The notes beneath the pieces are model-generated. The model ran no database searches and was not told the DNA's origin. It saw only the letters and a list, made by a program, of their open reading frames with translations. This document shows positions 1-64,000 of a stretch of DNA of 64,000 nucleotides, one piece after another. How positions within the stretch are numbered: the stretch's first letter is position 1; every line of letters begins with the position of its first letter. This DNA comes from Escherichia coli. Its GTDB lineage: Bacteria > Pseudomonadota > Gammaproteobacteria > Enterobacterales > Enterobacteriaceae. The stretch lies in the NCBI RefSeq assembly GCF_024223415.1, contig NZ_CP100502.1, one strand, 5' to 3'. Position numbers and translations under genes: made by a program.

Positions 1-8
1 GCAAGGCG

Positions 9-314
9 TTGTCGGGTGAGCGAATGGCAGCCCGTGACAGAAATGCCGATCTGACCTGGATTCGCCAGCAACTGGTCGATGCCGCCTGGTTTGTCCGTGC
101 CACACTGGAAGCGCATGGGATGGGCGTCGGAAATGAGAGTCCCTCTGCTCCGCCGGAGACAATGCCGGACATACAGACACGGGAACTGGTTATGTTGATC
201 AAGCGACTGGCATCATCGCTGAAAGCGGTGAAACCCGACAGTAGCGTGGTGCGTGAAGCGCAGGACTGGCTGTGCGACAGAAAACTTGTGGATATCACAG
301 ATATTCTCCGGTGA
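9..314 (+). CDS. Hypothetical leading-region protein, probably the 3' part of a gene that starts upstream of the window (TTG at 9 unlikely to be the true start)
   Basis: ORF track 101 aa ending at 314; no recognisable motif; same strand as ardA. Confidence 0.3.
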   Translation: MSGERMAARDRNADLTWIRQQLVDAAWFVRATLEAHGMGVGNESPSAPPETMPDIQTRELVMLIKRLASSLKAVKPDSSVVREAQDWLCDRKLVDITDILR

Positions 315-776
315 ACCAGACATGTATATTTTACGCAGGGACACGCCGATCATGATCGTTTCATATCAGGGGTGGTCTGGAGGTCATGCGGCGTGTCCTC
401 TGCACTCGCCGGAATAAGGAAGTCGCCGGCGGCTCCGCTTTTACCCGGCCATGCGGGGCATGGCCTTGTGGGTTTTCAGCTCTGTGGCCTCAGCGTCGTG
501 TGCGGGCTGTGCCGTGCCTCCATCTTAGCCGGGCTGGCAGGGATGCAAGGGTACGCTTCGCCGCTGCGGTCACCCGGTCCCTCCTTCCCGTCTGCCGTGA
601 TTTTCCGGTCGTTCACCCGCTCAGATTTCGCGGTCTCACCCTCCAACTCCCGCCAGCCGTGTGCGTCAGGCTGCGGCTTCCCTTGCGCCCTGTGCATCCC
701 CGCCTTATCGCCCGGCTTTTATGGAGGCACGGCACCGCCCGGTGTCGCAGAACATGTGACTATGGAGGATTCGGGA

Positions 777-1277
777 ATGTCTGTTGTTGCACCTGCTGTA
801 TACGTTGGAACCTGGCACAAATACAACTGTGGAAGCATCGCTGGCCGCTGGTTTGACCTGGCCACGTTTGATGATGAACGCGACTTTTTCGCCGCCTGCC
901 GCTCTCTTCACCAGGATGAAGCCGATCCTGAACTGATGTTTCAGGATTATGAGGGATTCCCGGGGAATATGGCCTCAGAATGCCATATCAACTGGGCCTA
1001 TGTTGAAGGCTTCCGCCAGGCGCGGGATGAAGGCTGCGAAGAGGCTTATCGTCTCTGGGTGGATGATACCGGTGAGACGGATTTTGACACCTTCCGCGAT
1101 GCCTGGTGGGGCGAGGCTGACAGTGAGGAGGCTTTTGCGGTTGAGTTCGCCAGTGATACCGGCCTGCTGGCTGACGTGCCGGAGACGGTGGCGCTCTATT
1201 TTGACTATGAGGCGTATGCGCGGGATTTATTCCTGGACTCCTTCACCTTTATTGACGGTCATGTGTTCCGTCGGTGA
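777..1277 (+). CDS. ardA: ArdA antirestriction protein (DNA-mimic inhibitor of type I restriction-modification), 166 aa
   Basis: Internal Met of ORF 372..1277; strongly acidic protein beginning [28 protein letters not shown], matching ArdA of IncI1 plasmids as I recall it; the 372-776 extension is GC-rich leader. Confidence 0.85.
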
Positions 1278-1624
1278 TTTACTCCCCCGCTCCGGCGGGG
1301 GTATGGCCTGCCAGGCCGCCGGAAAACCCTGGCAGGCTTACGCCTGCCTGAAATGCAGGAGGGCCGCGCCTGCGGCGCTGCCCTTCCTGCCCGTCATGGT
1401 GTGAGGCATTTTTCTGTTATGTCGTTTCTGTTGTTCTGATTTCCGGAGGCGGGGACACCTTCGGCTCCCGGCTGCCTGGCGGCATCCGGTCGTCAGGCCC
1501 GACTCCGACAGGCAGCTGCTGGCGCACCCGCCAGTCTCCGCCGAACCCGCTGGCGCGGTTTCGGGCTGCCGCTACGGTCCGATGTCTGAAAAACCAGGCT
1601 TGCAGCGACCGTTCCGGTCGCGCC

Positions 1625-1960
1625 GCCCCTGTCGCGCCGGAAACGGCGCTCCCTGCACACCTTACGGTGTGTAAGGCAACTGCGCCTGATGGCGCAGTCA
1701 ACCCTTCCGCCGCCACCCCTGCGGCCTGTTTCCCGCTGTGGACTTTCCGGGGGCTGGAGTAACCACATCCCGTTTCAGCAGTCCAGGGGAAGATATACCG
1801 TCCACAAAATTTTTAGCCATAAACCCGGCAAAAAATTTTGCGTCCGCCCCCGGACAGCTGCCCCGTGACGTGGTGACGGACGCCCCATCGGAAAGGTCCA
1901 CTGCGGGGAGAAACCCCGAAGAAGTGGACGGCAGAAGGGGCTTTCGCCCCTCCGGGGAGC
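1625..1960 (+). promoter_or_regulatory. Frpo/ssi-like repeat copy A (candidate single-stranded-DNA promoter), ending just before the SD/ATG of the 2006 gene
   Basis: ~330-bp element repeated at 4520-4855 with long identical blocks (e.g. ggcgctccctgcacaccttacggtgtgtaaggc at 1644-1676); position in leading region upstream of a gene reading toward oriT. Confidence 0.5.
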
Positions 1961-2005
1961 AACCGGTCGGCCCGGCGACCTGATTCAGCAGAAGGAGATG
2001 TTTTC

Positions 2006-2440
2006 ATGACAGTCAGCAGCACGATTTCCGTTTTTTGCCGCGACGGGGTGTTCCGTACCGTTTACTGCCACCTGCACGGGGAGCCGACCTGGAACGGTCG
2101 CATCCTGCATACTCACTATGCCACCGGTCAGCAGGCCGAAGCCCTGGTTGAACACGGTGATATCCGTTGCCTCGGTCCCCGTTGTGACAAACCCGCCGGG
2201 CATACGCTTCAGAACCCGGTGGACGGTGTGACGGCTTATTACGGACGTGACAGTGGTTTCCGGATGGACAGTGAGGCGCGTGAGTACCGTTCTTTCAGGG
2301 AGGCTATTGCCACTGAAAGCACTGAAGAGGTGCGCTTCCATTATGTGTTCATCGACGGCTACTGGAAGGTGATGTACCGCACGCCGGAAGGCTGGAAGAT
2401 GAAAGCGCTCGCGCTGGCACTGCGTCGCTGTCCGAAATGA
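2006..2440 (+). CDS. Hypothetical leading-region protein, 144 aa
   Basis: ORF track; SD aggag upstream of ATG; immediately downstream of Frpo-like copy A; followed by hairpin 2447-2467. Confidence 0.55.
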   Translation: MTVSSTISVFCRDGVFRTVYCHLHGEPTWNGRILHTHYATGQQAEALVEHGDIRCLGPRCDKPAGHTLQNPVDGVTAYYGRDSGFRMDSEAREYRSFREAIATESTEEVRFHYVFIDGYWKVMYRTPEGWKMKALALALRRCPK

Positions 2441-2446
2441 AAAAAA

Positions 2447-2467
2447 GGCAGGGCGATAAACCCTGCC
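2447..2467 (+). terminator. Hairpin (ggcaggg-N7-ccctgcc) after the 2006..2440 gene
   Basis: 7-bp GC-rich stem followed by a T/C-rich tract. Confidence 0.4.
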
Positions 2468-2531
2468 TCTCTCCGCCGTTACTTCCCCGCCAGGAAGAGC
2501 GGCAGTCATCAACAACATAAGGAGTAATATT

Positions 2532-2798
2532 GTGAGACCATCAATTATCTTCGCAACCGCCGAGTATGTAAAGCGTCTGCGTGAAGAGTGCCTGCGGGAG
2601 AATAAACCCCTGCACCGCCATACCCGCTTCAGACGTCAGGAGCTGGCACAGGATGAGATTAACCCGGACGTCCTGGCGATGAGCGGCCATATCGCCAGAC
2701 GCTGCAGTGAGCAGAAGCGGGTGCGTATCCCCGCTATGAAAGTCAGCGAATGGGGCCACCTGCTCCGCGCGCTTGAAATTGAGCGGGTCTGCCACTGA
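2532..2798 (+). CDS. Hypothetical small basic protein, 88 aa (GTG start)
   Basis: ORF track; same strand and operon position as neighbours; no recognisable motif. Confidence 0.4.
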   Translation: MRPSIIFATAEYVKRLREECLRENKPLHRHTRFRRQELAQDEINPDVLAMSGHIARRCSEQKRVRIPAMKVSEWGHLLRALEIERVCH

Positions 2799-2862
2799 TT
2801 AACCCTTGCCGTCTGCCTGTGCAGGCGGCAGGATACGTTCAGACATCTCACCAGGAGGAACC

Positions 2863-3804
2863 GTGAGTAAGAAGAAAAACACCACAACGCCCACGCCGCA
2901 TGATGCCGCGTTCCGGTCGTTCCTGGCGAATCCCGACGTCGCCAGAGATTTTCTGGAACTGCATCTTCCTGCGGAGTACCGGCAGTTGTGCGACCTGTCC
3001 ACGCTGAAGCTGGAACCCGCCACCTTTGTTGAGCCGGACCTGCATCAGTACGCCAGCGATATCCTCTGGAGCGTGAAAACCACCGGGGGTGAAGATGGTT
3101 ATGTTTATACGCTCATCGAGCACCAGAGCACCGAAAATCTGTACATGCCTTTTCGCATGTTACGCTACAGTGTGGCGGCGATGCAGAGACATCTGGAGCA
3201 GCACAAAACGTTGCCACTGGTCATTCCGGTGCTGTTCTATCACGGTGAGCGCAGCCCGTACCCGTACAGCATGAACTGGCTGGACTGTTTTGAGAATCCG
3301 GCGCTTGCGGCTAAAATATACACAAAGCCGTTTCCGCTGGTTGATATCACTGTCGTTGATGACAATGAAATCATGAACCATCGCCGGATGGCCGCACTGA
3401 CGCTGCTGATGAAGCATATCCGTCAGCGGGATATGCTGATGTGTCTGGACAACCTGGTCAGAGCACTGCAGGACATCCAGGATGAAGAGCAGATTACAGT
3501 TCTTTTCAACTATCTGCTTAATGGCAGCGAACATGTAACGGTTGAATTTTTGCAGACGCTGGCGCAGCGACTGCCGCAGCACGAGGACAGCATTATGACA
3601 CTGGCAGAACGTCTTAAGCAGGAAGGTATCCAGCAAGGTATCCAGCAGGGTATCCAGCAGGGTATCCAGCAGGGAGTTCAGCAGGGGGCGCTTCAAAAAG
3701 CACGGGAAATCGCCCGGGAGCTCCGGAACGCGGGAATGCCGGCAGCACAAATCTGTCAGCTGACCGGACTTTCTGAAGCTGAACTGAAGAACATCACTCA
3801 CTGA
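2863..3804 (+). CDS. Rpn-family (YhgA-like, PD-(D/E)XK) recombination-promoting nuclease, 313 aa, GTG start
   Basis: N-terminus VSKKKNTTTPTPHDAAFRSFLANPDVARDFLELHLP is typical of E. coli RpnA-E/YhgA-like proteins; SD aggagg at 2853-2858; C-terminal tail with GIQQ repeats; ORF-table start at 2806 is a TTG extension. Confidence 0.8.
   Translation: MSKKKNTTTPTPHDAAFRSFLANPDVARDFLELHLPAEYRQLCDLSTLKLEPATFVEPDLHQYASDILWSVKTTGGEDGYVYTLIEHQSTENLYMPFRMLRYSVAAMQRHLEQHKTLPLVIPVLFYHGERSPYPYSMNWLDCFENPALAAKIYTKPFPLVDITVVDDNEIMNHRRMAALTLLMKHIRQRDMLMCLDNLVRALQDIQDEEQITVLFNYLLNGSEHVTVEFLQTLAQRLPQHEDSIMTLAERLKQEGIQQGIQQGIQQGIQQGVQQGALQKAREIARELRNAGMPAAQICQLTGLSEAELKNITH
3625..3684 (+). repeat. Five tandem 12-bp units (ggtatccagcaR) encoding (GIQQ)n inside the Rpn C-terminal tail
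   Basis: Direct reading: ggtatccagcaa ggtatccagcag ggtatccagcag ggtatccagcag ggagttcagcag. Confidence 0.9.
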
Positions 3805-3812
3805 TGAGAGCC

Positions 3813-3841
3813 AAAAGGCCCGGCAAAATGCCGGGCCTTTT
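3813..3841 (+). terminator. Rho-independent terminator after the Rpn gene
   Basis: Stem ggcccggc / gccgggcc with loop aaaat, followed by tttt. Confidence 0.75.
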
Positions 3842-3865
3842 GCCAGCAGGAGCAGAGAAAACAGT

Positions 3866-4036
3866 ATGACGATTGCAGAACGTCTTATACAGAAAGGTTT
3901 TGAAAAAGGTGCTCTTGAAGTGGCGCGGGAAATAGCCTGCCGGCTTCGGGATATGGGCTGGACGCCGGAACGGATTCAGGAGGCCACGGGACTTTCCGGT
4001 GAAGAACTGAAAAAACTGTTTCCTGATGAGCAGTAG
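3866..4036 (+). CDS. Small protein (56 aa) paralogous to the C-terminal tail of the upstream Rpn protein (RpnS-like)
   Basis: Not in ORF track (<60 aa). ATG 3866, TAG 4034-4036; MTIAERLIQKGFEKGALEVAREIACRLRDMGW... aligns with the Rpn tail MTLAERLKQEG...ALQKAREIARELRNAGM...; hairpin follows at 4037-4053. Confidence 0.5.
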   Translation: MTIAERLIQKGFEKGALEVAREIACRLRDMGWTPERIQEATGLSGEELKKLFPDEQ

Positions 4037-4066
4037 CCTGGCATTCTGCCAGGCTGTGAACCACGC

Positions 4067-4318
4067 TCACACATCCTCTGCCGTTTCCCCCAGTTCATTT
4101 TCCAGACGCCTGATGATATCTGCCTTGCGCATCCCCTGCATGTGAGGCAGCAGGTCACGGACTGAAAGTGCCTGGGTGGTCCTCCAGACGGTGACATCCA
4201 CCTGTTCCGCATTTTCCCAGGCGTGCCATGTTCTCTGTGTCACGCCAAATTCTCTGGCCGCTTTTTCGCGTGACCAGAGCATGCTTTTTCGCCAGATTCG
4301 CAGTTCCCAGCCGGTCAT
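4067..4318 (-). CDS. Small helix-turn-helix (XRE/Cro-like) DNA-binding protein, 83 aa
   Basis: ORF track; HTH-like segment WSREKAAREFGVTQRTWHAWE; operator-like palindromes immediately upstream of its start. Confidence 0.55.
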   Translation of the reverse strand: MTGWELRIWRKSMLWSREKAAREFGVTQRTWHAWENAEQVDVTVWRTTQALSVRDLLPHMQGMRKADIIRRLENELGETAEDV

Positions 4319-4331
4319 AAAACACCTTTGA

Positions 4332-4420
4332 AAAAGTGAAAAAACTTCACTTTATTTTATCACCATAACCACCAAATCAGCGCGAAAAATAAGTGTGAAA
4401 AAGTGAAGGAATTTCACTTT
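4332..4420. promoter_or_regulatory. Promoter/operator region with two inverted repeats AAGTGAA-N-TTCACTT
   Basis: aaagtgaaaaaacttcacttt (4332-4352) and aagtgaaggaatttcacttt (4401-4420) directly upstream of the HTH gene. Confidence 0.45.
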
Positions 4421-4519
4421 TTTTGATTGTAGGTGTCGTGCTGTTTTCTCTGTTTTCACCTGTGCGGGAGTGGTGTGCCAGTGACCACCACATGCCATTG
4501 TTGCGCCGTCGTTTTTCTT

Positions 4520-4855
4520 CAGTCGCGCCGGATGCGGCGCTCCCTGCACACCTTACGGTGTGTAAGGCCACTGCGCCTGATGGCGCAGCTGTCTCTGCCT
4601 GTCTGCCGCCGCACTGCGGCCTGTTCTCCGCAGATGGACTTTCCGGGGGTACATACACGACCACATCCCGTTTCAGTCGTCCAGGGGAGAGATGTACCAG
4701 CCACAAAACTTTTTGCCGCAGGCGTCAAAAACTTTTGCGTCTGCCCCCGGACAACTGCCCCGTGACGTGGTGAGCGTCCCCCGTCGGAAAGGTCCACTGC
4801 GGGGAAATCCCCGAAGACCCGGACGGCAGAAGGAGCTTCGCTCCTCCGGGAAATG
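4520..4855 (+). promoter_or_regulatory. Frpo/ssi-like repeat copy B (candidate single-stranded-DNA promoter), ending just before the SD/ATG of the 4898 gene
   Basis: Paralog of 1625-1960; shares blocks ggcgctccctgcacaccttacggtgtgtaaggc and tggactttccggggg...ccccgtgacgtggtga...ggaaaggtccactgcgggga. Confidence 0.5.
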
Positions 4856-4897
4856 ACCTGGCTGACCCGGCAGTCGTGACGATGAGGAGACAATGTG

Positions 4898-5746
4898 ATG
4901 AATCAGACTTTACCCACTGCTGACCTGAATACTGCCGGCACGACAGATGTTATTCCGTCTGTGGCCATCGACCGCATCATCGCGCAGCGTAACGAAGGTA
5001 TTGCACTGTTCATGCAGGCGATGGAATGCCTGGCGACAGCGCGCAGGATTCTGCTTGATGCGTCAGGTGATATTTTTCTTTACGGTTTTGAAGACTGCGT
5101 GACCGACTCCGTTCGGTGCATGGATAAACCGGAAGAAGCGAAAAGGAATATCACCCGTCTTGCCGACCGGAAAATCTGGGACCGCCTGATGACGGATACG
5201 GGGATGTACACCTTCATGAGTTCATGTCAGCGTGATGAGTGGAACAGCCAGCTGATGAGCGACACCTGTCCTGAAATCACCCTGGACAATGTACTGGCAA
5301 CTTTTCGCCATCTGAATGCCAGTAAGATGCAGACATTTGAACAGGGACTGATTGATGTCTACCGGAAATTGTCATGGGATTACAGAACCAATAATCCCTG
5401 CCGTCTGGGCAAGAGAATCATTATTGAAAACCTGCTGTACCGCTGGAGTAACGGGCGTGTTACGCTGGACTGCAGCGGACGGGAGGCACTGGATGACCTG
5501 GTACGTCCGTTTTATCTGCTGGAGGGGCGCAACGTTCCTGACTTCCGGAGCAGCATCGGGGCGCAGTACGGTGAATTTATCGGGAACGGCGACAATGTCG
5601 GTAAGCTGTTAGAAGGGGAATATTTTACGGTGCGTGGCTACCAGAAAGGGACCGTACACATTGTCTTTAAGCGTCCTGACCTTGTTGAAAAACTGAATGA
5701 TATTATTGCACGGCATTATCCTGGTTCATTGCCGCCACGAGTCTGA
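4898..5746 (+). CDS. Hypothetical leading-region protein, 282 aa
   Basis: ORF track (4895 is GTG; ATG at 4898 has SD gaggag 8 nt upstream); terminator follows. Confidence 0.6.
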   Translation: MNQTLPTADLNTAGTTDVIPSVAIDRIIAQRNEGIALFMQAMECLATARRILLDASGDIFLYGFEDCVTDSVRCMDKPEEAKRNITRLADRKIWDRLMTDTGMYTFMSSCQRDEWNSQLMSDTCPEITLDNVLATFRHLNASKMQTFEQGLIDVYRKLSWDYRTNNPCRLGKRIIIENLLYRWSNGRVTLDCSGREALDDLVRPFYLLEGRNVPDFRSSIGAQYGEFIGNGDNVGKLLEGEYFTVRGYQKGTVHIVFKRPDLVEKLNDIIARHYPGSLPPRV

Positions 5747-5756
5747 TTAAACAGAA

Positions 5757-5787
5757 AAGCCCTGGTATTTATGCCGGGGCTTTTTTT
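5757..5787 (+). terminator. Rho-independent terminator
   Basis: Stem gccctgg / ccggggc followed by ttttttt. Confidence 0.75.
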
Positions 5788-5830
5788 CTGTAATCATCAT
5801 AATATCAGAACATGATGTGACATTGTCACA

Positions 5831-6172
5831 TCAATTGTTGTTCATATCGATGCCATCTTTCCTGGCTGAATCTGTCTTTTTAGATGCTGTTTTAGAGGAA
5901 GAACGGCGGGATGGCTTTTTCGATTCTGCTTCCCGAATAATGTCACGAAGTGCCTTCTCTCCTACTTCATACCCTGCATTTTTGAGCGTATCACGAACAT
6001 CTGCCAGTGTATAACCCTTTGTCCTTACCAGAACAATAATGTCATCACGAATGGCATCAAGAAAATCACGCAATGTTTTCCGTTGAGCGGTGAGATCTGG
6101 CAATTCCGATAAAGCAGCTTTTGCCAGCTGGATGTCATCATCTGAGTAAAATTTTTTAGAAGCCATTGGCAC
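5831..6172 (-). CDS. Hypothetical protein with Lys/Ser-rich basic C-terminal tail, 113 aa, adjacent to oriT and divergent from nikA
   Basis: ORF track; basic tail suggests nucleic-acid binding; function not recognisable. Confidence 0.45.
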   Translation of the reverse strand: MPMASKKFYSDDDIQLAKAALSELPDLTAQRKTLRDFLDAIRDDIIVLVRTKGYTLADVRDTLKNAGYEVGEKALRDIIREAESKKPSRRSSSKTASKKTDSARKDGIDMNNN

Positions 6173-6199
6173 TTTCTCTCCGTTTCATGTTGAAGTCTG

Positions 6200-6360
6200 A
6201 TTTTATCATCAAAAACTGACTCCTGGCAGGGCTGCGCCCTGCCTCTGCCGTCTGCATAAGACTATGATGCACAAAAATAACAGGCTATAATGGCCTGAAA
6301 AACGGGACAGGATGTGCAATTGTAATACCGTCACACGCGACGCTATTACAATTGCCATCT
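6200..6360. other. oriT region (origin of transfer); contains a perfect 12-bp inverted repeat gcaattgtaata (6316-6327) / tattacaattgc (6344-6355)
   Basis: Non-coding stretch immediately upstream of nikA-nikB; inverted repeat read directly; nick site not determinable by eye. Confidence 0.6.
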
Positions 6361-6399
6361 GGTCAGGGCTTCGCCCCGACACCCCGTAAGGAGCCTGAA

Positions 6400-6732
6400 G
6401 TGAGTGATAGTGCGGTAAGAAAGAAAAGTGAGGTACGGCAAAAGACAGTTGTCAGGACACTCAGATTCTCTCCTGTTGAGGATGAAACCATCAGGAAAAA
6501 AGCTGAAGATTCCGGACTTACTGTATCTGCTTACATCCGAAATGCAGCACTGAATAAGCGAATTAACTCCCGTACAGATGATGCTTTTCTGAAGGAGTTA
6601 ATGAGACTGGGAAGGATGCAGAAGCATCTGTTTGTTCAGGGAAAAAGAACCGGTGACAAGGAATACGCAGAAGTGCTTGTTGCCATAACCGAACTTACAA
6701 ATACATTGCGTAAACAGTTAATGGAAGGTTGA
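6400..6732 (+). CDS. nikA: NikA, relaxosome accessory protein (ribbon-helix-helix), 110 aa, GTG start
   Basis: SD aaggag at 6388-6393; 110 aa matches R64 NikA as I recall; directly precedes the relaxase gene. Confidence 0.8.
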   Translation: MSDSAVRKKSEVRQKTVVRTLRFSPVEDETIRKKAEDSGLTVSAYIRNAALNKRINSRTDDAFLKELMRLGRMQKHLFVQGKRTGDKEYAEVLVAITELTNTLRKQLMEG

Positions 6733-6742
6733 GGATTCTCCG

Positions 6743-9442
6743 GTGAATGCAGTCATTCCGAAAAAGAGAAGGGACGGCAAGTCTTCGTTCGAAGACCTGG
6801 TATCCTACGTCTCTGTCCGGGATGACATGACCGATGAGGAACTGGATTTATCTTCTTCTTCGCAGGCTGAACAACCGCACCGAAGCCGTTTCAGTCGCCT
6901 TGTTGATTATGCGACACGTCTTCGAAATGAGTCATTCGTGGCGCTGGTTGATGTCATGAAGGACGGCTGCGAATGGGTCAACTTTTATGGTGTCACCTGC
7001 TTTCATAACTGTACTTCTCTTGAAACTGCCGCTGCAGATATGGAGTACATTGCCCGGCAGGCACACTATGCAAAAGATGACACTGATCCTGTTTTTCACT
7101 ACATCCTTTCCTGGCAGTCACATGAAAGCCCGCGTCCGGAACAGATTTATGACAGTGTACGTCATACGCTGAAATCACTCGGCCTTGCCGACCATCAGTA
7201 TGTCTCTGCCGTGCATACTGATACAGATAATCTGCACGTCCATGTGGCTGTTAACCGGGTACACCCTGAAACGGGTTATCTGAACCGGTTATCCTGGAGT
7301 CAGGAAAAACTCAGTCGTGCCTGCCGTGAGCTTGAACTGAAGCATGGTTTTGCTCCGGATAACGGTTGCTGGGTCCATGCACCGGGAAATCGTATCGTTC
7401 GCAAAACCGCCGTTGAACGTGATCGCCAGAACGCGTGGACACGCGGGAAAAAACAAACTTTTCGCGAGTATGTCGCGCAGACAGCGGTCGCTGGTTTACG
7501 CAGTGAACCTGTAAATGACTGGTTATCCCTGCATCGTCGTCTTGCGGAAGATGGTCTGTACCTGTCTCAGATGGACGGAAAATTTCTGGTGATGGATGGC
7601 TGGGATCGCAACAGGGAAGGTGTACAGCTTGACTCGTTTGGTCCCTCCTGGTGTGCAGAAAAACTCATGAAAAAAATGGGTGACTACACGCCAGTACCAA
7701 AAGACATTTTCAGCCAGGTGGAAGCACCAGGACGCTATAATCCGGACTTCATTGCCGCTGATGTTCGCCCGGAAAAAATCGCTGAAACAGAAAGTCTGCA
7801 GCAGTATGCCTGTCGTCATCTTGGAGAACGTCTGCCGGAAATGGCACGGGAAGGACGGCTGGAAAACTGCCAGGCTATTCACCGCACACTGGCTGAAGCG
7901 GGATTATGGATGCGTGTTCAGCATGGTCACCTGGTTATCTGTGACGGTTATGATCATAACCAGACTCCCGTTCGTGCTGACAGCGTATGGTCGCTGCTGA
8001 CGCTCGACAATGTGAATCAACTCGATGGTGGCTGGCAGCCTGTACCAACAGATATTTTCCGCCAGGTTACGCCAACAGAACGCTTCCGTGGTCGTCGTAT
8101 GGAGAGCTGTCCTGCGACCGATAAAGAATGGCACCGTATGCGTACAGGCACGGGGCCGCAGGGGGCTATCAAACGCGAACTGTTTTCTGACAAAGAAAGT
8201 CTGTGGGGATACAGCATCAGCCATTGTAGCCCTCAGATTGAAGAAATGATCACACAGGGTGAGTTTACCTGGCAGCGTTGTCATGAGCTGTTTGCACAAC
8301 AGGGACTGATGCTACAGAAACAACATCACGGGCTTGTTGTCGTTGATGCCTTTAATCATGAGCAAACGCCGGTGAAGGCCAGCAGCATTCATCCTGATCT
8401 GACACTGGGGCGTGCAGAGCCACAGGCCGGACCTTTTGTGAGTGCCCCAGCAGATTTGTTTGACAGGGTGCAACCTGAAAGTCGCTATAACCCGGAGCTG
8501 GCTGTCAGTGACAGGTACGGGGTCAGCAGTAAACGTGACCCAATGCTGCGCCGGCAGCGACGTGAAGCCAGAGCTGAGGCCCGTGCTGACCTGCGTGCCC
8601 GCTATCTGGCATGGCGTGAACAATGGCGTAAACCAGATCTGCGTTATGGGGAACGTTGTCGGGAAATTCATCAGGCATGCCGTCTGCGGAAGTCACACAT
8701 TCGTGCGCAGTACGATGATCCGGCATTACGTAAGCTGCATTATCACATTGCAGAAGTTCAGCGAATGCAGGCATTGATCAGGCTGAAAGAAGACATCAGG
8801 GATGAGCGACAGAAACTTATTGCTGATGGGAAATGGTATCCACCCTCTTACCGTCAGTGGGTCGAAATTCAGGCTGCTCAGGGAGACAGGGCTGCTGTAT
8901 CGCAGCTGAGAGGCTGGGATTATCGCGATCGCCGTAAAGACAGGTCACGCACAACGACGACAGACCGCTGTGTCGTGCTTTGTGAACCGGGCGGAACGCC
9001 GGTATACGGTAATACCGGTGATCTCGAGGCCCGTCTGCAGAAGAACGGGAGTGTTCGTTTCCGTGACCGTCGGACGGGAGAGTTTGTCTGTACGGATTAT
9101 GGTGACAGGGTTGTTTTCCGTAATCACCATGACCGCAATGCGCTGGCAGATAAACTGGATTTGATTGCACCGGTATTATTCGGGCGTGATCCACGCATGG
9201 GTTTTGAACCAGAAGGAAACGACAAACAATTTAACCAGGTCTTTGCTGAAATGGTTGCCTGGCATAATGTGACAGGCCGTACCGGTCACGAAGACTACAG
9301 GATTACGCGACCGGACGTGGATCATCACCGTGAAGGAAGTGAACGCTACTACCGCGATTATATCGCGGCGAACAGCAACAATGACGCATCACTGCCTCCG
9401 CCGGAGCAGGATAAACGCTGGGAACCGCCTTCTCCAGGTTAA
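6743..9442 (+). CDS. nikB: NikB relaxase (MobP-type), 899 aa
   Basis: ORF track; N-terminal HxH motif region (HTDTDNLHVHVAVNRVHPETG); length equals R64 NikB (899 aa) as I recall. Confidence 0.85.
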   Translation: MNAVIPKKRRDGKSSFEDLVSYVSVRDDMTDEELDLSSSSQAEQPHRSRFSRLVDYATRLRNESFVALVDVMKDGCEWVNFYGVTCFHNCTSLETAAADMEYIARQAHYAKDDTDPVFHYILSWQSHESPRPEQIYDSVRHTLKSLGLADHQYVSAVHTDTDNLHVHVAVNRVHPETGYLNRLSWSQEKLSRACRELELKHGFAPDNGCWVHAPGNRIVRKTAVERDRQNAWTRGKKQTFREYVAQTAVAGLRSEPVNDWLSLHRRLAEDGLYLSQMDGKFLVMDGWDRNREGVQLDSFGPSWCAEKLMKKMGDYTPVPKDIFSQVEAPGRYNPDFIAADVRPEKIAETESLQQYACRHLGERLPEMAREGRLENCQAIHRTLAEAGLWMRVQHGHLVICDGYDHNQTPVRADSVWSLLTLDNVNQLDGGWQPVPTDIFRQVTPTERFRGRRMESCPATDKEWHRMRTGTGPQGAIKRELFSDKESLWGYSISHCSPQIEEMITQGEFTWQRCHELFAQQGLMLQKQHHGLVVVDAFNHEQTPVKASSIHPDLTLGRAEPQAGPFVSAPADLFDRVQPESRYNPELAVSDRYGVSSKRDPMLRRQRREARAEARADLRARYLAWREQWRKPDLRYGERCREIHQACRLRKSHIRAQYDDPALRKLHYHIAEVQRMQALIRLKEDIRDERQKLIADGKWYPPSYRQWVEIQAAQGDRAAVSQLRGWDYRDRRKDRSRTTTTDRCVVLCEPGGTPVYGNTGDLEARLQKNGSVRFRDRRTGEFVCTDYGDRVVFRNHHDRNALADKLDLIAPVLFGRDPRMGFEPEGNDKQFNQVFAEMVAWHNVTGRTGHEDYRITRPDVDHHREGSERYYRDYIAANSNNDASLPPPEQDKRWEPPSPG

Positions 9443-9448
9443 AAAAAA

Positions 9449-9473
9449 GGCCGCGCCAGAATCCGGCGCGGCC
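9449..9473. terminator. Bidirectional terminator hairpin between convergent nikB and trbC
   Basis: 9-bp stem ggccgcgcc / ggcgcggcc flanked by an A-run upstream (T-run on the minus strand). Confidence 0.7.
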
Positions 9474-9478
9474 ACTGT

Positions 9479-11770
9479 TCAGTACATTCCGTCCCAGTCC
9501 GGACGGTTGGTTTTTTTATGATGAAACCCGTTTACAGGACGCCCTGTCGGGTGGTTATTGTCCTGTGGAAGCGTTAACAGGTTTATACCTGCTCTTTCTG
9601 CTCTCACTGATATCTGATTTTCCTCTTTTGTTTCAGGTAGTTCTGGTCTGTTCAGCGTGATATAGCGAATTCGTCGCTCTTCCCGTGTGGTCGTTTTAAG
9701 CGTATTCACCGCTGTTTCCCACAAGGCACTTTCACGTGCGTTGATATCTGTGTCGTACTCTTCCAGCATTGCCATAGCCGCCTGACGTCCTGCAATGCGT
9801 TGCTGGAATGTATCCACGATCGTGTGCGGCTCTGTGCGAATTTTTCGTCTTTTTCTGGAGGGTTTTGCAGTCAGGACGCCAATGATGGCACTGACATTTT
9901 CCGGTGACGGTATTCGACGTTGAGTAGTACGGGGAACAAGACGGCGGAGACGGTCCAGGCGTGGCGCATCCACGCTGATATACCTGTTTATAACAACGGG
10001 ATCGCTGCTGCAGCTTTTCTCATCGTCAGGGATGAAGAATGATGCTGATGGTACGGTTTCTCCCCGGAAAATAGAAAAGAACTCGCCAGGATGAAGTTCA
10101 ATCAACTCCTGAACATTTATCTTGCTTTCCATCAGGATGCTGATTTGTGGGCTGTCAATCCATGATTCACCAAATATGCCGTCCTGACGCTGCAGGTTGT
10201 TCATTCTCGCCCTGGCTTCTTCACCGGCGGCGCTTTTCAGCGTTCTGGCCGTACTACCCTCGCTGACAATCCTGCCGGCAAATTTTGTCCCCGTGTTCTG
10301 CATCAGTGTTGCAGTATTCGTGGCTGTTGTCTGTCCTTCTATACGTTCCTGGTCCTGTGCCATCAAAATCAGAGCAAAATCCAGTGAACGCACCTGAGTG
10401 GCTTCCACAGCAATACGGTCCGTATAGTATGCCCCCACTTCATCAAGGAAACACAGATAAGGGAAACGCCCCTTATATTTTTTGACTTCCAGTGCATCGG
10501 AATCAGTTCCTTCGAGGCGGTAGCCCAAATCACGGGCGAGAATCATACTTTTCTGGGTGATAAACATTCGTCCAAGAGCAGACGTTGTATGCGCTGATGT
10601 ATCCAGAGCGGGGATCATTACCATCAGAATCCTGTCGCTGTGAATGCTGTCACGGATATCGATATCACCGGAATCTTCAGCAAAAATATCCCCGAATGCT
10701 TCCGTGAATGTGCTGAAAGTTTCAGAAAACTGCCCGGAGAGATAAGCATGTTGTTTTCTGGGTTCTTCCGTCCAGGCTGATGGTGTCCTGACCAGCGACA
10801 GGTCGAAACCGGGAACGTCCTGAAGGTAGTTACGTAACGGTGCGATAGCTTCTTCCGGCCACTGATCATCGAGGCCACGACAGTAAAGTTTGGCCATCCC
10901 TTCGAGAGTCATATGTTCACGGAGCATCTGCAGCGACATTGTTTTGCCTTCGCGCACACACCAGAATTTAGTACCAAATACTAGTGCCTTATTCATGGCA
11001 ATGGCCCGGGACTGCCACTCGCCCCCCTGGACGTTCTGGGGCAGCATTGACTGCATTGTCTCCGCTGTGAATGCCTCAGTGCTGTAACAGAAGGGATTCC
11101 AGGTATTTGACTGAGGACGCGTTTTTTCACCACTCAGAATGATTTCACTGCGGGATTTTCCTCCGTTCATGAAGTTAATGACTTCCACATCGTCTTCACG
11201 TCCAAAGCGTCTGGCCAGATACCAGATCGTTCTTGCCGTATCATTCTGTGCCTTGCCATCGACAAGGGTGAATCCTCTTGCCCAGCAAAGTGGGTTAATC
11301 GCCCAGGCAAAGATGGTTTCCGTTTTACCGCCACCGGTGGTGGCGAAAAACATTATATGGCGGGTCAGATCGTCCATACTCAGCCATAACTCCCTGCCAA
11401 TATCCCTGACGCGTTGATAACCAACATAGAATATGCCGCTGGCCGGTGATTCCAGAATGACCTCATACTGGAACAGGGTTGGCCAGAAGCTGAAAAGACT
11501 TCTTTTAATCATTCTGTCCTGTGACGGGTCAGCACATTCCAGCGTCATGGGCATACGAAGAGGGCAGCGCCATCGCTGCAGACTAAATACCAGCATTGTT
11601 ATCAGTGTGAACAACAGACATGCCGGTAATGCAAGTGGCCAGATAAAACTGGCCACAAGACTTGCCACCAGGCAAAAGCCATAGATATTGAGACTCTGGA
11701 GTGCATTCCAGACAGGATTTCCCCAGGCTGTACGGTGTAAAAGCTCGGGGTTAACGCGATGTTCACTCAT
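9479..11770 (-). CDS. trbC: TrbC, DotL/IcmO-like type IV coupling ATPase, 763 aa
   Basis: Walker A FFATTGGGKTE; N-terminal transmembrane segments; length and position match R64 trbC. Confidence 0.8.
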   Translation of the reverse strand: MSEHRVNPELLHRTAWGNPVWNALQSLNIYGFCLVASLVASFIWPLALPACLLFTLITMLVFSLQRWRCPLRMPMTLECADPSQDRMIKRSLFSFWPTLFQYEVILESPASGIFYVGYQRVRDIGRELWLSMDDLTRHIMFFATTGGGKTETIFAWAINPLCWARGFTLVDGKAQNDTARTIWYLARRFGREDDVEVINFMNGGKSRSEIILSGEKTRPQSNTWNPFCYSTEAFTAETMQSMLPQNVQGGEWQSRAIAMNKALVFGTKFWCVREGKTMSLQMLREHMTLEGMAKLYCRGLDDQWPEEAIAPLRNYLQDVPGFDLSLVRTPSAWTEEPRKQHAYLSGQFSETFSTFTEAFGDIFAEDSGDIDIRDSIHSDRILMVMIPALDTSAHTTSALGRMFITQKSMILARDLGYRLEGTDSDALEVKKYKGRFPYLCFLDEVGAYYTDRIAVEATQVRSLDFALILMAQDQERIEGQTTATNTATLMQNTGTKFAGRIVSEGSTARTLKSAAGEEARARMNNLQRQDGIFGESWIDSPQISILMESKINVQELIELHPGEFFSIFRGETVPSASFFIPDDEKSCSSDPVVINRYISVDAPRLDRLRRLVPRTTQRRIPSPENVSAIIGVLTAKPSRKRRKIRTEPHTIVDTFQQRIAGRQAAMAMLEEYDTDINARESALWETAVNTLKTTTREERRIRYITLNRPELPETKEENQISVRAERAGINLLTLPQDNNHPTGRPVNGFHHKKTNRPDWDGMY

Positions 11771-12833
11771 GGCCAGACTCGCTGTCGGTGGTTTTCAGGA
11801 ATAAATTAAGCGTGCCAGTTTCCTGCAGAATTCCTGTAGGCAGATGCCAGCCGGTGTCGGACAGCACCCATGGGGTACCGGCAAATCCGAACTTACGGAA
11901 GGCGACATTGTTAACATCAATCGCAGCTCTGGCTGCTTTCAGGCATGTTTCATCTGCAGGCGTTGTTTCTTCTGATGGCGTCATCATTCCGTTATCTGCG
12001 GAATACAGTCGGTGCCAGCCGGCAGCACGTTTCTGAGCATCTTTTTCACACAGCAGTGGTGCCACACGGTCGGTGGATTCCTCTCCACCAATAACTGAAA
12101 CCGGGTAGATAACGACATTGAAGTCGCTGGCCAGGCGTTTTAAGGCCGGCTCCAGAAGTCTGCAGTTAGGACAGGCAGGATCGAGAAATGCGAACAGGGT
12201 TCGTTCATGACCGGATGACAGGTTGATGGTAAACATGCCCCGATCGGCGTTCCGCTTCAGAACAGTAGCCAGATTATGTCGCGCAGCTGCGGCTTCCGGA
12301 TTTTTGCTTGTGATTGTTTTCTCCGGGACCTGGACGTCTTTTTTCGGGGGAACCGGGAGTTGAATGCCTTCATTTAATGGCACAGTGTGATTCAGGTGAG
12401 GGGGTAGCAGTCGTGGCTCACCTGCTGTCTGTACTGCTTCGGGCGTTGTATCATCCCAGAATACACGATCAACATAGCGGAACAGAGAGAAGCCAATCGT
12501 TGCCATTACGAACAGCACAACGCTGGCGATTATGCCACGGAACAAAGGTGTTCTGCTGAAGCGGCGTTCCATCAGATATTCAAGGCGCAGGCAGGAATCA
12601 ATAGCTGTAAGTATCTGGTCAGCGTTATGCTCCTGTTTATCAATCAGGACGGTTTCTCTGTTACGGGTGCCCATGGCGTCAAAGGCTATATGAATCAGTT
12701 GATTATTTCGTGTTACCAGCCCTGACAGGGCATCCCGTGGAAGGACGGCAATAATTTCTGTCCTGCCATCCGGCCAGATTGCCTGCACGGAAATATGTTT
12801 TGCAATGCGTGTTGCAAAGTACTCGATTGTCAT
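11763..12833 (-). CDS. trbB: TrbB, thioredoxin-fold (DsbC-like) protein with CxxC motif, 356 aa
   Basis: Motif FLDPACPNCRLLEP; overlaps trbC start; position matches R64. Confidence 0.7.
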   Translation of the reverse strand: MTIEYFATRIAKHISVQAIWPDGRTEIIAVLPRDALSGLVTRNNQLIHIAFDAMGTRNRETVLIDKQEHNADQILTAIDSCLRLEYLMERRFSRTPLFRGIIASVVLFVMATIGFSLFRYVDRVFWDDTTPEAVQTAGEPRLLPPHLNHTVPLNEGIQLPVPPKKDVQVPEKTITSKNPEAAAARHNLATVLKRNADRGMFTINLSSGHERTLFAFLDPACPNCRLLEPALKRLASDFNVVIYPVSVIGGEESTDRVAPLLCEKDAQKRAAGWHRLYSADNGMMTPSEETTPADETCLKAARAAIDVNNVAFRKFGFAGTPWVLSDTGWHLPTGILQETGTLNLFLKTTDSESGHE

Positions 12834-12851
12834 TTTCAGTTCTCCGGATAA

Positions 12852-14060
12852 TCAGAATTCGTTGTCTGTAGCAGGTGTGCGGGGCAGGATGTCGTCGGTG
12901 AGGGACCAGTTGGTCAGGATGCGGCGTTTCCGGTCGCGATCTGGTTGTGGTTCATCCCAGATAAGACCGAGACTGAGCATATCCCGCCGTAAGCCTTCCA
13001 CCGCTTCATCAACACAGGGTTCAGGGCAGGGAAGACCAAAACGCATGGCTTCGGCCTCTGCACGTGCAACGGCCACCACGCCAGCGCCTTCAATAAATCC
13101 TTTCGTGGTATTGGCGCGGTGTAATGCATAAAACAGCGTCCTGTCCACGCCTTTCAGCCAAATCCAGTTGGGTGGCGTAAGCCGCAGGTCATGTGCATAC
13201 AGCCAGACCAGCCCACTGCGGACGTAGCGATGTTGTTTCAGCCATTGCTGTGCTCCGTTGCTTTTAATCACTCTCTGGAAAGCTGATTTGGCCAGTGAAT
13301 AAACAGGGGTACAGAATTTCCCACTGTCCCGTTTGCTTTTAATTCTGCATGAGAGGTTCAGTGTATCCATGAGCTTTAATGCTGCCTTACGATCATCCAG
13401 GAAATACTGAAGACCAAATATGGCAAAGAGCGCTTTTTCATGTGGTGCCATGTCTTTCCAGGACGTTAAAGGTTTACCCAACTGGGCCATGAAACATCGT
13501 CTTGCAGCTGCAACATCGAGCTGCATATTGGTGATGAGAGTATGCTGCTCGACAAATGCTTCCGGGGTGAGAGCAACCCGCCGTTCAGGTCGTTTGCCAC
13601 CATGAAAGAGTTTTTCCGGATCACCATCTGCCAGTACAGGGGCGATAGCAGGGGACAACGAAGCAAAGATGTGTGGCAGTCGGGTAATATCTACTGGTCT
13701 GCGGGTGAAACGACTTTGTCCCGGATGTTGATACCACTCCCACAAACACCAGAGTGTCACAGGTAAGAGGTACATCCACAGAATACCTATGGTCTGCTCC
13801 ATGACATTAACCCACTGGCTATAGCTTATGTTGGCGGCGTTGTTACCGGTCATGGCAAGCAGGTTGTATCGTGGTGCTGCATAGTTATGAAATGGTCCCC
13901 AGTCAACCAGTCCCCATAAGGTATGAAGAATCAGGCAGCTGGCGTAAACCACTTCCGGCAAGAATAACCATATAACGAATAGCAGCAGGATAAGAAGGAC
14001 ACCAACAGCGCCCCATATCTGCATAGGATCTTCTGCGACAGGCTGTCGATTGTAAGACAT
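12852..14060 (-). CDS. trbA: TrbA, DotM/IcmP-like inner-membrane transfer protein, 402 aa
   Basis: ORF track; N-terminal membrane segments; position upstream of trbB. Confidence 0.65.
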   Translation of the reverse strand: MSYNRQPVAEDPMQIWGAVGVLLILLLFVIWLFLPEVVYASCLILHTLWGLVDWGPFHNYAAPRYNLLAMTGNNAANISYSQWVNVMEQTIGILWMYLLPVTLWCLWEWYQHPGQSRFTRRPVDITRLPHIFASLSPAIAPVLADGDPEKLFHGGKRPERRVALTPEAFVEQHTLITNMQLDVAAARRCFMAQLGKPLTSWKDMAPHEKALFAIFGLQYFLDDRKAALKLMDTLNLSCRIKSKRDSGKFCTPVYSLAKSAFQRVIKSNGAQQWLKQHRYVRSGLVWLYAHDLRLTPPNWIWLKGVDRTLFYALHRANTTKGFIEGAGVVAVARAEAEAMRFGLPCPEPCVDEAVEGLRRDMLSLGLIWDEPQPDRDRKRRILTNWSLTDDILPRTPATDNEF

Positions 14061-14212
14061 GACAAAGTCTCCATTTCTGGAATTTAAATCAAACGGAAAG
14101 GTTAAAAATTTATTTGCAGGCGATAAGAGCTAACCAGAGGAATTAGCCGTGCGATAAAAGGATTGTTGCAGATACGAAAGTCGTTAGAATAGCTGCGGGC
14201 GCTTGAGGCTGT

Positions 14213-14497
14213 ATGCCGAAAGCGTTTTGTGGACGGTATACAGCAGAAAGCCCCTGGAGATTTTTTTATCAATCAACCAAGGGCTCTACTGTAATGCCTA
14301 GACAACATTATAGTAGCCCGATAACCGCCGTAAGGCAATGGAGGGGCTATGATGCCACAGCGAACGTTTTTAATGATGTTAATCGTCATCTGTGTGACGA
14401 TTCTGTGTTTTGTCTGGATGGTGAGGGATTCGCTTTGCGGACTCCGGCTCCAGCAGGGAAACACAGTGCTTGTGGCAACGTTAGCCTACGAAGTTAA
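14213..14497 (+). CDS. pndC: PndC-like overlapping reading frame (mok-type translational coupler for pndA); true start uncertain
   Basis: ORF overlapping pndA in another frame and ending 7 nt before the pndA stop, as in hok/mok architecture. Confidence 0.35.
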   Translation: MPKAFCGRYTAESPWRFFYQSTKGSTVMPRQHYSSPITAVRQWRGYDATANVFNDVNRHLCDDSVFCLDGEGFALRTPAPAGKHSACGNVSLRS

Positions 14498-14504
14498 ACG
14501 TTAA
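14352..14504 (+). CDS. pndA: PndA, Hok-family type I toxin, 50 aa
   Basis: Not in ORF track (<60 aa). Translation MPQRTFLMMLIVICVTILCFVWMVRDSLCGLRLQQGNTVLVATLAYEVKR; SD ggagggg; Hok signature (SLC..R, LAYE). Confidence 0.85.
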   Translation: MPQRTFLMMLIVICVTILCFVWMVRDSLCGLRLQQGNTVLVATLAYEVKR

Positions 14505-14513
14505 CGGGCAACA

Positions 14514-14544
14514 CGGCGGCAGGTTTTCTGCCGCCGCTTTGTTG
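14514..14544 (+). terminator. Terminator after pndA
   Basis: Stem cggcggcag / ctgccgccg followed by a T-rich tract. Confidence 0.6.
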
Positions 14545-14575
14545 CGAAGGCTGACCTCATTGCGCCCTTTCTTCT

Positions 14576-14827
14576 TCAATGAAGCGTATCCGGTATTGTT
14601 TCATTTTCCCTGAAGCCGATTAGCTCCAGCCGAATGCCTTTGCCATCGGGGGCCACGTTCTGCATTTCGCAGATACCACGTCGGGTCATGAGTGTGAAGG
14701 CTGTCATTGCCAGCATGGCTAACGCGTTTTCCTCGCTTCCGCTGCGTTTCTCGAGAGCATCGGCAATTTCTTCTATGCTCCCCACCTGAAAGCAAGAGTC
14801 GAATTCTTTACTCCACTTTTCTGACAT
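14576..14827 (-). CDS. Hypothetical protein, 83 aa
   Basis: ORF track only; weak SD. Confidence 0.35.
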   Translation of the reverse strand: MSEKWSKEFDSCFQVGSIEEIADALEKRSGSEENALAMLAMTAFTLMTRRGICEMQNVAPDGKGIRLELIGFRENETIPDTLH

Positions 14828-14980
14828 CGGATTTTCTCTCTGTATTTATGGGTAGTTATCGAACTGAATGTGCCAGTTTTTTCAGGAGACGGCAAAGTTG
14901 AGATGATTGGTTCTGATTCAGAGCATGAGTTTCCTCGGTGTGACGGGCATGTCGGGCGGATTTTGAGAAACAACAGATGT

Positions 14981-15011
14981 AAAAAAACCGACTGGTGAGG
15001 TCGGTTTTTTT
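14981..15011. terminator. Bidirectional rho-independent terminator
   Basis: aaaaaaa-ccgac-tggtgag-gtcgg-ttttttt. Confidence 0.65.
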
Positions 15012-15043
15012 ACTGTTCCGTTACAGAGTGGGTGGCCCTGACC

Positions 15044-15068
15044 GGAGGAAATCTCTTTTCAACTAACG
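15044..15068 (+). repeat. 25-nt direct repeat copy 1 (ggaggaaatctcttttcaactaacg)
   Basis: Near-identical copy at 15231-15255; first 10 nt complementary to gatttcctcc at 15300-15309. Confidence 0.8.
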
Positions 15069-15230
15069 TTCTTATAATAGCGAGCTGTTCATTTGATAGC
15101 AACCATCCTTATAATCCGCAGGTTAGCTCTGTCTGGCGACACTTCTGCCGTGATATCCATCGGGACTATGGATGCAAGATTTTAAGTCCTGGCTGAACAA
15201 ACAGGTGGTGCTGTGTTCAGTGCTCTGGCA

Positions 15231-15255
15231 GGAGGAAGTCTCTTTTCAACTAACA
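15231..15255 (+). repeat. 25-nt direct repeat copy 2 (ggaggaagtctcttttcaactaaca)
   Basis: See copy 1; lies ~70 nt upstream of the DinQ-like mini-ORF. Confidence 0.8.
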
Positions 15256-15325
15256 CTGAAAGTGCCGTTGTGACAGGCAATGTAAGAGTAAGCAACGGTG
15301 ATTTCCTCCAGTGATGGAGAAGCGG

Positions 15326-15421
15326 ATGATTAATCTGTTAATCATCGTTCTCAGGGCAGTAGTTGCCGTTGCAAACGCGCTGATTGCTGTTCTGGAACTG
15401 ATCCGGGAACTTGTCGACTGA
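15326..15421 (+). CDS. DinQ/TisB-class small hydrophobic peptide (candidate type I toxin), 31 aa (35 aa from ATG 15314)
   Basis: Not in ORF track. MINLLIIVLRAVVAVANALIAVLELIRELVD; resembles E. coli DinQ (..ALIALLELIRFLL.. as I recall); SD ggag; hairpin follows at 15443-15469. Confidence 0.5.
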   Translation: MINLLIIVLRAVVAVANALIAVLELIRELVD

Positions 15422-15442
15422 TAAGCCTGGAAACGTAACTAA

Positions 15443-15469
15443 GGGCAGGGAGTTACCGCTTCCTGCCCT
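15443..15469. terminator. Hairpin agggcagg-N11-cctgccct after the mini-ORF
   Basis: 8-bp stem; weak T tract. Confidence 0.4.
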
Positions 15470-15485
15470 TTAACAAAAAGAGATC

Positions 15486-15662
15486 TCACGTTAAAAATTT
15501 GTACCCTTCTTTAACTTCCAGTGCCTGCTCCTTTGACTCAAACATCAGTCTTGTTTTCCCGGGAACGCCCCATGAAATGTATTCAACATCTATCCACCAT
15601 TTTCCATATTCTTTATATGGCCCGGATATTACTTTTTTGACAAAGGCGTCTACCAGATTCAT
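15486..15662 (-). CDS. Hypothetical small protein, 58 aa (MNLVDAFVKKVISGPYKEYGKWWIDVEY...)
   Basis: Internal ATG of ORF 15486..15770 with SD aagga; AT-rich region. Confidence 0.4.
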   Translation of the reverse strand: MNLVDAFVKKVISGPYKEYGKWWIDVEYISWGVPGKTRLMFESKEQALEVKEGYKFLT

Positions 15663-16053
15663 TATTTTTTCCTTTTTGTGTTGAAAATAATTAATGCCAG
15701 AGCACAGCGAAAATAATGAATGCGCTGGCTGTGATAATTGCGATTTTCTCCCATATGATATTTTTCTCATGGGGGTTTCTACGGAGATTATTTCTTCGCA
15801 TTGAGATACCGGTATTCATGTTTTATCTTGGACTTTTGTTTTGTTGTCTGTCTGGCAGGCTGTTCTGCGCCCGTTTGTGACAAGGTTAGCTTATGGGGTT
15901 AAATGGTCACGGACATCATGCGGACGGTTCCCTGTCACATGCCATCTGTTTTTTTCATTCAAATTGAGAGATATTGCTAAGTTGAGTCGCTTGCGATAGT
16001 GGACTCCTGTTTGTAAGTGAGTGCCATTGTTTATTTCATGAAGAGGATTGATT

Positions 16054-16263
16054 ATGAGCATGCCTCCTGCGATAGCTAATACTTTCTTGTTTGAAATGAT
16101 GAAGAGTAAATCAAAAGACGTTACACTTGCTGCGATCTATGCATTAGGTGAAGGCCGGTGTCAGGCGGAGAACATTACTCGTGAATTACATAGATTGAGT
16201 CAAAGTGATGATATGGAAATAAAAATTGCTGCGATTAAAGCACTTGGTCGAATTTATCGGTAA
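16054..16263 (+). CDS. Hypothetical small protein, 69 aa, with HEAT-like repeats (AAIYALGEG / AAIKALGRI)
   Basis: ORF track (16048 is TTG; ATG at 16054); followed by hairpin at 16294-16315. Confidence 0.4.
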   Translation: MSMPPAIANTFLFEMMKSKSKDVTLAAIYALGEGRCQAENITRELHRLSQSDDMEIKIAAIKALGRIYR

Positions 16264-16293
16264 CGGCATAAGTTATCTGTTGTAATGAACAAA

Positions 16294-16315
16294 AGCCGGC
16301 TCATTTGAACCGGCT
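16294..16315. terminator. Hairpin agccgg-N10-ccggct between the 16054 gene and excA
   Basis: Stem-loop; T-rich tract on the minus strand (downstream of excA). Confidence 0.45.
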
Positions 16316-16334
16316 GTTATGGAGGGAGCTTATC

Positions 16335-17009
16335 TTAAAATACTTCGGCTACAGGCATGCCTGCAATCTGCTCCCACTCCTTACGCTTCTCCTGAATTAG
16401 GCGAGGAAAGTCGACAGGGTAATCATATCCTCTTTCTGCCATTGCATGCATTGTATCCGCCATCATTTTGGGATGGATGCATCCTGACGGAATTGAGACC
16501 ATTGGTATATTTATGTATTTTGTATAAATCTCTAGTGTCTTGGCGTCGGTCACAGTGCGTGTGAAGTTGTCAATGTCAAAGCCGATAATATCCATTATAT
16601 TTCCAGGGTAAGCACGAGCATACAGCATAGTGCCTTTTTTGGTATCCACGCCAAAATAGACGCCCTGAGTAAAAGACAGTCCCTCATATTCTTTGTCAGG
16701 TGAATAAAAACCGGTGTTTTTTATCTCCGCGACAATTTTTTTTATTTTGTCTTTTCTTGAGCTTGCTCGGGAATACATCAATATTGCAGGGGCAATTAGT
16801 AAAAACAGACAGACGCAAGTATAAATATAATCTTCTTGCGTCACATATCTTGAAGATGTAATGGAGAGCAATCCGAAAAGAATAAAAATGGATAACACTG
16901 GTATGCTTATGAAATATATAAATCTAAGGGCGTAATATAATGTCCACCAAGCAGGATATCTATTGATTGTTTTTACCATTTGCATAATAAACCCTCCATA
17001 AACACTCAT
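16335..17009 (-). CDS. excA: ExcA entry-exclusion inner-membrane protein, 224 aa
   Basis: Membrane protein immediately downstream of the traY-like gene; AT-rich; position matches R64 exc. Confidence 0.6.
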
Positions 17010-17058
17010 CGATATTTTAATGCGATTGAGTGTTTATGGCAAGGTTGTTTTATTAAAT

Positions 17059-19296
17059 TTATCCTTTTATTCCATCTTTATTATCATCCTTTGTGACATT
17101 TTTTAGTCTGTCCTCTCTAACTCCAGGGCTGTGTCTAATATTTCTATTAGAACCTGCAAAAATATCTTTTACTGATGAGGTGAGGTTGCCAAGAGTATTT
17201 ACACCATCTCTACCACCCAAGAAATTGATAACATGGTCAGGAAGATATGCTTGTAAAGCAAATATTGCAGCTACAGACGTTGTACACATACGGGCGTAAA
17301 TTAGCAGGAACCCGGCAAGGCTGAATATCCCTGTTAATGATTTTACCTGTACGTTAACTAGTGCTGCGCCAAACAGTGAGTTTAATATTGTGCCGACGGC
17401 AATGATGGCGACAGAGGCAAAAAAGAAACCGAATACCATGAGAGGTGGTCTTATCATGCTGTCAATTAAGTATATATATCCGTAAGCTGCTCGACTTCCT
17501 CTGTCCTCTGATGTTCCTAGATGTGTTGCTGCCCACAGAGGCCCGGCAGTGCATCCTATTAATACGCTTACTATCCAGTTCCCAATGCCTGTCATCCAGA
17601 AAATGAATGGTATAAATGGTAGGTAAATTGATAAGGAAAAACCCGCACAAAACAACAGGAACAACAAGAAATATATTGGGGGAGCTGCAGCATCCAGCAG
17701 AGCAACAAATCCTTTAGGTAATCCAGAGAACAAATTAACAGCCTTTCCGAAAATAGAGTTATCACCCATTGTCGCGAGAACTCTGACAGTTGTATATCCT
17801 GTCCAGAGAATTTCTGTTGTACCCAATGTATAATCGCCGATGTTTTTCATCTTAATTAATGGGTTAACTTGGTTGCTGGTTGTTCCTGTTCCTGACCATT
17901 CAGTAGCAGCTTGGTTTGTCCATTTTAATATGGTTGGCGCTATACTTTTCATGACCACACTTTGTGGGTCTGTGCTATTAGCTGCATTACTTTCATCTTG
18001 AGTTGTTATCGTTCCTATCGTTGGAGTATATGTGGAGTTCTGTAATTGAGTCTTGTATGCCCCCATAACAGCACTAAATAAATCAGTATCGCCAACTTCC
18101 CCAAGTGATGACATTGAAGTTACAGCTGGAGCTCTGTCAGCCAGCTCTGCCAGACGCTGGTTAGCAGTGGCAAAGGTCTGATACCACGCGCCAAGCGTCA
18201 CCCATCCATAGGTTGTGAGATAAGACTTGAGAGCTTCTTTCCTGGATTGTTCTCCGTTATCAATAGGTAGCGATTTTTGTACAGCGCGTTCATACTCGTC
18301 GGCTGCTCTCTGAATCCGTGTCTCGATATCCGGCAATATTCCGTTGCCAGAATTTCTTTTTTCCAGAAATGTTGTCACAAACTCACTGGCAGCGTTGTCC
18401 ATGTCGCTAATCATATTATCCATGGCTGCACGTTGTGCTGAGATAACACCGCTGTATTCGTTTTTACTGAAGGGATTAAAGAATTTTCCAATCGTCGATT
18501 GATCTGTTGTTCCGTTTCCTTCTACTGACAGGCTGGCTGAACCACAGATACCGCTGCCATTGGATACCGTGACAGTGTAATTACCACTGGCGGTTTTAGC
18601 TGATTCTGTCATCAGTGAAGTCGAGGATTTGACCGTCTGATTAAAATCATTTAGTCCTGCGTTAACCGCATACTTACACAGTTCCATTTCAAAAATGCCA
18701 CGCGCTGCTGTTCGTGTGGATGCCTGAACTGGCTGTACAGTCATTGAATAACCATTTGCGATATTATCAGCGGCAAGTTGCACCATCACATTGGCGGACC
18801 CAACCCCCATTATCGATGCGCCCCATAACATAATGAGCTGAGCGATACTCCAGCCATTTCCGGTTGGAACGATCATCAGAAAACCTGCAACGACACTCAG
18901 TGTGCCGACGATATCGCGTCCGGTGCTGAATACCTGTCCCTGATGCCCCGAACGCACAACATGACGGATACCAATGAACATAAACCAGACAACGGCAAGT
19001 ACGGCGATGATACTGTTGAACGCCCCGAACATGCTTCCGATCAGAGTGGGGGCGCTGGTTGACAGTGGATTGGTGACTACATCACCGAATATCGTGACCA
19101 GCGCCTGGCGAGACAGATCGTCAGGATTGGTTGCGGCAGACACAATATCCTGATAGGTCACTGAAGCCATTGCCGGCAGTGAGGATATAGCAAGGCCTGC
19201 ACAGAGTGCGCGAAGTAAAATTTTCACAGTAACTCCGGAATAGAATTGCGTATGGGCAAAGGCCACACAGGATTTAATTAAGGGGGATGGCGACAT
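17059..19296 (-). CDS. traY: TraY, polytopic inner-membrane transfer protein (DotA-like), 745 aa
   Basis: 745 aa matches R64 TraY; multiple transmembrane segments. Confidence 0.75.
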   Translation of the reverse strand: MSPSPLIKSCVAFAHTQFYSGVTVKILLRALCAGLAISSLPAMASVTYQDIVSAATNPDDLSRQALVTIFGDVVTNPLSTSAPTLIGSMFGAFNSIIAVLAVVWFMFIGIRHVVRSGHQGQVFSTGRDIVGTLSVVAGFLMIVPTGNGWSIAQLIMLWGASIMGVGSANVMVQLAADNIANGYSMTVQPVQASTRTAARGIFEMELCKYAVNAGLNDFNQTVKSSTSLMTESAKTASGNYTVTVSNGSGICGSASLSVEGNGTTDQSTIGKFFNPFSKNEYSGVISAQRAAMDNMISDMDNAASEFVTTFLEKRNSGNGILPDIETRIQRAADEYERAVQKSLPIDNGEQSRKEALKSYLTTYGWVTLGAWYQTFATANQRLAELADRAPAVTSMSSLGEVGDTDLFSAVMGAYKTQLQNSTYTPTIGTITTQDESNAANSTDPQSVVMKSIAPTILKWTNQAATEWSGTGTTSNQVNPLIKMKNIGDYTLGTTEILWTGYTTVRVLATMGDNSIFGKAVNLFSGLPKGFVALLDAAAPPIYFLLFLLFCAGFSLSIYLPFIPFIFWMTGIGNWIVSVLIGCTAGPLWAATHLGTSEDRGSRAAYGYIYLIDSMIRPPLMVFGFFFASVAIIAVGTILNSLFGAALVNVQVKSLTGIFSLAGFLLIYARMCTTSVAAIFALQAYLPDHVINFLGGRDGVNTLGNLTSSVKDIFAGSNRNIRHSPGVREDRLKNVTKDDNKDGIKG

Positions 19297-19323
19297 GCCA
19301 GTGGTACTGGCATCTGGACGTGA

Positions 19324-19908
19324 TCAGTATTGTTTACTGGTTACGGCAATTAATGTGGCATTGCGCCAGCCATTGCGGTCGTTCAGAAAATCACGGAAAG
19401 TCCCCTGCTCGGGTTCGCTGACTTTTCGTTCATGCAACTGCCAGAGGCGGTATGTAACAATCAGTGCTCTGGAAGCACAAAGAGCGACGCCTGACAGTAT
19501 CAACACAAGAGTGCTGATGGCGCGTACCAGAGTCGTAAGAGGTAATGAAGAGGCGGCAAAGAGCATACCACTGAGAAACAAAGCGATGGCCAGCAGACTC
19601 CAGCAACAGAATCGCCATACTGTTCTGCGCCGGCGGAAACGACGATCCAGATCGTCTACTGACATATGGCTGGCCTGCAGAGCTTCTTCCCACGTGAGGT
19701 GGAGTTGCGCCTTTTTATTATTTACCTGACGAAATCTGTCCAGCCTGCGTTTTTGTTGTTCCAGCATATGCTGTACAGAATTCGTTATCAGGCGAGTCTC
19801 CATCAGAGGAACAAAAATGTTAATAATCCCCCGGGTGGCTATGCGGGTTATGGATGGTGATTTTTTGACGTTTTTCGTCTGGTCTGAATTTTCCGGTAAC
19901 TTATTCAT
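19324..19908 (-). CDS. traX: TraX-like membrane protein, 194 aa
   Basis: Positional assignment; hydrophobic segments. Confidence 0.55.
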   Translation of the reverse strand: MNKLPENSDQTKNVKKSPSITRIATRGIINIFVPLMETRLITNSVQHMLEQQKRRLDRFRQVNNKKAQLHLTWEEALQASHMSVDDLDRRFRRRRTVWRFCCWSLLAIALFLSGMLFAASSLPLTTLVRAISTLVLILSGVALCASRALIVTYRLWQLHERKVSEPEQGTFRDFLNDRNGWRNATLIAVTSKQY

Positions 19909-19936
19909 TTTTTCAGTCCTGTTCTGACGTCAGCTT

Positions 19937-21139
19937 TCAACGTGCGTTTGCCTGATTGATTGTTTTCTCAAGGCTACCGAGTTGTTTTTCATAATACTGG
20001 CGGGCGGTCAGAGCCAGTTGCTGTCCAGAGATGACATTACCCTGGCGGATCTGTTCTTTCAGGTCGTTCAGTTGCCAGTTCATTTGCGCAGTGATTCTTA
20101 CCAGTTCACGGAGCAGGTTATCTCCCTGCATTTCCTGTAAATCCACCAGGTATGCTGTGTTGGCGTAGCGCCGGCCAGCCTCAAAAGCTTCAAACTCACG
20201 GGTACTCATATATCCCCGTGCTTTTGCTTCTGGTGAAGCCACCTGGTCGAAGTAAGCGGCCGCTGAGTCTGACTGCAGTGTTTCAGCCAGTGCTTTACGT
20301 GTGCTTTCATTAGGCGTGCTGTCAGCAATCAGCGTCAGTTGGGGATTCGACGCAGAATCAATGATGCCGTTGTATTCGTTCTGGAGTCCGACGTAGGTTC
20401 GCCCACTCTGGGTATTCACTTCTCCTTTACCCAGAGCACGACCGGCAGAGGGGCGGGAAGTGTTTTTCATGTAAGCCGTCGCTGCATCTATTTGCTTCTG
20501 ATCCCATGTCAGTGCTGCAGGTGTGTCCGCTGTACCTGCGCCGTGGTAAATCGAGCGTACCTGACTGTCTCCACCTGGTATTTCGCCCACAGAAGGACAA
20601 ACGGCGGTTCCTCCAAAACGTGCATATTCTGCTTCTGTACAGTAACTGGCGTGTATGGCCGCGCCATCATAAGCTTCCCGCACGGGAGAGTTTGCTGCGC
20701 TGGCCAGACGGTCGCGGATGCTACGGTTGCTCACACCGCCACCTTTACTGAGTTTTGAGGCTGCGGATGCTGAGGCACTTTTGCTTTCTGTTGCAATCCC
20801 TGATGCGGATTCACTGCAGATGGAGTCTGGCACGGTGAAGCTTTTCCGTGCCTCCTCGAGGCGCTGAGTTTCATTACTGAAAATCATCTGCTGACGTGTC
20901 GCCTGTCCGTTCTGGGCAATGACACTTGCCAGCTTTTCAGAGTTCTGATTGATAGCGGTACCCGTGGCTGTCTGGGTACTCAGTATGTTGCCAAGGACAT
21001 CTTTGATGGCTTCCATTCTGGGGATGACCTGCTCTTCAACAGGCCGGCTGGCGACGACGGTGACTGAATAAGCATGAGCCTGGCATGCCGTTCCACTCAG
21101 GGTGGCTATAAGGGCTGCGAGTAATGTTTTTCTTTGCAT
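19937..21139 (-). CDS. traW: TraW-like exported/lipoprotein, 400 aa
   Basis: Signal peptide MQRKTLLAALIATLSGTAC; positional assignment. Confidence 0.6.
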   Translation of the reverse strand: MQRKTLLAALIATLSGTACQAHAYSVTVVASRPVEEQVIPRMEAIKDVLGNILSTQTATGTAINQNSEKLASVIAQNGQATRQQMIFSNETQRLEEARKSFTVPDSICSESASGIATESKSASASAASKLSKGGGVSNRSIRDRLASAANSPVREAYDGAAIHASYCTEAEYARFGGTAVCPSVGEIPGGDSQVRSIYHGAGTADTPAALTWDQKQIDAATAYMKNTSRPSAGRALGKGEVNTQSGRTYVGLQNEYNGIIDSASNPQLTLIADSTPNESTRKALAETLQSDSAAAYFDQVASPEAKARGYMSTREFEAFEAGRRYANTAYLVDLQEMQGDNLLRELVRITAQMNWQLNDLKEQIRQGNVISGQQLALTARQYYEKQLGSLEKTINQANAR

Positions 21140-21720
21140 TTTATTGTCTCCTGCTCGGGATGGAGCACAAGGTCAGGAAGGCTGTCGTATTTTCTGTTTT
21201 CAGGTAGTGGGGCCAGTGGGAAACACTGAAATCGCCTGGTGATATAACCTTTCCTGTTCCGGTTATCGATGATGCTGAAAGAACGACGTCTGACGCGCCG
21301 TAAGGTGGAAGGGTCAGTATCCATAACAGGCCAGTCACCGGCACTCAGTGCCGGCGTTCCGGGAACGGATGGCCATAACCAGGTATCATCGGACATCAGC
21401 GAAGCCAGCGGTGAAGGGAGTATCCACTGGATGACATGCTGAACGTCGAATGGTGCTTCATCCGGGACAGAAACCTGCCATATTGCCGTTGTTATCAGCT
21501 CATCTGTGCTGGACGGCAACAACAACCGCATGCCTGTAACCTTTCCCTGTGTTCTGGCATCCGAGGCGTATATCACTCTGGGATTGGGAGCCGGATGTAA
21601 CCTGAAGACACGTGACGGCAGAGTGAATGAGAAACTGTCACCTTTTACCTCAAGTTTTTTAAGAAATACCTGCCCTCTGGCAGGTCTCCGGCAGCGTGGG
21701 GTGATATGAATTGTACACAT
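21106..21720 (-). CDS. traV: TraV-like protein, up to 204 aa (start may be internal)
   Basis: ORF track; overlaps the traW start. Confidence 0.5.
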   Translation of the reverse strand: MCTIHITPRCRRPARGQVFLKKLEVKGDSFSFTLPSRVFRLHPAPNPRVIYASDARTQGKVTGMRLLLPSSTDELITTAIWQVSVPDEAPFDVQHVIQWILPSPLASLMSDDTWLWPSVPGTPALSAGDWPVMDTDPSTLRRVRRRSFSIIDNRNRKGYITRRFQCFPLAPLPENRKYDSLPDLVLHPEQETIKCKEKHYSQPL

Positions 21721-24700
21721 CAGAGATTGTATCCCTGTTTTCGGATGAGCTCCGAGGCCAGTTCTTCAATAACATTGTCACTGTTATGTTGGCCCGCCCG
21801 GTGCTCAATTAATGACGTTGCAGAACCTCTGGGGAAGTTTTCGGCCAGAATCTTACGTGCTCGAACTGAACCTAACTTATTTGTCAGTGTTTTACGCAGG
21901 GCACTGTCTTTTGGCGATGAGTTCAGCGCCCATAGCTCCAGTGGACCGACGGTAAATTTGAGTATTCTCGCAAGCGTGCCACTTTTTACCCTGAATACTC
22001 CCAGAACAGGAACACCACTACCATCTGGTGCCGGGCCTTCCGGCATTTTCAGGAAGCGTTTCAGCATAAATTCAGGAACGTTGAAGTTATCCCTCAGTAC
22101 GGGGATATCTTCGGGTTTGTAGCGCAGTAACCAGAGAGTATTTGCTGACTTAAGAACGCTTTCCGGGTAGTCCCTCAGATACTGCGTACTCAGAACCGTG
22201 CGGATAGCAAACTTGCGTTGCTCACGCTCCTGGGTATCCAGATTTTCCCAGATGAAGTCAATGCCCCGGGCGTTATGCAGTTCATCATAAACTTTTGTCT
22301 TAACCTCCTGATCAAGTTGGTTAATACGTTTAAGAGCGATTTCATGGTATTCCCGTGGAAGCTGCTTTAACACTTCATCCCTGTATTGTGGCAGGGTGAA
22401 GTCACCACCGGCGATCTGACCTGCAAGCAGGTACATGATGCCGGTTTTAAGCCTGCCTGCAGGCGTTTTGTCACCGGCAACATTATTCAGATCGACAGCG
22501 ATGACCCGGGTTTCCGGGTTGATCATAAACCGGGTATACCCGGATATCATGGGGTAGTCGTTATGTCCCTGCTCCAGGGCGCGGCGGATGTAGTCCAGCA
22601 GAAGCTCGTTTGAACCATCACGCTGAACAGTACCGAAAACATCCCTGAGACTGGTATGGCCCAGCATCGAGGACACTTCGGGAAGCTGGGGCATTGCCTG
22701 ATAATGTGCCCGCTGAGCCGCCATGATATACCCGGCATTGTGGAGCATATCCCGGACTTCAAACCAAGTTGATCTGGCCCACCAGGCTGCATCATGTTTT
22801 TCATACAGTCCCGAGTCCTGCAGTGCTGAATCCACCAGTTCTTCCGTTGAGGCGCGATAAAGTCGCGGATTATTTTCACCGTACTCTTTAAAAGCCAGCT
22901 CGATAAGCTGGTTGATAATTTGTCGGGTGTCTCCGGGGTTACAGGGTTGACCGGTACCGGTATCGACACAGAGAGCACACAGCACCGATGACATGAAATT
23001 CTTTTCCGGCGTAATAGGCTTTTTAGCGCCGTACATCACGTCAAAAAGGTTACGGGTGTATTCCGGATCATTGCTCAGAATAATACCGACAGCTTCGTCT
23101 TTTCTTTCCGGAGGAAGACTGTCGCGAATAAGCTGAACCAGTCCCTGAGCACTGTATCCCTTATCGATATAGGCAATGAAGGGCAGGTTTTTCTGAGCAG
23201 ATGATATCTGTATTTCCGACAATGTATTAATCAGAACTGATTTACCCAGTCCCGGATCGCCTGGTGCGAGTTCTGTATGTTTATTTTGTTGGGATGACGC
23301 CAGACCAACCTCAATTGCGGAACCGTCTTCTGTATGTAACATCAGATTCCCTTTGCCTCGCCAGACAGAGCCTGCCCTGTTAAGCGGGAAAAGCGAGATG
23401 GCATGTGACAACGGGGGATACAGGGGAACCGGGCCGGAGCCTCCGGATGCCGCGAGAATGGTATTCACCCAGGCGCGTCGGGGATCGCCAAATGTTGTCG
23501 TGGTGCCACATACGCCCCAGCCTTCAATGGCTGATTTCAGAATGGCCTGGTTTCGTGTGCATATTTCACGTGTTTTTCCCCACGTGGAGGCCATGATGGT
23601 CATTATGCAGACAGGTTCTTTTTCATCCGTTGCCGCCAGGGCCATAACGGATTCATACATTGGACGAACGGCAGAAATGAAACTGCTGTAAGTCAGAAGC
23701 GTTTTCTTCAGATTAAGAGCCTTCATCCCGCCGGGCATCAGATCCATTCTGATGCGCCAGGGGACTGCGCGGGGGACGGCACGGACCAGTTCGTTAAACG
23801 TCTGCAGATTTTGCGGAGGTAAAGTAATCGATACCATTCCGTGCCAGAGTCCGCCCGCCTGAACCAGGTTGCCCTGTGTGGTCACCTGAGTGTTGAATAA
23901 CTGCAAATGCAATGAAGGAGCATGTAGTACGGATTCATCGTCAGTCCAGCGATATCCCGCTGGCTGGGCATCTTCAGGCAGGTGGGGTTGCCAGTTACGC
24001 GGTGTGCTGTGCCGTTCTGTCTGACGACGTATTTCACGCCCGACCTCGTGTATATCCAGTAGCCGGAGAATCAGGCCATCAGATGAATGTCTCAGTGCCT
24101 GTTCCACATTATCAAGAAAAGCTTCGTGGCGGATTTTCAGTGCAGATAAGGTCCACTGCCAGGGGGACTGGGCAAAGCGTGCTTTCGGTACCCGTTCAGC
24201 CAGTCTTCTGACAAGCTCATCATGGGCGGTGCGATCGCTGTTGCTGATAAGGTCGGGTCCACTCCAGATCGCCAGCCAGCAACGCTCCCGGACCAGCCAT
24301 GGGGACAGTGTTGTGACTTTCTCATCGACCACATCCTGTAACTGGATACCTGTATTAGCCAGTGAGCGCTTTTGTGGGGCGACCATGTCTTCGATTTCTT
24401 CTTTCCCCATGTCAGGATCACGCTCAAAAACGAAGCTGATTTTATGACCGCTGTTTTTATATGCCGTATTCAGGCTGTCACTCATGCTGGTGATCAGCGA
24501 TTCCAGTGAACCTGGGCCAGTCTGGTCGGATGCTTCATCCATTTCCCTGAAAGCACCGCTGACTTCAAAGACAGAGAGATATTCTCCACGCTTTGTGGCT
24601 GCAATATAGGGCGAATTCAGCCATGGGCGACGTTCACGATCCTGTCTGTCCAGACCTATTACAGTACGTAAATCGCAATACTCAACAAAACTGCTTGCGA

Positions 24701-24764
24701 CAGAGAAACGGGATAGCGTGTTCAGACAGTCTTCGATAGTGAAGATTAAACGGTTTATGTTCAT
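21720..24764 (-). CDS. traU: TraU, VirB4/DotO(IcmB)-family ATPase, 1014 aa
   Basis: Internal ATG 24764 with SD ggag gives 1014 aa (R64 TraU length as I recall); Walker A PGDPGLGKS. Confidence 0.8.
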   Translation of the reverse strand: MNINRLIFTIEDCLNTLSRFSVASSFVEYCDLRTVIGLDRQDRERRPWLNSPYIAATKRGEYLSVFEVSGAFREMDEASDQTGPGSLESLITSMSDSLNTAYKNSGHKISFVFERDPDMGKEEIEDMVAPQKRSLANTGIQLQDVVDEKVTTLSPWLVRERCWLAIWSGPDLISNSDRTAHDELVRRLAERVPKARFAQSPWQWTLSALKIRHEAFLDNVEQALRHSSDGLILRLLDIHEVGREIRRQTERHSTPRNWQPHLPEDAQPAGYRWTDDESVLHAPSLHLQLFNTQVTTQGNLVQAGGLWHGMVSITLPPQNLQTFNELVRAVPRAVPWRIRMDLMPGGMKALNLKKTLLTYSSFISAVRPMYESVMALAATDEKEPVCIMTIMASTWGKTREICTRNQAILKSAIEGWGVCGTTTTFGDPRRAWVNTILAASGGSGPVPLYPPLSHAISLFPLNRAGSVWRGKGNLMLHTEDGSAIEVGLASSQQNKHTELAPGDPGLGKSVLINTLSEIQISSAQKNLPFIAYIDKGYSAQGLVQLIRDSLPPERKDEAVGIILSNDPEYTRNLFDVMYGAKKPITPEKNFMSSVLCALCVDTGTGQPCNPGDTRQIINQLIELAFKEYGENNPRLYRASTEELVDSALQDSGLYEKHDAAWWARSTWFEVRDMLHNAGYIMAAQRAHYQAMPQLPEVSSMLGHTSLRDVFGTVQRDGSNELLLDYIRRALEQGHNDYPMISGYTRFMINPETRVIAVDLNNVAGDKTPAGRLKTGIMYLLAGQIAGGDFTLPQYRDEVLKQLPREYHEIALKRINQLDQEVKTKVYDELHNARGIDFIWENLDTQEREQRKFAIRTVLSTQYLRDYPESVLKSANTLWLLRYKPEDIPVLRDNFNVPEFMLKRFLKMPEGPAPDGSGVPVLGVFRVKSGTLARILKFTVGPLELWALNSSPKDSALRKTLTNKLGSVRARKILAENFPRGSATSLIEHRAGQHNSDNVIEELASELIRKQGYNL

Positions 24765-24853
24765 AGGTGAGGGAACTCCGGACTTACAGGAGGGAGGTTT
24801 GTGCAGTTTGATTTTTTTAATGCCACCCCGCGCTGGAGTGGCATGAAGAAAAA

Positions 24854-25654
24854 TCAATCAACGTATTCTTTTTTGATGAATGAATCTGGTGTCAGAATCA
24901 GGGCAATCCCGTTCATTTTTTCACGCAGGGGCGAACGACCGGAAGGTGGATAGCGACGAAAAACGTCAGCGAAATCGGCCGGGCGGAAACTGCGGAATTT
25001 ATCCTCAACCGCCAGTCTGTTTTGCATCAGTGCAGAGAGCGCTTCCCGTCCCCGCCGGACCCGGAACTTATCATTACTGAAAACTTCCTGTAATGAACGA
25101 CGGTTAAGGGCCACGACCGTGGATGGATGAAGGTCGGGTAGCCACACCATAACGCCCTGTGCTGCGGCATAACCATTCAGTGAATGCCAGGCGTGGCAGA
25201 AAGCACATAAGCTGTAAGGCGGGCCGTCTTCATGAAACAGTTCCTGCTCTTTCTCTGACAACGACTCTGTACTGGTGATTTCAGCTTTCTGTACATGGCG
25301 GAGTGAAAGACGTCTGGCAGACAGACGGGCCTGCTCAAGCGCCCGTTCAGCGGCTTTTACTGCCGTGTTGTACTTTTCCTTTTCGCCGGTTGCGACTGGT
25401 TCACCACGCTTTTTTAACTTATCCAGATGTTCTGTGGCCTTATTAAGACGAACTCGTGTGTCACTGATTGTGTCGGTAAGCTGTCTGAGTGGCCATGAGT
25501 CATCCAGTCTGAAACGGTGCCTGACGTTTTGCCGGCAGCAGATACATCGACCGGGCGTTGTTAATTCCGGTTCCGGTAACAGTGGCTCCTGTGTATGAAC
25601 CACATCAATTTCTGGAAAGGGATACAACCACAAGTCTTTAATGCTGTGTTGCAT
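24854..25654 (-). CDS. traT: TraT-like protein, 266 aa
   Basis: ORF track; positional. Confidence 0.55.
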   Translation of the reverse strand: MQHSIKDLWLYPFPEIDVVHTQEPLLPEPELTTPGRCICCRQNVRHRFRLDDSWPLRQLTDTISDTRVRLNKATEHLDKLKKRGEPVATGEKEKYNTAVKAAERALEQARLSARRLSLRHVQKAEITSTESLSEKEQELFHEDGPPYSLCAFCHAWHSLNGYAAAQGVMVWLPDLHPSTVVALNRRSLQEVFSNDKFRVRRGREALSALMQNRLAVEDKFRSFRPADFADVFRRYPPSGRSPLREKMNGIALILTPDSFIKKEYVD

Positions 25655-25826
25655 GAGCAGGCTCCGTACTGGTGTAACGTTTCACGGCTTCCAGAATGAT
25701 GTTTGCGATTTCATCGGAACAGCATTCTGCAAAAATGAATTCCTGATCGTCCCGACTGTCGTGGGCAATCACATTGCCGTTTTCTGTTCGTCGTAACGTT
25801 ATGTGCTCCGGGCTCCAGGCAGACAT
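25638..25826 (-). CDS. traS: TraS-like small protein, 62 aa
   Basis: ORF track; overlaps the traT start. Confidence 0.45.
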   Translation of the reverse strand: MSAWSPEHITLRRTENGNVIAHDSRDDQEFIFAECCSDEIANIILEAVKRYTSTEPAHATQH

Positions 25827-25889
25827 ATGTGCCTCCTTGTATTGCCGAACAGGAAGGGCACCGGATAAATGCCAGTGCCCTGGACAAGA

Positions 25890-26294
25890 TTAGCCAATGG
25901 AAATTGTGGAAATCCCCAGCTGTTTCTGGCTGCGACTCATCATTTCAGGTCCGGCGGCAAGTAGCGCCCCAATGACGATAGATAGAATGCAACCAGCCAG
26001 TCCCATCCCCCCTTGTTTCCCAACTTTTTTCAGCCCAATCAGGCCCCCGAGAAACGCAATTACGCCGATGAACTGCGCAATAGTCAGTGATGATGACTGT
26101 GCTGTTTTGGCACCTTGTTCGACATTGCGAACCATATCGGCAAGATCTCCATCGGCAAGAACGGCTTTGGGCAGCAACATCATGGGAATGAGCAGCAGGA
26201 ACTTAGTCAGTTTGCTCCGGCATGACATTACAAACAGTTGTGCGTGGATAAATGCGGCGTACAGACGGGCCGCTACGACACGAATACGTGACAT
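25890..26294 (-). CDS. traR: TraR-like membrane protein, 134 aa
   Basis: ORF track; signal/transmembrane segments. Confidence 0.55.
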   Translation of the reverse strand: MSRIRVVAARLYAAFIHAQLFVMSCRSKLTKFLLLIPMMLLPKAVLADGDLADMVRNVEQGAKTAQSSSLTIAQFIGVIAFLGGLIGLKKVGKQGGMGLAGCILSIVIGALLAAGPEMMSRSQKQLGISTISIG

Positions 26295-26344
26295 AGTTTC
26301 TCCTTAAATGGATATATCAGTGGTTTATATGAAGGTGAAAAAAA

Positions 26345-26872
26345 TCAGAAGACGATTCCAATGCTTGCCAGCAGGGCATTGAGGACACGATCGATAAAGA
26401 CCAGCAGGACGCCGGCAATAAATTTGACGTTTCCCTTACTGACGGATTCACTGGCACTCAGTGCGGTATGTCCATCGAGTCCGGCCTTGCGCCAGATGGA
26501 TATCCCGTTCATGACAAATCCCACACCGGCCAGCTTGGCCAGCGACAGAACTGCATTTGCTGCGCCAGCAGCAGCGCCAAACGTCTGAGGTTGCACATAT
26601 GCAATCGGGCCAAATGAGTCAGCCCTGAATCCCATTTGTACGCCTCCGGCGTTAATCATTGCCGGGAGTGATACGAGCATGCAGCTGGTTAACATCCCCG
26701 CAATAAATTTTCCGGGAGACATTTTTACCGGACCGGCTGAACGGGCGCGGGCAAACAGGGTAATCATGCTGATCACCCCGATGAATTCTCCCCAGGTAAA
26801 CAGGAAATCCATTCCGGCACTGAAAATACTGCTGGCAAAGTTCTCAATGGCGGTCAGGGCATCCATGTTCAT
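26345..26872 (-). CDS. traQ: TraQ-like inner-membrane protein, 175 aa
   Basis: ORF track; hydrophobic. Confidence 0.6.
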   Translation of the reverse strand: MNMDALTAIENFASSIFSAGMDFLFTWGEFIGVISMITLFARARSAGPVKMSPGKFIAGMLTSCMLVSLPAMINAGGVQMGFRADSFGPIAYVQPQTFGAAAGAANAVLSLAKLAGVGFVMNGISIWRKAGLDGHTALSASESVSKGNVKFIAGVLLVFIDRVLNALLASIGIVF

Positions 26873-27576
26873 CAGCGTAACGTCCCTGCACTGGTGATGA
26901 TGGTCCGGGTAGTCGGATCAATCCGCTGGATCACCACATTGCCCAGCGTCTGACCTTCTCTGACAGCCCAGGTACTACCCTGCCAGCGAATCCAGGCCAT
27001 ACCAGTTTCCATCGACATGATTTTCATTCCGTTAAGTACAGACGACGTTTTTTTCTTTGCTGGATGCGGTGTGGAAGAGGATTCAGTGACGCTTTTCTGT
27101 GTCATTATTCCGTTCAGGCGGCTCCGGATATCATCCAGCTGACGGCGTGTTTCCTGTGCGTATTCTTCATCCTTTTTTATAGCTTCGCCCAGCTTGTTAA
27201 TGCTGTCGTGAAGCATATTCAGTGTTGCCTGAATTTTTTCATCGCGGTTATCCAGCTCTGTTTTTACATCCCGGGCAAGCTGGCTCATATCTTCTCCTGT
27301 CCGGACAGTCATAGTCTCAGTGGACTGAACGGAAGGTGATGATTCTTGTGTGGTTTGCCAGGTCTGTACGCCAGCATCCGCATCATTAAACGGAGGCATG
27401 CCTGTTTCCGATGGCGCTCTCAGGAACAGATACCATATGGCTGCGAGCAACACGACTGCACATAGCCCCCATGTTGCTACAGATATCCCCCAGACGGAAC
27501 GTTTCCAGAAGGGGGCGGGTTTCTCTTCGGGTTCACCGAAGCTGCCGGTTTCATCTATTTCTGTTTCAGGTTTCAT
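26872..27576 (-). CDS. traP: TraP-like protein, 234 aa
   Basis: Single transmembrane segment plus coiled-coil region. Confidence 0.6.
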   Translation of the reverse strand: MKPETEIDETGSFGEPEEKPAPFWKRSVWGISVATWGLCAVVLLAAIWYLFLRAPSETGMPPFNDADAGVQTWQTTQESSPSVQSTETMTVRTGEDMSQLARDVKTELDNRDEKIQATLNMLHDSINKLGEAIKKDEEYAQETRRQLDDIRSRLNGIMTQKSVTESSSTPHPAKKKTSSVLNGMKIMSMETGMAWIRWQGSTWAVREGQTLGNVVIQRIDPTTRTIITSAGTLR

Positions 27577-28865
27577 TATGGTGTCTCCGGTTGTTCATCA
27601 TACCGACGTTGCATCACAGCTTTTCTTTGCTCCATGGCTGTCTGCATTCGTGCCTGCGAGCGTTGTTCCGCCTGTGATGTACGATTAACTGAAGGGGAAA
27701 TGCCACTGGAAAGGGAAGATGACCTGGCGTCGTTTGTCATTACCGGGTCAACAAACAGAATTGATACGACTTCATGCTGATACACTTCTACCTGTTTATA
27801 GGGCTCACTTTCTGCCTGGCGGGTTAATATCTGACTTCCTCTTTCCGCCATACCACCGGCAATAACGCCCGCAACAGCTTCACCACTGGGCATTCCCACG
27901 CGTCCGGTAACCGTGCCATAGTTACCCTGAATAACCTGCGTGTTGGCATCTTTATAAAGTGTGCCAATACTGCCCACACCTCCTAACACTGACGGCAGAA
28001 TGATATGTTTAAACCAGCGTGTATTCACATTGCTGGCCACGGATGACATCAGGTTGTCTTCCCGTTGAGCATATGCATTGACCTTAAGGTCCATGCCGTT
28101 CCAGCTCATCCGGTCGAAATGGATCTCCACGCCGTTACCCACCAGTTTGACTCCCGGACTGAACAGCGTTGCCCCTGCCCAGGGGCCAGCGGGAATGGTT
28201 GCGATAACCTTGGATGACGGGTTATCAGAATCCACTGCAGTATCAATATATGCCGGTATACGGGTCAGGGCAGGTATCAGTTGTATCCCTTTTTCTGCTA
28301 CAGGCGTGGACAGGCTGGCATTCTGTAATGCGAATTGCTGCGTACCATTCTGCCCTGTTGTTTCTGCCGGAGATTTATTCCACATAGTCGTTGCTATGGT
28401 TGGTGTACTACCGGCAGGATGCTGATCTTTTATTCTTACAATCAGCTTTTGCAGCCGTTCCATACGCTTTTCACTGGCTGCTCGATCCTCCTGTGGTGTG
28501 CCGGAAGCCTGGCGATAAGCATAGTTTTCCGGTTTTGCTGCAGGCTGTTGTTGCTTTTCCGGAGTGTCCGGAATATCAAGCCCCTGCGGAAGACTGGCAA
28601 TGAACGTCTGATTATTGCGGGCTGCCGCCGCAGCCCCTCGTTCATTATCCGCTCTTAACAGTTCACGATAGTGAGGCGTTTCGGTAACGCTGCGCGTACC
28701 GCCACTTGCAGCACTGTTTATGTTCACGGCTGACTGCATATCGCTGTTACTCCCTGATAGTTTGGAAAACGCGATATAGCTGCCGCCAAATAAGATGATG
28801 CTGCTCAGCCCAAGCAGGGCAGCCAGTTTCTTTCCGGATTTACCGGCATCCTGTTCAGCACTCAT
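27576..28865 (-). CDS. traO: TraO (DotG/VirB10-like), 429 aa
   Basis: N-terminal transmembrane segment, Gln/Pro-rich linker, conserved C-terminal domain; positional. Confidence 0.65.
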   Translation of the reverse strand: MSAEQDAGKSGKKLAALLGLSSIILFGGSYIAFSKLSGSNSDMQSAVNINSAASGGTRSVTETPHYRELLRADNERGAAAAARNNQTFIASLPQGLDIPDTPEKQQQPAAKPENYAYRQASGTPQEDRAASEKRMERLQKLIVRIKDQHPAGSTPTIATTMWNKSPAETTGQNGTQQFALQNASLSTPVAEKGIQLIPALTRIPAYIDTAVDSDNPSSKVIATIPAGPWAGATLFSPGVKLVGNGVEIHFDRMSWNGMDLKVNAYAQREDNLMSSVASNVNTRWFKHIILPSVLGGVGSIGTLYKDANTQVIQGNYGTVTGRVGMPSGEAVAGVIAGGMAERGSQILTRQAESEPYKQVEVYQHEVVSILFVDPVMTNDARSSSLSSGISPSVNRTSQAEQRSQARMQTAMEQRKAVMQRRYDEQPETP

Positions 28866-28867
28866 GA

Positions 28868-29851
28868 TTACTCCAGTTCTGGTGTCACGTGAACGGACTG
28901 GCCATTCACAGAGAAAGTCAGTAGTGGGGTGACGGGAAGCTTCCAGAGATGAGTTCCGTCGGCAGAGGACAAGGTCTGTTCAAATTCATCGCGCAATATC
29001 GCCCGGGAACGAACCAGAAGGTCATCGCCGTGTTGCCAGATCGTTGTATCCGGGACATTACCTGTGAATTTCAGCCTCTTAACTGAAGGGTCCCGGGGAG
29101 GAATACCATCCAGAAATGCCTGTAATGTTGCGTCATGCAGGGCGATTTTATCCGTCGGGATGGAGACAACCGGGCTGGTTGGTCCCTGCCGTGGTATTCG
29201 CAGATCCAGACGACTGTCCATTTCCTGACTGGATGACGGCGTATCTGTTTCGCCACTGGTTACGTTCAGGATGACCGGTACCGACAGACCTTTCAGGTAG
29301 ACAGAAATGTTTCCGGATGCCCATGGCCGCAATGGTGTGATTGTCACCATGTTCTCGTTGTACTGCACATCAAAGAGTTTTGGTGCCGCGTTATAAGGAG
29401 GATCGGATTGTGGCCATGGTGAACCGTTGATATCGGTAAATGTCACTACGCTCAGGTTGTTCATGGCTGTGCGAACAAGAGGAAGGCTGGCACCGGGGGA
29501 CAGATTAACTGTCAGAGAGCTGATACGGGGTACAACACTGGTGATGGGCGCATTGATGGCCCGCTCGTTATCCGCCATGAGACTGCGTAGTGAGCGAATC
29601 TCATCGGCGGAGAGCTCAGAATCAAGTCTTGCCGCATCCTGTACCAGCGGGCTGGCCTGCCCGGGGGCAGGCAGCTCACCTTTTACCAGTGTTGCCGGAA
29701 CACCTCCGGTGTTTTGGGAGGCGTTCTGAACGTGATCGCTGGCAGAATTTGTCGTTTGTGGTGTGCGTGCGTTCTGCCATCCTGCGTTATCTGCAGACGT
29801 GGCGGCGCTGCACACCAGGAGCAGTGTGCTCAGTAAATAACGTGATTGCAT
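28868..29851 (-). CDS. traN: TraN (DotH/IcmK-like outer-membrane-complex protein), 327 aa
   Basis: Signal peptide; positional. Confidence 0.65.
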   Translation of the reverse strand: MQSRYLLSTLLLVCSAATSADNAGWQNARTPQTTNSASDHVQNASQNTGGVPATLVKGELPAPGQASPLVQDAARLDSELSADEIRSLRSLMADNERAINAPITSVVPRISSLTVNLSPGASLPLVRTAMNNLSVVTFTDINGSPWPQSDPPYNAAPKLFDVQYNENMVTITPLRPWASGNISVYLKGLSVPVILNVTSGETDTPSSSQEMDSRLDLRIPRQGPTSPVVSIPTDKIALHDATLQAFLDGIPPRDPSVKRLKFTGNVPDTTIWQHGDDLLVRSRAILRDEFEQTLSSADGTHLWKLPVTPLLTFSVNGQSVHVTPELE

Positions 29852-29861
29852 ATTACTTATC

Positions 29862-30554
29862 TCAGGAGTTCGGTCCGGCGTTACGGGAGATCATCTGCCG
29901 GATTTCCATACCGGATGGTTTCAGTCTGGGGTCAACACGCTGGATGGTGATTTCGAAAACAAAAGACTGTTCTGGCTTGCTGGTTGTCTGGCCGACCAGA
30001 CGCATACGGACAGGATACTGAAATGTCCAGAACCATACGCCGTCGGACATTTGTCCCTGTCGTACCAGAACGCCAGCGCCTGTCGTGGCGGTCAGATTCA
30101 TCTTCTCTTTCTTGATCGTCTCCAGAATGTTAGATGCCTGTAATGCATTCACATATCCGGCAAAACCTTCGTCAGAAAAACGCGGAGACAGAGAGGAAAT
30201 CTGTGAACGATAGTGCACAAAATCCAGGTTGAATGCGGTCGCCAGTGCCTGGCTGCCAAAGGCCATTGCGTCATTCTGACTCCATGCTGGCTGATTTGTT
30301 GGTGCCAGCCTGACCAGACGACCATTGTCTGTAGCGAAATATTCGCGCTCCACATTCGTTGAGTGCCAGTACTGAATGGCGTTACCAGTAATACTGATAA
30401 GAAGACATGTGCCCGTACATAAAAGCGCTTTTATCAGCGCAGGGACATTATTTGCCCGCTGTTCTGACTGCTTCATAGCCCTGATTGTGCTCTTCAGTAT
30501 TTCCGGGTCAGGTGCCGGATGTGATGGCGAGGATGGCTCGGTATTTTCGGTCAT
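29862..30554 (-). CDS. traM: TraM-like protein, 230 aa
   Basis: ORF track; positional. Confidence 0.6.
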   Translation of the reverse strand: MTENTEPSSPSHPAPDPEILKSTIRAMKQSEQRANNVPALIKALLCTGTCLLISITGNAIQYWHSTNVEREYFATDNGRLVRLAPTNQPAWSQNDAMAFGSQALATAFNLDFVHYRSQISSLSPRFSDEGFAGYVNALQASNILETIKKEKMNLTATTGAGVLVRQGQMSDGVWFWTFQYPVRMRLVGQTTSKPEQSFVFEITIQRVDPRLKPSGMEIRQMISRNAGPNS

Positions 30555-30898
30555 AGGTTGTAGTCCTTCCAGGGATCAATATTCCCCGGCAGCTTTTCAT
30601 TCACCTTGTCCACGACCGCGTCGCAGACCTGGTTTTCCAGCTGCGACAGAATGTCGTCAAGGCTGGGGAACTGGGGGAGGTTTATGCTGATTTTTTTGAT
30701 TCGTGACAGACAGGACTGCAGGGATGAGGAAACATCGTTTTCACGTTGTGACCATGCATCCGCAGCTGCACGTGCTCGCTCATATCCTGTATTACTACCG
30801 GCCTGTGCCGCGCTACCCGCACGACAGGTTGCAGCACTTGCCGTGGATGAAATCAGGATAAGGCCGAGCACGGCAACCAGAGACTTATGCATGTTCAT
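30551..30898 (-). CDS. traL: TraL-like exported protein, 115 aa
   Basis: Signal peptide MNMHKSLVAVLGLILISSTASA. Confidence 0.6.
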   Translation of the reverse strand: MNMHKSLVAVLGLILISSTASAATCRAGSAAQAGSNTGYERARAAADAWSQRENDVSSSLQSCLSRIKKISINLPQFPSLDDILSQLENQVCDAVVDKVNEKLPGNIDPWKDYNL

Positions 30899-30915
30899 AT
30901 GGCTTCCTTACCGGC

Positions 30916-33900
30916 TCATCGGCCGGGGCTGTGGGAGAGATCCTGATGCAGAGTTTTTTCCTGCCTGTCCTCCGGCTTTTGGCTGTTGGACCACTGCTGC
31001 CATGACTGCTCGAAGCCCAGGTTTCGGTACAACGCATCAGGTTGTTTTTCCGGCGTGTAGACAGCAGCAAAAAGCGGTTCTTCCCGGGTTTTCAGATGAA
31101 ACTGCATAAGCTCCGGTGCGGGGCGATTCGTGCTGTCAGCATCGTGGTTTACCGCTTCACCATAACCTGCAAAGCGTAAACCTTTGTCGGTCAGCGCATT
31201 GATAACCAACTGACTGTTGTCGGCCGATGGGGTGGCCAGTGCCGGATACAATGTGCCGTTCAGCCGGACCACACCCTGCAGATGTTCATCGGCACTCTGG
31301 ACAAGTAACAGGTTGAGTTCACGCGTATCCTTATCCACTGATCCCAGAACAGGTGTCAGCTTGTCAGGGGCTGCGCTGGTTATTTCTGTTACCTGATTCG
31401 CGTTCTGTGGCGCGGAGACCGGATGTCGGTCTTCACCGATAAACAGATGTGAGCCGACGTTTTCTGGCATACGTAACGCTTTCATCTCTTCGGGCCACCC
31501 CTGGCTGATTTGCGCAGCCACTTTCATAAAGGTTTCGACCGGAATCGCCTGAATACGCTGACCTTTATCCGGATTATCATGTGATACCGAGATCCCGTTG
31601 GTAACTGACTCCATGGACCACTTATTCCGGAAACGTGCTTTTTGCTCTCCCGGGAGGATGAATTGTTCGCGGTTCTGAAGTGTCAGTGTCACCACGTCAC
31701 CTTTCTGATGGTTTTTGACCAGACTTTCCAGTTGTTCCCCCCAGTAGAGTTTGCTGCCACTGCGGTTTTTAAGCTCAACAAAGAAACTCTCTCCTTTGCC
31801 GGGTGCATATTCAGCACGACCAAAATTGTGCAGTACGGCAGTCACGCTCTCTCCCGGGCGAAGTTTTCCTGGTGGTTCTTCGTCTGGTGCCACATCTGCC
31901 GTTTTGCCTGGTTCAGCCGGTGATGGTGCAGAGGCGGTGCTGACGGTTGATGCTTCAGGGGCAACAGGGGACGCCGGGGATTGTGTGGCTTCTTTTTCCT
32001 GAACGGGGTCAGGGACAGCCGGTTGTTCTGGGGTATTCCGGTTAAGTTCCGGTGTTGGCTGATGGGTGACAACTGCATCCTTACTGACAGCCATTTCCTT
32101 GCGTAATTTTTCTAGTTCAGCCCGTTGATCTGGCAATTTCATCCGGACATCGATGTTGTGCTCGATAATCAACTGCATTGCTTTTTGCTTAAAGGCATCA
32201 CTGCCCGTCAGCTCTATGACGCCCCCATAAAATTTGGTGGCCACAGCAAGTGCGGCCAGAACGCTGCGATCGTCATTGCTGGCACCGTTGACCATTTCCA
32301 GCCGGTTTACCCGGTCAATGAAGGCAGGTTTGCCATCCAGTTTGTACAGGACGGTTCTGTCTGCTCGTTTTTCCCAGTCAAGCTCTTTAAGAATTTCGTC
32401 CATGTTGAGCGATATCGGTGCATCAGAACGTTCCGGGGCGTAGACAATACTGTCAGGTATCGGTGGAGTCGTCGTGGTTTCCGCTGAGGGCGTGGGATCA
32501 CTGTTCTCATGTGCCTGTGAATCCGTTTTTTTACGCGTAAAAAAGCCACGCGCTTTGTCGAGAAACGATGAAGTATTATCAGAAGGTGATGTGCTCTGAA
32601 CAGGTTGCTGTGGAGTGGGTTCATCCCGGACAGCCGGTTCTGCAGTATCTGTTGTGGCCTGAAGTTCTGACTCATCTGCCTGAACGTGGTCTGTGTCCGG
32701 TTGCGACGGCATATCACTGTTTTCCTGCAGATGCTCAGGATTTTCATTGTTCATCAGCTCCTGATATGCGCTGTAGTTTTCGTATTCTTCGGGGCCATCT
32801 GACTCAGGAAGGAACGGCTCTGGCTGAAGGGGAATGTCTTCAGTTACATGGTTGACCGCCTCTTCCCGGGGAGTATCCGGGGATATTCCGGTGCTTTGTT
32901 TGTCATCAGGCTCCGTCATCACGGTCATTTCCTCTTTGACTGCATCAGGGGAAGGTGATGGCTCGGCTGATTCATTCATGGTTTCAGATGAGGGACTGTC
33001 TTCAGGGGATGCGGGGGCGGCAGCAGGGGCCGGTATTTCAGGTGAAGTGCCGGATTCCTGTTGTGACTCGTTTTTTTCCGGTTGTGACAGTTCGGCTTCA
33101 AATTCACGCCAGTCTTTATCTGTGGCCACCGAGACAACTTTTTCCGGAGGTTCCGCCGGATGAGCGGGTTCATCAGGGGCAGATGCCGTTGTACTTTCCG
33201 GGGACGCCGGTGATTCTGCAGGGGAGTCCTGAACTACAGAGCTTTCCGTTTGCGCCTGAACGTTATCAGCGTGCCGCTCATCTTTGCCGTTATTTTCAGT
33301 GGCGTGACTGGTAAATGACTGTGTTTCATCAGCAATGTTACTGCTGGAAGCAGCTGGTTGTTCCTGCTGCGTGGCGGACGGCAGAGAAGGTCCCTGGTCA
33401 TGGCTGTGCCCTGTATCGGGTGATGTTTCAGGATATTCTGTCGGAGTCATGGTTTTTTCCTCAGTGTGGACCGGTGTAAAAACGAGGTTGCCGATCACCA
33501 GTGCCTCGCGGATTTCCGGGGTGTTACTGTTGGGGGTGGAAACCCCGATGTGTTCTAACTGGGCGTTGATGACATGCTGAAAAGCGGCCCGTCCCCGGCT
33601 TGCGTCCAGGTCATTGAAATCGGTCAGCCCCTGCGCTTTTTCGGCATCGGTGAACGCAGGAAAGATGACCGTTCCTCCTGTCAGTTCTGCGGCTTTTGTT
33701 GCACTGACGATACCTTTGTTAACCCGGATTGCATGATCGTTGTCGGCACAGAAGATAAAGGGGCTTTGCGTCCACTTTTGCCGGGCATTTTCGGCAACGG
33801 CAATCATGTTGCCTCCATCCACCGTCATCAGTACCGGAAGGCCCGTGGCTTCGTGCAGGGAGGCCGCAGTGGCATAGCCCTCGGCAAACAGTACCGGCTG

Positions 33901-34683
33901 ACCGTTGCGCGGTGTGCCCAGCGCAAACCAGTTACCGGTTTTCTCTGAATCTTTCAGGATGCGGGCATCCTTCCCCCCGGTGACCGGAATACGCTGGTAA
34001 GAGCGTATCGCGCCGTTACGGTTACTGAAGGGAATAACCAGTTCATTTTTGTTGTTTACCCGCACCCCCGGTGCAGCCTGAATGCCTTTCCGGGTCAGGT
34101 ATTCATGTGCTGTGGCCTGCGGCCATTTGTTGACATAGCGGCGGGCATACGCGGCCTGTCGGTTGTACTGTGCTTTCAGTTCCCGCTCCGCGTCCTCCCT
34201 GCGTTGCATTGAATGCGCTTTCAGGTGGAGTCTTGCGCGGGGATCTGTCTGTTCTCCGCCGGAGAAGGTCCAGGTGATCGGCGAATCATCCGCGCTGCGA
34301 TAATCCCTGTACCAGCCGGCAGGTCTGCCGTCCAGGAATCCGCGATATGCGCCACTTTTTTGTCCTTTTTTGTCATCGGCGGTCGGGACACGGTGGATTT
34401 TCCCGTCCATGACCGGCAGTTCTTTCAGAACCAGTCCGGCATTCTCCAGAACCTGGGCAAACTCGGTGACCGGATCACTGCCGTTCATGGAGACGTCCTG
34501 TGGCCGGGGCAGCCAGCGGTCCAGCCTGGACAGGTCCGCCCCCGGGCGGGCGAACCAGAGTTTGTGCTCCTTGTCCCAGATGACGGGCGTGTGCCCGTTC
34601 ATCGGGGGATGTGCTTTTTTGAGATCTTCTATTTCATCTGCAGGCACGGCAAGCCAGGTGCGGTAGCGGGATACAGACGGCAT
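30916..34683 (-). CDS. sog: Sog DNA primase (SogL), 1255 aa, with Toprim domain and long acidic Pro/Ser/Glu-rich linker
   Basis: ATG 34683 with SD aggaga gives 1255 aa (SogL length as I recall); Toprim-like segment EGYATAASLHEATGLPVLMTVDGGNM; ORF-table start 34821 is an upstream extension. Confidence 0.8.
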   Translation of the reverse strand: MPSVSRYRTWLAVPADEIEDLKKAHPPMNGHTPVIWDKEHKLWFARPGADLSRLDRWLPRPQDVSMNGSDPVTEFAQVLENAGLVLKELPVMDGKIHRVPTADDKKGQKSGAYRGFLDGRPAGWYRDYRSADDSPITWTFSGGEQTDPRARLHLKAHSMQRREDAERELKAQYNRQAAYARRYVNKWPQATAHEYLTRKGIQAAPGVRVNNKNELVIPFSNRNGAIRSYQRIPVTGGKDARILKDSEKTGNWFALGTPRNGQPVLFAEGYATAASLHEATGLPVLMTVDGGNMIAVAENARQKWTQSPFIFCADNDHAIRVNKGIVSATKAAELTGGTVIFPAFTDAEKAQGLTDFNDLDASRGRAAFQHVINAQLEHIGVSTPNSNTPEIREALVIGNLVFTPVHTEEKTMTPTEYPETSPDTGHSHDQGPSLPSATQQEQPAASSSNIADETQSFTSHATENNGKDERHADNVQAQTESSVVQDSPAESPASPESTTASAPDEPAHPAEPPEKVVSVATDKDWREFEAELSQPEKNESQQESGTSPEIPAPAAAPASPEDSPSSETMNESAEPSPSPDAVKEEMTVMTEPDDKQSTGISPDTPREEAVNHVTEDIPLQPEPFLPESDGPEEYENYSAYQELMNNENPEHLQENSDMPSQPDTDHVQADESELQATTDTAEPAVRDEPTPQQPVQSTSPSDNTSSFLDKARGFFTRKKTDSQAHENSDPTPSAETTTTPPIPDSIVYAPERSDAPISLNMDEILKELDWEKRADRTVLYKLDGKPAFIDRVNRLEMVNGASNDDRSVLAALAVATKFYGGVIELTGSDAFKQKAMQLIIEHNIDVRMKLPDQRAELEKLRKEMAVSKDAVVTHQPTPELNRNTPEQPAVPDPVQEKEATQSPASPVAPEASTVSTASAPSPAEPGKTADVAPDEEPPGKLRPGESVTAVLHNFGRAEYAPGKGESFFVELKNRSGSKLYWGEQLESLVKNHQKGDVVTLTLQNREQFILPGEQKARFRNKWSMESVTNGISVSHDNPDKGQRIQAIPVETFMKVAAQISQGWPEEMKALRMPENVGSHLFIGEDRHPVSAPQNANQVTEITSAAPDKLTPVLGSVDKDTRELNLLLVQSADEHLQGVVRLNGTLYPALATPSADNSQLVINALTDKGLRFAGYGEAVNHDADSTNRPAPELMQFHLKTREEPLFAAVYTPEKQPDALYRNLGFEQSWQQWSNSQKPEDRQEKTLHQDLSHSPGR

Positions 34684-34771
34684 GAGTGCTTCTCCTGAAA
34701 AAAGACGGAAAAAAACCACCGCCGGAAGCCGGGGGGGCTGGGGGGATAGAAAATCGGGGGAGAAATGTTTG

Positions 34772-35323
34772 TCAGGGTTTCCAGTCTGTACCCTTATTCC
34801 AGCGATCCTGCCAGTGTTCAAGATATTGTGCGGCTACATCCGGCATATTCTTGAGCACAACGACATTCTCTGAATTCTTGCGTGCAGCAGCACGAGAGAA
34901 GTTATAGGAGCCAGTTTCAACCGTGTTTCCGTCAACAATGATGACTTTGTCGTGATGGATGGGGAAGGCATCTACAGTCCGGAGAGGAATGTCCAGCAGG
35001 TTGATATATTTCATCGCTTCCTGACTTGCCCGGTTCGTATTCCCCTTGTCATCAACAACAATACGGACGTCCACTCCGCGTTTTTTCGCTTTTGCCAGCG
35101 CATGCATTACATCCGGGTCGGTGAAGGAATATGCCATCATCCTGATGGAGCTTTCCGCACTGTTGATTGTGTCAAGCACCAGAGCGGATGCGCTTCCTTC
35201 AGGAGAAAAGCCGACCTTCACGGATGGCGTGTCGATCATTGCAAACGATGGTGTCGTGAACAGTAACGGGCATGCCAGTAGCGATACCCGGAGCAGAGTA
35301 ACGATAGTTTTTTTACCTGACAT
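34772..35323 (-). CDS. nuc: Nuc, periplasmic phospholipase-D-family (HKD) endonuclease, 183 aa
   Basis: Internal ATG 35323; signal peptide; HxK motif in HHDKVIIVDG; the 303-aa ORF-track version is an extension overlapping traK. Confidence 0.75.
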   Translation of the reverse strand: MSGKKTIVTLLRVSLLACPLLFTTPSFAMIDTPSVKVGFSPEGSASALVLDTINSAESSIRMMAYSFTDPDVMHALAKAKKRGVDVRIVVDDKGNTNRASQEAMKYINLLDIPLRTVDAFPIHHDKVIIVDGNTVETGSYNFSRAAARKNSENVVVLKNMPDVAAQYLEHWQDRWNKGTDWKP

Positions 35324-35337
35324 AAAGACTCCAGAAT

Positions 35338-35628
35338 TTAATCGAGGCCAGTCCAGTCTCGTGGTGATTCCGTATGGTGGCGATACCACCATGGACGACC
35401 GGAGGCGATGGCCCCTCTCAGAATGCTGAAAATGCGTGTACAGATAGTCCTGACAGTCCAGCCTGAACGGTCGAGAATAACGAAAAATAAAATGATGCCG
35501 GTGCAAATCCAGAAGGTTGTTTTGGAGGGAAAGGGGCATATAAACAGATAAATCATGGTGAACGGCAGAGGTACGCCCTGGATGTTGACTGGCGGTGTTG
35601 CATATCGCCAGAAACCTTCTCTTTTCAT
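35338..35628 (-). CDS. traK: TraK-like small membrane protein (IcmT-like), 96 aa
   Basis: ORF track; overlaps traJ stop (ATGA). Confidence 0.6.
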   Translation of the reverse strand: MKREGFWRYATPPVNIQGVPLPFTMIYLFICPFPSKTTFWICTGIILFFVILDRSGWTVRTICTRIFSILRGAIASGRPWWYRHHTESPRDWTGLD

Positions 35629-36773
35629 GACCGTAACTCCCCTGGCGGGATAAAAAGAATCGCTTCTCTTCGGTCAACTTCATTCCGGATATACATTTCC
35701 AGAATCTGGTCCCGGATACGGCGCTTCTCCTGCCGGATTATGGCATCAATGTGATGCCCCCACTCTGCATGCGGCATTCCGGAAAGATTGTCGCGAAGCT
35801 CATCGTTAATGACGATATATTCCCGGACGGCTTTACGACCACCGTCATTTGTTCTGACCAGAACCTGAACCAGAATGAACTGCAACAGTGACAGGACAGC
35901 CCAGGCCATCGAATCCCTGATGACAGGGGGAAACAGCCCAAGAAGACGTGCCAGCGTTTCACCAGGAGATTTCGTATGCATGGTGCTCAGGCAGTAATGC
36001 CCGGTGTTGCCTGCCTGTACCGCTGCGTCGGCGGTTTCGTTATCCCTGATCTCACCAACACCGATAATTTCGGGATTACGTCGTACAGCAGAACGCAGTC
36101 CGGCAGCAAAACTGACCACATCACGCCCGATTTCTGCCTGATGCGGTGGGAGCAGATCGTTTTCATTTCCCAGGATATATTCCACCGGGTCTTCATATGT
36201 CACGATTTTGGCGTCGGGGAAATTGTCCATAATGTAACGGTACAGTGCTGAACACAGCGTTGATTTTCCTGACCCGGTTTCACCACATACAAATCCCAGA
36301 CCGCTTTTGCAGACCATTGCTTCAAGCAGGTCTGGTTCAATGTTCATGGAGAGAATGTCCGGTATTTCTGTCGGGATGACACGCATGGTTATTGAGATTG
36401 CTTTCTCCTCCGCACCAGATGTGCCCTGAATGAGGTGAGAGCGTAACCGGATGCGTTCTCCGCGTTTAAGACCATAGCGCCCGGATGCATCCCCGTTAAT
36501 CTGTATCGTCCTGTCAACCGGATTGCCTGCCAGAACGCGGGGAATGACTTCCCGACCGAACAGTTCATCAATCAGGGAGGACATGAGTGTGGTTGGTAAC
36601 GTTGCACTGGAACAACGCACCCGTCGGCCAAAGCGACTGACAGATACAGGTGACCCGCCGGTCAGATCCACATCACTGACTTTATGTGCGGCACACCAGA
36701 CAAAGAAATGCCGTAGTTCATCTGCAGTGAAACGCTGAAACGGAAAAAGACCAAACTCATCAGGAATATTCAT
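35625..36773 (-). CDS. traJ: TraJ, VirB11/DotB-family secretion ATPase, 382 aa
   Basis: Walker A CGETGSGKST; 382 aa matches R64 TraJ. Confidence 0.8.
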   Translation of the reverse strand: MNIPDEFGLFPFQRFTADELRHFFVWCAAHKVSDVDLTGGSPVSVSRFGRRVRCSSATLPTTLMSSLIDELFGREVIPRVLAGNPVDRTIQINGDASGRYGLKRGERIRLRSHLIQGTSGAEEKAISITMRVIPTEIPDILSMNIEPDLLEAMVCKSGLGFVCGETGSGKSTLCSALYRYIMDNFPDAKIVTYEDPVEYILGNENDLLPPHQAEIGRDVVSFAAGLRSAVRRNPEIIGVGEIRDNETADAAVQAGNTGHYCLSTMHTKSPGETLARLLGLFPPVIRDSMAWAVLSLLQFILVQVLVRTNDGGRKAVREYIVINDELRDNLSGMPHAEWGHHIDAIIRQEKRRIRDQILEMYIRNEVDRREAILFIPPGELRS

Positions 36774-37588
36774 CGGGAGCCTCCTTCAGTGCCTATAAGC
36801 GGACGCCAGTGAGATTTCTGAAGATTGAATTCCGCATGATTTTTAAGGCGACGAACACGATCTCCAGTGACCAGTTTTTTCCCGTCACCTGTAACGGTTT
36901 GCATTTGATCAGAAACATCCGGACGGGTGATCATGCCCTGACGCCAGAGAAGTGAGTACAGCATCATGCCCCGGTAATCACGGGTGAGGGTTTTCTGGTT
37001 GGCTTCAAGCGTCAGGTCGGCGTTTTGTCTTCCTTCCTGCCATCCCTGCCGTAATGCGGTTTCCCACACTTTTCGTTGCACGCTGTCTTCTGGAACGACG
37101 CTGCCTTCTGTACCCGGAGTGGCTGTTGTTGAAAGCCCCCGGAGAAGCCAGTCACGCCAGCCCGGTGGATTGCTGACAAAGCGTTCAGGGCGAATGATGG
37201 TCCAGACCCGGGAAGAGGTCCGGATTTGATCTGGCGTGATATGAGCTACGTCCTGTGCTTCATCAATAACCGGTGGTAGCCAGCCTTCCGGGCTAATCAG
37301 TGGCCGGAAATCGTATAAGGCATTAAGTGTGCTTTCCCGGGCGTTGAGCGCCTGAATCAGCTCCCATGAACGCTGAGCCTTGCCACCACGAAATCCAAGC
37401 GTTTTACCTGCGTCTGTCAGCATTTTCCAGCGTGTTTCTGACAGACTATCCGGCTTTTCACTTCGTGGTTTAAGCCATGCATTAATGTCAGGTGGTGGCG
37501 TATTGACACCACCTGGCGAGATGGTAGGGGAAGAAGAACAACCAGTAAGCAGTATTACTGGCAAAAGGAGAGAGGTGAGTGCTTTCAT
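36770..37588 (-). CDS. traI: TraI lipoprotein (DotC-like), 272 aa
   Basis: Lipobox LLTGC; positional. Confidence 0.7.
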   Translation of the reverse strand: MKALTSLLLPVILLTGCSSSPTISPGGVNTPPPDINAWLKPRSEKPDSLSETRWKMLTDAGKTLGFRGGKAQRSWELIQALNARESTLNALYDFRPLISPEGWLPPVIDEAQDVAHITPDQIRTSSRVWTIIRPERFVSNPPGWRDWLLRGLSTTATPGTEGSVVPEDSVQRKVWETALRQGWQEGRQNADLTLEANQKTLTRDYRGMMLYSLLWRQGMITRPDVSDQMQTVTGDGKKLVTGDRVRRLKNHAEFNLQKSHWRPLIGTEGGSR

Positions 37589-38043
37589 TTTTTCCGGTTC
37601 TCCGGCTGCATGAAGCTGACCTGTAACAAGCCCGGATATTGATGGATTGTTGCTCTCCAGGCTGTCTGGGCTTCAATAAGTCTCAACGTATTGGAAAACG
37701 TCATATCCCGGACGTGAAGGTTGACTGGTAACGGCAGGCGGACACCATTGTAGTTAAACTGCATCCCCCTGACTCTGGCCAGTTCGTTCAGTAATTCAAT
37801 TGCATCACCTTCCCAGTCAAAGGAAAGGCGATCGCTGTTAGCTGTCAGAAGATGAGACCCCGTTGAAACCGGAAGTTGGCCGGAAAATACACCTTTGTCC
37901 CATAATGTGTACTGAGTGTGCCGGGTAACCGCCACATCAGAGGCAGCACCGTAGTTACGCGGAACAGGAGTATGCTGAGAAGGGGAGTTGCAGCCAGCCA
38001 GAAAAAGGGCGGCAAGACACCCCGCAGGTATAATACGGTTCAT
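37585..38043 (-). CDS. traH: TraH lipoprotein (DotD-like), 152 aa
   Basis: Lipobox FLAGC; positional. Confidence 0.7.
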   Translation of the reverse strand: MNRIIPAGCLAALFLAGCNSPSQHTPVPRNYGAASDVAVTRHTQYTLWDKGVFSGQLPVSTGSHLLTANSDRLSFDWEGDAIELLNELARVRGMQFNYNGVRLPLPVNLHVRDMTFSNTLRLIEAQTAWRATIHQYPGLLQVSFMQPENRKK

Positions 38044-38251
38044 AATAATTCCTGAGCAGTTAAATCAGAATGGGATATACCGGTGCTCCGGTACAGACAG
38101 GATGATGTTTGTTTCCGGCTATACTTGCGTTACCGGAAATAAATGCCAGTGTGGCCAGGTAAATAGCCTCATAGTTTACTGAAGGTGATTATTCCTGATA
38201 CTGGCTGGTTGATGTGTCGTCAGACATAAAACGAATATGAGCGTAATCTTT

Positions 38252-38381
38252 AACGCTCCGCGCCGAATCGATCCATGATGGATGACTCGACGATTTATGA
38301 ATCGAACGTACCGGCGCTTGTCCCTGAAACAGTTCCCGGCCCTCGTCCGGATAACCTGCAATTCAGACAGGCACATGTGCC
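38252..38381 (-). promoter_or_regulatory. Conserved ~130-bp leader element, copy 1 (traG-traH intergenic); contains perfect palindrome ggcacatgtgcc (38370-38381)
   Basis: Shares aacgctccgcgcNNaaNcgatccatgatgg and ccctcgtccRgaYaaYcYgcaRttcWgacaggca blocks with 62171-62292 and 63233-63357. Confidence 0.6.
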
Positions 38382-38437
38382 CGTACACTCTTGTATCTTA
38401 CTGAGTATATCAGAATTTATGTAAATTCAAATATCCT

Positions 38438-49025: not shown

Positions 49026-49696
49026 AGTGGTTGATAAAGATTATCCAGCAGCAAAAGGACATGGCCAAAACATAGCCATGGACCCAGAGGGCCTTCTTTA
49101 TGCCCTTTTATGCACCATGTTGAATGCCATAAGACAAATCCTCCTGTGCCCAGCAACACACACCATATGGCGTTATATAACCCTGACCATGCGGTAATAC
49201 CTGCAATAAGCCACAGGTCTCCAGTGCCAATATTAAGACGATGGCGGTTAACTAATTTATGAAGGCAGAATAAGACAATTGCAGCAGTGGCAAATTCTGT
49301 TGTACGGAACCACCATATATCAGTCGTGATTTGTGATAGCATTCCTGCAATTAAAAAACGTCGGGTGAATGTTCCTGGTAATAAACCTGTCAGTGCATCC
49401 GTTACCGCCATTTGCAGTATGAACGAAAGAATAAGGACAGCATGAATACGGTAGAGCAGTGGTGATGATGATAAAATAATTAACGCCACAGCTATACTGT
49501 ATAGCCATATTCCTGACAGAACAGCAGGGTGTGTCTTATACCAGAGATGTCCCGTATCAGATAAAAAATAACGAACTCTGAATAGCAGAGTTCGTCCAAT
49601 AATGGAAAATGTGAACATCAATGGCAGTATATAAACAGGGGATAGACTTATGCCTACGATTGTCTGCATTGCCTGCCTCCCTGTCCGGGAAGACAT
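49013..49696 (-). CDS. pilU: PilU prepilin peptidase, 227 aa
   Basis: Polytopic membrane protein; positional. Confidence 0.7.
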
Positions 49697-50214
49697 ATCC
49701 CTTTCATGTCACGATAAATTCTCCATATTTTATTGGCATATTGCTCTCTTGTTTCATGTCTGTCCTTACGGAATCCGGCATTGTATGACCCAAGGCAATT
49801 CCAGCTGACGCCACATATCTGAAAATGTCTTGCCAGTATCCAGCTTCCTATATGGATATTAAGGCATGGTTTGGTAATTAAATCCTCAGACTTTTTTATT
49901 ACGCCCATATTTATCAGCTTTGGAATATGGGTTGAGTTTATTTGCATCAACCCATAATCCGTGCTACTGGCTTTACCTGTTTTTTTGTCCTTATTTATAT
50001 TAATTGCGCCCGGCCTCAACGAAGATTCCCCGGCAGAAATAGCCTTCAATAATAATGGTTCAATTTGATAGCGCGCGCCGGCAGCGGCAAAGCAATTGTC
50101 CCACTTGTTGGTCCAGATCTGTTTGGGAGCTACGTATGAAGCTCGGGCGGGTGGAATAAGAGAAAAAAGCAGGATTAATGAAATAAGTCTGAGGGGTACT
50201 GTACCCCCTGACAT
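49654..50214 (-). CDS. pilT: PilT lytic transglycosylase (SLT domain), 186 aa
   Basis: Signal peptide; motifs AISAGESS and DYGLMQIN. Confidence 0.75.
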   Translation of the reverse strand: MSGGTVPLRLISLILLFSLIPPARASYVAPKQIWTNKWDNCFAAAGARYQIEPLLLKAISAGESSLRPGAININKDKKTGKASSTDYGLMQINSTHIPKLINMGVIKKSEDLITKPCLNIHIGSWILARHFQICGVSWNCLGSYNAGFRKDRHETREQYANKIWRIYRDMKGICLPGQGGRQCRQS

Positions 50215-50223
50215 TAAAACTCC

Positions 50224-50838
50224 TTAACCATTGATGGTGAAGATAAGTTTGTTTGTACCAGTGCTGCCATTATCTGCCTTGCATTGCGTACTGGCTTCTT
50301 CAGTAGTGACTTTTCCATCACTGTGAGCAGTACTGTTCAGGGTAATGCCGTTAGTTAAACCAGTTTTACTGATTCGTGTGGCAATCTGGATACAGGCATC
50401 CTGTGGGACTTTATCATAGGTAACGGTAAAACCGTTGTTGAACCCTGATGTTGAAGCCGGGGCAACAGTTACAGCACCGCCCCATGCGTTATAGAGCGTT
50501 GCTGTACCAGATGTTTTGTCGCCCTGTACGGTCATCCCAGAGGGAATGACACCCATCTGAATGAGGGCACCTGTCATTTTGGCACTGCTGGTAAATGTAT
50601 ATCCATCGCTACCTTTTAGCAGGCTCTGGGCACTTGTGATAATTGTTTGTATATTTGCGGTTTCAGTTGCCACATTGGCTCTTGTACGCAACGCATACAA
50701 ACTACCCAGAACAACGACTATAACAAAAAGAACAACGAGCGCTATTGTTCCCTGCTCCAAAATTGCCCATCCTTTATCATGAGGCTCATTCTTCTTATTA
50801 TTTCCAGTTAAAGTGGTATTAATATTTTCTACTAACAT
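50224..50838 (-). CDS. pilS: PilS type IV prepilin (major thin-pilus subunit), 204 aa
   Basis: Prepilin motif KGWAILEQGTIALVVLFVIVVVL. Confidence 0.8.
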   Translation of the reverse strand: MLVENINTTLTGNNKKNEPHDKGWAILEQGTIALVVLFVIVVVLGSLYALRTRANVATETANIQTIITSAQSLLKGSDGYTFTSSAKMTGALIQMGVIPSGMTVQGDKTSGTATLYNAWGGAVTVAPASTSGFNNGFTVTYDKVPQDACIQIATRISKTGLTNGITLNSTAHSDGKVTTEEASTQCKADNGSTGTNKLIFTING

Positions 50839-50855
50839 AAATATCCTCGTTTTGT

Positions 50856-51953
50856 TTAAAAGTTACCCATGCTGTTGTCACTAATAGACTGAATATCCAT
50901 AATGGCAAAAACCAGTAACATGAGAGACATGACAAGAAATATCAGCATAATTAAACGAATCACGTTTGCCCGTTTCTTTACACGTTGAAGTGTTTGACTA
51001 AGCCATCGTTGACCATAATTGCTGATTAGCTCTGTTGCGCCATCTCCCTGTAATAAAGACAGGAAGTTGGCTGCTTCCCTGGATGGGAACTGATAACCGC
51101 ACTGACGCAAAGCCAGTCCAAGATGATCCCCCTGGCGGACGCGGTAAATAATGCTGTCAAGACGTGTGCTTAACCATGGTGATGCAAACTCCTGAAGAAT
51201 GTTTAGCGAGTTGAGCGTCGTCATTTTGGCTTTCAGAAGTGCAGCCATATTCAGGAGAAATGTTGCTCCCTGTATATCCTGATAAATACTCCATGGCATT
51301 ATCTTGTCGGCAAAAGTACGAACACTGTCAGGGCTTTTCCAGTTTGGCAGAGACCATGATATTAAACCTGTGATCACTGCAAAAAGAACGGCACATATAG
51401 CGCCGTAATTATCGACAAAAACAGATAATCCATAAAGAAAACCAAGAGCACCACTCCATGAATCGGGGGAGCTTATTTTGCTCAGTTCAGGTATTAGCTC
51501 TGTATTCAGAACATATAATGTCCCCGTCATCATGATTAACAATCCCACCGGATAAATAGCCATTTGCCATATAGCCTGATGGATTTGTTCTTTTGCATCT
51601 GTAAGAGTGGTGGCGAATTGCAGTGCATCCACAATTGAACCACTTCTTATCCCGGCGCTGATTACTGCGGCCTCTTCCTGAGGAACCCATAAACTAAGAG
51701 TATATTCCAGAGAGTTTTCGCCACTGTTTTCACGAAGAGACTCAATGCAGTCTGTGGCCAGTTCAGCAAAGGGATGCCATTTTCGTCCAAAGTCTGTCCA
51801 GGCATCCCGCATCTGTTCCAGTGCGGTCTTTAATGGCTGTTTATTTTCCAGCAGAAAACGCAGGGCTTCGTAAAACTGCACCCTGTAGGGGGCGCTGAAC
51901 GTTTTTCTGACAATGAAACGCCTCAGCCGTTGACTGAAATTCATTTCACGCAT
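50856..51953 (-). CDS. pilR: PilR inner-membrane platform protein (GspF/PilC-like), 365 aa
   Basis: ORF track; polytopic; positional. Confidence 0.7.
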   Translation of the reverse strand: MREMNFSQRLRRFIVRKTFSAPYRVQFYEALRFLLENKQPLKTALEQMRDAWTDFGRKWHPFAELATDCIESLRENSGENSLEYTLSLWVPQEEAAVISAGIRSGSIVDALQFATTLTDAKEQIHQAIWQMAIYPVGLLIMMTGTLYVLNTELIPELSKISSPDSWSGALGFLYGLSVFVDNYGAICAVLFAVITGLISWSLPNWKSPDSVRTFADKIMPWSIYQDIQGATFLLNMAALLKAKMTTLNSLNILQEFASPWLSTRLDSIIYRVRQGDHLGLALRQCGYQFPSREAANFLSLLQGDGATELISNYGQRWLSQTLQRVKKRANVIRLIMLIFLVMSLMLLVFAIMDIQSISDNSMGNF

Positions 51954-51965
51954 GTTGTTCTCCTG

Positions 51966-53519
51966 TTAGACATCATCGATGCTGAGGCGCTCGTCTTCGT
52001 CCAGAGGGATGATTCTGTCGGCTTCAAGAGGGTCTACCAGACCTTCATTGATACGGCGAAGAAGATGCTCTACACGACTGATGCCTTTCATGTTTTCCAG
52101 CCAGTATTTACGTGCTGCAACTTTGCCGCGTGTTTTCAGAATCTGAAATAAGCGGTTATCAGGTTCTATCACCTCAGCAATTACAGTCCTGCCGGTGAGG
52201 CCTTTACCTATTTCACCGCGCTTTCTGCCGTTAATGATTACGTCGTGATTACATTCAGAGCATCCGTGATGATTTCGGAACCAGATATTATCTGTACTGC
52301 AGAGTGAATCTTTATTGCAGTGCCGCTCAAGGTAATCACGCTCGTCGTCGCTAAGTTCAGGTGCTCGCTTTTCCCATGGAATACGGCAGGAGGGACACAG
52401 AGTTGGTACAAGGCGCTGGCTGATCATCCCAATCAGTAATTGCGCATCGCAAATAAGATCGGCATTCATACCCATCGTAATCATTCGCTCCGGTATACCC
52501 AGAGCTGAGTTTGTATGTAATGTCGTCAGAACTATGTGCCCGGTCTGTGCCGCGTAGGTGGTTGACATCATCGAGATAAGATCGCGCATTTCCCCTTCCA
52601 TGATGGCATCAGGGTCAAGTCGCATTGCCGATGAAATAGCCCGACTCCATGCCAGTTTGACGGCATCTTCGTCGGATTTGTCGCAGATAATCGGAGTCTG
52701 TGTTGCTCCCAGTATCTGTCCTTCCAGCGGATCTTCGATTGTTAGCAGGTGTCGCCCCTGATTATCGTCAAGATATACACGGCAGGCGCTGCGTAACGTT
52801 GTCGATTTACCGGAACCGGTTGGACCTGACAGGACTATTTTTCCTTCCGGGCGGCGCAGCATTATGTTCAGCAACCGGATTTGTTCCGGGATAAAGCCCA
52901 GTTGTTTAAACGTGGGAACTTTATCTCCGTCATCGGGTATCAGGCGCATAACTGCAATCAGACCGTCTCCCGTAGGTCTGTGACTGTAGCGTGCACCAAA
53001 TATTCCTATTTTTCGCATTAATTGTGGGGACAGGCGCGCATCCTGCTCCCTTTGAGGGAAGAAACTGGTTTCAGTGACATCAGCCATTGACAGAATGGCT
53101 GTTGCGCAAAGTGAATAGCCCAGTGCTGGTTGATCTTCATCTACAGTCTGCAGTTCACCGAATATTCTCATGCGAACTTTGAAAATAGACTCTGAAATTA
53201 AGAAATGAATATCTGAAGCACCAAGTTTTCTGGCAGTTTCAAAATAAGATAGAACTTTCTTCTCACTTTCACTGACATCAGCAAGGTCTTTCAGATGAAT
53301 AATTCGTTCTTTCGGGCCTCTGTTTTTCTCATCCTGACCTGCCTCCTGTAACTCCGACAACGAGACTACTTTTGGGTTGATATCCGGATATAATTTTAGC
53401 AGCTCCTGGAGATTACTTTGTACGTCAGGCCTTGTCCGCTGGTTTGTTTCTATAAGAATTTCATGGGTGTCTCCCCTGGATATAAAAAGGAGAGCATCCT
53501 TCAGATTATATTTATCCAT
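51966..53519 (-). CDS. pilQ: PilQ secretion ATPase (GspE/PilB family), 517 aa
   Basis: Walker A GPTGSGKST; C-terminal tetracysteine motif; 517 aa. Confidence 0.85.
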   Translation of the reverse strand: MDKYNLKDALLFISRGDTHEILIETNQRTRPDVQSNLQELLKLYPDINPKVVSLSELQEAGQDEKNRGPKERIIHLKDLADVSESEKKVLSYFETARKLGASDIHFLISESIFKVRMRIFGELQTVDEDQPALGYSLCATAILSMADVTETSFFPQREQDARLSPQLMRKIGIFGARYSHRPTGDGLIAVMRLIPDDGDKVPTFKQLGFIPEQIRLLNIMLRRPEGKIVLSGPTGSGKSTTLRSACRVYLDDNQGRHLLTIEDPLEGQILGATQTPIICDKSDEDAVKLAWSRAISSAMRLDPDAIMEGEMRDLISMMSTTYAAQTGHIVLTTLHTNSALGIPERMITMGMNADLICDAQLLIGMISQRLVPTLCPSCRIPWEKRAPELSDDERDYLERHCNKDSLCSTDNIWFRNHHGCSECNHDVIINGRKRGEIGKGLTGRTVIAEVIEPDNRLFQILKTRGKVAARKYWLENMKGISRVEHLLRRINEGLVDPLEADRIIPLDEDERLSIDDV

Positions 53520-53529
53520 ATCACGTTAC

Positions 53530-53982
53530 TCAGAAAGTAAGGGTGGTGCCATCACTTAACGTGACGCCAGACAATGAGATCGACTTCACTGTGACGGATG
53601 TGCCTGGAAGCTGGCTGCCAGTGGTGACGCTTGTCTGACGTCCATCAGCCATGCGAAGAACGGCATTAAGACGTTTATCTTTGCCGTTTATTTCCATAAT
53701 GATGGGCAATTCCTTTCTGTTTTTAGATGTCGGCTGCTCTGAAACTGATGGCAAAGAGGCAGTCACACCAGAGAAACCTGAAACAGTTTCAGATGATGAA
53801 GTAACATCTGATTCTTCGAGTTGTTTCTGTAGCTGTGCGCCCTGAACTTTTGCCTGTAAAAGAATATTCCGGTTTTGTTGTGCTTCAAGTTCTCCTATTG
53901 TGACAAGAGGTTGTGTTGTTGCAAATGAAAAACCGGAGAAGAAAAATATGGATGGAATAATGAGTAATTTACCTGGACGCAT
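53530..53982 (-). CDS. pilP: PilP, 150 aa
   Basis: Signal peptide; positional. Confidence 0.6.
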   Translation of the reverse strand: MRPGKLLIIPSIFFFSGFSFATTQPLVTIGELEAQQNRNILLQAKVQGAQLQKQLEESDVTSSSETVSGFSGVTASLPSVSEQPTSKNRKELPIIMEINGKDKRLNAVLRMADGRQTSVTTGSQLPGTSVTVKSISLSGVTLSDGTTLTF

Positions 53983-55264
53983 AAATATGACCTTCTGAGG
54001 AATAACTGAAAGTACCGCCGTTTAATTCAAAATGGATATTGCTCAGACGAACGCCGGTATCCTGAAATAAAGGGAACAACTCATCAGGATTTACAGGCGT
54101 TGATAAACTGAACTGATATTCTTTCCATTTCTGAACAGGGGCTGGTTCACCATCGTTACCTGGTAATGGTTCCGGTATGGCTATTTCATTAATGGCCGGC
54201 GTTAACTGTTTTTTCTGAAACCACGTGAACACCCGCATCAGTTGTTCTGAGGGGGTAGGGACTGCCTCATCCCTGCGGGGCAGGGAAGGCAGTGGCCGGG
54301 TTACAGAAGCCAGGCGTGCACCATCTTTAAGGTTAAAGTCAGGAATAACATTAAAGATTTCTTTGCTTCTTGCCAGAAAGCCTTCAATAGTTCCTCCTGG
54401 CTGTCGTTCGTAAATCAGTGTGAATGTCTCGGGAGTACATGTTCCACCGGTAAGTTTCCAGCCTTCTAGCGCGACCGGTGATGGTTTTCGAAGGTCCGCG
54501 CAGGCTTTCAGAAAATCACTGATTACAGGTTGTGATGCCCATGGATGCGGGAGTTCTGGCGGTGGATCGGGCTTTTTAAACTGCAATCTTGCCCGTGCAG
54601 CTATCTCCTCGGGCGTCGGTACGACATCCGGCTCTGGCTGAGTCATCCAGAATACAGTGCCTGCGCCGGCTGCTACTAAAAACAGTACGGCAGGCAGTGT
54701 GAATTTGCTGCGATTGCCGACAGTAAGTTTGCAACGGCGGAGATCTGCTGATGATAACCGGGTAATAATACTTTCCCAGTTATCAGGATGTTCCAGAGGA
54801 GATACGACCTGCCATTTTTCGGGGGGCTCTTCGTTCATCGTCAGAAAAAGACTGACCTTTTGAGCAACATCAGCATCATTTCCTGACAGATCAGCCATAA
54901 CGGCAGGCTGGCCATTAATGGAGGCAAGGAATAAAAGCTCCTTATCGCTGTACCGGAAGACGCCGTATCCATTTCTCACCCATGAGCAGAAAGCCAGAGC
55001 AAGGGAAAAATAATGATTGCGCTCCGGCCTGGCCAGTATTCCTGTGCCGGTAATGCGGCTGATCTTCCCACGGGAACTTCTGCTGCCTACAGTCACTTTC
55101 AGAGAGGTAAGCCGTCTGGATTTTACATGGGGCTTGTGTTTCTGATGAGAAGGGACTCGCTGTTTTTTTACGACAGGACTCCATTTAAGACAGGCTGCCC
55201 ACACGCGATGATTTACTTTAGGATCTGCGAGAAGCACAACCGGGTTGATATCTTCATCAGCCAT
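53969..55264 (-). CDS. pilO: PilO, 431 aa
   Basis: ORF track; positional. Confidence 0.6.
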   Translation of the reverse strand: MADEDINPVVLLADPKVNHRVWAACLKWSPVVKKQRVPSHQKHKPHVKSRRLTSLKVTVGSRSSRGKISRITGTGILARPERNHYFSLALAFCSWVRNGYGVFRYSDKELLFLASINGQPAVMADLSGNDADVAQKVSLFLTMNEEPPEKWQVVSPLEHPDNWESIITRLSSADLRRCKLTVGNRSKFTLPAVLFLVAAGAGTVFWMTQPEPDVVPTPEEIAARARLQFKKPDPPPELPHPWASQPVISDFLKACADLRKPSPVALEGWKLTGGTCTPETFTLIYERQPGGTIEGFLARSKEIFNVIPDFNLKDGARLASVTRPLPSLPRRDEAVPTPSEQLMRVFTWFQKKQLTPAINEIAIPEPLPGNDGEPAPVQKWKEYQFSLSTPVNPDELFPLFQDTGVRLSNIHFELNGGTFSYSSEGHIYASR

Positions 55265-56939
55265 TGTTGCCTCCTGACGGGAAAGTCGGGGTAATGATGA
55301 TTACAAGCGTGCTGCGTTCATTTTTCCCGGTTTGTGAACCACCAAATAATGGATTTGCTGGCGTAAACGTACCGGCTTTACTTGTCGTCGTATTGTTCTG
55401 ATCGAAACCAGTAACGACAAGTGATTGCCCTTCTTTCAGATTGACCTTCTGGCTCAGTGAACGCAGTTTGGTATACGGCATTTCGATGTAACTGTTTCCG
55501 TCTTTTGACGTAAAGCTACGGATTGTTGGGGGATCTGACAGATTAAAATTCATCTGCAACTGGAGATTGCCCGTTTTCTGAATTAAAGGCAGCAGGGTCA
55601 TATTGAATCCGGTGGTGATCATGCCCGGCGTTAATGTTGTTGTTGCTCCTACATCCGTAGTCGTTGTTGTTGCTGACTGGGCGACGTAAACCGTCTGATC
55701 TGCCATCTGGATAGGTACCGGCGTCAGGTTTGTGACAGTGCTTTCTTGTGAAGTCACAACACTGACATCGCCCTGTTCACTCAGCGCTTTAATCAGAAGA
55801 CTGGAACCGCTGAATTTGGCGGCATTCCCTGTTGCCGTATCCAGAATTGATACGCCTGCAGATGTAGCGCCTGTAAAATCTCCGCTTGCATTGTTCAACG
55901 TTGCTCCGGCGGAATGTAGCGATTTATAAACAAGGTTCCAGTCCAGACCGAACTGTTCGTTTCTGGTATTGCTGACGCTCAGAACCTGTACGTTCAGGGC
56001 TACCTGGCGGTTCATAATACTGTTTTGTTCGTCCACATATCGTGCGACGGCTTCCTGGACAGCTGGAGTATCAGTGACAGTCAGCGTTGAGCTCGATGCA
56101 GATAACCAGTAACGGCCTTTTTCTGGTGTCAGCATTGCTTCAATAGTTTTCCGGATGTCTTCATACAGATCGTATTCCTGACCAACGGTTGTGCTCTGAG
56201 AGGACGTTGCATCACCGGATGCTGAGTTATCCTGGCCTCCTGTTGCCCCCATTGTGCTTGTTGAGCCAGAGCTGACACTGGAACTGCTGCTGGTTTTGGT
56301 GTTCAGCATATGAAGTGGATACGTTCTGGTTTCAGTCAGATAGAATACAATCCGACCATTATCCATGCGCCAGTACAGACCACTCCGGCTGGCCATCAGA
56401 TCCAGAAGACCATTGATATCTCCCTGCCACATGAGGTTATTCAGCGTTAATGGCTGAGTGGAGGTAGTCATTGTTGTGCTGCCCAGGCTGCTTAACGGTA
56501 GACGCCCATTTTCATCTGGTGCTGGTAGTGTTCCTGTCATCTGGCGGGTAGCGCCTCCTTCAAGAGTTGAATTGGCTGCGTCAGGCGTGATGATCACAGG
56601 GATGCCGCATACGGCAGTAATACGTTGCCCCAGTTCCTGCAGAGTGATCTCTCCTTTTCTTGCCTGCGTGATGTAGCAGGCCGGAGCTGTTTGTTTTTTC
56701 TCTCTTGATACCTGAGCGACCGGAACAGGGTTTATCCATTGATTATCGAGCCAGGTAAGAGCCTGCGATTTACGGGCCGAAAGGGCTGATACCTTTTCCC
56801 GTGCATGTGCTGAGTCTTCCTGTGCTTTTTTCTGCATTTTGTTGATTTCGCTGAAAGTACATCCGGAGATGGAAAGAGCGACGGCGATCATGCAGGGGAG
56901 CACCGCCAGCTTCATTGAACGCTGGTGTGATTTTTTCAT
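55257..56939 (-). CDS. pilN: PilN secretin-like outer-membrane lipoprotein, 560 aa
   Basis: Lipobox SISGC; secretin-like C-terminal region; 560 aa. Confidence 0.8.
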   Translation of the reverse strand: MKKSHQRSMKLAVLPCMIAVALSISGCTFSEINKMQKKAQEDSAHAREKVSALSARKSQALTWLDNQWINPVPVAQVSREKKQTAPACYITQARKGEITLQELGQRITAVCGIPVIITPDAANSTLEGGATRQMTGTLPAPDENGRLPLSSLGSTTMTTSTQPLTLNNLMWQGDINGLLDLMASRSGLYWRMDNGRIVFYLTETRTYPLHMLNTKTSSSSSVSSGSTSTMGATGGQDNSASGDATSSQSTTVGQEYDLYEDIRKTIEAMLTPEKGRYWLSASSSTLTVTDTPAVQEAVARYVDEQNSIMNRQVALNVQVLSVSNTRNEQFGLDWNLVYKSLHSAGATLNNASGDFTGATSAGVSILDTATGNAAKFSGSSLLIKALSEQGDVSVVTSQESTVTNLTPVPIQMADQTVYVAQSATTTTTDVGATTTLTPGMITTGFNMTLLPLIQKTGNLQLQMNFNLSDPPTIRSFTSKDGNSYIEMPYTKLRSLSQKVNLKEGQSLVVTGFDQNNTTTSKAGTFTPANPLFGGSQTGKNERSTLVIIITPTFPSGGNNG

Positions 56940-56952
56940 GAATATATCCAGA

Positions 56953-57390
56953 TTAGTTAACGTAGACGACAGAACCAGCAGTAATGCCTGCCGGGGGTGT
57001 CAGACCGGTTGCAGTTCCTGATAGCCAGGTGAGTTGCCCGTTTTGGAAGATCCCTATTAGTGCAGAACCACGACTTTTTGAACGCAAAGTTTCAACAAGA
57101 CCTGGTTGTTCAGGCATCCATACCCACAGACGCCCCTGTTGTAACTGATGTTTAATTCGGGAGTCCGGAGTGACAGGGAGAGCCAGTTTATCTGAGGAAA
57201 TTACTCCGTCCTGCTGGCCTGATACGTATCTGATATCATTGATTCTGTTAGCAATCATTAGTATCTGACTTGCCCATACAGACGCACTTGCATATTGCTG
57301 GGCGTTTGTGGTTTCAGACATCTTCTGATTCTGGTAGCTACCAGTGATAATCAGAATGGTCAGGCCGACGGCCATGACCAGCCATCCCAT
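56953..57390 (-). CDS. pilM: PilM, 145 aa
   Basis: Signal-anchor; positional. Confidence 0.6.
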   Translation of the reverse strand: MGWLVMAVGLTILIITGSYQNQKMSETTNAQQYASASVWASQILMIANRINDIRYVSGQQDGVISSDKLALPVTPDSRIKHQLQQGRLWVWMPEQPGLVETLRSKSRGSALIGIFQNGQLTWLSGTATGLTPPAGITAGSVVYVN

Positions 57391-58457
57391 TAGCGACCAT
57401 CCCTTGTATCAGAAACTGTAATGATGCACTGCATGCGAGAAGCCTGTGCGTATAAAGGTTTTTGCGCAGTCCGATATAACTCAAATACCTGCTCCATGGC
57501 TGATTCAAATGATCCCCGGAACATTAAAGGCGCATCCAGACGGTAATCGGTTACAGAAAGTGGCCATATGACCATCCAGTGCGTTGATGCCATGCTTTCG
57601 CATTTTGTTTCTTCTGCCCACTTGATAATGTTCTCTCTTAATGTGGTGCCTGCCGGCGCACGCCACTCTTTACCCTGAGATACCGGTTTAACAGGCGTTC
57701 CGGTCATGAGCGGGATAGACTTGACTGTGGAGCCGGTTGGAGTCGGGGTGGCGGCGGGCGTTGACGAAGATACGCTGTTTCCCCTGAATGGATTTCGTGG
57801 TTTGTTTTGGCTATTTGCTGTCGTTGGAGATTCAGGGTAAGTGGATGTGGTTACCATGGCTGCTGGCGAGATAGTGGTTGCCGTGTCCTGTGCCGGTGCA
57901 GCAGCTGATGTTGTGACGGTCAACGTTTTATTATTCCAGTCCAGATGGCCCCAGAGGTGTTGTTCTTCCAGCAACCGGTTCAGAGAACGGGTCCACTGAT
58001 CATTGGCAGACCATGAAACCAGTTTGGTATTCAGCTTGGGCGTGGCTGCATTCTCTTGTCTGAATTTCCATCCTTCCGGTAGTAATGTTTTTATCCACTG
58101 ACTGACGGTCCGGTTACGGGCCGTCGGCGATAGTGTTACAGGGGCGCTACCAGGCTTGCCTGTAATGATTAACCGGGAGAAATTCTGACTTATTGTTGGT
58201 GAAGGTAACGGTCGGGATTCGCTAACAGGCTGTGCTGTTTTTACTGTCTCTGGCACGCTGACTCTCGGGGGGGGAGTTATTTTAGGTGGAGAAAGACGTT
58301 GTTGCGTAAGTGCCAGAACGCCAGCACTTTCACTGATTTGTCCGTCAACAAAAACCAGAGCAGGCGTATCTGATGGTGCCACGTTATTGCTGCCGGAAAT
58401 TCCGGCACAGCCGGACAATAATGACGGCAGTATAAGTGTCAGACAGTTTTTTTTCAT
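57390..58457 (-). CDS. pilL: PilL lipoprotein, 355 aa
   Basis: Lipobox LLSGC; Pro/Thr-rich linker. Confidence 0.7.
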   Translation of the reverse strand: MKKNCLTLILPSLLSGCAGISGSNNVAPSDTPALVFVDGQISESAGVLALTQQRLSPPKITPPPRVSVPETVKTAQPVSESRPLPSPTISQNFSRLIITGKPGSAPVTLSPTARNRTVSQWIKTLLPEGWKFRQENAATPKLNTKLVSWSANDQWTRSLNRLLEEQHLWGHLDWNNKTLTVTTSAAAPAQDTATTISPAAMVTTSTYPESPTTANSQNKPRNPFRGNSVSSSTPAATPTPTGSTVKSIPLMTGTPVKPVSQGKEWRAPAGTTLRENIIKWAEETKCESMASTHWMVIWPLSVTDYRLDAPLMFRGSFESAMEQVFELYRTAQKPLYAQASRMQCIITVSDTRDGR

Positions 58458-58490
58458 AACGGAGACTCCGTGTTCGTATATACGTGTTTG

Positions 58491-59084
58491 TTAATTGGTG
58501 TGAGGCGGCTGGAGAGGACGAATGACGACTGTCATTCCGTCCGAATGCAAATGCGGGAAAGACCACTGAAATAAGAGATATATAAAAGGAATTGATAATT
58601 TTTCGTACAGACTTGTTTTCCGTGGGTATGTAATAACTGAAAAACTCAAATCATAAGATTCCAGTCTCTTTATAAGTTTATTTATTCTTGCTGGAGTAAA
58701 GAGATGTGAATGCATGACAATGATTTCATCATTATTAATTGCTTTTGATATCAGAGAAAGCAATACATCCCAGTGTTTCCTCATTGACTTCGGGCAACGT
58801 GTGTCAGCATAGGGGCTAAGATGTATAGTTGATTTCTTGCTTCCCTTTTTCTTCTTCACAAAGAATGTGAAGTCGTATTTAGATGCAGACCTTACAATAA
58901 GAAGTACACATCTGAAAAGTAGTGGGAAAATGCAAATCACAACCACCACACAGAAATATAACATATAAGGCAATGATAAGTTGTCAGTGTATGGATAACG
59001 TAAGTATTGCCATGGGGTAGTGATGTACAGACAAAGCGTACACCAAAGCAACCATAGATATAATGGTACGTTATTATTTTTCAT
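58491..59084 (-). CDS. pilK: PilK-like membrane protein, 197 aa
   Basis: ORF track; AT-rich; positional. Confidence 0.5.
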   Translation of the reverse strand: MKNNNVPLYLWLLWCTLCLYITTPWQYLRYPYTDNLSLPYMLYFCVVVVICIFPLLFRCVLLIVRSASKYDFTFFVKKKKGSKKSTIHLSPYADTRCPKSMRKHWDVLLSLISKAINNDEIIVMHSHLFTPARINKLIKRLESYDLSFSVITYPRKTSLYEKLSIPFIYLLFQWSFPHLHSDGMTVVIRPLQPPHTN

Positions 59085-59377
59085 ATTAGTTGACTTTTAA
59101 TACTGTTTTCTATCACCACATTTTTATGTGTCTCATTTGGCACTTCGTACTGTTGGAAATATTGTTGGCGGCGGATGCGTGTCTGTTCACTGCTTTCTAT
59201 TAACACCGCCATGGCGATTGCAAAGTATATGCAAATCAGGAAAATCCAGAACGCGTTTGGTATCTTCCAAAAAAGTGTGGACAGTTTGTTATGTGGTGAA
59301 GCTAAAATCGGAGAAAGGATTCCACAGACAATCACAATCGCGATGGTTAATTTAACTAGAAAGAACATGGTAAACAT
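59081..59377 (-). CDS. pilJ: PilJ-like small membrane protein, 98 aa from ATG 59377 (ORF track extends to TTG 59434)
   Basis: SD ggaga upstream of the ATG; hydrophobic N-terminus. Confidence 0.5.
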   Translation of the reverse strand: MFTMFFLVKLTIAIVIVCGILSPILASPHNKLSTLFWKIPNAFWIFLICIYFAIAMAVLIESSEQTRIRRQQYFQQYEVPNETHKNVVIENSIKSQLI

Positions 59378-59552
59378 CGTTAATCTCCATGATAAAAGGG
59401 AGAGAGGTAATAAAGAAAATAAAGATGGCAACAAACGGCTAAATTAAAATCGTTAAAAGGTGTACACAGACAATCGCAATCGCGATGGTAAATTTAACTA
59501 AAAAGAACACGGCCCCCACCTGTTTTGACGAGGTCTTTTGTTTTTGTTGTGT

Positions 59553-59807
59553 TTACGACAGCCAGTCCTGTAGATGCTGATGGCGGGAGCTGCTGCCCTT
59601 GTGCCAGCGGCAGTGGCTGCCGGGAGCACGCTCCAGTCGGAACAGAAATCGGTTGTCGCGTAGTACCACCACGAGACAGTTATCCGGCGTGCAGAAACGT
59701 CGGGCAAGCTCATCGGGGTCTGTCGGTGTTTTCGTTGAAAACAGCCTGCGTTTGCAGTGTGCGTCGACGACCAGTATTTGCAGTCGTCCGGGATGTTGCT
59801 GTGGCAT
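59553..59807 (-). CDS. pilI: PilI-like protein, 84 aa
   Basis: Internal ATG 59807 with strong SD aaggag; first gene of the pil operon. Confidence 0.6.
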   Translation of the reverse strand: MPQQHPGRLQILVVDAHCKRRLFSTKTPTDPDELARRFCTPDNCLVVVLRDNRFLFRLERAPGSHCRWHKGSSSRHQHLQDWLS

Positions 59808-59867
59808 CAAAGACTCCTTCCGGAACGGGAAAAGAAGCAGCTGTACCGTCATAACTGCACGTACCGG

Positions 59868-59956
59868 TTGCGAAAAAACGGCACAAGCGAGTAGTGACAG
59901 AAAGAATGTCGGAAACGGCAGGAAGGGCGGTACAGGCTGCGAAGACGGGAAACGGG
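59868..59956. repeat. ~88-bp direct repeat, copy 1 (upstream of pilI)
   Basis: About 95% identical to 60581-60670. Confidence 0.85.
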
Positions 59957-59968
59957 TTGTGTTGGGAA

Positions 59969-60520
59969 TTAACGCACGTGAGGTGTGATGAGAACGACGC
60001 GCTTTTCGCCAGCTCCGTCTCCGGTGAATCCATTCACGACAAGGGACTGTTCCGGTCTGAGAGAAATGCTTTGTTCAACAGTCTGTTTTCGTTTCTGGTC
60101 TGTGGTCGAGAGTCGCAGAGTGATATTTCCGGGCGCACCGTGAATATCCGGTGATACCTGCATTCTGACACCGGGAGAGACATCTGCAGTGAAGGTATCC
60201 GGACCTACGGACGTTACCAGTGATTCAACACAGGGCGTATTCTGTATCATCCCGTGGAGCGTTTCAGGTGTCAGCGTCAGGCTGTCATTAAAAAATGCAC
60301 TGCGTGAAATACTCCCCTGAGCACCGGCAAACAGGTCCGGATGGCGCTCATTAAGAAGGCTTCCGTATTTTTCCGCCAGGCAGATTGGGTTGCTGGCCGT
60401 TGTGTCTGTTCGCACGGTATCGACCGTGAATGTCACCTGCGGGTGATGTTCCCTGTGGCCTGTGCAGCCGGACAGCAGTGCGGCGGCTATCGTCATCCAG
60501 AGTAGTGGTTGTTTTTTCAT
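59969..60520 (-). CDS. Lipoprotein, 183 aa (R64 traD position)
   Basis: Lipobox LLSGC; ORF track. Confidence 0.6.
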   Translation of the reverse strand: MKKQPLLWMTIAAALLSGCTGHREHHPQVTFTVDTVRTDTTASNPICLAEKYGSLLNERHPDLFAGAQGSISRSAFFNDSLTLTPETLHGMIQNTPCVESLVTSVGPDTFTADVSPGVRMQVSPDIHGAPGNITLRLSTTDQKRKQTVEQSISLRPEQSLVVNGFTGDGAGEKRVVLITPHVR

Positions 60521-60580
60521 GCTGTTAATTTCCTCTCAGGGTAAAAAGAAAGACTCGCACCGTCATGTCGATGGGGGCCG

Positions 60581-60670
60581 CTTGCGAAAAAATGGCACAA
60601 GCGAGTAGTGACAGAAAGAATGTCGGAAACGGCAGGAAGGGCGGTACAGGCTGCGAAGACTGGAAACGGG
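60581..60670. repeat. ~88-bp direct repeat, copy 2 (upstream of the lipoprotein gene)
   Basis: See 59868-59956. Confidence 0.85.
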
Positions 60671-60692
60671 GTATGCCGGGGATTACACATCC

Positions 60693-61376
60693 TCAGTGTA
60701 ATGTGATAGTCGTCTGCTCCTGTGTTGCACCCCAGACATCTTCTGGCAGGCTGGGCAGCCCGATAAATAGGGTGTGAAAGAGGGTTTCTCTGCGTTCGAT
60801 CCCGAATTGATGTTCGTATCCTCTCACCACCTGAAATCCTTCGTCGGAGAATATTAACTCTGCCGTTTCCAGAAGCTGCATAGTTTTGCGGTGTAGTGGA
60901 GTGATCAGCTGCAACGTAACTGGTGCCCTCATATCGCCTGTCGGTAGAAAACACTCTTCGGTGCGACTTAGTTGTAGCAGATGACGTTTCCCGGAACAGG
61001 CCCGTTCAATGGATTCATTGAACACCCTCTCAGGCCATGGGCAGACATATGTGCGCCAGCCTGCTTTCTGTAATTTACCCAGTGCAGCCCGAAAACGAAA
61101 CAACGGACATTCCCCGACAGTGGCAGAGCTGAGAAAGAGCGTATTCAGCGTTCCGATGATGGGAATATTGCGATCTTTTTCGGTCAATGCTTTTAACGCC
61201 ATGATTTCGCCAGGGAGACTACGGAACTCAGGATGTCTGCTGGCACCAGAAAGCCATTCAAGCAGGTAATGCCGTAATCCGGTTTCACTGGTTATATTGT
61301 GGTTTTCCTGTGCCGTTTTCAGGGCATTCAGTGCACACCAGAGCAACTGGCGCACGGGATGTTCTGTCGTGGTCAT
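60693..61376 (-). CDS. Hypothetical protein, 227 aa (R64 traC position; putative transfer-gene regulator)
   Basis: ORF track; positional only. Confidence 0.5.
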   Translation of the reverse strand: MTTTEHPVRQLLWCALNALKTAQENHNITSETGLRHYLLEWLSGASRHPEFRSLPGEIMALKALTEKDRNIPIIGTLNTLFLSSATVGECPLFRFRAALGKLQKAGWRTYVCPWPERVFNESIERACSGKRHLLQLSRTEECFLPTGDMRAPVTLQLITPLHRKTMQLLETAELIFSDEGFQVVRGYEHQFGIERRETLFHTLFIGLPSLPEDVWGATQEQTTITLH

Positions 61377-61594
61377 GCGAATGTCCTACTGTGAGATGAA
61401 AAGAAGACCGGTATCCGTTCTCTCCGCCACACGTGATGGCACGGGCCGGCCTTTGATAAAACGAATCAATACTCTGGGGTGAAGCCTTTTATTTCTTTCG
61501 CCATTAAGAAATACACGGTTCCATCAAAAGACAGGGGGAGTCCATGGTGGGGATGGCTCCGTGCAGGCTTCACTCCAGAATATTCTCTTGAATT

Positions 61595-61620
61595 GAAAAA
61601 AGCCCGGCCCGAAGGCCGGG
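61595..61620 (-). terminator. Rho-independent terminator downstream of the NusG-like gene
   Basis: Stem cccggcc / ggccggg with loop cgaa, followed by T-run on the minus strand. Confidence 0.7.
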
Positions 61621-61629
61621 AAATACTGG

Positions 61630-62184
61630 CTATGGGATGTTTACAAGGCGCTCCATAAAGCCGTGATGTTCGGCATTTGATACCAGTTCCAGGAGCAGGG
61701 ATATCCTCGACTCAGGCTGGAGAGTATTTTCCATTCTGAGGAGATACTGATATTGTGCTTTTGTCAGCCATATGCTGGAAGCCGCATTCAGCTCTTCCCT
61801 GGCTCCCGGATTTAGCACAGGGTCCGGGTAAATCTTCATTAATCCATCAACAATATCTTTATTGACGGGTTTTATTTCACCGCCAAACTTCACGAAATCA
61901 ATGAAGGCGCTATGGCGACGTAATGCCGATACTGGTTGAATGTCAAAATTAGCCAGAATAAAAAAGTACCCTGGAAAAATAGCGAATATTCTTTCACGGT
62001 AACAGCACCTGGAGTCTGCCCGTCTTATCTTTCTTGTTATTAATGGAGTCCATGGTACGACGTTTTGCTCATTCAGCCATGAGAATAAAGATTCTCTGTT
62101 TTTGCCGGCTGTATTATATTGCGCAAGATACCAGTTCCGGTTATTCAGGTGTTCTATATTCACGAAGTTCAACGCTCCGCGCAA
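61630..62184 (-). CDS. RfaH/NusG-family transcription antiterminator paralog (R64 traB position), ~180 aa; true start probably downstream of the TTG at 62184
   Basis: NGN-domain pattern NWYLAQ...PWTPLITRKIRR...IFAIFPGYFFI...FVKFG parallels RfaH (SWYLLY...PMITLEKIVRG...LFPNYLFV...FVRFG) as I recall it. Confidence 0.65.
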   Translation of the reverse strand: MRGALNFVNIEHLNNRNWYLAQYNTAGKNRESLFSWLNEQNVVPWTPLITRKIRRADSRCCYRERIFAIFPGYFFILANFDIQPVSALRRHSAFIDFVKFGGEIKPVNKDIVDGLMKIYPDPVLNPGAREELNAASSIWLTKAQYQYLLRMENTLQPESRISLLLELVSNAEHHGFMERLVNIP

Positions 62185-62292
62185 AACCGATCCATGATGG
62201 ACGATTTTGCGATGTCAGGCGAATATGCTAAATCATATGTCTGAAGCAGTGTCCAGCCCATATCTGGATAAACTGCAGTTCTGACAGGCATA
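62171..62292 (-). promoter_or_regulatory. Conserved leader element, copy 2 (overlaps the annotated start of the NusG-like gene)
   Basis: See 38252-38381. Confidence 0.55.
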
Positions 62293-62604
62293 TAACCAGC
62301 AGACTCTAGTACGTTCTGTATCGGTGATTTGGCGAACTCACAGATAAAGAACGGCTAAGCACTAATATCAGCAATACAGTGGCACAGTATTGTGATACGC
62401 GAAATAAAACATCAGCACATCAGTTCAGAGTAAGGTCGCCATATATCGGGCATGAGCCAGATACAAATAACTGGGACACCGTCTGAAGTGATTTGCTTTA
62501 TTAAAGTAACTTGTGCTTGGTGTTTATGTTTATCAATTTGGGATCGCCTGTAAAGTGCAAAATGCAATTTCCATGAAAGTGTCCCCTTTAATGGGGACAC
62601 CTGT

Positions 62605-62913
62605 TCACATTTTTTCGTTTTCTTTAGCTGTATTGCTAATCATGAAAACGAAAGTTCGCATCAGCACAGCAGAGCGAAGTGCATCATATCCTTCCAGATT
62701 TAAATTCTTCAGGCTTCGCTTCAGGTAGGTTCGTACCGTTTCGGGAGAAAGCCGACAGTTCTGAGCAATGGCGTCGTAAGGAACACCCATTGCGTAAAAA
62801 ACGCAGACTTTAAGCTGGTTTGTTGATAGCTCGGGAAACATGCCTTCCAACAGAGTGATGGCCGGGAGTTTCTGTATCAGTTGAGGTGACATAGCAAAGG
62901 TCTCCGATGACAA
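62605..62913 (-). CDS. LuxR/GerE-type HTH transcription regulator, ~100 aa (R64 traA position)
   Basis: C-terminal HTH LSTNQLKVCVFYAMGVPYDAIAQNCRLSPETVRTYLKRSLKNL. Confidence 0.6.
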   Translation of the reverse strand: MSSETFAMSPQLIQKLPAITLLEGMFPELSTNQLKVCVFYAMGVPYDAIAQNCRLSPETVRTYLKRSLKNLNLEGYDALRSAVLMRTFVFMISNTAKENEKM

Positions 62914-63232
62914 CTAAAAACGCTATCACCGAGTTCCTACGCTCATTGGTGATAGCCCAGACGGGGGTAGGAATACCGGCGTCATCGGAAACCGGCCAGG
63001 CTAATGCCTGCCCCGCCTGAGCTACCATAGATGACGACAAGAAATACAAGTTCCTGTCTTTATGGTATGGCAAAAAACGACGCCAAATGAAGAAATTAAC
63101 TTCTGCGCCGACGATGACTACGCGGGTTCCTACGCCCGATCACAGTTTTGCCTGTGACCAGTAAAGGGTACTTAGTATAACGCACCGAGTCAACTAACAG
63201 CTTAAAAAACATACAAAAAAGCGTCAAAACTT

Positions 63233-63357
63233 AACGCTCCGCGCCGAAGCGATCCAGGCATGATGCTTCTGCTTTGTGGCGTTCGAACATGCTGGTCCAT
63301 ATGCACGAAACGGTGTCTGACCCTCGTCCAGACAATCCGCAGTTCTGACGAACATAT
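63233..63357 (-). promoter_or_regulatory. Conserved leader element, copy 3 (upstream of the LuxR-type gene)
   Basis: See 38252-38381. Confidence 0.55.
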
Positions 63358-63439
63358 GAACAAATATGCTCTTGTAGAGGCTGTTGTTACACAATTGGCG
63401 GGTTGTGTAACAAATGGTTTTATCATCTAAGAATTATTC

Positions 63440-63705
63440 TATTTACGATCGAATGATCTACAAAATGATTTTTTAAAGGTTATTTAGATCGTTTAATTGC
63501 ATTAAAACAGAATATTATTCTGTTGGGTAGATCGGTTGTAAGATAAATGATCGTGAGTAGGACAAAAGTCGATCTTTTAATCCAAAAGAAAGATCTAAAG
63601 CAGAAAAATCTGCTTTTAAAAATAGATTTTATTTTTTTGACGCAGGTCAAGATTAACTTATTAGAGGTATCAGTGAGGAGGCACTGGAAGAGAAGAGATC
63701 GTTGT
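63440..63705. other. AT-rich region with eight GATC sites and repeated (A/T)GATCG motifs
   Basis: GATC at about 63446, 63455, 63486, 63529, 63549, 63569, 63592 and 63697. Confidence 0.5.
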
Positions 63706-63892
63706 AATGCTTTTCAAATTAACGTAAAGCGGGTATATTTCGGCTGTTATTAGCTGTGCAGAGGGTGGCACTCTGTGGAGCAAAGCGGCGAAAGCCGGAC
63801 GGCAGAATGCGCCATAAGGCATTCAGGAGAGATGGCATGTACGGACAGTAAGTCAGAAGACTGAAGATGTTCCGGAAGCCATAAAAGGAAAA

Positions 63893-63943
63893 CCCCCACT
63901 ATCTTTCTTACGAACTTGGCGGAACGACGAAAGATAGTGGGGG
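63893..63943 (+). ncRNA. Stem-loop with 15-bp perfect stem and UUGGCG in the loop: candidate structure I of an I-complex (IncI1/B/K/Z) RepZ mRNA leader, the target of the antisense Inc RNA
   Basis: cccccactatctttc-[ttacgaacttggcggaacgac]-gaaagatagtggggg; rep genes would lie beyond the window end. Confidence 0.45.
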
Positions 63944-64000
63944 CCTCACAGAATACGGGTAAAGTATAATGAAACCGTACCAGAGATTCAACCCTGTGCA

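Follow-up and report, generated by a model that had tools for sequence, protein, structure and literature searches.

The window analysed here is a stretch of 64,000 nucleotides from Escherichia coli (contig NZ_CP100502.1, assembly GCF_024223415.1), in which positions 250-1300 are 100% identical to the IncI1 plasmid R64 (NC_005014.1 60899-61949) and, likewise, to many further IncI1 plasmids. The gene order in R64 runs from ssb through a parB-like gene, psiB, psiA and a hypothetical gene to ardA and, further on, nikA and nikB, all of them on the plus strand of the window. The open reading frame that ends with the stop codon at 312-314 is the hypothetical gene following psiA in the R64 annotation, and ardA itself occupies 777-1277 on the plus strand (PF07275, E = 2.4e-29; annotated as ArdA in R64). 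The 462 bp between them, region 315-776, contain the candidate promoter that would serve ardA.

An R64-type oriT core is found on the minus strand at 6307-6355, consisting of a 17-bp inverted repeat (6316-6332 and 6339-6355) followed by CACATCCTG/TCCCG. The repeat at 6316-6355 is presumably the oriT repeat of R64, and the minus-strand sequence adjoining it, ...CAATTGCACATCCTG/TCCCGTTTTTC, resembles an RP4-type nick region; the nick itself, placed as in R64 and RP4, would fall at about window position 6308/6307. The nick-region sequence lies on the minus strand, as does the oriT repeat, which makes this the transferred strand (T-strand) and hence the template for all the leading genes on the plus strand, ardA included. 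On the basis of this oriT identification, the T-strand enters the recipient 5'-first, running toward lower coordinates, with region 315-776 at a distance of about 5.6 kb from the nick. The region belongs to the leading region, with nikA/nikB downstream, its hairpin on the T-strand and ardA on the plus strand, as for the class 2 single-stranded DNA (ssDNA) promoters discussed below.

Composition and organization of the region upstream of ardA

The G+C content of 315-776 is 62.6%, compared with a window mean of 49.7% (s.d. 5.2%), and only 0.9% of equal-sized 462-nt windows reach this value. The minus strand of the region folds with -113.4 kcal/mol (z = -5.4, 0 of 100 shuffles), the plus strand with -104.4 kcal/mol, and the longest inverted repeat in window positions 1-8000 is located here, with arms of 32 nt at 503-534 and 710-741 that are 88% complementary. 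An earlier, sequence-only reading of this DNA had described the gap as GC-rich and structured and the open reading frames covering it as spurious, and both descriptions hold. The frames 372-1277, 386-856 and 476-697 (minus strand) gave no match in Pfam, and the open extension of the ardA frame, of 154 codons here and 140 in pESBL, has only 57 in two IncK-type relatives; the frames across 315-776 are not conserved, being broken or shortened in relatives, and the region is not protein-coding.

In an Rfam scan of window positions 1-8000, region 315-776 had no match at E <= 1. The sole hit of that scan is a weak match to Listeria rli61 on the minus strand at 3806-3868 (29.7 bits, against a gathering score of 50), which coincides in part with a perfect 14-nt inverted repeat (3812-3842) and probably reflects no more than a terminator after an Rpn-family gene. 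Near the C-terminus of that Rpn-family nuclease/transposase-like frame (2806-3804), five tandem 12-nt units at 3607-3686 code for Q-G-I-Q repeats. Further along, an AT-rich 23-nt inverted repeat (4331-4353 and 4400-4422, 87% complementary), which is also seen as a 42-nt direct repeat, adjoins a helix-turn-helix gene on the minus strand (4067-4318) and is a possible operator region.

Alignment with relatives shows that region 315-776 is composite, consisting of a unique spacer (315-415, plus strand) and a repeated module (416-770). The spacer belongs to the ardA locus only and is missing from the copy of the module found before klcA, the alignment of the two copies diverging upstream of 416. 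It contains an extended hairpin at 335-403 (RNA fold of 330-410, -40.3 kcal/mol, z = -5.6), immediately behind the end of the preceding frame; this hairpin is confined to the ardA locus and has neither a T-run nor an obvious role. The spacer is kept in pESBL and in the IncK relatives. In ColIb-P9, a comparison that the sequence-only reading had suggested, all DNA upstream of about window position 366, a point inside the 335-403 hairpin, has given way to an insertion sequence (IS) that carries a TnpB gene; the end of the IS lies about 50 nt upstream of the module, and the module downstream of it is intact.

The module, of about 355 bp and functional on the minus (transferred) strand, corresponds to the element named ssp2 or Frpo3 in F. 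It is made up of a small GC hairpin (447-465) with a T-rich tail, a large hairpin (503-741) and about 30 nt with the ribosome-binding site. The small hairpin, situated upstream of the large one, consists on the plus strand of GGCCATGC-GGG-GCATGGCC (447-465) followed by the T-rich tail TTGTGGGTTTT (466-476), and its RNA fold has -21.9 kcal/mol. On the mRNA strand, the whole stretch 447-476 looks like an intrinsic terminator, left uncalled by a consensus terminator scan because its T-tract is interrupted, and compensatory changes from AT/TA to CG/GC affect two of its stem pairs in the Klebsiella grimontii and Entomohabitans copies. This hairpin may shield the ssDNA promoter from transcription that arrives from upstream; the accessible text of the published accounts of ssDNA promoters contains no mention of it. 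At the other end of the module, the Shine-Dalgarno sequence GGAGGA (764-769, plus strand) stands 7 nt before the ATG of ardA and is also GGAGGA in the klcA copies. Most of the 462 bp is the promoter hairpin together with the terminator-like hairpin upstream of it.

A conserved hairpin on the transferred strand

The large hairpin is a stem-loop of 239 nt (503-741) formed by the transferred strand. Secondary-structure prediction for the minus strand, which the sequence-only reading had put forward as a check, gave a stable DNA fold for 497-745 (-74.3 kcal/mol, z = -6.9, 0 of 200 shuffles), about 11 kcal/mol better than the plus strand of the same stretch (only -63.0 kcal/mol, z = -5.6). The base of the hairpin contains 20 pairs (5 + 15, with one G.A mismatch between them) that are invariant across relatives, and above it follow, in order, a -10 bubble, a GCCGGGC stem of 7-8 bp, a bulged region and a -35 stem. 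This architecture is shared by all 20 distinct homologue hairpins, with energies from -69 to -80 kcal/mol, and in 20 of 20 the fold of the T-strand is more stable than that of the opposite strand, with a margin of 3.5 to 12.7 kcal/mol.

The conservation of the fold was evaluated by projecting the structure of the window copy onto an alignment of 23 sequences, comprising every recovered copy, all at least 81% identical. Standard pairs occupy 93.9% of the pair cells, compared with 34-43% when the partners are slid by 1-3 columns. Five pairs are changed on both sides, three of them in the spacer helix and two in the terminator-like hairpin, and the covariation score of 0.057 exceeds that of shuffles (0.039; 0 of 500 reach the observed value), a real but modest signal, given that the copies are closely related and that none of the 23 has a change in the 20-bp basal helix. 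RNAalifold on a MAFFT alignment was rejected, since it mis-paired the middle of the hairpin: in the IncK-type copies the bulge is on the other arm, and this defeats the MAFFT alignment. Folds of the individual sequences and the structure mapped from the window were used instead of a consensus; in the mapped alignment, the IncK rows score as unpaired in helix 2, yet these sequences pair when folded alone.

Candidate promoter boxes and transcription start

In the proposed arrangement, the template for ardA would be the 5' arm of the T-strand hairpin, with the 3' arm serving as the non-template strand. The 3' arm reads, from loop to base, CCCTTGCATCCCTGCCAGCCCGGCTAAGATGGAGGCACGG, and from its box geometry we infer a candidate -35-like element, TTGCAT (543-548, minus strand, read 548-543), and a candidate -10-like element, TAAGAT (522-527, minus strand, read 527-522). 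The former is in fully paired stem and is TTGCAA in the IncK-type copies; the latter is TACGAT in other types, so that TA[AC]GAT is found in 23 of 23 copies, and its three middle bases, AAG, lie opposite an AAA of the other arm, the two forming a 3x3 internal loop. The match to consensus is weak (3-4/6 to TTGACA for the -35-like element and 4/6 for the -10-like one, 7/12 overall). Between TTGCAT and TAAGAT, the spacer on the non-template arm is 15 nt long, and 20 nt in the IncK-type copies, so the proposed geometry is not uniform. In R64, four extra nucleotides bulge from the template arm within this spacer. A comparison of the spacer arms (528-542 and 698-716) shows that the bulge is always there and that the arm carrying it varies, the extra nucleotides being on the template arm in the R64/F type (15 vs 19 nt) and on the non-template arm in the IncK type (20 vs 15 nt). 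Alternative pairs of -10 and -35 elements on the 3' arm, for instance with GAAAAT higher in the stem, were checked by eye, and none had a usable -35. The predicted transcription start falls at 727-731 (about A729, plus strand), 7 nt downstream of the -10-like box, which would give ardA a 5' untranslated region (5' UTR) of probably only about 48 nt. With a promoter at the hairpin base, most of 315-776 is probably not transcribed with ardA, and the term "460-bp untranslated leader", used in the sequence-only reading, is thus misleading: the region is noncoding, as that reading had it, and is intergenic DNA rather than a leader RNA.

In duplex form, the plus strand at the hairpin base reads GTGCAT - 19 nt - TTTTAT (717-722), without an A at -11. 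Judged from the sequence, this would be a poor promoter, with the critical -11 A missing and the spacer over-long, and these poor duplex boxes offer a simple reason for activity only as a hairpin. The sequence-only reading had pointed to a conventional double-strand promoter as the finding that would speak against an ssDNA promoter, and a consensus scan of plus-strand positions 1-2100 detected no sigma-70 site, for which -35 and -10 hexamers 16-18 bp apart would be expected. A promoter of this kind, with or without a regulatory leader RNA, would make the hairpin irrelevant or would have it act at the RNA level, and the plus strand indeed folds well too (-63 kcal/mol), as any inverted repeat must. 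It is, nevertheless, the less stable strand in every variant, no RNA family was recognised in it by Rfam, and the mRNA would not contain the hairpin if transcription starts at the stem base; moreover, a study of the related plasmid pESBL reports that the leading genes are silent in established donors and induced, by up to about 500-fold, only in new transconjugants (PMC12672017). We consider a conventional promoter the least probable of the explanations weighed here.

Relatives and copies of the module

The closest experimentally studied relative is the DNA upstream of ardA in pESBL, which is 97.4% identical over 462 nt, the stem base and the 5' UTR being identical. The two have the same locus, gene and orientation, and in both plasmids the ardA and klcA copies are closely alike; the differences amount to 11 substitutions and a single 1-nt indel, most of them located in the distal stem or in the -35/-10 spacer. 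The module is 93.8-96.3% identical to the klcA copies, and the klcA/ardB-like anti-restriction gene of R64 is preceded by a copy with 96.3% identity (locus L001, 5219-5572). In F, NC_002483.1 56395-56747 is 94.9% identical over 355 nt, and the published ssp2 primers map just upstream. The F element, between yffB and yfgB, is the same hairpin with the TAAGAT bubble, also in the leading region and before an anti-restriction gene; unlike in the window plasmid, it is a single copy linked to a klcA/ardB-like gene, F being devoid of ardA, and its basal stem is fully paired, unlike that of the window copy with its one G.A mismatch.

The element is present, at an identity of at least 90%, in more than 5000 plasmid records, for the most part from Escherichia, Klebsiella, Salmonella and Shigella. 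IncI/IncK-type plasmids have two copies, before klcA and before ardA, and IncF plasmids have one, before the klcA-like gene. A scan of species-representative genomes with a two-arm pattern added ten further loci, among them copies of 81-89% identity in Entomohabitans, Enterobacter and Klebsiella grimontii, and in eight of the eight scan loci examined the element precedes a KlcA/ArdB-like frame of 141-142 aa. The linkage to klcA thus looks ancestral, and the ardA copy would have arisen by a later duplication. Copies of the module are also present on contigs labelled as Oscillospiraceae, Oscillibacter and Collinsella metagenome-assembled genomes and as Streptomyces morookaense (L011, L013, L014, L015 and L017); in these public assemblies, they are most likely plasmid DNA that was mis-binned or came in as a contaminant.

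Within one plasmid, the ardA and klcA copies have 4-13 differences (L001, L002, L003 and L010, with two copies each), and an R64-type and an IncK-type plasmid differ from each other by 36-48 positions at one and the same locus. This suggests that the two direct repeats, about 7 kb apart, may have been homogenised by recombination or gene conversion.

The distribution of the module bears on an older view of ardA expression, in which the gene lacks a promoter of its own and is the last one of a class 1 operon (ssi3/Frpo2-like) that starts before ssb, the gap being an intercistronic spacer or attenuator. The genes from ssb to ardA are all co-oriented, and a paper of 2023 still placed ArdA inside ssi-driven operons (PMC10104558). 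Against such an arrangement, the module precedes klcA in IncF plasmids that have no ardA, and a conserved terminator-like hairpin (447-476) stands upstream of the promoter hairpin. In ColIb-P9, where the zygotic induction of ardA was first reported, the IS lies between psiA and the module, and yet ardA is induced, which fits a promoter inside the module. Furthermore, a separate start before ardA was mapped by 5' RACE in the 97.4%-identical DNA of pESBL, according to that study (PMC12672017). Expression of ardA solely from the ssb operon is therefore very unlikely, and a promoter within the module is the reading that we follow.

Class 1 promoters are nevertheless present nearby. Two repeats of this class (Frpo/ssi), at about 1440-1990 and 4440-4890, share common blocks of 87-96% identity and precede the frames 2006-2440 and 4895-5746 (DUF4942); the T-strand of the first one (1560-2005) folds with -128.7 kcal/mol (z = -8.9). 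In class 1 elements, the transferred strand folds and rebuilds the -35 and -10 boxes, which are active only as ssDNA (Couturier et al. 2023, PMC9849209; Masai & Arai 1997; Bates et al. 1999; Nasim et al. 2004). The module and Frpo1/Frpo2 of F or ssi1-3 of ColIb-P9 have in common the principle of a long T-strand stem-loop, but not a detectable sequence similarity: blastn (word size 7, E < 1e-3) of 416-776 against the whole window returned only the query itself and its own arms, with nothing at 1440-1990 or 4440-4890. Membership of class 1 was rejected on this ground, in agreement with the statement of the sequence-only reading that the conserved blocks of the two Frpo-like copies are not shared.

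Relation to published ssDNA promoters

The element has already been described experimentally in 2025-2026. Wen et al. (Nucleic Acids Res 2025, PMC12672017) report RNA-seq of pESBL transconjugants after removal of the donors, with six strongly induced leading-region operons and a hairpin before each: ssi1-3 form class 1, the hairpins upstream of ardA and klcA form class 2, and that of M.EcoGIX forms class 3. In the same study, induction is seen at 15 min and lasts longer in a uvrD recipient, the highest transcription comes from class 1 promoters, and starts were mapped by 5' RACE for all six promoters, the one before ardA having "matched in silico predictions". The class 3 element, before an M.EcoGIX-like ssDNA methyltransferase gene, is likewise a leading-region hairpin promoter with a mapped start, and is described there as unlike all other hairpins; its counterpart is outside the window, upstream of a DNA methylase gene (L001 2990-3673). 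Start and induction of class 2 were measured in pESBL, and their extension to the R64 copy, known here from its sequence, would rest on the near identity of the two.

The homologue of F was identified independently as Frpo3 (bioRxiv 10.1101/2025.04.03.647016) and as ssp2 (bioRxiv 10.64898/2026.01.09.698686). In the latter study, the nascent complementary strand is held up where the ssp2 stem ends, deletion of ssp2 leads to faster conversion of downstream loci, and UvrD resolves the block; the delay approximately doubles PsiB production and helps against EcoKI. These observations raise the question of whether the hairpin is selected mainly as a structure, either as a roadblock to complementary-strand synthesis or as a priming signal, its promoter activity being secondary. 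The stall exactly at the stem end of an element 94.9% identical to ours argues for a structural role, as does the fact that EcoKI protection was not restored when ssp2 was replaced by another ssDNA promoter (bioRxiv 10.64898/2026.01.09.698686), and no part other than the 20-bp basal stem is invariant in the 23 copies. A roadblock is, however, compatible with a promoter, and the F study treats ssp2 as both; the TA[AC]GAT bubble and the junction between the Shine-Dalgarno sequence and the gene are likewise conserved, and a priming signal is at odds with ssp2 not being a preferred initiation point of conversion in F (bioRxiv 10.64898/2026.01.09.698686). That the structure alone would be the main object of selection seems to us highly improbable. 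The roadblock and its dependence on UvrD have been shown in F only, and the nearly identical basal stem of the window copy suggests by analogy that it may behave in the same way.

Discussion

In this study, we have described the region between the gene following psiA and ardA in an R64-type plasmid. Positions 416-770 are very probably the ardA-linked copy of the class 2 ssDNA promoter of IncI/IncF plasmids (ssp2, Frpo3). The sequence-only reading had guessed at a third, divergent single-strand promoter for the early expression of ardA. The T-strand hairpin and the 97.4% identity to pESBL support the promoter; the word "third" is true only within the window, as this plasmid type has six. The guess was right and, the window copy being nearly identical to an element already described, it was not new.

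The following sequence of events can be proposed. During conjugation, the minus strand would enter the recipient 5'-first from the oriT nick (around 6308/6307) and bring in the element after about 5.6 kb, and the stretch 503-741 would snap into the long hairpin before the complementary strand is made. The base of this hairpin would mimic a duplex sigma-70 promoter, with TTGCAT paired, TAAGAT pre-melted by the 3x3 mismatch and the 5' arm acting as template. Host RNA polymerase would start near 729 on the incoming ssDNA and leave the hairpin into ardA, so that ArdA would be available within minutes, ahead of any action of type I restriction enzymes on the duplex plasmid. Complementary-strand synthesis would then erase the hairpin, leaving the plus strand with the GTGCAT - 19 nt - TTTTAT arrangement, and expression would be switched off. 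By homology with ssp2 of F, the GC-rich 20-bp basal stem probably stalls this synthesis until UvrD unwinds it, and such a stall would keep the oriT-proximal genes single-stranded for longer.

A broader picture, which we advance tentatively as somewhat less than an even prospect, is that plasmids of the IncI complex carry two copies of a portable cassette composed of the terminator-like hairpin, the class 2 ssDNA promoter and the ribosome-binding site, the ardA copy being a secondary duplication of the klcA-linked one and recombination keeping the two alike, and that the ardA copy acts as a second roadblock resolved by UvrD. If this is true, complementary-strand synthesis that arrives from the distal side of the leading region would meet two gates, and ardA and the two oriT-proximal class 1 operons would remain single-stranded, and hence expressed, for the longest time.

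The importance of the element, found in more than 5000 sequenced plasmids, has already been recognised in the literature of 2025-2026. The present work adds its confirmation for R64/ColIb-P9-type DNA, with coordinates for the hairpin and the candidate boxes, and, as side observations, the linked terminator-like hairpin, the arm-switching bulge and the apparent homogenisation of both copies within a plasmid. ArdA is needed before the type I restriction enzymes of the host meet the new duplex plasmid, and a promoter that fires on the incoming single strand would therefore decide on the establishment of IncI/IncF resistance plasmids in new hosts.

Follow-up and report, generated by a model that had tools for sequence, protein, structure and literature searches.

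The closest described relatives of the locus examined here are the Rpn systems of Escherichia coli, in which a toxic full-length protein, RpnL, is accompanied by an intragenic antitoxin, RpnS, and which function in phage defence (Zhong et al. 2023, PMC10400941). In that study the internal start of RpnA, M244, was validated by mutation, and E. coli rpn genes were reported to have internal promoters. For RpnC, the repeat number of the two products must match, as an S protein with one extra repeat fails to block L. The same authors described separate downstream genes, termed RpnSs, on chromosomes and plasmids (ypaA after rpnE; rpnCSs after rpnC), with variation in a four-amino-acid repeat. They also found phage defence by a plasmid-borne protein, RpnP2 from ECOR13, involving T-even phages.

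Rpn proteins have been recorded in plasmid leading regions as well. Samuel et al. 2024 (PMC11541004) list an Rpn-annotated family and a mixed Rpn/hypothetical family (families 18 and 20) that are enriched in leading regions, are among the most prevalent T-strand families there, and lie on strand 1, with median positions of 4 and 3 counted from oriT. A leading-region role of Rpn is absent from the main text of that paper and of PMC12672017. The locus described here, the rpn (ygdB) module carried by a plasmid of the IncI1 ColIb-P9 type, lies in a window of 64,000 nucleotides, the whole stretch of DNA that was analysed. Its small downstream ORF probably corresponds to the second, mixed family of Samuel et al.

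Full-length rpn gene and its nested tail ORF

The full-length gene and the elements within it are as follows.

2863..3804, + strand: rpnL (ygdB), Rpn / YhgA-like PD-(D/E)XK nuclease, 313 aa, presumed toxin
3290..3317, + strand: candidate sigma-70 promoter inside rpnL (TTGAGA-16-TAAAAT), from which a short rpnS transcript could arise
3595..3804, + strand: rpnS, nested in-frame ORF, 69 aa (MTLAERL...), presumed intragenic antitoxin, tail module type A
3625..3684, + strand: tail repeat, five 12-bp units (GIQQ x4 and one GVQQ) in helix 1 of the RpnL tail

The rpnL gene begins with GTG at 2863, behind the Shine-Dalgarno sequence AGGAGG at 2850-2855, and ends with TGA at 3802-3804. By profile matching, its product is a member of the Rpn / YhgA-like nucleases (PF04754, TIGR01784, COG5464): it matched Pfam PF04754, Transposase_31 (YhgA-like), over residues 11-209 (E=4.3e-78) and NCBIfam TIGR01784, "Rpn family recombination-promoting nuclease", with 178 bits against a cut-off of 52.1. 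About 2,000 plasmids annotate the homologue under this latter name. The preliminary description of this DNA had called the 313-aa protein a member of the Rpn family, which these matches bear out; it had also proposed a search with PDDEXK_7 or Rpn models, and the family that matches is Transposase_31/TIGR01784 rather than PDDEXK_7. The N-domain is 48-58% identical to those of K-12 RpnA-E. RpnL D66, E86 and Q88 align with RpnA D63, E82 and Q84, the SDILW and IEHQS motifs are present, and the three residues are assigned as the predicted catalytic residues from the PD-(D/E)XK motif.

The nested ORF begins at an ATG that is in frame with rpnL ((3595-2863)/3 = 244) and has GAGGA 8 nt upstream. This codon specifies RpnL M245, which aligns with the experimentally validated internal start of RpnA, so that the 69-aa tail-only ORF suggested earlier is indeed in frame and begins at the homologous methionine. 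In a sequence search, RpnL residues 273-309 matched the crystal chain of RpnA-S (7TH0, E=0.0055), and PF27070 (HTH_Rpn_C) is precomputed on homologous RpnL proteins; the rpnS tail is accordingly predicted, from sequence, to have the three-helix HTH_Rpn_C fold of RpnA-S. The tail repeats begin at residue 11 of the small protein, inside the span of 8-20 residues past the initiating Met expected of an RpnS, and Tandem Repeats Finder reported them with a period of 12, 5.2 copies at 3625-3686 and 92% matches; the five units noticed previously at 3625-3684 were thereby found again. Their number in the RpnL tail is hypervariable, with 3-7 GIQQ-type or 0-5 GRQE/GRME units in sister plasmids. Two other sets of matches to the tail were set aside: those to FliH, which fell far under the cut-off and were caused by the repeat helix, and one to the "putative invertase" C3a178, the sole PADLOC match, PADLOC having no Rpn model.

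The candidate promoter within rpnL has 10 of 12 consensus matches and is the sole promoter-like site on the + strand in 1200-5000, a site count not above that in shuffled sequences. Its sequence is kept in 14 divergent loci, and the flanking coding DNA is conserved to the same degree.

The free-standing type C gene and the tail modules

The region downstream of rpnL contains the following features.

3812..3842, no strand assigned: GC-rich hairpin with a 14-bp stem, T4 tail and upstream A4 tract, between rpnL and the small ORF
3866..4036, + strand: free-standing RpnSs-type small gene, 56 aa, tail module type C, with homology to the RpnL tail
4035..4055, no strand assigned: 9-bp hairpin common to the convergent 3' ends of the small ORF and ygeA

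The small ORF begins at the motif MT(I/L)AERL, as does the RpnL tail at its internal start, and carries a single repeat unit, GFEK, at 3896-3907. The homology to the RpnL tail that had been claimed for it held in the alignment: BLASTP gave 18/36 identities at RpnL residues 276-311 (E=1e-7), and the first 54 nt, start included, have 74% DNA identity to 3586-3639 (repeat family D3). The spacing had been put at 60 nt past the terminator; its start in fact lies 61 nt past the stop codon and some 22 nt past the hairpin. It matched the C-terminal end of TIGR01784 (E=2.9e-7). The precomputed PF27070 assignment is flagged as faint on the small ORF and stands without that flag on RpnL tails and free-standing B genes; a Pfam scan of the 56-aa ORF with a library lacking PF27070 returned nothing significant. 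An AF2 model predicts a helical bundle of four helices (mean pLDDT 81.6), whose top PDB match in Foldseek is RpnA-S (7TH0), albeit a weak one (E=0.58, probability 0.89, TM 0.56/0.66); the direct sequence match to 7TH0 has E=0.042. IcmE/DotG and designed repeat proteins also scored highly in the PDB comparison, and these were rejected as repeated-helix composition without homology.

The small ORF appears to be maintained as a protein. Its 329 protein clusters have lengths of 56, 60, 64, 68, 72 and 76 aa, and type C overall has 0-6 GF(D/K/E)x units and 52-76 aa, with all length classes separated by frame-preserving 12-nt steps. Longer annotated versions of 69-93 aa were rejected: their upstream ATG lies inside the hairpin and is in frame or out of it depending on the length of the T run, leaving ATG 3866 as the conserved start. 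The type C core has pN/pS = 0.24, with variable sites at the three codon positions numbering 4/2/9, and on this evidence the protein is under purifying selection. The ORF is intact in all of the approximately 60 examined loci that carry type C, its start codon and spacer are conserved, and of 2,027 plasmid records 2,026 had at least 80% of the 42-aa type C core covered by tblastn. Judged by these alignments and substitution patterns, the 56-aa ORF has diverged from the RpnL tail of which it is a copy, is maintained by selection and has a variable repeat of its own.

Comparison across plasmids revealed that the locus of the IncI complex is built of three tail modules, A (GIQQ), B (GRQE/GRME) and C (GFKE), each composed of the MT(I/L)AERL start, an HTH core, a stop, the same hairpin and the same spacer. 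Type B forms the tail of RpnL in one set of plasmids and stands as a gene of its own in another, some plasmids have two free copies (B then C), and linker and tail types are mosaic, with A' tails on either linker. Type C is free-standing in every sampled locus except one, a plasmid with a recombinant B/C chimeric tail, the sole C-type RpnL tail, whose crossover lies within "MTPE(Q/R)I". No full-length Rpn with a C-type tail at more than 50% identity was found among 1.8 billion representatives.

Type C is 55% identical (28/51) to the adjacent A tail and 67% identical (34/51) to the B tail of sister plasmids, its closest relatives, and at most 47% identical to the K-12 RpnA-E tails and YpaA. It forms its own conserved lineage, with a core that is unchanged whether the RpnL tail is A or B, and it does not cluster with the tail of its own upstream rpn, unlike the reported RpnCSs and RpnESs. 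Type C probably arose by an earlier duplication in this family of plasmids. We found no coupling of repeat number between the RpnL tail and type C, which were equal in 2 of 21 configurations (Spearman -0.09); in the window, type C has 1 unit and the RpnL tail 5. The plasmid survey called for earlier found the pair in about 2,000 PLSDB plasmids (type C core in 1,992 at ≥90% identity; RpnL N-domain in 1,998 at ≥80%), and repeat numbers varied among the sister plasmids sampled.

Leading-region setting and transcription

The features that flank the rpn genes are listed here.

1560..1990, - strand: first single-strand promoter element of ssi/Frpo-like kind (class-1 type repeat), adjoining the ygcA-ygdA-rpn string on its upstream side
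2006..2440, + strand: ygcA, 144 aa, first gene after the ssi element; named so in LC567051.1
2532..2798, + strand: ygdA, 88 aa, immediately upstream of rpn; named so in LC567051.1
4067..4318, - strand: ygeA, 83-aa helix-turn-helix protein, convergent with the small ORF
4450..4895, - strand: second ssi/Frpo-like element, upstream of ygfB (DUF4942), bounding the rpn block on the oriT side

The gene order is psiB-psiA-ardA-ygcA-ygdA-ygdB-small ORF-ygeA-ygfB-yggA-nikA-nikB. Both ygdB and the small ORF are oriented like ardA and psiB, in the T-strand sense, at about 2.3 kb from nikA, which supports the location in a plasmid leading region that had been proposed from the outset. Folded as single-stranded DNA, the first ssi element on the - strand (the template of the + genes) gave -128.6 kcal/mol (z=-9.5) and the second gave -117.3 kcal/mol (z=-8.2; repeat families D1 and D2). 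The first shares with the second copy, at 4522-4782, repeats of 67 nt and 60 nt, at 96% and 87% identity, and the 29-mer core of the element occurs exactly twice in the window, with 0 expected. PMC12672017 describes ssi1-3 of ColIb-P9 as Frpo-like and reports, for an IncI1 plasmid, six induced operons behind ssDNA hairpins, among which its main text does not name the rpn operon. The rpn genes share the features of early leading-region genes, namely a T-strand-complementary coding strand, proximity to oriT and an upstream single-strand promoter hairpin. Their orientation, their distance from nikA and the ssi/Frpo-type hairpin ahead of them make early transcription in the transconjugant probable, with the ssi element as the presumed driver. 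Among the neighbours, ygcA had no NCBIfam or PADLOC match, and leading-region family 1 of Samuel et al. 2024 (PMC11541004) includes the annotation "YgdA". The ygeA gene, annotated in plasmid records as "helix-turn-helix transcriptional regulator", is present in most of the loci compared and absent or truncated in a few, and may or may not be part of the rpn module.

A strong hairpin separates the small ORF from rpnL. The structure at 3812-3842 is terminator-like on both strands, with a centroid RNA fold of -26.1 kcal/mol and a minimum free energy of -28.6 kcal/mol in a 71-nt segment (z=-5.5 on the + strand, -4.8 on the - strand); a simple terminator scan missed it because its T run is short. 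In 12 representative loci, each free-standing tail module has the same hairpin, with a run of T4-T7, ahead of it. The same sequence accounts for the sole Rfam match in 1-10000 of the window, to rli61 at 3806-3868, which was rejected (29.7 bits against a gathering score of 50). The promoter scan found no promoter-like site for 3866-4036. With the hairpin 22 nt upstream, transcription of the small ORF thus depends on read-through or on an unrecognised promoter. The hairpin at 4035-4055 folds at -18.9 kcal/mol on the + strand and -22.1 kcal/mol on the - strand (z about -3).

Role of the type C gene and comparison with known systems

It seems likely that the locus encodes a "gene-within-a-gene" toxin-antitoxin nuclease, RpnL/RpnS, together with a free-standing RpnSs paralogue, type C, that acts as a modulating partner. 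By analogy with the systems of Zhong et al. 2023, RpnL would be a toxic DNA endonuclease, RpnS translated from ATG 3595 would bind it via the tail and hold it inactive until a trigger such as phage infection, and the repeats would tune the pairing of S with L. Type C may then serve as an extra RpnS-like subunit that buffers or modulates the plasmid's own RpnL/RpnS complex rather than as the primary antitoxin, which is the least certain step. The locus would evolve by repeat slippage and by recombination between tail modules. In one plasmid rpnL is followed by an IS66-family element, and the next 1.5 kb downstream contain no C gene; the persistence of RpnL there fits RpnS, not type C, as the primary antitoxin. 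However, the repeats of type C and of the adjacent RpnL tail are unlike in both sequence and number, which, if the RpnC matching rule applies here, would speak against a modulating partner, and its constant core beside A or B tails argues against a co-evolving cognate interface. A self-immunity function, one of the roles first suggested for the small gene, is in its simple cognate form hard to square with the uncoupled repeat numbers and the RpnC rule.

The other role suggested at first was in anti-defence, and it is possible, albeit unlikely, that type C is a trans-acting factor, expressed early and hypervariable, that as an orphan antitoxin or decoy neutralises or re-programmes the Rpn of a recipient or of a competing IncI plasmid and is not the antitoxin of its own RpnL. 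Its position near ardA and psiB, in the T-strand sense and downstream of an ssi/Frpo-like element, would suit such a role, orphan antitoxins have been reported to be enriched in leading regions and proposed to act in this way, its repeats are uncoupled in number and type from the RpnL tail, its core is constant beside either tail, and a hypervariable repeat of 0-6 units would suit an arms race. The nearest relatives of type C are nevertheless the B tails of sister plasmids, and a decoy for host Rpn is not favoured by these sequence comparisons, in which the K-12 tails and YpaA are more distant. The search for full-length C-tailed Rpn proteins also leaves no obvious target known for type C, the hairpin just upstream of the gene would limit its early expression, and its linkage to RpnL in about 2,000 plasmids is explained equally by common descent. 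A related possibility is that type C titrates RpnS and thereby releases RpnL in the new host.

We consider it still less probable that the downstream tail genes are a recombination reservoir, in which tail swaps and fusions diversify RpnL/RpnS specificity and the protein product is secondary. The uniform build of the modules, the occurrence of type B both as RpnL tail and as free gene, the A' tails on either linker and the B/C crossover would all be expected of a reservoir, and Zhong et al. (PMC10400941) mentioned tail fusions and speculated that RpnL promotes them. However, type C is almost never an RpnL tail, its core is under protein-level purifying selection that a pure DNA reservoir would not need, and exchange between modules that are direct repeats deletes material and so cannot cycle. 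The small ORF is very unlikely to be a non-functional relic of a tail duplication, the status given to K-12 ypaA, which RefSeq marks as a pseudogene. A terminator-like hairpin directly upstream, the lack of a promoter in our scan and the many records that annotate the ORF only as "hypothetical protein" would be consistent with decay, but the ORF is intact in every examined locus that carries it, its start codon and spacer are conserved, pN/pS is low and every length variant stays in frame. YpaA, moreover, is in fact synthesised in E. coli (PMC10400941).

The type C gene is present in 1,340 of 5,426 complete E. coli genomes, about a quarter, almost always on plasmids, and the plasmids with the RpnL-type C pair are the IncI/K/Z group, through which ESBL genes spread. 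If the Rpn module is on at plasmid entry, it could influence how the plasmid establishes itself, how well fresh transconjugants resist phages and how related plasmids compete. The published rule demands matching repeat numbers, and since stand-alone copies, here and in K-12 ypaA, usually mismatch, their action is not explained by it. Should type C prove to neutralise foreign Rpn, it would be the first anti-Rpn anti-defence protein, and one delivered from the leading region.

The preliminary description implied a new layout, which has in fact been published, both as downstream RpnSs genes (Zhong et al. 2023) and as families 18 and 20 (Samuel et al. 2024). The identity that it gave to the locus is supported by the profiles and alignments: a nuclease of the Rpn family whose tail bears repeats, an ORF for the tail alone nested within its gene, and a free paralogue of the tail. 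Like RpnA-E and RpnP2, the plasmid protein has a YhgA-like PD-(D/E)XK N-domain, an HTH tail and an internal start at the homologous methionine with a Shine-Dalgarno sequence, and its four-amino-acid repeats, as in other RpnL/RpnS systems, begin at residue 11 of the small protein and vary in number between strains. Unlike in the published systems, the repeat unit is GIQQ, and the plasmid gene is known here from its sequence. The small gene resembles RpnSs in lying immediately downstream on the same strand, in its MTIAERL start and in its own four-amino-acid repeat variation, with a repeat number that differs from the upstream tail, just as K-12 YpaA exceeds the RpnE tail by one unit. In K-12, however, the downstream copy lies 12 nt after its own tail of origin and shares about 85% identity with it (44/52), compared with 55% for type C and the adjacent tail; type C, moreover, is a separate lineage kept while the RpnL tail switches between A and B. 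A strong hairpin between rpnL and the type C gene, and the two free copies of some plasmids, further set the plasmid arrangement apart from K-12. With the genes of Frpo/ssi "anti-defence islands" the locus shares T-strand orientation, a position few genes from oriT, proximity to ardA/psiB/ssb and an upstream ssi-type hairpin, although Rpn is a toxin and phage-defence nuclease and no known anti-defence protein. To the published descriptions the present analysis adds the build from three modules, type C as a conserved free lineage, the uncoupled repeat numbers and the kinship of type C with plasmid tails.

An Rpn nuclease gene and a free-standing tail gene in the leading region

The window sequence at 2700-4350 is 100% identical to that of ColIb-P9 from Shigella sonnei (NC_002122.1) and of several E. 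coli IncI1 plasmids. Sequence related to this stretch is carried by 2,036 PLSDB plasmids, nearly all conjugative (MOBP/MPF_I), in Escherichia, Salmonella and Shigella. Because a record with the classical names gives the order psiB-psiA-ygaA-ardA-ygcA-ygdA-ygdB(transposase_31)-unnamed small ORF-ygeA-ygfB-yggA-nikA-nikB, the rpn locus is ygdB (rpnL) and the unnamed ORF that follows it. Both lie ~2.3-3.5 kb from nikA/oriT in the orientation of ardA and psiB; the placement of the module on the T-strand of the leading region is evident. DNA of the small ORF was found in 1,340 of 5,426 complete E. coli genomes (1,734 plasmid places vs. 18 chromosomal). The upstream gene ygdA (2532-2798, 88 aa) had no match in NCBIfam or PADLOC; YgdA is one of the names annotated for the most prevalent uncharacterised leading-region family of Samuel et al. 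2024 (PMC11541004), family 1. In IncK2/Z-type plasmids an additional 129-aa ORF occupies the ygdA/rpnL interval and runs into the start of rpnL; one record calls this region 'cobalamin biosynthesis protein CbiX'. Two AT-rich direct repeats (4319-4360 and 4386-4427; 79% identical, 67 nt apart) precede the ygeA start, each with a palindrome GTGAA-N5-TTCAC, and could be operators for the HTH protein YgeA.

The rpnL ORF (+ strand) encodes 313 aa; it opens at GTG 2863, with AGGAGG ahead of it, and its stop codon is at 3802-3804. Its earlier assignment to the Rpn family was borne out by matches to Pfam Transposase_31 (YhgA-like; E=4.3e-78) and NCBIfam TIGR01784 ('Rpn family recombination-promoting nuclease/putative transposase'; 178 bits, cut-off 52.1). 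The N-domain is 48-58% identical to those of K-12 RpnA-E, and D66, E86 and Q88 in its SDxLW and IEHQS motifs align with RpnA D63, E82 and Q84. Tandem Repeats Finder recovered the five 12-bp tail repeats described previously (5.2 copies, 3625-3686), which encode four GIQQ units and one GVQQ. The proposed internal start also held: ATG 3595, in frame and 8 nt downstream of GAGGA, predicts a 69-aa tail-only product (RpnS), and its Met, RpnL M245, falls exactly opposite RpnA M244 in the alignment, the internal start removed by mutation in Zhong et al. 2023 (PMC10400941). Family, motif residues, homologous internal start, and repeat anatomy and variability are thus all evident at the sequence level.

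The small ORF (3866-4036, + strand, 56 aa) aligned with RpnL residues 276-311 (50% identity, E=1e-7), in agreement with the claim that it is a homolog of the Rpn tail, and with the last 49 positions of TIGR01784 (E=2.9e-7). Its DNA is 74% identical to the internal-start region of rpnL, beginning nine bases before its ATG. An AF2 model was helical (mean pLDDT 81.6); its best PDB match was the RpnA-S structure (7TH0), a weak match as expected at 56 residues. A newer RefSeq name is 'RpnC/YadD family protein'. An ATG upstream of 3866 shifts in and out of frame with the length of a T-run, which explains the 69-93-aa annotations of this ORF and shows ATG 3866 to be the conserved start. Every element of the preliminary description was therefore real and its identification of an Rpn module correct. 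The sole correction concerns spacing: the small ORF does lie downstream, but it begins 61 nt past the stop codon and ~22 nt past the hairpin, rather than 60 nt past the terminator.

Tail modules across plasmids

We parsed all tail-like modules in 46 loci obtained by exact-protein look-ups of small-ORF variants and 12 from plasmid and E. coli genome collections (L numbers denote these fetched loci). Three module types make up the locus, each starting with MT(I/L)AERL and ending in an HTH core.

Tail modules and associated features of the rpn locus
Type A: (GIQQ)n ... AQICQLTGLSEAELKNITH; RpnL tail in the window; there is also a mosaic form, A'
Type B: (GRQE/GRME)n ... TPEQIKQATGLSEAELKKIIH
Type C: (GFDE/GFKE)n ... 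GWTPERIQEATGLSGEELKKLFPDEQ
Tandem free-standing tail genes B + C: L005 2781-2942; L033/L034 2769-2942
Chimeric RpnL tail: L053 1787-2671 (NZ_CP148324.1); type B up to 'MTPE', type C beyond
RpnL linker before the tail: window ~3440-3594, residues ~195-244; two types, LFNYLLNGSEHVTVEFLQTLAQRL vs. LIHYIVNAGDSVSPEFMRALAERL
Extra 129-aa ORF, IncK2/Z-type plasmids: L017 1725-2114; L025/L026/L027 1675-2064; L058 476-865

Depending on the plasmid, the RpnL tail is of type A or type B, and type B is also found free-standing, placed after an A-tailed RpnL and before type C (e.g. L005, L033). Such tandem genes, B then C, were seen in some IncI-complex plasmids, with the same hairpin before each. Type C is free-standing and last in all sampled loci but one. 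It varies from 0 to 6 units across plasmids (52-76 aa), with the frame kept in all variants; the 56-aa ORF of the window has one unit, GFEK. Each free module in the 12 representative loci compared is preceded by the same GC-rich hairpin (window 3812-3842, ~ -26 kcal/mol, z=-5.5), a T4-T7 run and a common spacer. The exception, L053, carries a B/C crossover within 'MTPE(Q/R)I' that fuses the C end onto RpnL; this chimera arose through a deletion reaching from the tail into the small gene downstream, and its rpnL is also truncated at the 5' end by IS100. RpnL N-domain alleles split 86% vs. 99%, the difference being concentrated in the pre-tail linker while the catalytic part is almost invariant; the window has the minority class (372 plasmid records vs. 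1,626). Linker and tail types recombine independently (L055, L056), and modular recombination at this locus is clear from the sequences.

Expression context

A ~450-bp element resembling ssi/Frpo single-strand promoters is present in two copies flanking the rpn block (~1560-1990 and ~4450-4895), the only two in the window. They have near-identical 60-67-nt segments in common, and ssDNA folding on the template strand of the + genes is very strong in both (z=-9.5 and z=-8.2, respectively). ColIb-P9 reportedly has three Frpo-like ssi elements, and the IncI1 plasmid pESBL has six operons, each behind an ssDNA hairpin, that are induced up to ~500-fold within 15 min of transfer (PMC12672017). The third ColIb-P9 element is presumably located to the left of the window. 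Since the first element immediately precedes ygcA-ygdA-rpnL, rpn can reasonably be inferred to undergo zygotic transcription, and the module may be expressed early in transconjugants. A promoter-like site inside rpnL (3290-3317, 10/12 match, statistically indistinguishable from chance) could drive a short rpnS transcript. The promoter scan found no such site ahead of the small ORF, and a terminator-like hairpin lies upstream; therefore, its expression would depend on read-through.

The role of type C and its relation to known Rpn systems

Repeat number in type C is not coupled to that in the RpnL tail (Spearman rho -0.09, p=0.70, 21 distinct configurations), and the two are equal in only 2 of these 21. 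Type C is identical to the adjacent A tail at 28/51 positions and to the B tail at 34/51, and its core stays 90-100% identical while the tail (A or B) and the linker (two types) of RpnL change. In L063 (2602-4183, NC_021811.1) RpnL is intact, has a B5 tail and is immediately followed by an IS66-family element; the 1.5 kb fetched past that element showed no type C gene. Other plasmids retain type C beside a truncated RpnL. Taken together, these observations lead us to say that the nested RpnS, which always matches RpnL by construction, is probably the primary antitoxin, and that type C appears to be a conserved additional component rather than a simple length-matched cognate of RpnL.

We favor a role for type C as an auxiliary RpnS-like subunit that would act on the plasmid's own complex, but this is the least certain step. 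The strongest alternative is that type C acts in trans as an anti-Rpn or competition factor. Among 1.8 billion representative proteins scanned, all relatives above ~60% identity were short and full-length Rpn proteins were matched only at ≤40% identity. Identity to the K-12 Rpn tails and YpaA did not exceed 22/47 positions, and type C is not especially similar to the chromosomal Rpn tails that are known. Less probable is that the free tail modules form a recombination reservoir. A relic ranks last: among eleven distinct core alleles pN/pS is 0.24, variable sites fall at codon positions 1/2/3 as 4, 2 and 9, and the small ORF, clearly homologous to the tail, is selectively maintained. The core was found at ≥90% identity (42 aa) in 1,992 PLSDB plasmids and the RpnL N-domain at ≥80% in 1,998.

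Both architecture and location are already on record. Zhong et al. 2023 (PMC10400941) described RpnL as a toxic DNA endonuclease blocked by bound RpnS in an L2S2 complex, with 4-aa repeats, strain-variable in number, in helix 1 of the RpnS three-helix bundle; plasmid-encoded RpnP2LS protected against T-even phages. By analogy, RpnL of the window would be a toxic endonuclease bound and silenced by RpnS from ATG 3595, the repeats would determine pairing specificity, and the system might restrict phages. Samuel et al. 2024 (PMC11541004) list, in a supplementary table, family 18 ('recombination-promoting nuclease RpnB', 2,601 members, T-strand) at a median ORF position of 4 from oriT; family 20, annotated variously as rpnE, hypothetical or FliH (2,372 members, T-strand, position 3), most likely corresponds to the small ORF. 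The two rank with the most prevalent families enriched in leading regions, and that paper's main text leaves them undiscussed. What remains of interest is a type C lineage that is separate, conserved and independently hypervariable, at odds with the published repeat-matching rule, and a putatively toxic nuclease module placed behind a candidate single-strand promoter.

Zhong et al. (PMC10400941) also reported free-standing RpnS homologues (RpnSs), among them ypaA (RpnESs) downstream of rpnE and rpnCSs, and stated that deletion or fusion to the N-domain can remove these genes. YpaA protein was detected in E. coli in that study, despite its pseudogene label in RefSeq, where RpnE is 'inactive' (L047, K-12 rpnE-ypaA, 16905-18002). 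One extra repeat in S was enough for RpnC L to be no longer inhibited (PMC10400941). In K-12, the RpnE tail has one 4-aa unit (KLEG) fewer than YpaA, and the window is likewise mismatched, with five units in the RpnL tail and one in type C.

Follow-up and report, generated by a model that had tools for sequence, protein, structure and literature searches.

Introduction

The regulator Aca2 (e.g. that of Pectobacterium phage ZF40; PDB 7vjo/7vjp/7vjq, 7ezy) is a protein of 115–125 aa. Its gene follows an anti-CRISPR or anti-defence gene within one operon, whose promoter is repressed by Aca2. The C proteins of RM systems (C.AhdI, C.Esp1396I, C.Kpn2I, C.EcoT38IS) come together with a co-transcribed nuclease, have two palindromic operators upstream of their small HTH gene and follow an activate-then-repress logic. 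In the IncW plasmid R388, ArdK, KorA and others are reportedly autorepressors located near or in the establishment region, and a transcriptional overshoot is said to follow transfer: the repressor-free recipient first permits a transient burst, which subsequently gives way to steady-state repression. The R388 repressors act on multi-gene establishment operons transcribed from dsDNA promoters. In contrast, the establishment genes of IncI1 plasmids use ssDNA promoters. Frpo/ssi hairpins drive an early burst of expression and are off upon double-strand conversion (PMC9849209, PMC12672017), as in plasmid F with its Frpo-driven transient expression (PMC9849209). The elements ssi1-3 of ColIb-P9/pESBL are class-1 ssDNA promoters (PMC12672017; PMC10104558), and for those of pESBL promoter activity was detected in recipients by RNA-seq and 5'-RACE (PMC12672017).

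Here, we analyse a locus in which a gene for a small helix-turn-helix (HTH) protein, two palindromes and a predicted ssDNA promoter are direct neighbours. It is part of a stretch of 64,000 nt (the window), which represents the leading and transfer region of a ColIb-P9-type IncI1 plasmid. The reading to which we assign a probability of roughly 70% is that the HTH protein is a dimeric XRE-type repressor, with Aca2 as its closest solved relative, which most likely only switches itself off via two palindromes in its own promoter.

Results and discussion

An antisense gene in the leading region of IncI1 plasmids

Positions 3800–4950 of the window are 100% identical to NC_002122.1 (37128–38278), and this segment was found in about 2,000 PLSDB plasmids. 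The genes nikA (6352–6732, plus strand) and nikB (6743–9442, plus strand) belong to the same leading/transfer region, with oriT directly upstream of nikA (nikA/nikB/oriT span 6200–9442). Since the transferred strand exits oriT in 5' to 3' direction into the leading region, the T-strand is the minus strand. Therefore, genes on the plus strand, which in the leading region include ardA, a 144-aa ORF, an Rpn-family nuclease gene and a DUF4942 gene, can be transcribed from the T-strand. The HTH gene ('ygeA'/pESBL Hp21; WP_000148285.1) occupies positions 4067–4318 of the minus strand, and as its sense strand is the T-strand, it is not transcribable from the incoming DNA. The sequence-only reading had counted it as one of only two leading-region genes with this orientation, which agrees with the RefSeq annotation. 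The other one is the MobC-like yggA gene (5831–6172, minus strand; 113 aa; 'MobC' in pESBL RefSeq) between the DUF4942 gene and oriT. At the same place and in the same orientation as yggA, three of the related loci described below (L003, L006, L008) have a gene of ~100 aa, and yggA scored as non-essential (0.99) in the pESBL TnSeq screen.

The 83-aa ORF, which is present in the ORF listing as well as in RefSeq, is a real gene. It starts with ATG, and a Shine-Dalgarno sequence, AGGTG, can be read from the sequence 4 nt upstream (4323–4327, minus strand). In seven variants from the IncI complex, only 3.6% of the columns of the gene are variable; nearly all nucleotide changes are synonymous and the protein is identical in six of the seven. 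WP_000148285.1 is common to IncI1 and IncK2/Z plasmids despite a difference of 5–6% in the flanking DNA, and the sampled IncIγ/K1 variant differs in two C-terminal residues and in no others. Comparison with the pESI-type allele, which is 86% identical, yielded a dN/dS ratio of 0.08, pointing to strong purifying selection on the protein.

The HTH protein has an XRE fold related to Aca2

At the level of Pfam, the protein matched HTH_31 (PF13560) with 23.5 bits (cut-off 27; E = 7e-5) and HTH_3 (PF01381) with 16.8 bits (cut-off 23), both below the gathering score. HTH_31 was also matched by 37/37 aligned members of the family (E <= 0.1; lowest value 1.2e-7). Structure prediction had been named beforehand as the test that the HTH fold would have to pass, and AlphaFold2, run on the family alignment, returned a confident XRE fold (pLDDT 91.2). 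The five predicted helices comprise residues 3–12, 17–24, 28–35 (recognition helix), 42–60 and 65–75; that is, the predicted structure has the five-helix architecture of lambda-repressor-like folds with helices 2 and 3 forming the HTH. Thus, the XRE/Cro-like HTH that had been proposed for the 83-aa minus-strand protein is weak in Pfam but firm at the fold level (pLDDT 91).

The best matches in structure as well as in sequence are to Aca2, whose HTH domain is homologous to the protein studied here. However, with 83 aa it lacks the C-terminal domain of Aca2. Consistently, the Aca2/YdiL family model PF08965 gave no match to the protein at E <= 1 and hit just 2/37 family members weakly (E about 0.016). 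Judged by these comparisons, it is an Aca2-related XRE protein and not a member of the Aca2 family. The family is small: a search of 1.8 billion clusters yielded 79 representatives at E <= 1e-3. Distant homologues are found in a few phages (phrog_6962). The 'ygeA' of plasmid F was considered as a homologue and discarded, being located downstream of Frpo1 and unrelated to the HTH gene. The supplementary files of Samuel et al. 2024 hold no 'YgeA' entry.

Two unique palindromes mark the promoter region of the HTH gene

Two perfect inverted repeats are located upstream of the HTH gene. The proximal operator, AAAGTGAA-N5-TTCACTTT (4333–4353), extends from −35 to −15 relative to the ATG, and the distal operator, AAAAAGTGAA-N5-TTCACTTTTT (4398–4422), lies at about −63 from the predicted start, with 67 bp between the two centres. 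Both repeats had been recognized in the sequence-only reading and both exist as exact copies of AAGTGAA-N5-TTCACTT, but they had been placed 1–3 nt off. With up to two mismatches allowed, the motif is present at two places in the 64-kb window, both of them exact, where 0.31 would be expected by chance, and at no site in the remaining 33.4 kb of ColIb-P9. The exact palindromes are the sole such sites in the plasmid of about 97 kb. When up to four mismatches were tolerated in the window and the 33.4-kb rest of ColIb-P9, the best further candidates had three mismatches, and none of these was near a promoter of interest. A scan of genome contigs with AAAGTGAA-N5-TTCACTTT returned, among the matches listed, taxa unrelated to the Enterobacteriaceae hosts.

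The predicted extended −10 element of the HTH gene, TGATAAAAT (TGnTAAAAT; 4354–4362, minus strand), abuts the proximal operator and is invariant in the seven variants. It is preceded by a weak −35 element read from the sequence, CTGATT (4376–4381, minus strand), with a 16-nt spacer. A consensus promoter and terminator scan of 3800–5000 called no promoter on either strand, the HTH promoter remaining below the 9-of-12 threshold; the scan thus supports neither a divergent dsDNA promoter for the DUF4942 gene nor, at this threshold, the HTH promoter. As the proximal operator ends 15 nt before the ATG, after the −10 element, it would cover the predicted transcription start, near 4347.

The core of the proximal operator (4334–4352) has 0/19 variable positions in the seven IncI-complex variants, while about 25–28% of the positions vary in the 5' UTR, in the spacer between the operators and in a neighbouring small ORF. 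Invariant cores alongside variable spacers fit recognition of specific bases and not stem stability. The half-sites of the distal operator are kept in six of the seven. The intergenic segments 4353–4400 and 4420–4521 are unusually divergent among otherwise near-identical IncI plasmids: over 4250–4520, ~825 of roughly 2,000 records are just 90–95% identical, and the HTH protein is invariant.

Two other interpretations of the upstream region were considered and dismissed. A minus-strand ORF annotated in RefSeq (4352–4549; 'hypothetical protein' WP_001412266.1), which would overlap with both operators, is almost certainly spurious, because an indel in a T-run (in the variants L018 and L019) as well as stop codons (in L021) break its frame. 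An RNA hairpin in the 5' UTR of the kind known for Aca2 is unlikely, since transcription is predicted to start within the left arm of the proximal operator; at most a 5-bp stem would be left.

Operators and protein covary in related loci

To follow the layout over larger distances, we used eight related loci on other plasmids and contigs, encoding proteins with 47–86% identity (L003, L005, L006, L007, L008, L011, L012, L014); L003 is an IncFIB plasmid with a MOBP relaxase and L005 (CP052816.1) is the pESI-like megaplasmid of Salmonella Infantis. In 8/8 a palindrome ends 13–23 nt upstream of the ATG, and in seven of these loci (8/9 including the window) TAAAAT abuts the proximal operator, L007 having TAAAAA instead. 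A second site further upstream is present in five, at a distance of 67 bp in L005 and of 54–57 bp in L003, L006, L011 and L014. The 54-bp spacing belongs to L014, whose distal site is degenerate, and the other three have 56–57 bp, which differs from 67 bp by about one helical turn. Conservation of the operator spacing in homologues had been named earlier as a check: 67 bp is shared with pESI, and the four other loci have 54–57 bp. In all related loci, the operator motif occurs only upstream of the HTH gene.

In the more distant clade, the half-site GTGAA is replaced by GTGCA, symmetrically in both arms; homologues with 47–57% identity on other MOBP plasmids have the same layout with this exchange. 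The GTGCA half-site coincides with replacement of Q28, the first residue of the recognition helix, by L. The pESI allele carries L28 together with mixed GTGAA/GTGTA arms. Position relative to the −10 element, phylogenetic footprint and covariation with the protein in distant homologues all point to the palindromes as operators of the HTH protein, as had been surmised. Together, palindromes and promoter layout provide strong, albeit indirect, evidence for a dimeric repressor that would occlude its own promoter.

Wherever a related locus offers enough context, the HTH gene alone has antisense orientation within a set of genes typical of leading regions (antirestriction, N6-methyltransferase, DUF932, DUF1281, hok, psiB/ssb). 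It always adjoins an ssDNA-promoter hairpin, and in the four loci whose sequence includes oriT it is located within ~2–2.5 kb of oriT. The operators abut a segment of 400–600 nt that folds as a long T-strand hairpin (z = −8.35 in L011), is homologous among the related loci and shares short stretches with the flanks of Frpo/ssi elements. The protein-coding neighbours of this unit of hairpin, operators and HTH gene vary on both sides. The cassette with its antisense HTH gene may reflect an inherited synteny of MOBP leading regions or, alternatively, functional coupling.

A different context is seen for homologues in IncL/M-type plasmids and contigs, which are full-length with 31–37% identity and whose operons also contain Mrr-like or PLD-type nuclease genes. 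In pCTX-M3 (L002, 6001–6829), an annotated restriction endonuclease directly follows the HTH homologue in the same direction, while in two further loci the nuclease is encoded two genes downstream (PLD-type in L013, 6001–7186; Mrr-like in L015, 6001–7307). A recombinase gene and parMR come next in L002 and L015.

The neighbouring ssDNA promoter and the DUF4942 gene

The sequence-only reading had placed the HTH gene directly upstream of the second copy of a Frpo-like element, and this assignment holds. The segment 4522–4850 (minus strand) shares 82% identity with 1631–1956, 80% with the copy that precedes ssb and 74% with a part of the Frpo1 region of F. Folding of its T-strand gave −118 kcal/mol (z = −6.9), a stability reached by 0/100 shuffles. 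It thus combines the two features of class-1 elements, homology to Frpo/ssi and a long hairpin that is stable on the transferred strand. Counted from oriT, it probably corresponds to ssi1 of ColIb-P9. The hairpin is predicted to be active on the T-strand and to drive plus-strand transcription of the DUF4942 gene. The module of HTH gene and operators is located outside the hairpin, and neither the other Frpo/ssi copies of the plasmid nor F possess it.

The DUF4942 gene (~4895/4898–5746, plus strand; YgfB/YdiA, methyltransferase-like) is the first leading gene after oriT in the direction readable from the T-strand and diverges from the HTH gene. Its product matched Pfam DUF4942 with E = 4e-51 and phrog_6263, 'DNA methyltransferase', with E = 1e-18. 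Methyltransferase-domain proteins of the YdiA/YgfB family have a median position of 1 in leading regions and are encoded in T-strand orientation (Samuel et al. 2024, supplementary table). The DUF4942 protein may be a candidate for a first-in anti-restriction methylase.

In the pESI-like plasmid, an IS200/IS605 element (tnpB) has inserted inside a Frpo/ssi remnant (L005, 3302–4764), and the leading region of ColIb-P9 contains a TnpB gene between psiA and ardA. Insertion sequences that target ssDNA may favour Frpo/ssi hairpins.

On its other side, the HTH gene converges with a 56-aa ORF (3866–4036, plus strand) likened to free-standing small proteins of the 'RpnS' type. This ORF is similar to the C-terminal tail of the Rpn nuclease encoded next to it (332 aa; YhgA-like, PF04754; 2806–3804, plus strand), and its region is the most variable one nearby, with 27.6% variable columns plus indels in the seven IncI-complex variants. 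The Rpn-family gene itself contains a tandem 12-nt repeat, ggtatccagcag (3627–3690, plus strand), which encodes GIQQGIQQGIQQGIQQGVQQG and could represent a linker of variable length. Between the two convergent genes lies a hairpin with a perfect 9-bp stem, AGCCTGGCA-ttc-TGCCAGGCT (4035–4055). Possibly, it acts as a bidirectional terminator, which would make the HTH gene monocistronic; a T-run is missing, and the terminator scan of 3800–5000 did not pick it up. A search of 3500–6500 against Rfam gave one sub-threshold chance match.

What else could the HTH protein do?

The sequence-only reading had suggested that the protein may shut down the early-expressed genes once the plasmid is double-stranded. 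The timing would be right, as the HTH gene can be expressed only after double-strand conversion, and the operators indeed sit between the HTH gene and the adjacent ssi copy. Moreover, further MOBP plasmids and contigs retain the order of HTH gene, operators, hairpin and leading gene, despite variation in the last of these (DUF4942, DUF932, or ORFs of 110–140 aa). However, the idea found no backing in the sequence, where the operators are restricted to the promoter of the HTH gene: none is present at the other two ssi copies, at the hairpins of ardA, klcA and M.EcoGIX or elsewhere on ColIb-P9. About 100 bp separate the two existing operators from the ssi homology, and the hairpin transcript is expected to start ~450 bp downstream of them, which is the wrong geometry for occluding the hairpin promoter. 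The scan of 3800–5000 revealed no sigma-70-like promoter towards DUF4942, and manual inspection for a conserved divergent promoter beside the distal operator in the window, L003 and L011 brought up nothing convincing. In addition, the early transcriptome of the IncI1 plasmid pESBL attributes shut-off to ssDNA promoters becoming inactive once double-stranded (PMC12672017), and loss of the hairpin in dsDNA already accounts for the phenomenon. Plasmid F shows transient expression although it has neither an HTH homologue nor the operator, and pESI keeps gene and operators even though IS200/605 has split the adjacent ssi element and the DUF4942 gene is gone. Finally, Hp21 of pESBL (68116–68367), which we confirmed to be identical to the HTH gene of the window, was classified as 'non-essential' with a score of 1.00 for maintenance as well as for transfer in a transposon screen (PMC4288162), so that insertions are neutral in both respects. 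We therefore regard repression of the early Frpo/ssi-driven genes, or at least of the DUF4942 block, as quite unlikely. Very unlikely, in our estimate, is a variant in which the module would be a partner of the first ssDNA promoter after oriT and lock the hairpin against re-formation in the double-strand phase. The protein, made only after the complementary strand exists, would bind beside the long imperfect palindrome, and self-repression of the divergent promoter would remove the negative supercoiling that favours cruciform extrusion. The hairpin promoter would thereby be kept from re-forming and the first leading operon would be silent in vegetative cells, amounting to an Aca/C-protein-like timer adapted to the transition from single- to double-stranded DNA.

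The main targets might also reside off the plasmid, in the host, competing plasmids, phages or RM-like modules, in which case the local operators would merely set the level of a trans-acting protein, reminiscent of the cross-talk and exclusion of the C-protein type. The extreme conservation across IncI1, IncK/Z and IncIγ with its low dN/dS ratio, together with the lack of a second target on the plasmid, would fit such a role, as would the distant homologues encoded by a few phages and those of the IncL/M type, whose nuclease operons resemble RM controllers. This reading is unlikely, though, and the pESBL TnSeq data, obtained in laboratory E. coli-to-E. coli matings, revealed no phenotype, although a conditional one may have gone unnoticed there. 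An RM controller proper would be expected to accompany a nuclease gene: at the IncI1 locus two operators are present, but no co-oriented downstream gene exists in the window, and nuclease operons occur exclusively among the distant IncL/M-type homologues. The operator sequence is also not known to be related to C-boxes. Weak NCBIfam similarity to MqsA and HipB (E = 0.04–0.1) and structural matches to HigA2, HipB and MqsA could hint at the antitoxin of a type II toxin-antitoxin pair (HipB/HigA/MqsA-like). Such a pair requires a co-transcribed toxin and does not tolerate loss of the antitoxin, and this interpretation has to be rejected since there is no partner gene and TnSeq was neutral. That is, no co-oriented gene accompanies the HTH gene, whose ATG follows the operator after 15 nt; the only candidate downstream, a GTG-start minus-strand ORF at 3885–4070, was discarded as a gene, its frame being interrupted by stop codons in variants; the neighbours differ at every homologous locus; and transposon insertions, which should not be allowed in an antitoxin gene, are tolerated (non-essential = 1.00). 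The antitoxin reading is thus largely refuted and extremely improbable. Equally hard to credit is the notion that the palindromes are no protein sites at all but chance A/T-rich repeats, terminators or ssDNA hairpins serving ssi. They are A/T-rich, and each could form a T-strand hairpin of 8–10 bp beside the ssi hairpin. However, both are exact, with no further copy on the plasmid; their placement with respect to the −10 element and the ATG is fixed, and their cores are invariant while the spacers vary. Moreover, the symmetric change of the half-sites tracks the protein clade, and the other ssi copies do without such palindromes.

Proposed autoregulation in the duplex phase

Autoregulation, our preferred reading, would work as follows. 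A dimer of the HTH protein would bind the two palindromes of 19–25 bp in its own promoter region. On the proximal site, which adjoins the −10 element TGnTAAAAT and spans the predicted start, it would exclude RNA polymerase, thereby causing negative autoregulation, whereas the distal site, one promoter-length upstream, would probably add cooperativity or fine-tuning. A template for the HTH gene arises only with synthesis of the complementary strand, and therefore the gene should be silent during the ssDNA phase. It would then fire in a burst in the first duplex, in a cell that is still free of repressor, and subsequently settle at a low autoregulated level. On the plasmid, its own intergenic region would be the sole target, and the blocks driven by Frpo/ssi would not be under its direct control.

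This arrangement departs from the known systems in several respects. In contrast to Aca2 genes, the HTH gene is apparently monocistronic, divergent and without an upstream ORF, and as it is on the non-template strand, it is not expressible at plasmid entry. The nearest anti-defence-like gene, encoding the DUF4942 protein, diverges from it and has an ssDNA promoter of its own. In contrast to C-protein genes, it has no co-transcribed nuclease, and in contrast to the R388 repressors, no operator is detectable at the establishment genes.

Autoregulation alone is an incomplete explanation of so conserved a protein, which must do something else, since conservation is strong and yet its own promoter is the only detectable target. 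Constant adjacency to an ssDNA-promoter hairpin and proximity to oriT hint at functional coupling beyond autoregulation.

Mechanistically, the module is unsurprising, as autoregulated XRE/Aca2-like repressors with paired operators are of a well-known kind. Its placement is notable: the gene is expressible solely from duplex DNA and is located beside the first ssDNA promoter. Being one of only two leading genes without a template on the incoming strand, it lends itself as a natural marker for the conversion of single- into double-stranded DNA. In addition, Q28 with GTGAA versus L28 with GTGCA constitutes a testable specificity pair. Plasmids of the IncI complex rank among the major vehicles of resistance genes, ESBL genes included, and as anti-defence islands their leading regions are a field of active study. 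In about 2,000 sequenced plasmids, an essentially invariant, hitherto uncharacterized gene is present in this region. Viewing it as part of a self-contained repressor-operator pair disposes of a tempting account of how early genes are shut off, for which no support was obtained, and also points to a family of Aca2-related regulators that resides in plasmid leading regions.

Follow-up and report, generated by a model that had tools for sequence, protein, structure and literature searches.

TraK, a small basic protein encoded in the traK-traL-traM leader operon of RP4 (IncP), is a positive component of the relaxosome. StbA of R388 (IncW; stbABC operon; PDB 7pc1) is a transcriptional repressor, and deletion of stbA raises R388 transfer 50-fold (PMC3098194; bioRxiv 10.1101/2022.04.29.490116). 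For StbA and for TraK_RP4, a reported StbA homolog, the bound DNA lies between nic and the gene of the protein concerned (PMC3098194). The stbDR arrays of R388 consist of two or more direct 9-bp repeats with 2-bp spacers, found at the promoter of the stb genes themselves, and the centromere-like site is formed by two sets of five stbDR. MobC of pTF-FC2, which is paired with the MobD ATPase, has also been listed as a StbA homolog, and the IncI1 group is absent from the published list of StbA-bearing plasmid groups (PMC3098194).

[quoted passage not shown] In an orf35::cat mutant, the nikA, nikB, and traH transcripts increased 40-, 23-, and 80-fold, respectively, and mobilization of an oriT plasmid increased more than 200-fold, while self-transfer was unchanged (PMC6112013). 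Complementation with orf35 in pCTX-M3 was weak and condition-dependent, and the cassette could conceivably have produced the phenotype in cis, by acting on the adjoining nikA promoter. No known DNA-binding motif was recognized in Orf35 by its authors (PMC6112013). Here, we describe the corresponding gene of an IncI1 resistance plasmid, yggA. Its product is distantly related to StbA and TraK, two plasmid DNA-binding proteins, and most likely keeps relaxase expression low instead of serving a function on which transfer depends. The gene itself is already known, and the locus represents no new kind of system.

Results

The window analyzed here, a 64,000-nucleotide stretch of Escherichia coli contig NZ_CP100502.1, is an IncI1 backbone with 99.9% identity to ColIb-P9 over the stretch. 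The initial annotation had placed a 113-aa protein at 5831-6172, and the ORF list does contain a minus-strand ORF of this length running from a GTG at 6172 to 5831. In the RefSeq annotation of ColIb-P9, however, translation starts at the ATG at 6166, yielding a protein of 111 aa (WP_000157098.1). The N-termini of all aligned homologs begin at the Met of this ATG, and divergent relatives possess a good ribosome-binding site before the equivalent codon, so that the GTG probably lies two codons upstream of the true start. The coding sequence of yggA is accordingly placed at 5831..6166 on the minus strand (111 aa and a stop codon), and the two extra codons (GTG CCA, 6167..6172) are probably untranslated. 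The likely ribosome-binding site, GGAGAG, is located 9 nt upstream of the ATG (6176..6181, minus strand), where divergent copies carry AAGGAG or AAGAGG.

The gene is the same as yggA of R64 and Hp23 of pESBL (names: PMC4288162). It was identified by tblastn in 3556 plasmid records, while an exhaustive profile search retrieved 587 cluster representatives at E<=1e-3; family size, together with the dN/dS values given below, rules out a spurious or chance ORF. RefSeq labels the gene either as hypothetical or with an erroneous molybdopterin name. In older records the protein is called 'MobC', which became garbled to 'molybdopterin-guanine dinucleotide biosynthesis protein MobC', and we reject this name as an annotation error. 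Like yggA, mobC of pTF-FC2 is a small accessory gene adjoining oriT. The Pfam MobC family (PF05713) yielded no match to YggA at E<=1 and none, among the 25 families listed at E<=0.01, when 109 members of the YggA family were scanned.

Transcription of yggA away from oriT, as initially described, was confirmed: the gene lies on the minus strand, with nic 141 nt upstream of its ATG. Most of the other leading genes are on the plus strand, but yggA is not the sole exception: the minus strand also encodes an HTH protein (4067-4318) and carries a small ORF (4352-4549). Between the end of yggA (5831) and that of a convergent DUF4942 gene (5746), the repeat finder identified a GC-rich hairpin with runs of A and T on its flanks (5755..5791), a probable bidirectional terminator. 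yggA is therefore probably a single-gene transcription unit. The hairpin and the DUF4942 gene occupy the place beside yggA where neither an StbB/TraL-type ATPase with a deviant Walker-A motif nor a third small gene was found.

On its upstream side, yggA adjoins oriT, as the initial annotation had stated. A 17-bp inverted repeat (6316..6355, 94% complementary) is found next to a nick region with the MOBP motif ATCCTG|T (6313-6307, minus strand), and its sequence and conservation predict a nick between 6308 and 6307. The sequence ACATC(C/T)TGTCC is kept in all related loci, and the geometry of the nick matches that of RP4 oriT and traK. The nick consensus is YATCCTG|Y, and in R64 the nick lies 8 bp from the 17-bp repeat, which is the NikA-binding repeat of R64-type origins. 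A 57-aa ORF at 6209-6382 overlaps this region and spans oriT. Since the nick motif is on the minus strand, the minus strand is the transferred strand and leaves 5' to 3' toward yggA, whose sense strand is the strand with the nick motif.

This polarity bears on the possibility that YggA is an establishment factor that protects or processes incoming DNA in the recipient, which we consider very unlikely. Although yggA is the first gene on the leading side of nic, and other leading-region genes are concerned with anti-defence or SOS inhibition, the strand that is transferred is the sense strand of yggA, and the gene is therefore unreadable from the incoming single strand; it has no use of a single-strand promoter and must await complementary-strand synthesis. 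Moreover, the YggA family accompanies the relaxase module even on mobilizable plasmids without leading-region cargo, and the gene was neutral in conjugation screens (see below).

On the other side of oriT, and divergent from yggA, lies nikA (6400..6732, plus strand), a ribbon-helix-helix relaxosome accessory gene (Pfam NikA-like, 3.5e-22; NCBIfam MobA, 2e-35), with nikB downstream of it (6743-9442, from annotation and ORFs). The intergenic region contains several conserved elements. A consensus scan predicted a putative yggA promoter (6200..6229, minus strand) with an extended -10 element TGATAAAAT at 6208-6200 and a weak -35 element CTGCCA at 6229-6224; the extended -10 persists in the two copies that diverge most, where it reads TGATAGAAT and TGTTATGAT. 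Overlapping this -35, the repeat finder and footprinting revealed a conserved inverted repeat of 8 bp, GGCAGGGC-tgc-GCCCTGCC, which precedes an invariant CTCTGCCGTC (6225..6252). The repeat proper (6225-6243) shows two symmetric double changes, is 97.9% paired, has no second exact match in the window, and adopts a hairpin in DNA folding of the transferred strand. The element is thus a candidate operator or, alternatively, a candidate hairpin of the transferred strand. A second GC-rich imperfect inverted repeat, GTCAGGGC-ttc-GCCCCGAC followed by ACCCC (6362..6388), was detected by the same two approaches; it is invariant in all NikA-type origins seen and is a related copy of the 6225-6243 repeat. 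Footprinting also pointed to a putative nikAB promoter (6260..6291, plus strand) with an invariant TATAAT at 6286-6291 and a conserved block ACTATGATGCAC (6260-6271) at the -35 position.

Within this block, ATGATGCAC (6264-6272), the reverse complement of GTGCATCAT, matches the R388 stbDR consensus (bioRxiv 10.1101/2022.04.29.490116) at 8 of 9 positions. The stbDR-like 8-mer TGCATCAT is not enriched in the window (4 found vs. 4.4 expected), and no periodic direct repeats were detected by the repeat finder in 5740-6420. The single 9-mer, which could be a chance match, is therefore not claimed as a StbA-type site, and the locus differs from that of R388 in lacking an stbDR array.

The protein itself is divided into two parts. 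Codons 1-82 (5921..6166, minus strand) encode a conserved helical domain with the motifs LPDLT and KGY and with helices at residues 9-21, 32-50, 54-63, and 70-82, of which the last three form a tri-helical HTH. Codons 83-111 plus stop (5831..5920, minus strand) encode a variable, basic tail rich in Lys, Arg, and Ser, SKKPSRRSSSKTASKKTDSARKDGIDMNNN, that is predicted to be disordered on the basis of pLDDT, composition, dN/dS, and alignments. Indeed, the Lys/Ser-rich tail of the initial annotation is present: it contains 6 Lys, 3 Arg, and 6 Ser, has a pI of 10.6 and a net charge of +6, and ends in ...KDGIDMNNN. As a distinguishing feature, however, it did not hold up, since the dN/dS values and alignments mark the N-terminal domain as the conserved and informative part. 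Against divergent copies, dN/dS is 0-0.16 over codons 1-82 and 0.27-1.25 over the tail; the N-domain is under strong purifying selection. The tail is unconserved in family alignments, whereas an alignment that includes the IncL/M relatives retains invariant P23, D24, R29, K50, G51, and Y52.

Structure prediction, which had been proposed as a check, gave a pLDDT of 89-95 over most of the N-domain and 72 in the 21-30 linker; after residue 82 it falls to about 60-71 or lower. A Foldseek comparison with the PDB returned nothing at E<0.2, with StbA (7pc1) at rank 46. Likewise, Pfam and NCBIfam scans of YggA gave only sub-threshold matches to transposase HTH regions, a single-sequence phmmer search of the PDB gave no match, and a word-indexed protein search recovered I-complex relatives only. 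A tblastn search with YggA reached the IncL/M plasmids (38.5% identity over 76 aa, E 2e-4).

Profile searches linked the N-domain to StbA of R388, namely to its HTH DNA-binding domain. A profile of 109 sequences matched the StbA DNA-binding domain in the PDB (7pc1, E 7.1e-5) with the whole HTH covered, and the homologous region of StbA comprises residues 1-75. When compared by hhalign with five genuine StbA proteins, a narrow YggA/Orf35 profile gave a probability of 81% (E 1.2e-5), and a wide profile gave 95.6% (E 1.2e-8, 71 columns). The profile that matched StbA in the PDB matched the C-terminal HTH of RpoN equally strongly (E 7e-5). Together with the insignificant Foldseek result, this match indicates that the StbA signal could in part be one common to HTH proteins in general; it is the shared gene position that decides in favor of StbA. 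Searches of Pfam and NCBIfam with the 109 family members produced scattered weak matches to HTH-type regions (Sigma70_r4_2, MerR_1, HTH_Tnp_Tc3_2, and resolvase/IS transposase HTH regions), which fits an HTH without naming a family. The wide profile aligned with TraK_RP4 weakly, but in register (probability 57.8%, E 1e-4, 46 columns, HTH region only), and the StbA profile itself reached TraK with a probability of 27%.

At every locus inspected, the leading side of nic begins with yggA or its relative, which is transcribed in the direction opposite to the relaxase operon. An adjoining, divergent nikA/mobA gene, followed by a MOBP relaxase gene, was found at all five distant plasmid loci and in all five I-complex-like variants. 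Among metagenomic contigs, the divergent NikA-like gene was present in 4/4, and the relaxase gene in both that were long enough to tell. The same layout is shared by R388, pWW0, Xanthomonas, pMBUI4, Moraxella, and RP4. No ATPase gene lies downstream at the distant YggA-type loci (0/5), whereas all of the StbA and TraK reference loci inspected possess one; in this set, R388 was represented by an IncW relative and RP4 by pBS228. Similarity of the N-domain, divergence from nikA, and a stand-alone gene together characterize a YggA/Orf35 group comprising the I-complex plasmids, IncL/M, and their relatives.

Functional data from relatives provide further constraints. In a TnSeq study of pESBL (IncI1), YggA/Hp23 was non-essential with a probability of 0.99 and required for transfer with a probability of 0.01; its probability of being essential for maintenance was 0.00, and no gene was classed as enriched (PMC4288162). 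For the gene at the same position in pMS7163B, the log2 fold change was +0.47 (PMC10286972 supplement). If YggA limited transfer strongly, insertions should be enriched in such screens, and they were not. The neutral transposon screens, combined with the orf35 mutant phenotype, do not support an essential relaxosome accessory.

These data weigh on the view that YggA acts positively, as TraK does, by binding and bending the leading-side DNA and helping NikA and NikB to open and nick oriT. Such a role would agree with the position and strand of yggA relative to nic, which are those of traK in RP4, with the reported binding of TraK between nic and traK (PMC3098194), with the weak in-register alignment of TraK described above, and with a basic tail suited to non-specific DNA contacts. 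It is nevertheless unlikely, as the gene at the yggA position is dispensable for transfer in two I-complex plasmids, and loss of orf35 raises mobilization rather than lowering it. Hundreds of small oriT-only plasmids, moreover, retain 6299-6388 without the nic-yggA segment. The TraK-type C-terminal motif FTFNPTPDKKDLL (F..P.D..[DE][IL]), found in 21/64 distant family members, is absent from the closest YggA-type proteins (0/45), and yggA has no nearby counterpart of the TraL ATPase gene that follows traK. The accessory role suggested by the initial annotation fared unevenly: oriT-tied DNA binding is supported, by way of the StbA homology, the binding reported for StbA and TraK_RP4, and a location next to nikA and the relaxase gene, while an accessory needed for transfer is not.

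Discussion

R388 StbA is among the closest known systems. Both proteins combine a homologous N-terminal tri-helical HTH with a disordered, poorly conserved C-terminal part, and both are encoded by the leading-side first gene at nic, divergent from the relaxase operon; StbA and the studied relatives of YggA share a negative effect on conjugation or mobilization. YggA is shorter (111 aa vs. about 140-175 aa) and is encoded by a single-gene unit that ends at the probable terminator with no stbB or stbC downstream. Moreover, the relaxase and mating system that accompany yggA are of the MOBP12 and I types, whereas those that accompany stbA are of the MOBF and T types.

The parallel could extend to plasmid positioning, with YggA binding near oriT and tethering plasmid copies to the nucleoid, thereby trading stability against conjugation without a plasmid ATPase. 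StbA indeed segregates without an NTPase, and the disordered C-terminal domain that it requires for positioning has an equivalent in YggA at the same locus. We regard this role as improbable, given that no centromere-like direct-repeat array was found and that YggA, unlike StbA with its function in vegetative stability, is not needed for maintenance in pESBL (PMC4288162). The I-complex plasmids also have their own parAB (ParB-family annotation; PMC10286972), which could at the same time mask such a role.

Orf35 is orthologous to YggA by sequence and by its nikA-divergent position, and it shares the two-part architecture and the absence of an ATPase partner gene. The mutant data are those of Orf35, and the role proposed for YggA rests on relatives. 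We consider it slightly more likely than not that YggA is a two-domain DNA-binding protein of the StbA/TraK superfamily, encoded as a solo unit, that represses nikAB and is dispensable for self-transfer. The StbA homology of the N-domain, the architecture, the conserved order of genes, and the lack of both partner genes and repeat arrays come from the present analysis; repression and the lack of a transfer requirement are carried over from literature on relatives, and we infer DNA binding by YggA itself, the operator, and repression of nikAB in IncI1.

Under this repressor model, YggA would be produced in cells that carry the double-stranded plasmid and would bind the stretch of about 140 bp that separates nic from the yggA start codon and contains the yggA and nikAB promoters back to back. 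By doing so, it would repress nikAB and probably also its own gene. Relaxosome proteins would thereby be kept scarce, and the processing of oriT would be damped, above all on co-resident oriT-only plasmids, while self-transfer would proceed independently of YggA. In IncM, the operon headed by nikAB also encodes the type IV secretion system, and repression accordingly reaches traH; in IncI1, nikAB forms a separate oriT operon outside the type IV secretion operon, and the consequences of repression may therefore differ from those in IncM. A more specific scheme, which we hold to be unlikely, is that the YggA types form a stripped-down StbA/TraK branch that has shed both its ATPase partner and its C-terminal motif, and that YggA clamps nic and the nikAB promoter by binding the related 6225-6243 and 6362-6380 repeats on either side of the oriT core, rationing the relaxosome against oriT-mimic plasmids.

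IncI1, the other I-complex plasmids, and the IncL/M plasmids, pOXA-48 among them, are major vehicles for ESBL and carbapenemase genes, and all retain this gene beside oriT. Placement in the StbA/TraK superfamily gives Orf35 and YggA a DNA-binding domain and extends the module of an StbA-like gene, oriT, and a relaxase operon to MOBP12/13 plasmids with I-type mating, indicating that a StbA/TraK-type module can occur without an ATPase. If the repressor model is correct, YggA would set the supply of relaxase and thus the mobilization of small oriT-only plasmids.

yggA is a real gene adjoining oriT

The window belongs to an IncI1 plasmid backbone and, between 5700 and 6450, matches ColIb-P9 and hundreds of IncI1 plasmids at 99.9-100% identity. 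The 113-aa minus-strand ORF of the initial annotation, running from a GTG at 6172 to the stop at 5831, exists, with a RefSeq start two codons shorter. Because RefSeq begins at the ATG at 6166 (WP_000157098.1, 111 aa), all homologs align from that Met, and divergent copies carry AAGGAG or AAGAGG 7-8 nt ahead of the equivalent ATG, we took 5831-6166 as the gene, named yggA in R64 and Hp23 in pESBL (PMC4288162; PMC6112013). By tblastn, yggA was found in 3556 plasmid records (about 1477 at <60% identity), searching 1.8 billion cluster representatives exhaustively with a profile returned 587 proteins at E<=1e-3, and dN/dS against divergent copies was 0-0.16 over codons 1-82 and 0.27-1.25 over the final 29 codons; yggA is therefore a real gene. 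A perfect 10-bp palindrome, TGATGTGACA-t-TGTCACATCA (5813-5833), overlaps its stop codon; found at a single place in the window and kept in close IncI1 and I-complex copies sharing the same yggA 3' end, it resembles a hairpin or the operator of a dimeric protein.

The proposed position right beside oriT is borne out by the oriT 17-bp inverted repeat at 6316-6355 and by a MOBP nick motif, ATCCTG|T, on the minus strand at 6313-6307. The motif follows the MOBP nick consensus, and in R64 the nick lies 8 bp from the 17-bp repeat. The start of yggA is 141 nt from the predicted nic. Since the nick motif is on the minus strand, this is the predicted transferred strand, which would exit 5' to 3' toward lower coordinates, i.e. 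toward yggA. The sense strand of yggA is this same strand, so the gene would not be transcribable from single-stranded DNA as it enters, unlike the leading genes on the + strand (psiB, psiA, ardA, DUF4942 and others). A role for YggA as a recipient-side establishment factor is very improbable, as this orientation is wrong for early expression.

Transcription away from oriT and opposite to the other leading genes was confirmed, but yggA is not the sole exception. Two more minus-strand ORFs, an 83-aa XRE-type HTH gene with a weak Pfam HTH_31 match (4067-4318) and a small ORF (4352-4549), lie in the otherwise + strand leading region and are likewise unreadable from the incoming single strand. The + strand gene at 4895-5746, convergent with yggA, encodes a stand-alone DUF4942 protein of 283 aa, whose same-size, same-position counterparts (pESBL Hp22 and pMS7163B 760) were neutral in transposon screens. 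The leading region also carries, at 2806-3804 (+), an Rpn/YhgA-like recombination-promoting nuclease gene (Pfam Transposase_31, 5e-78) with a short GIQQ repeat near the C-terminus of its product.

The N-terminal domain of YggA resembles the StbA HTH

Scans of YggA against Pfam, NCBIfam and, by sequence, the PDB gave no significant match. Structure prediction, the check initially suggested, was run with AlphaFold and yielded an all-helical domain (helices 9-21, 32-50, 54-63 and 70-82) ahead of a tail of low confidence; mean pLDDT with a 109-sequence family alignment was 81.9, reaching 89-95 over most of the N-domain. The basic tail singled out earlier is present (SKKPSRRSSSKTASKKTDSARKDGIDMNNN; pI 10.6, net charge +6), and 86% of tails across the family are net positive, but the tail is variable and the conserved part of YggA is the N-terminal domain, with its motifs LPDLT and KGY.

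The 109-member profile matched StbA of R388 (PDB 7pc1) with E 7.1e-5, covering the whole HTH, a score equalled by the C-terminal HTH of RpoN. In separate comparisons that link YggA to StbA, third place went to the PadR-subfamily-II protein Rv3488, named by the StbA authors as the closest structural relative of StbA. Five genuine StbA proteins (R388-like, pWW0, Xanthomonas, pMBUI4 and Moraxella, each with stbB downstream) were aligned independently and compared by hhalign with a narrow profile of YggA and Orf35, its IncM pCTX-M3 ortholog (probability 81%, E 1.2e-5), and with a wide profile (95.6%, E 1.2e-8 over 71 columns). Foldseek returned no significant match for YggA, with 7pc1 at rank 46; 7pc1 had the best target-normalised TM-score, 0.58, among the 50 matches listed. 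The N-domain is probably an HTH of the StbA type, an assignment made on gene order as much as on these scores.

Gene order is shared with stbA and traK, and the ATPase partner is absent

At all five distant plasmid loci (IncL pOXA-48-like, Salmonella IncFIB, Klebsiella IncFII with an I-type mating system, a Pantoea mobilizable plasmid and Tatumella pTA1), the homolog lies beside nikA/mobA and MOBP relaxase genes that are transcribed in the opposite, diverging direction. This arrangement, relaxase gene included, recurs in 5/5 I-complex-like variants, and four of four metagenomic contigs with more distant members have a divergent NikA-like gene, with the relaxase too on both contigs long enough to show it. 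The layout of yggA, including its strand relation to the nick motif, is also that of stbA in R388-type plasmids and of traK in an RP4-type plasmid. Guynet et al. reported a conserved order for stbA, traK_RP4, mobC_pTF-FC2 and yciA_R721, covering the groups MOBF11, MOBP11, MOBP6 and MOBP13/14 (PMC3098194); IncI1 (MOBP12) is absent from that list (PMC3098194) and from a 2022 list of plasmid taxonomic units. Many GenBank/RefSeq entries for 5831-6166 read 'molybdopterin-guanine dinucleotide biosynthesis protein MobC' (newer ones, 'hypothetical protein'), an annotation error in which the mobilization name 'MobC' was apparently expanded wrongly, probably because the pTF-FC2 'MobC' belongs to the same StbA-type gene-order group.

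Unlike stbA and traK, yggA stands alone, followed by a GC-rich hairpin (5755-5791) and then the convergent DUF4942 gene. A downstream ATPase gene was present in every StbA and TraK locus examined and in none of the five distant YggA-type plasmid loci. The C-terminal end of TraK is FTFNPTPDKKDLL, and a matching motif was found in 21/64 distant family members and 0/45 of the closest YggA-type proteins; the gene after one distant member, P0162, starts MAKRIYLIGGSKGGVGKS, a deviant Walker A motif. At two distant-member loci (L020, 1367-1528; L018, 3158-3883), a member with the TraK-like F..P.D..[DE][IL] is followed by a deviant Walker-A TraL/StbB-type ATPase gene, whereas YggA-type members have neither. 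This suggests that the motif is an ATPase-contact peptide and fits its loss together with the ATPase partner that it would serve.

Conserved elements of the yggA-nikA spacer

For footprinting of the spacer, six variants were aligned, down to roughly 65-75% identity within it. An invariant TATAAT at 6286-6291 (+) is likely the nikAB -10 element, which would place nic within the nikAB transcript, and a conserved block, ACTATGATGCAC, occupies the -35 position of this putative promoter. On the minus strand, a putative extended -10 of yggA, TGATAAAAT (6208-6200), is conserved, reading TGATAGAAT and TGTTATGAT in the two copies that diverge most. The putative yggA -35 is overlapped by an 8-bp inverted repeat, GGCAGGGC-tgc-GCCCTGCC (6225-6243), which is 97.9% paired and restricted to I-complex-like plasmids; two independent double changes have left its symmetry intact. 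Beyond the oriT core lies a related imperfect repeat (6362-6380), which showed no variation in any NikA-type origin examined; these GC-rich repeats, 137 bp apart and flanking the oriT core, share CAGGGCT(G/T)CGCCC. The 9-mer ATGATGCAC (6264-6272) is the reverse complement of GTGCATCAT, which matches the consensus of stbDR, the StbA repeat of R388, at 8/9 positions; being single-copy, with a core 8-mer that is not enriched, it was treated as a lead only. From nic to yggA the transferred strand folds better than shuffled sequence (z -3.6), the 8-bp repeat forming a hairpin. Judged from sequence, the conserved spacer elements are candidate operators or single-strand structures.

Genetics of relatives points to repression

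Direct genetics concerns relatives of YggA only. Orf35 is 32% identical to R64 YggA (PMC6112013). The orf35::cat mutant showed normal self-transfer, >200-fold better mobilization of an oriT plasmid, and 40-, 23- and 80-fold more nikA, nikB and traH transcript; its authors proposed orf35-dependent repression and found no DNA-binding motif (PMC6112013). Complementation was weak (PMC6112013), so the cat cassette may have acted in cis. In R388, StbA represses through its N-domain, and stbA deletion raised transfer 50-fold (sources including PMC3098194). The pESBL TnSeq screen scored yggA/Hp23 at 0.99 for non-essential, 0.00 for maintenance and 0.01 for transfer (PMC4288162), and in the pMS7163B TraDIS screen gene 00750, equated with yggA by size and position, had a log2FC of +0.47. 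The gene at the yggA position is neutral in I-complex plasmids.

Hundreds of 1.5-6 kb plasmids retain only 6299-6388, which we take to be the fully active 92-bp minimal oriT; the nic-yggA segment is absent. They occur in E. coli, Salmonella, Klebsiella and Enterobacter, and their roughly 90-bp piece (78-94% identity) consists of the nick region together with the 17-bp repeat and GC-rich block. As nikAB and yggA are missing, they look like IncI1 oriT mimics dependent on the big plasmid's relaxosome.

The genetics argues against a TraK-like positive accessory role, which we regard as improbable. That YggA is an StbA-like positioning factor is likewise unlikely, as no stbDR-like direct-repeat array lies near yggA and no maintenance phenotype is seen, though parAB might be masking it. 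Of the relaxosome accessory or DNA-binding role first suggested, the oriT-tied DNA binding is supported and the accessory required for transfer is not. With slightly better than even confidence, we propose that YggA is a stand-alone HTH protein of the StbA/TraK superfamily that would negatively regulate nikAB, and probably yggA itself, by acting at the oriT-adjoining promoter region of the double-stranded plasmid, transfer being independent of it.

The gene is already known and named, though unstudied in IncI1, and this kind of system is already known. The partly covered full-text literature on StbA with IncI1, IncL or pCTX-M3/pOXA-48 plasmids yielded no StbA link for YggA/Orf35, none is made in the papers covered that name both yggA and R64, and the pCTX-M3 review leaves StbA unmentioned. 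What seems new is the placement of YggA and Orf35 in the StbA family and the recognition of a partner-less branch within it.

Follow-up and report, generated by a model that had tools for sequence, protein, structure and literature searches.

Gene content of the segment

The segment examined here (positions 14,576–16,263) lies in a 64,000-nucleotide stretch of DNA from Escherichia coli (contig NZ_CP100502.1), which we refer to as the window. It holds genes for proteins of 83, 58 and 69 amino acids (aa), a small toxin gene with its antisense RNA and a short membrane-peptide gene, here called sTM (Table 1).

Table 1. Features in and beside the segment, by position in the window
Feature	Position	Strand	Evidence or remark
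pnd locus, hok/sok-type type I toxin–antitoxin	14197–14504	+	Rfam RF01794 at 14197–14354, 134 bits (gathering 59)
pndA, Hok/Gef toxin gene	14352–14504	+	RefSeq: Hok/Gef family protein
GC-rich hairpin, pnd terminator	14514–14536	+	Terminator scan; −26.8 kcal/mol; between pndA and the convergent 83-aa gene
83-aa protein gene	14576–14827	−	RefSeq WP_001291964
agrB-like antisense sRNA, dqlB antitoxin	14979–15066	−	Rfam RF02891, 55.3 bits (threshold 40)
LexA-box-like site	15189–15204	+	Upstream of dqlB; pattern match
agrB target in the dqlB 5′ UTR	15222–15254	+	33-nt direct repeat of 15035–15067, 88% identity
dqlB, small hydrophobic toxin	15326–15421	+	NCBIfam NF041473, 67 bits (threshold 35); RefSeq
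Hairpin between the convergent dqlB and 58-aa genes	15441–15471	.	−22.4 kcal/mol (+ strand), −17.6 kcal/mol (− strand)
58-aa protein gene	15486–15662	−	RefSeq WP_001054904; PHROG 8110
sTM, membrane-peptide gene	15691–15819	−	28 nt upstream of the 58-aa gene; unannotated
69-aa two-repeat HEAT protein gene	16054–16263	+	RefSeq WP_000062603; strand opposite to its neighbours
Hairpin with T-run, excA terminator, also closing the convergent HEAT gene	16294–16315	−	Terminator scan and fold
excA, IncI1 surface exclusion gene, right border of the island	16335–16985	−	RefSeq

The initial annotation had reported the 83-, 58- and 69-aa open reading frames (ORFs); we confirmed all three in the sequence, with coordinates, strands and lengths exact, and for a plasmid of 100% identity RefSeq lists genes with matching coordinates. 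Its inventory was otherwise incomplete, having overlooked the agrB-like antitoxin sRNA and the peptide gene at 15691–15819. The hairpins that it described as separating the ORFs are present, at 14514–14536, 14979–15013, about 15441–15471 and 16294–16315. Its description of the segment as an AT-rich island fits one part better than another. The GC content of the segment is 43.8%, against 49.7% for the whole window (8th percentile), but the low values (39–42%) are confined to the right half, from where they continue into excA, whereas the 83-aa gene has a GC content of 50.4%. An Rfam match to mir-3012 near excA fell far below threshold and was disregarded.

Conservation of the small reading frames

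Small ORFs are abundant in this DNA, with 70 of at least 25 aa within 5 kb, and length alone is no evidence for a gene. The three ORFs could be chance frames in the regulatory, sRNA-rich DNA of two toxin–antitoxin loci instead of protein genes; sRNA and UTR elements are indeed present, and a promoter scan found no convincing sigma-70 promoter for the 83-aa gene, the unit formed by the peptide and 58-aa genes, or the HEAT gene. Against this, the 58-aa gene has a dN/dS of 0.05, the HEAT gene one of 0.12–0.17 and the 83-aa gene one of 0.15–0.20, and in all three ORFs the differences cluster at third codon positions (P = 3 × 10−5 to 2 × 10−3). Protein homologues of equal length, with identities down to 38–46%, occur in phages and other elements, the 69-aa product matches a Pfam HEAT family and the 58-aa product has been seen by mass spectrometry. 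Chance frames are exceedingly unlikely in the light of these observations, and on the strength of their conservation we accept the three ORFs as genuine conserved protein genes. The initial annotation had named loss of the reading frames in related plasmids as the observation that would speak against it; the frames are conserved and purifying selection acts on each of them (dN/dS 0.05–0.2), so that objection falls. Purifying selection and a third-position bias were also found for the membrane-peptide gene. Searching the literature for the protein accessions, or for transcriptome data on IncI1 plasmids, returned nothing.

A DinQ-like toxin–antitoxin locus

Judged by its sequence, the centre of the island is a type I toxin–antitoxin locus of the DinQ-like kind, with both a toxin gene and a complementary sRNA. 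In our scan, the agrB-like sRNA has a promoter-like site at 15102–15074 and a terminator at 15013–14979. The 33-nt direct repeat makes the agrB RNA complementary to the dqlB 5′ UTR, and the duplex between the two is predicted at −62 kcal/mol. The LexA-box-like site upstream of dqlB, CTGGCTGAACAAACAG, has also been predicted in the plasmid pTF2, with a heterology index of 11.6 (PMC12211044). In its DqlB toxin, AgrB-like sRNA, complementary repeat and LexA-like box, the locus corresponds to E. coli dinQ/agrB and to the dqlB/agrB locus on pOXA-48. Killing, its rescue by the sRNA and the antisense mechanism have been shown experimentally for the pOXA-48 locus (PMC12365149), whereas the copy described here, which neighbours the three ORFs, is known from its sequence.

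The membrane peptide and the 58-aa protein

The sTM gene encodes 42 aa from its first ATG, with a conserved core of 36 aa from the ATG at 15801, and its product is predicted to consist of a basic N terminus and a single hydrophobic transmembrane helix that ends the protein. Its frame and stop position are kept in IncK2/Z plasmids and in metagenome contigs, and it is intact in 1335 plasmid records, mostly without being annotated there. It had no match to a known family in Pfam, NCBIfam, PHROG or PADLOC, and a scan of species-representative genomes returned nothing. The 58-aa gene comes next after sTM in 56 of the 60 IncI1- and IncK2/Z-type metagenome loci. sTM is also found ahead of genes for an 85-aa protein related to the 83-aa one, a secreted protein rich in proline and a membrane protein of 299 aa. 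In pESBL, sTM is altered, the variant being Hp28.

The 58-aa protein matches PHROG 8110 over its full length (E = 9 × 10−20; residues 1–57 on profile positions 1–58 of 59), and homologues of the same length occur in Aeromonas, Pseudomonas, Bacteroides and crAss-like phages. Phage members of the family have 58–63 aa, among which P15, Y16, G32, M40 and F56 are invariant and W23 and Y28 nearly so; their genes sit within strings of small accessory genes. A scan of viral contigs with the 58-aa protein returned one plasmid-like contig only. The model, predicted with confidence, is a small β-barrel of putatively OB-like fold, rich in aromatic residues (9 of 58, several of them conserved), and the conserved aromatics suggest that the protein may bind single-stranded nucleic acid.

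The gene corresponds to protein 140 of pTF2; mass spectrometry has detected this protein, whose level rises about two-fold under cefotaxime and in a hyper-SOS lexA strain (PMC12211044). Deletion of protein 140 lowered traF and traM mRNA and left transfer frequency unaffected (PMC12211044). In transposon sequencing (TnSeq) of pESBL, its homologue Hp27 scored 0.57 as non-essential, 0.42 as essential and 0.01 as needed for transfer (PMC4288162), which leaves its need for plasmid maintenance ambiguous. In the same data Hp28 was called 'essential' for maintenance with a score of 0.76, and hha was also called 'essential for maintenance' (PMC4288162).

The peptide, as a membrane toxin, and the 58-aa barrel, as its neutraliser, could form a further toxin–antitoxin pair, which if real would explain why pESBL shows residual post-segregational killing and an 'essential' call in TnSeq. 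Even without pnd, that plasmid still kills plasmid-free cells (PMC7602700), and the peptide resembles small hydrophobic toxins, is closely linked to the 58-aa gene and, with it, travels alongside dqlB. The extra killing, however, is already covered by dqlB/agrB, a proven addiction module in pOXA-48. Nor are the two partners always together: the peptide also lies upstream of three other genes, and beside the 58-aa family no such peptide was found in the eight phage loci examined, where the immediate upstream genes varied and were mostly larger (43–237 aa). Whereas the plasmid copy of PHROG 8110 lies 3′ of a small membrane-peptide gene, the copies at these phage loci usually overlap the stop of their varied upstream gene. 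In addition, pTF2 was viable after deletion of the 58-aa gene. The peptide is like small membrane proteins and type I toxins in its size, basic N terminus and lone hydrophobic helix, but differs from the toxins in having no identified antisense RNA and a varying downstream partner. Taking both sides into account, we regard such a pair as improbable.

A second reading of the linkage is that sTM is the conserved first gene of an undescribed, swappable two-gene module of I-complex plasmids, linked to the membrane and acting in exclusion, abortive killing or sensing. Such a module, which we likewise hold to be a long shot, could explain the 'essential' score of Hp28. The second gene of the proposed module could encode the 58-aa barrel, an 83/85-aa protein, or a proline-rich secreted or larger membrane protein.

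The 69-aa HEAT protein

The initial annotation had labelled the 69-aa protein HEAT-like, and it indeed passes the Pfam threshold for HEAT_2 (PF13646; 31.6 bits, gathering 27.7) as well as that for HEAT (PF02985; 24.2 bits, gathering 23.5). An internal DNA repeat, with its copies 99 nt (33 codons) apart, spans AAIYALGE and AAIKALGR, and in a comparison with the PDB the protein aligned repeat by repeat to alphaRep HEAT proteins, which are scaffolds that bind proteins (E = 1.9 × 10−7).

Homologues with 40–78% identity are encoded in lambdoid prophages of Citrobacter, Enterobacter and Yersinia by lone opposite-strand genes in the late region, among lysis and terminase genes. Similarity to the prophage copies runs from about 50–110 nt upstream of the HEAT start codon to the stop codon. 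The bor gene of lambda is a moron transcribed against the late operon, and the plasmid HEAT gene, like such morons of lambdoid prophages, is antisense to its neighbours; its product has no sequence relation to Bor of lambda. Among the neighbours of the HEAT homologues and of the 83-aa homologues, we found no informative Pfam or PADLOC matches.

Wherever it is present, in IncI1 and IncK2/Z plasmids, the HEAT gene adjoins excA. The slot next to excA holds the HEAT version in 1113 PLSDB records and an hha version in 303, and hha takes the place of the HEAT gene in about one-fifth of IncI1 plasmids. Hha/YmoA, a small helical H-NS co-regulator that is likewise 69 aa long, occupies the same excA-side slot in plasmids of the pESBL type, but hha lies on the strand opposite to that of the HEAT gene. 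We considered whether the 69-aa protein is itself an Hha/YmoA protein and rejected this, having found no match to HHA (PF05321) at E values up to 1; the precomputed Pfam annotation of an hha gene, that of locus L008, does list PF05321. As pESBL has no HEAT gene, the pESBL TnSeq results do not extend to it.

The 83-aa acidic protein

The 83-aa protein is acidic (15 D/E against 9 K/R) and is predicted to have three helices followed by a three-stranded sheet (AlphaFold pLDDT 74.5). No structural matches to the model were found. An HU/IHF-like DNA-binding fold was considered for it and rejected, as the combination of structural superposition and a basic DNA-binding surface expected of one was not found. 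Neither the 83-aa protein nor the 58-aa protein, nor any of their relatives, had a family match in Pfam, NCBIfam or PADLOC, and PDB sequence searches with profiles of the two families gave noise only. A sigma-54-like motif seen by eye upstream of the 83-aa gene had an unfit −12 element and was dropped.

The gene is present in 1388 plasmid records. An exhaustive HMMER search with the 83-aa query yielded three true distant relatives, and P0185 and P0188 are distant relatives; P0193 and P0195, which are long and repetitive, were discarded as low-complexity artefacts. IncK2/Z proteins of 80 aa are related to the 83-aa protein (hhalign, 97.7%), and the members of the I-complex family of 80–85 aa, as we define it, have profile-level homology, a common core motif and a C-terminal histidine. 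In our searches the family is confined to I-complex plasmids. Given this spread and its backbone-like GC content, the 83-aa gene seems a long-established resident and not newly acquired cargo. Its pESBL homologue, Hp25, had a probability of 1.00 of being non-essential for maintenance, and the pESBL homologues of both the 83-aa and 58-aa genes had scores of about zero for a requirement in transfer (PMC4288162).

Mosaic structure of the region

R64 and ColIb-P9 have an identical layout with the same gene order; the 83-aa and HEAT proteins do not differ from their R64 counterparts, and that of 58 aa is a close variant of the one in R64. Set against the trbA–traY variable region of R64, ColIb-P9, pESBL and pTF2, the window has the canonical arrangement, with no substantive difference. 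Of 5426 complete E. coli genomes, 1372 carry parts of the region. Modules come and go separately. In pESBL, hha replaces the HEAT gene and finQ is added; IncK2/Z plasmids carry agrB–dqlB, the peptide gene and the 58-aa gene and have neither pnd nor the 83-aa gene; other plasmids carry pnd, an 83-aa relative and the HEAT gene and have neither dqlB nor the 58-aa gene. One divergent element carries a fragment of excA, hha and an 83-aa relative side by side.

The trbA–excA region has been called very variable, with finQ and IS609 insertions (PMC8004404), which bears out the initial annotation in placing the genes in a known accessory slot. Its observation is correct but ordinary. Its view of the genes as separately acquired cargo agrees with the separate histories that module-wise presence and absence reveal, but not with the 83-aa gene, which looks long resident. 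The term 'orphan' was wrong for two of the three genes: the 58-aa protein belongs to PHROG 8110 with homologues in phages, and the HEAT protein has homologues in prophages.

Proposed roles

We think it probable that the segment is the standard IncI1 trbA–excA variable region, a mosaic of small cassettes whose genes encode small binding or modulator proteins. The cassettes would be small, separately transcribed and swapped among I-complex plasmids, two of them also with phages. Two would be type I addiction loci, pnd and agrB/dqlB with its LexA-like box, and interleaved with these would be the three protein genes and the one gene missed by annotation. The membrane peptide and the 58-aa barrel that follows it are likely to form a two-gene unit, and the HEAT gene, beside excA and on the opposite strand, would be placed in the manner of a moron in a prophage, an additional gene complete in itself and set within another operon. 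The ligand of the 58-aa barrel would be nucleic acid or a protein, and the HEAT and 83-aa proteins would each bind other proteins; the three may tune plasmid or host gene expression, or act in competition among mobile elements, and would not be parts of the transfer machine. This binding or modulator role is our best guess, drawn from the genomic context and the class of fold.

One or more of the three proteins might instead be an anti-defence or phage-exclusion factor, which would explain the sharing between phages and plasmids. Two of the families lie at phage accessory or moron positions, and the 83-aa protein is small and acidic, as many inhibitor proteins are. IncI1 plasmids do alter phage type, but these effects map elsewhere, to ibfA and a 1273-aa protein (PMC8004404). 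PADLOC gave no significant match, only weak ones (E = 0.005–0.03). Plasmid anti-defence genes usually cluster in the leading region; the island, which from the general IncI1 layout we take to be on the trb side of oriT, lies outside it. We consider an anti-defence role rather unlikely.

Another possibility is that the genes are accessories of exclusion or transfer, the HEAT protein working alongside ExcA/TraY and the 83-aa protein alongside the regulation of tra genes by Hha/H-NS. The constant position of the HEAT gene next to excA in both plasmid groups, the consecutive excA fragment, hha and 83-aa relative of the divergent element, and the fall in traF and traM mRNA after the 58-aa deletion are all consistent with it. 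However, the 83-aa and 58-aa homologues are dispensable for transfer by TnSeq, the IncI1 plasmids with hha instead of the HEAT gene transfer well (pESBL, for example), and the HEAT family also occurs in prophages that lack excA. We judge this role to be unlikely, and retain binding or modulation as the preferred reading.

Among the major carriers of ESBL and AmpC resistance genes are IncI1 and related plasmids, whose backbone retains several conserved genes annotated without a function. To this the analysis adds that the small ORFs are real genes, that two of the families are exchanged with phages and one marks I-complex plasmids, and that a conserved membrane-peptide gene is absent from most annotations. 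These results are of use for annotation and for the choice of knockout targets, and leave the view of plasmid biology unchanged. For pESBL, the TnSeq calls of Hp28 and hha as 'essential for maintenance' are at odds with simple dispensability.

Small genes in a canonical IncI1 region

All three small ORFs that the initial annotation had placed between the pnd locus and excA were found, in agreement with RefSeq. Because ORFs of such size are frequent by chance (70 of at least 25 aa within 5 kb here), we measured coding constraint against diverged copies. The 58-aa gene, at 78% nucleotide identity to IncK2/Z plasmids, had a dN/dS of 0.05, and the 83-aa gene had values of 0.15-0.20 against four diverged copies. 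Third codon positions held most of the differences (26 of 38, 20 of 31 and 20 of 33; P = 3e-5 to 2e-3). Rather than being lost in related plasmids, the reading frames are thus under constraint, and we have high confidence that the small ORFs are real genes and modular cargo.

Features of the region between trbA/pnd and excA (window positions)
Feature	Position	Strand	Remarks
Hairpin	14514-14536		
83-aa gene	14576-14827	-	
Possible peptide-gene remnant	about 14850-14930	-	between agrB and 83-aa gene
Hairpin	14979-15013		
AgrB-like sRNA	14979-15066	-	Rfam 55 bits, threshold 40
LexA-box-like site	15189-15204		upstream of dqlB; pattern match
Hairpin	about 15441-15471		
58-aa gene	15486-15662	-	94-aa start form would span 15486-15770
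Membrane-peptide ORF	15691-15819	-	36-42 aa; stop 28 nt before 58-aa gene
69-aa HEAT gene	16054-16263	+	
Hairpin	16294-16315		
excA ORF	16335-17009		open for 224 aa; RefSeq start at 16985 (216 aa)

IncI1/I-gamma plasmids such as pLH09-a-B carry the region at 100% identity, and parts of it were matched in 2374 plasmid records and among complete E. coli genomes (1372 of 5426). RefSeq gives the order trbA, a Hok/Gef gene (pndA), the 83-aa hypothetical, dqlB, the 58-aa hypothetical, the HEAT-repeat protein, excA and traY. This layout is shared with the archetypes R64 and ColIb-P9, in which the 83-aa and HEAT proteins are identical, so the window has the canonical IncI1 arrangement. The accessory slot recognised initially is an already known, annotated and variable part of the plasmid, the small genes of which are still uncharacterised; our additions are small, comprising coding evidence, phage and prophage links, a wider 83-aa family, and an overlooked peptide gene and sRNA. 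The units are separated by hairpins, as proposed. The description of an AT-rich island (43.8% GC, versus 49.7% for the window) holds for the right half, where low GC runs on into excA, but not for the 83-aa gene (50.4% GC).

The 83-aa family and the HEAT slot

No family was found for the acidic 83-aa protein in Pfam, NCBIfam or PHROG. We found it in 1388 plasmid records, nearly always at 95% identity or more, whereas searching 1.8 billion proteins exhaustively yielded only three true distant relatives (46-60% identity), one adjoining a dqlB/agrB-like locus and another preceded by a fragment of excA and by hha. The 80-aa hypotheticals of IncK2/Z/B/O plasmids (487 records) also belong to this family (hhalign 97.7%, E = 1.8e-12), all members of which have a core like S-x-E-x-AL-A-ML...LM...GI and a C-terminal His. 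The predicted structure (pLDDT 74.5) combines three helices with a three-stranded sheet; structural searching gave no convincing neighbour for it. Although the small genes had been described as separately acquired cargo, this one looks like a long-standing I-complex gene.

The 69-aa protein, initially called HEAT-like, has two repeats, passes the Pfam HEAT_2 cut-off and aligns with alphaRep HEAT proteins. Its non-plasmid relatives (40-78% identity) lie in lambdoid prophages of Citrobacter, Enterobacter and Yersinia as single opposite-strand genes amid late-region lysis and terminase genes, which is where morons classically sit. Plasmid and prophage copies are similar from about 50-110 nt 5' of the start codon as far as the stop codon. 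On IncI1-type plasmids, HEAT fills the slot in 1113 records; another 303 have hha there, as does pESBL. Short excA 3'-end fragments adjoin the HEAT gene or hha in three compared loci (L017, 2778-2888; L018, 2771-2881; L008, 5394-5579), which suggests that cassettes are exchanged through recombination events at this end of the gene.

A dqlB/agrB locus

For the AgrB-like sRNA, overlooked initially, scanning gave both a promoter-like site and a terminator. The sRNA shares with the dqlB 5' UTR a 33-nt repeat, with a predicted duplex of -62 kcal/mol. A LexA-box-like site upstream of dqlB, also predicted in pTF2 (PMC12211044), would fit SOS control as in chromosomal dinQ. Loci of this type are reported for 67% of IncI1 plasmids, and that of pOXA-48 was shown experimentally to be an addiction module (PMC12365149). 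In an apparently recombinant metagenome contig (L092), the dqlB-agrB part barely differs from the window as far as the agrB terminator, beyond which the sequence switches to a divergent lineage with a peptide gene and an 85-aa gene.

The 58-aa gene and its upstream peptide

The 58-aa protein matches PHROG 8110 (E = 9e-20), with homologues of 58-63 aa (38-54% identity) in Aeromonas, Pseudomonas, Bacteroides and crAss-like phages, where the gene sits within runs of small accessory genes. Some records use a 94-aa start, as in pTF2 (HTE32_RS00140; L034, 10830-11114). The 58-aa start is better supported, because homologues from Aeromonas and Pseudomonas phages have 58 aa, an in-frame stop lies just 5' of this start in the aligned IncK2/Z copy, and the extension would run across the conserved peptide ORF in a different frame; the published pTF2 protein 140 is therefore probably the 58-aa form. 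Protein 140 was seen by mass spectrometry; cefotaxime treatment and a hyper-SOS lexA background each raised it about two-fold, an effect not seen for ciprofloxacin, and deleting its gene lowered traF and traM mRNA but left transfer frequency unchanged (PMC12211044).

The overlooked membrane peptide, counted from its second Met, reads MRRNNLRRNPHEKNIIWEKIAIITASAFIIFAVLWH. IncK2/Z plasmids, with about 57% nucleotide identity over this ORF, and metagenome contigs keep its frame and the stop shortly after the hydrophobic helix. The ORF is intact in 1335 plasmid records, mostly without annotation, and a metagenome pattern scan found 65 true copies in four subtypes. The 58-aa gene follows in 56 of 60 IncI1- and IncK2/Z-type loci; elsewhere, the downstream partner encodes an 85-aa protein related to the 83-aa one, a secreted proline-rich protein or a membrane protein of 299 aa. 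The idea that the peptide and the 58-aa gene form an extra toxin-antitoxin pair is weakened, since each occurs without the other. In pESBL, Hp28 (L002, 3134-3277) is the peptide gene minus 26 nt, a deletion that alters the C terminus and makes the stop overlap the 58-aa gene start.

Published transposon-sequencing probabilities for pESBL genes (PMC4288162)
Gene	Non-essential	Maintenance-essential	Transfer
Hp25 (83-aa gene)	1.00	0.00	0.00
Hp27 (58-aa gene)	0.57	0.42	0.01
Hp28 (peptide, 26-nt deletion)	0.22	0.76	0.02
Hha/YmoA (HEAT-slot occupant)	0.40	0.59	0.02

One possibility is that rarer transposon insertion in this AT-rich stretch lies behind the 'essential' scores of Hp28 and hha. We also considered roles as exclusion or transfer accessories and as anti-defence factors, which are less likely. 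With low confidence, we favour small proteins that would act as accessory binding or modulator proteins, carried by a recombination-prone slot.

In L007, L066 and L092, which represent a divergent plasmid lineage, the peptide gene lies upstream of the 83-aa relative. The matching interval of the window aligns weakly with that gene and needs two deletions, and may thus hold a decayed remnant. The fourth subtype (L055, 730-852; L063, 9414-9536) precedes the 299-aa membrane-anchored protein in a non-plasmid-like context, near acetyltransferase-like and deacetylase-like ORFs judged by eye from translations. An IncK2/Z plasmid (L017, 1434-2461) has two pnd (hok/sok-type) loci in tandem, separated by a truncated, 60-aa protein related to the 83-aa one.
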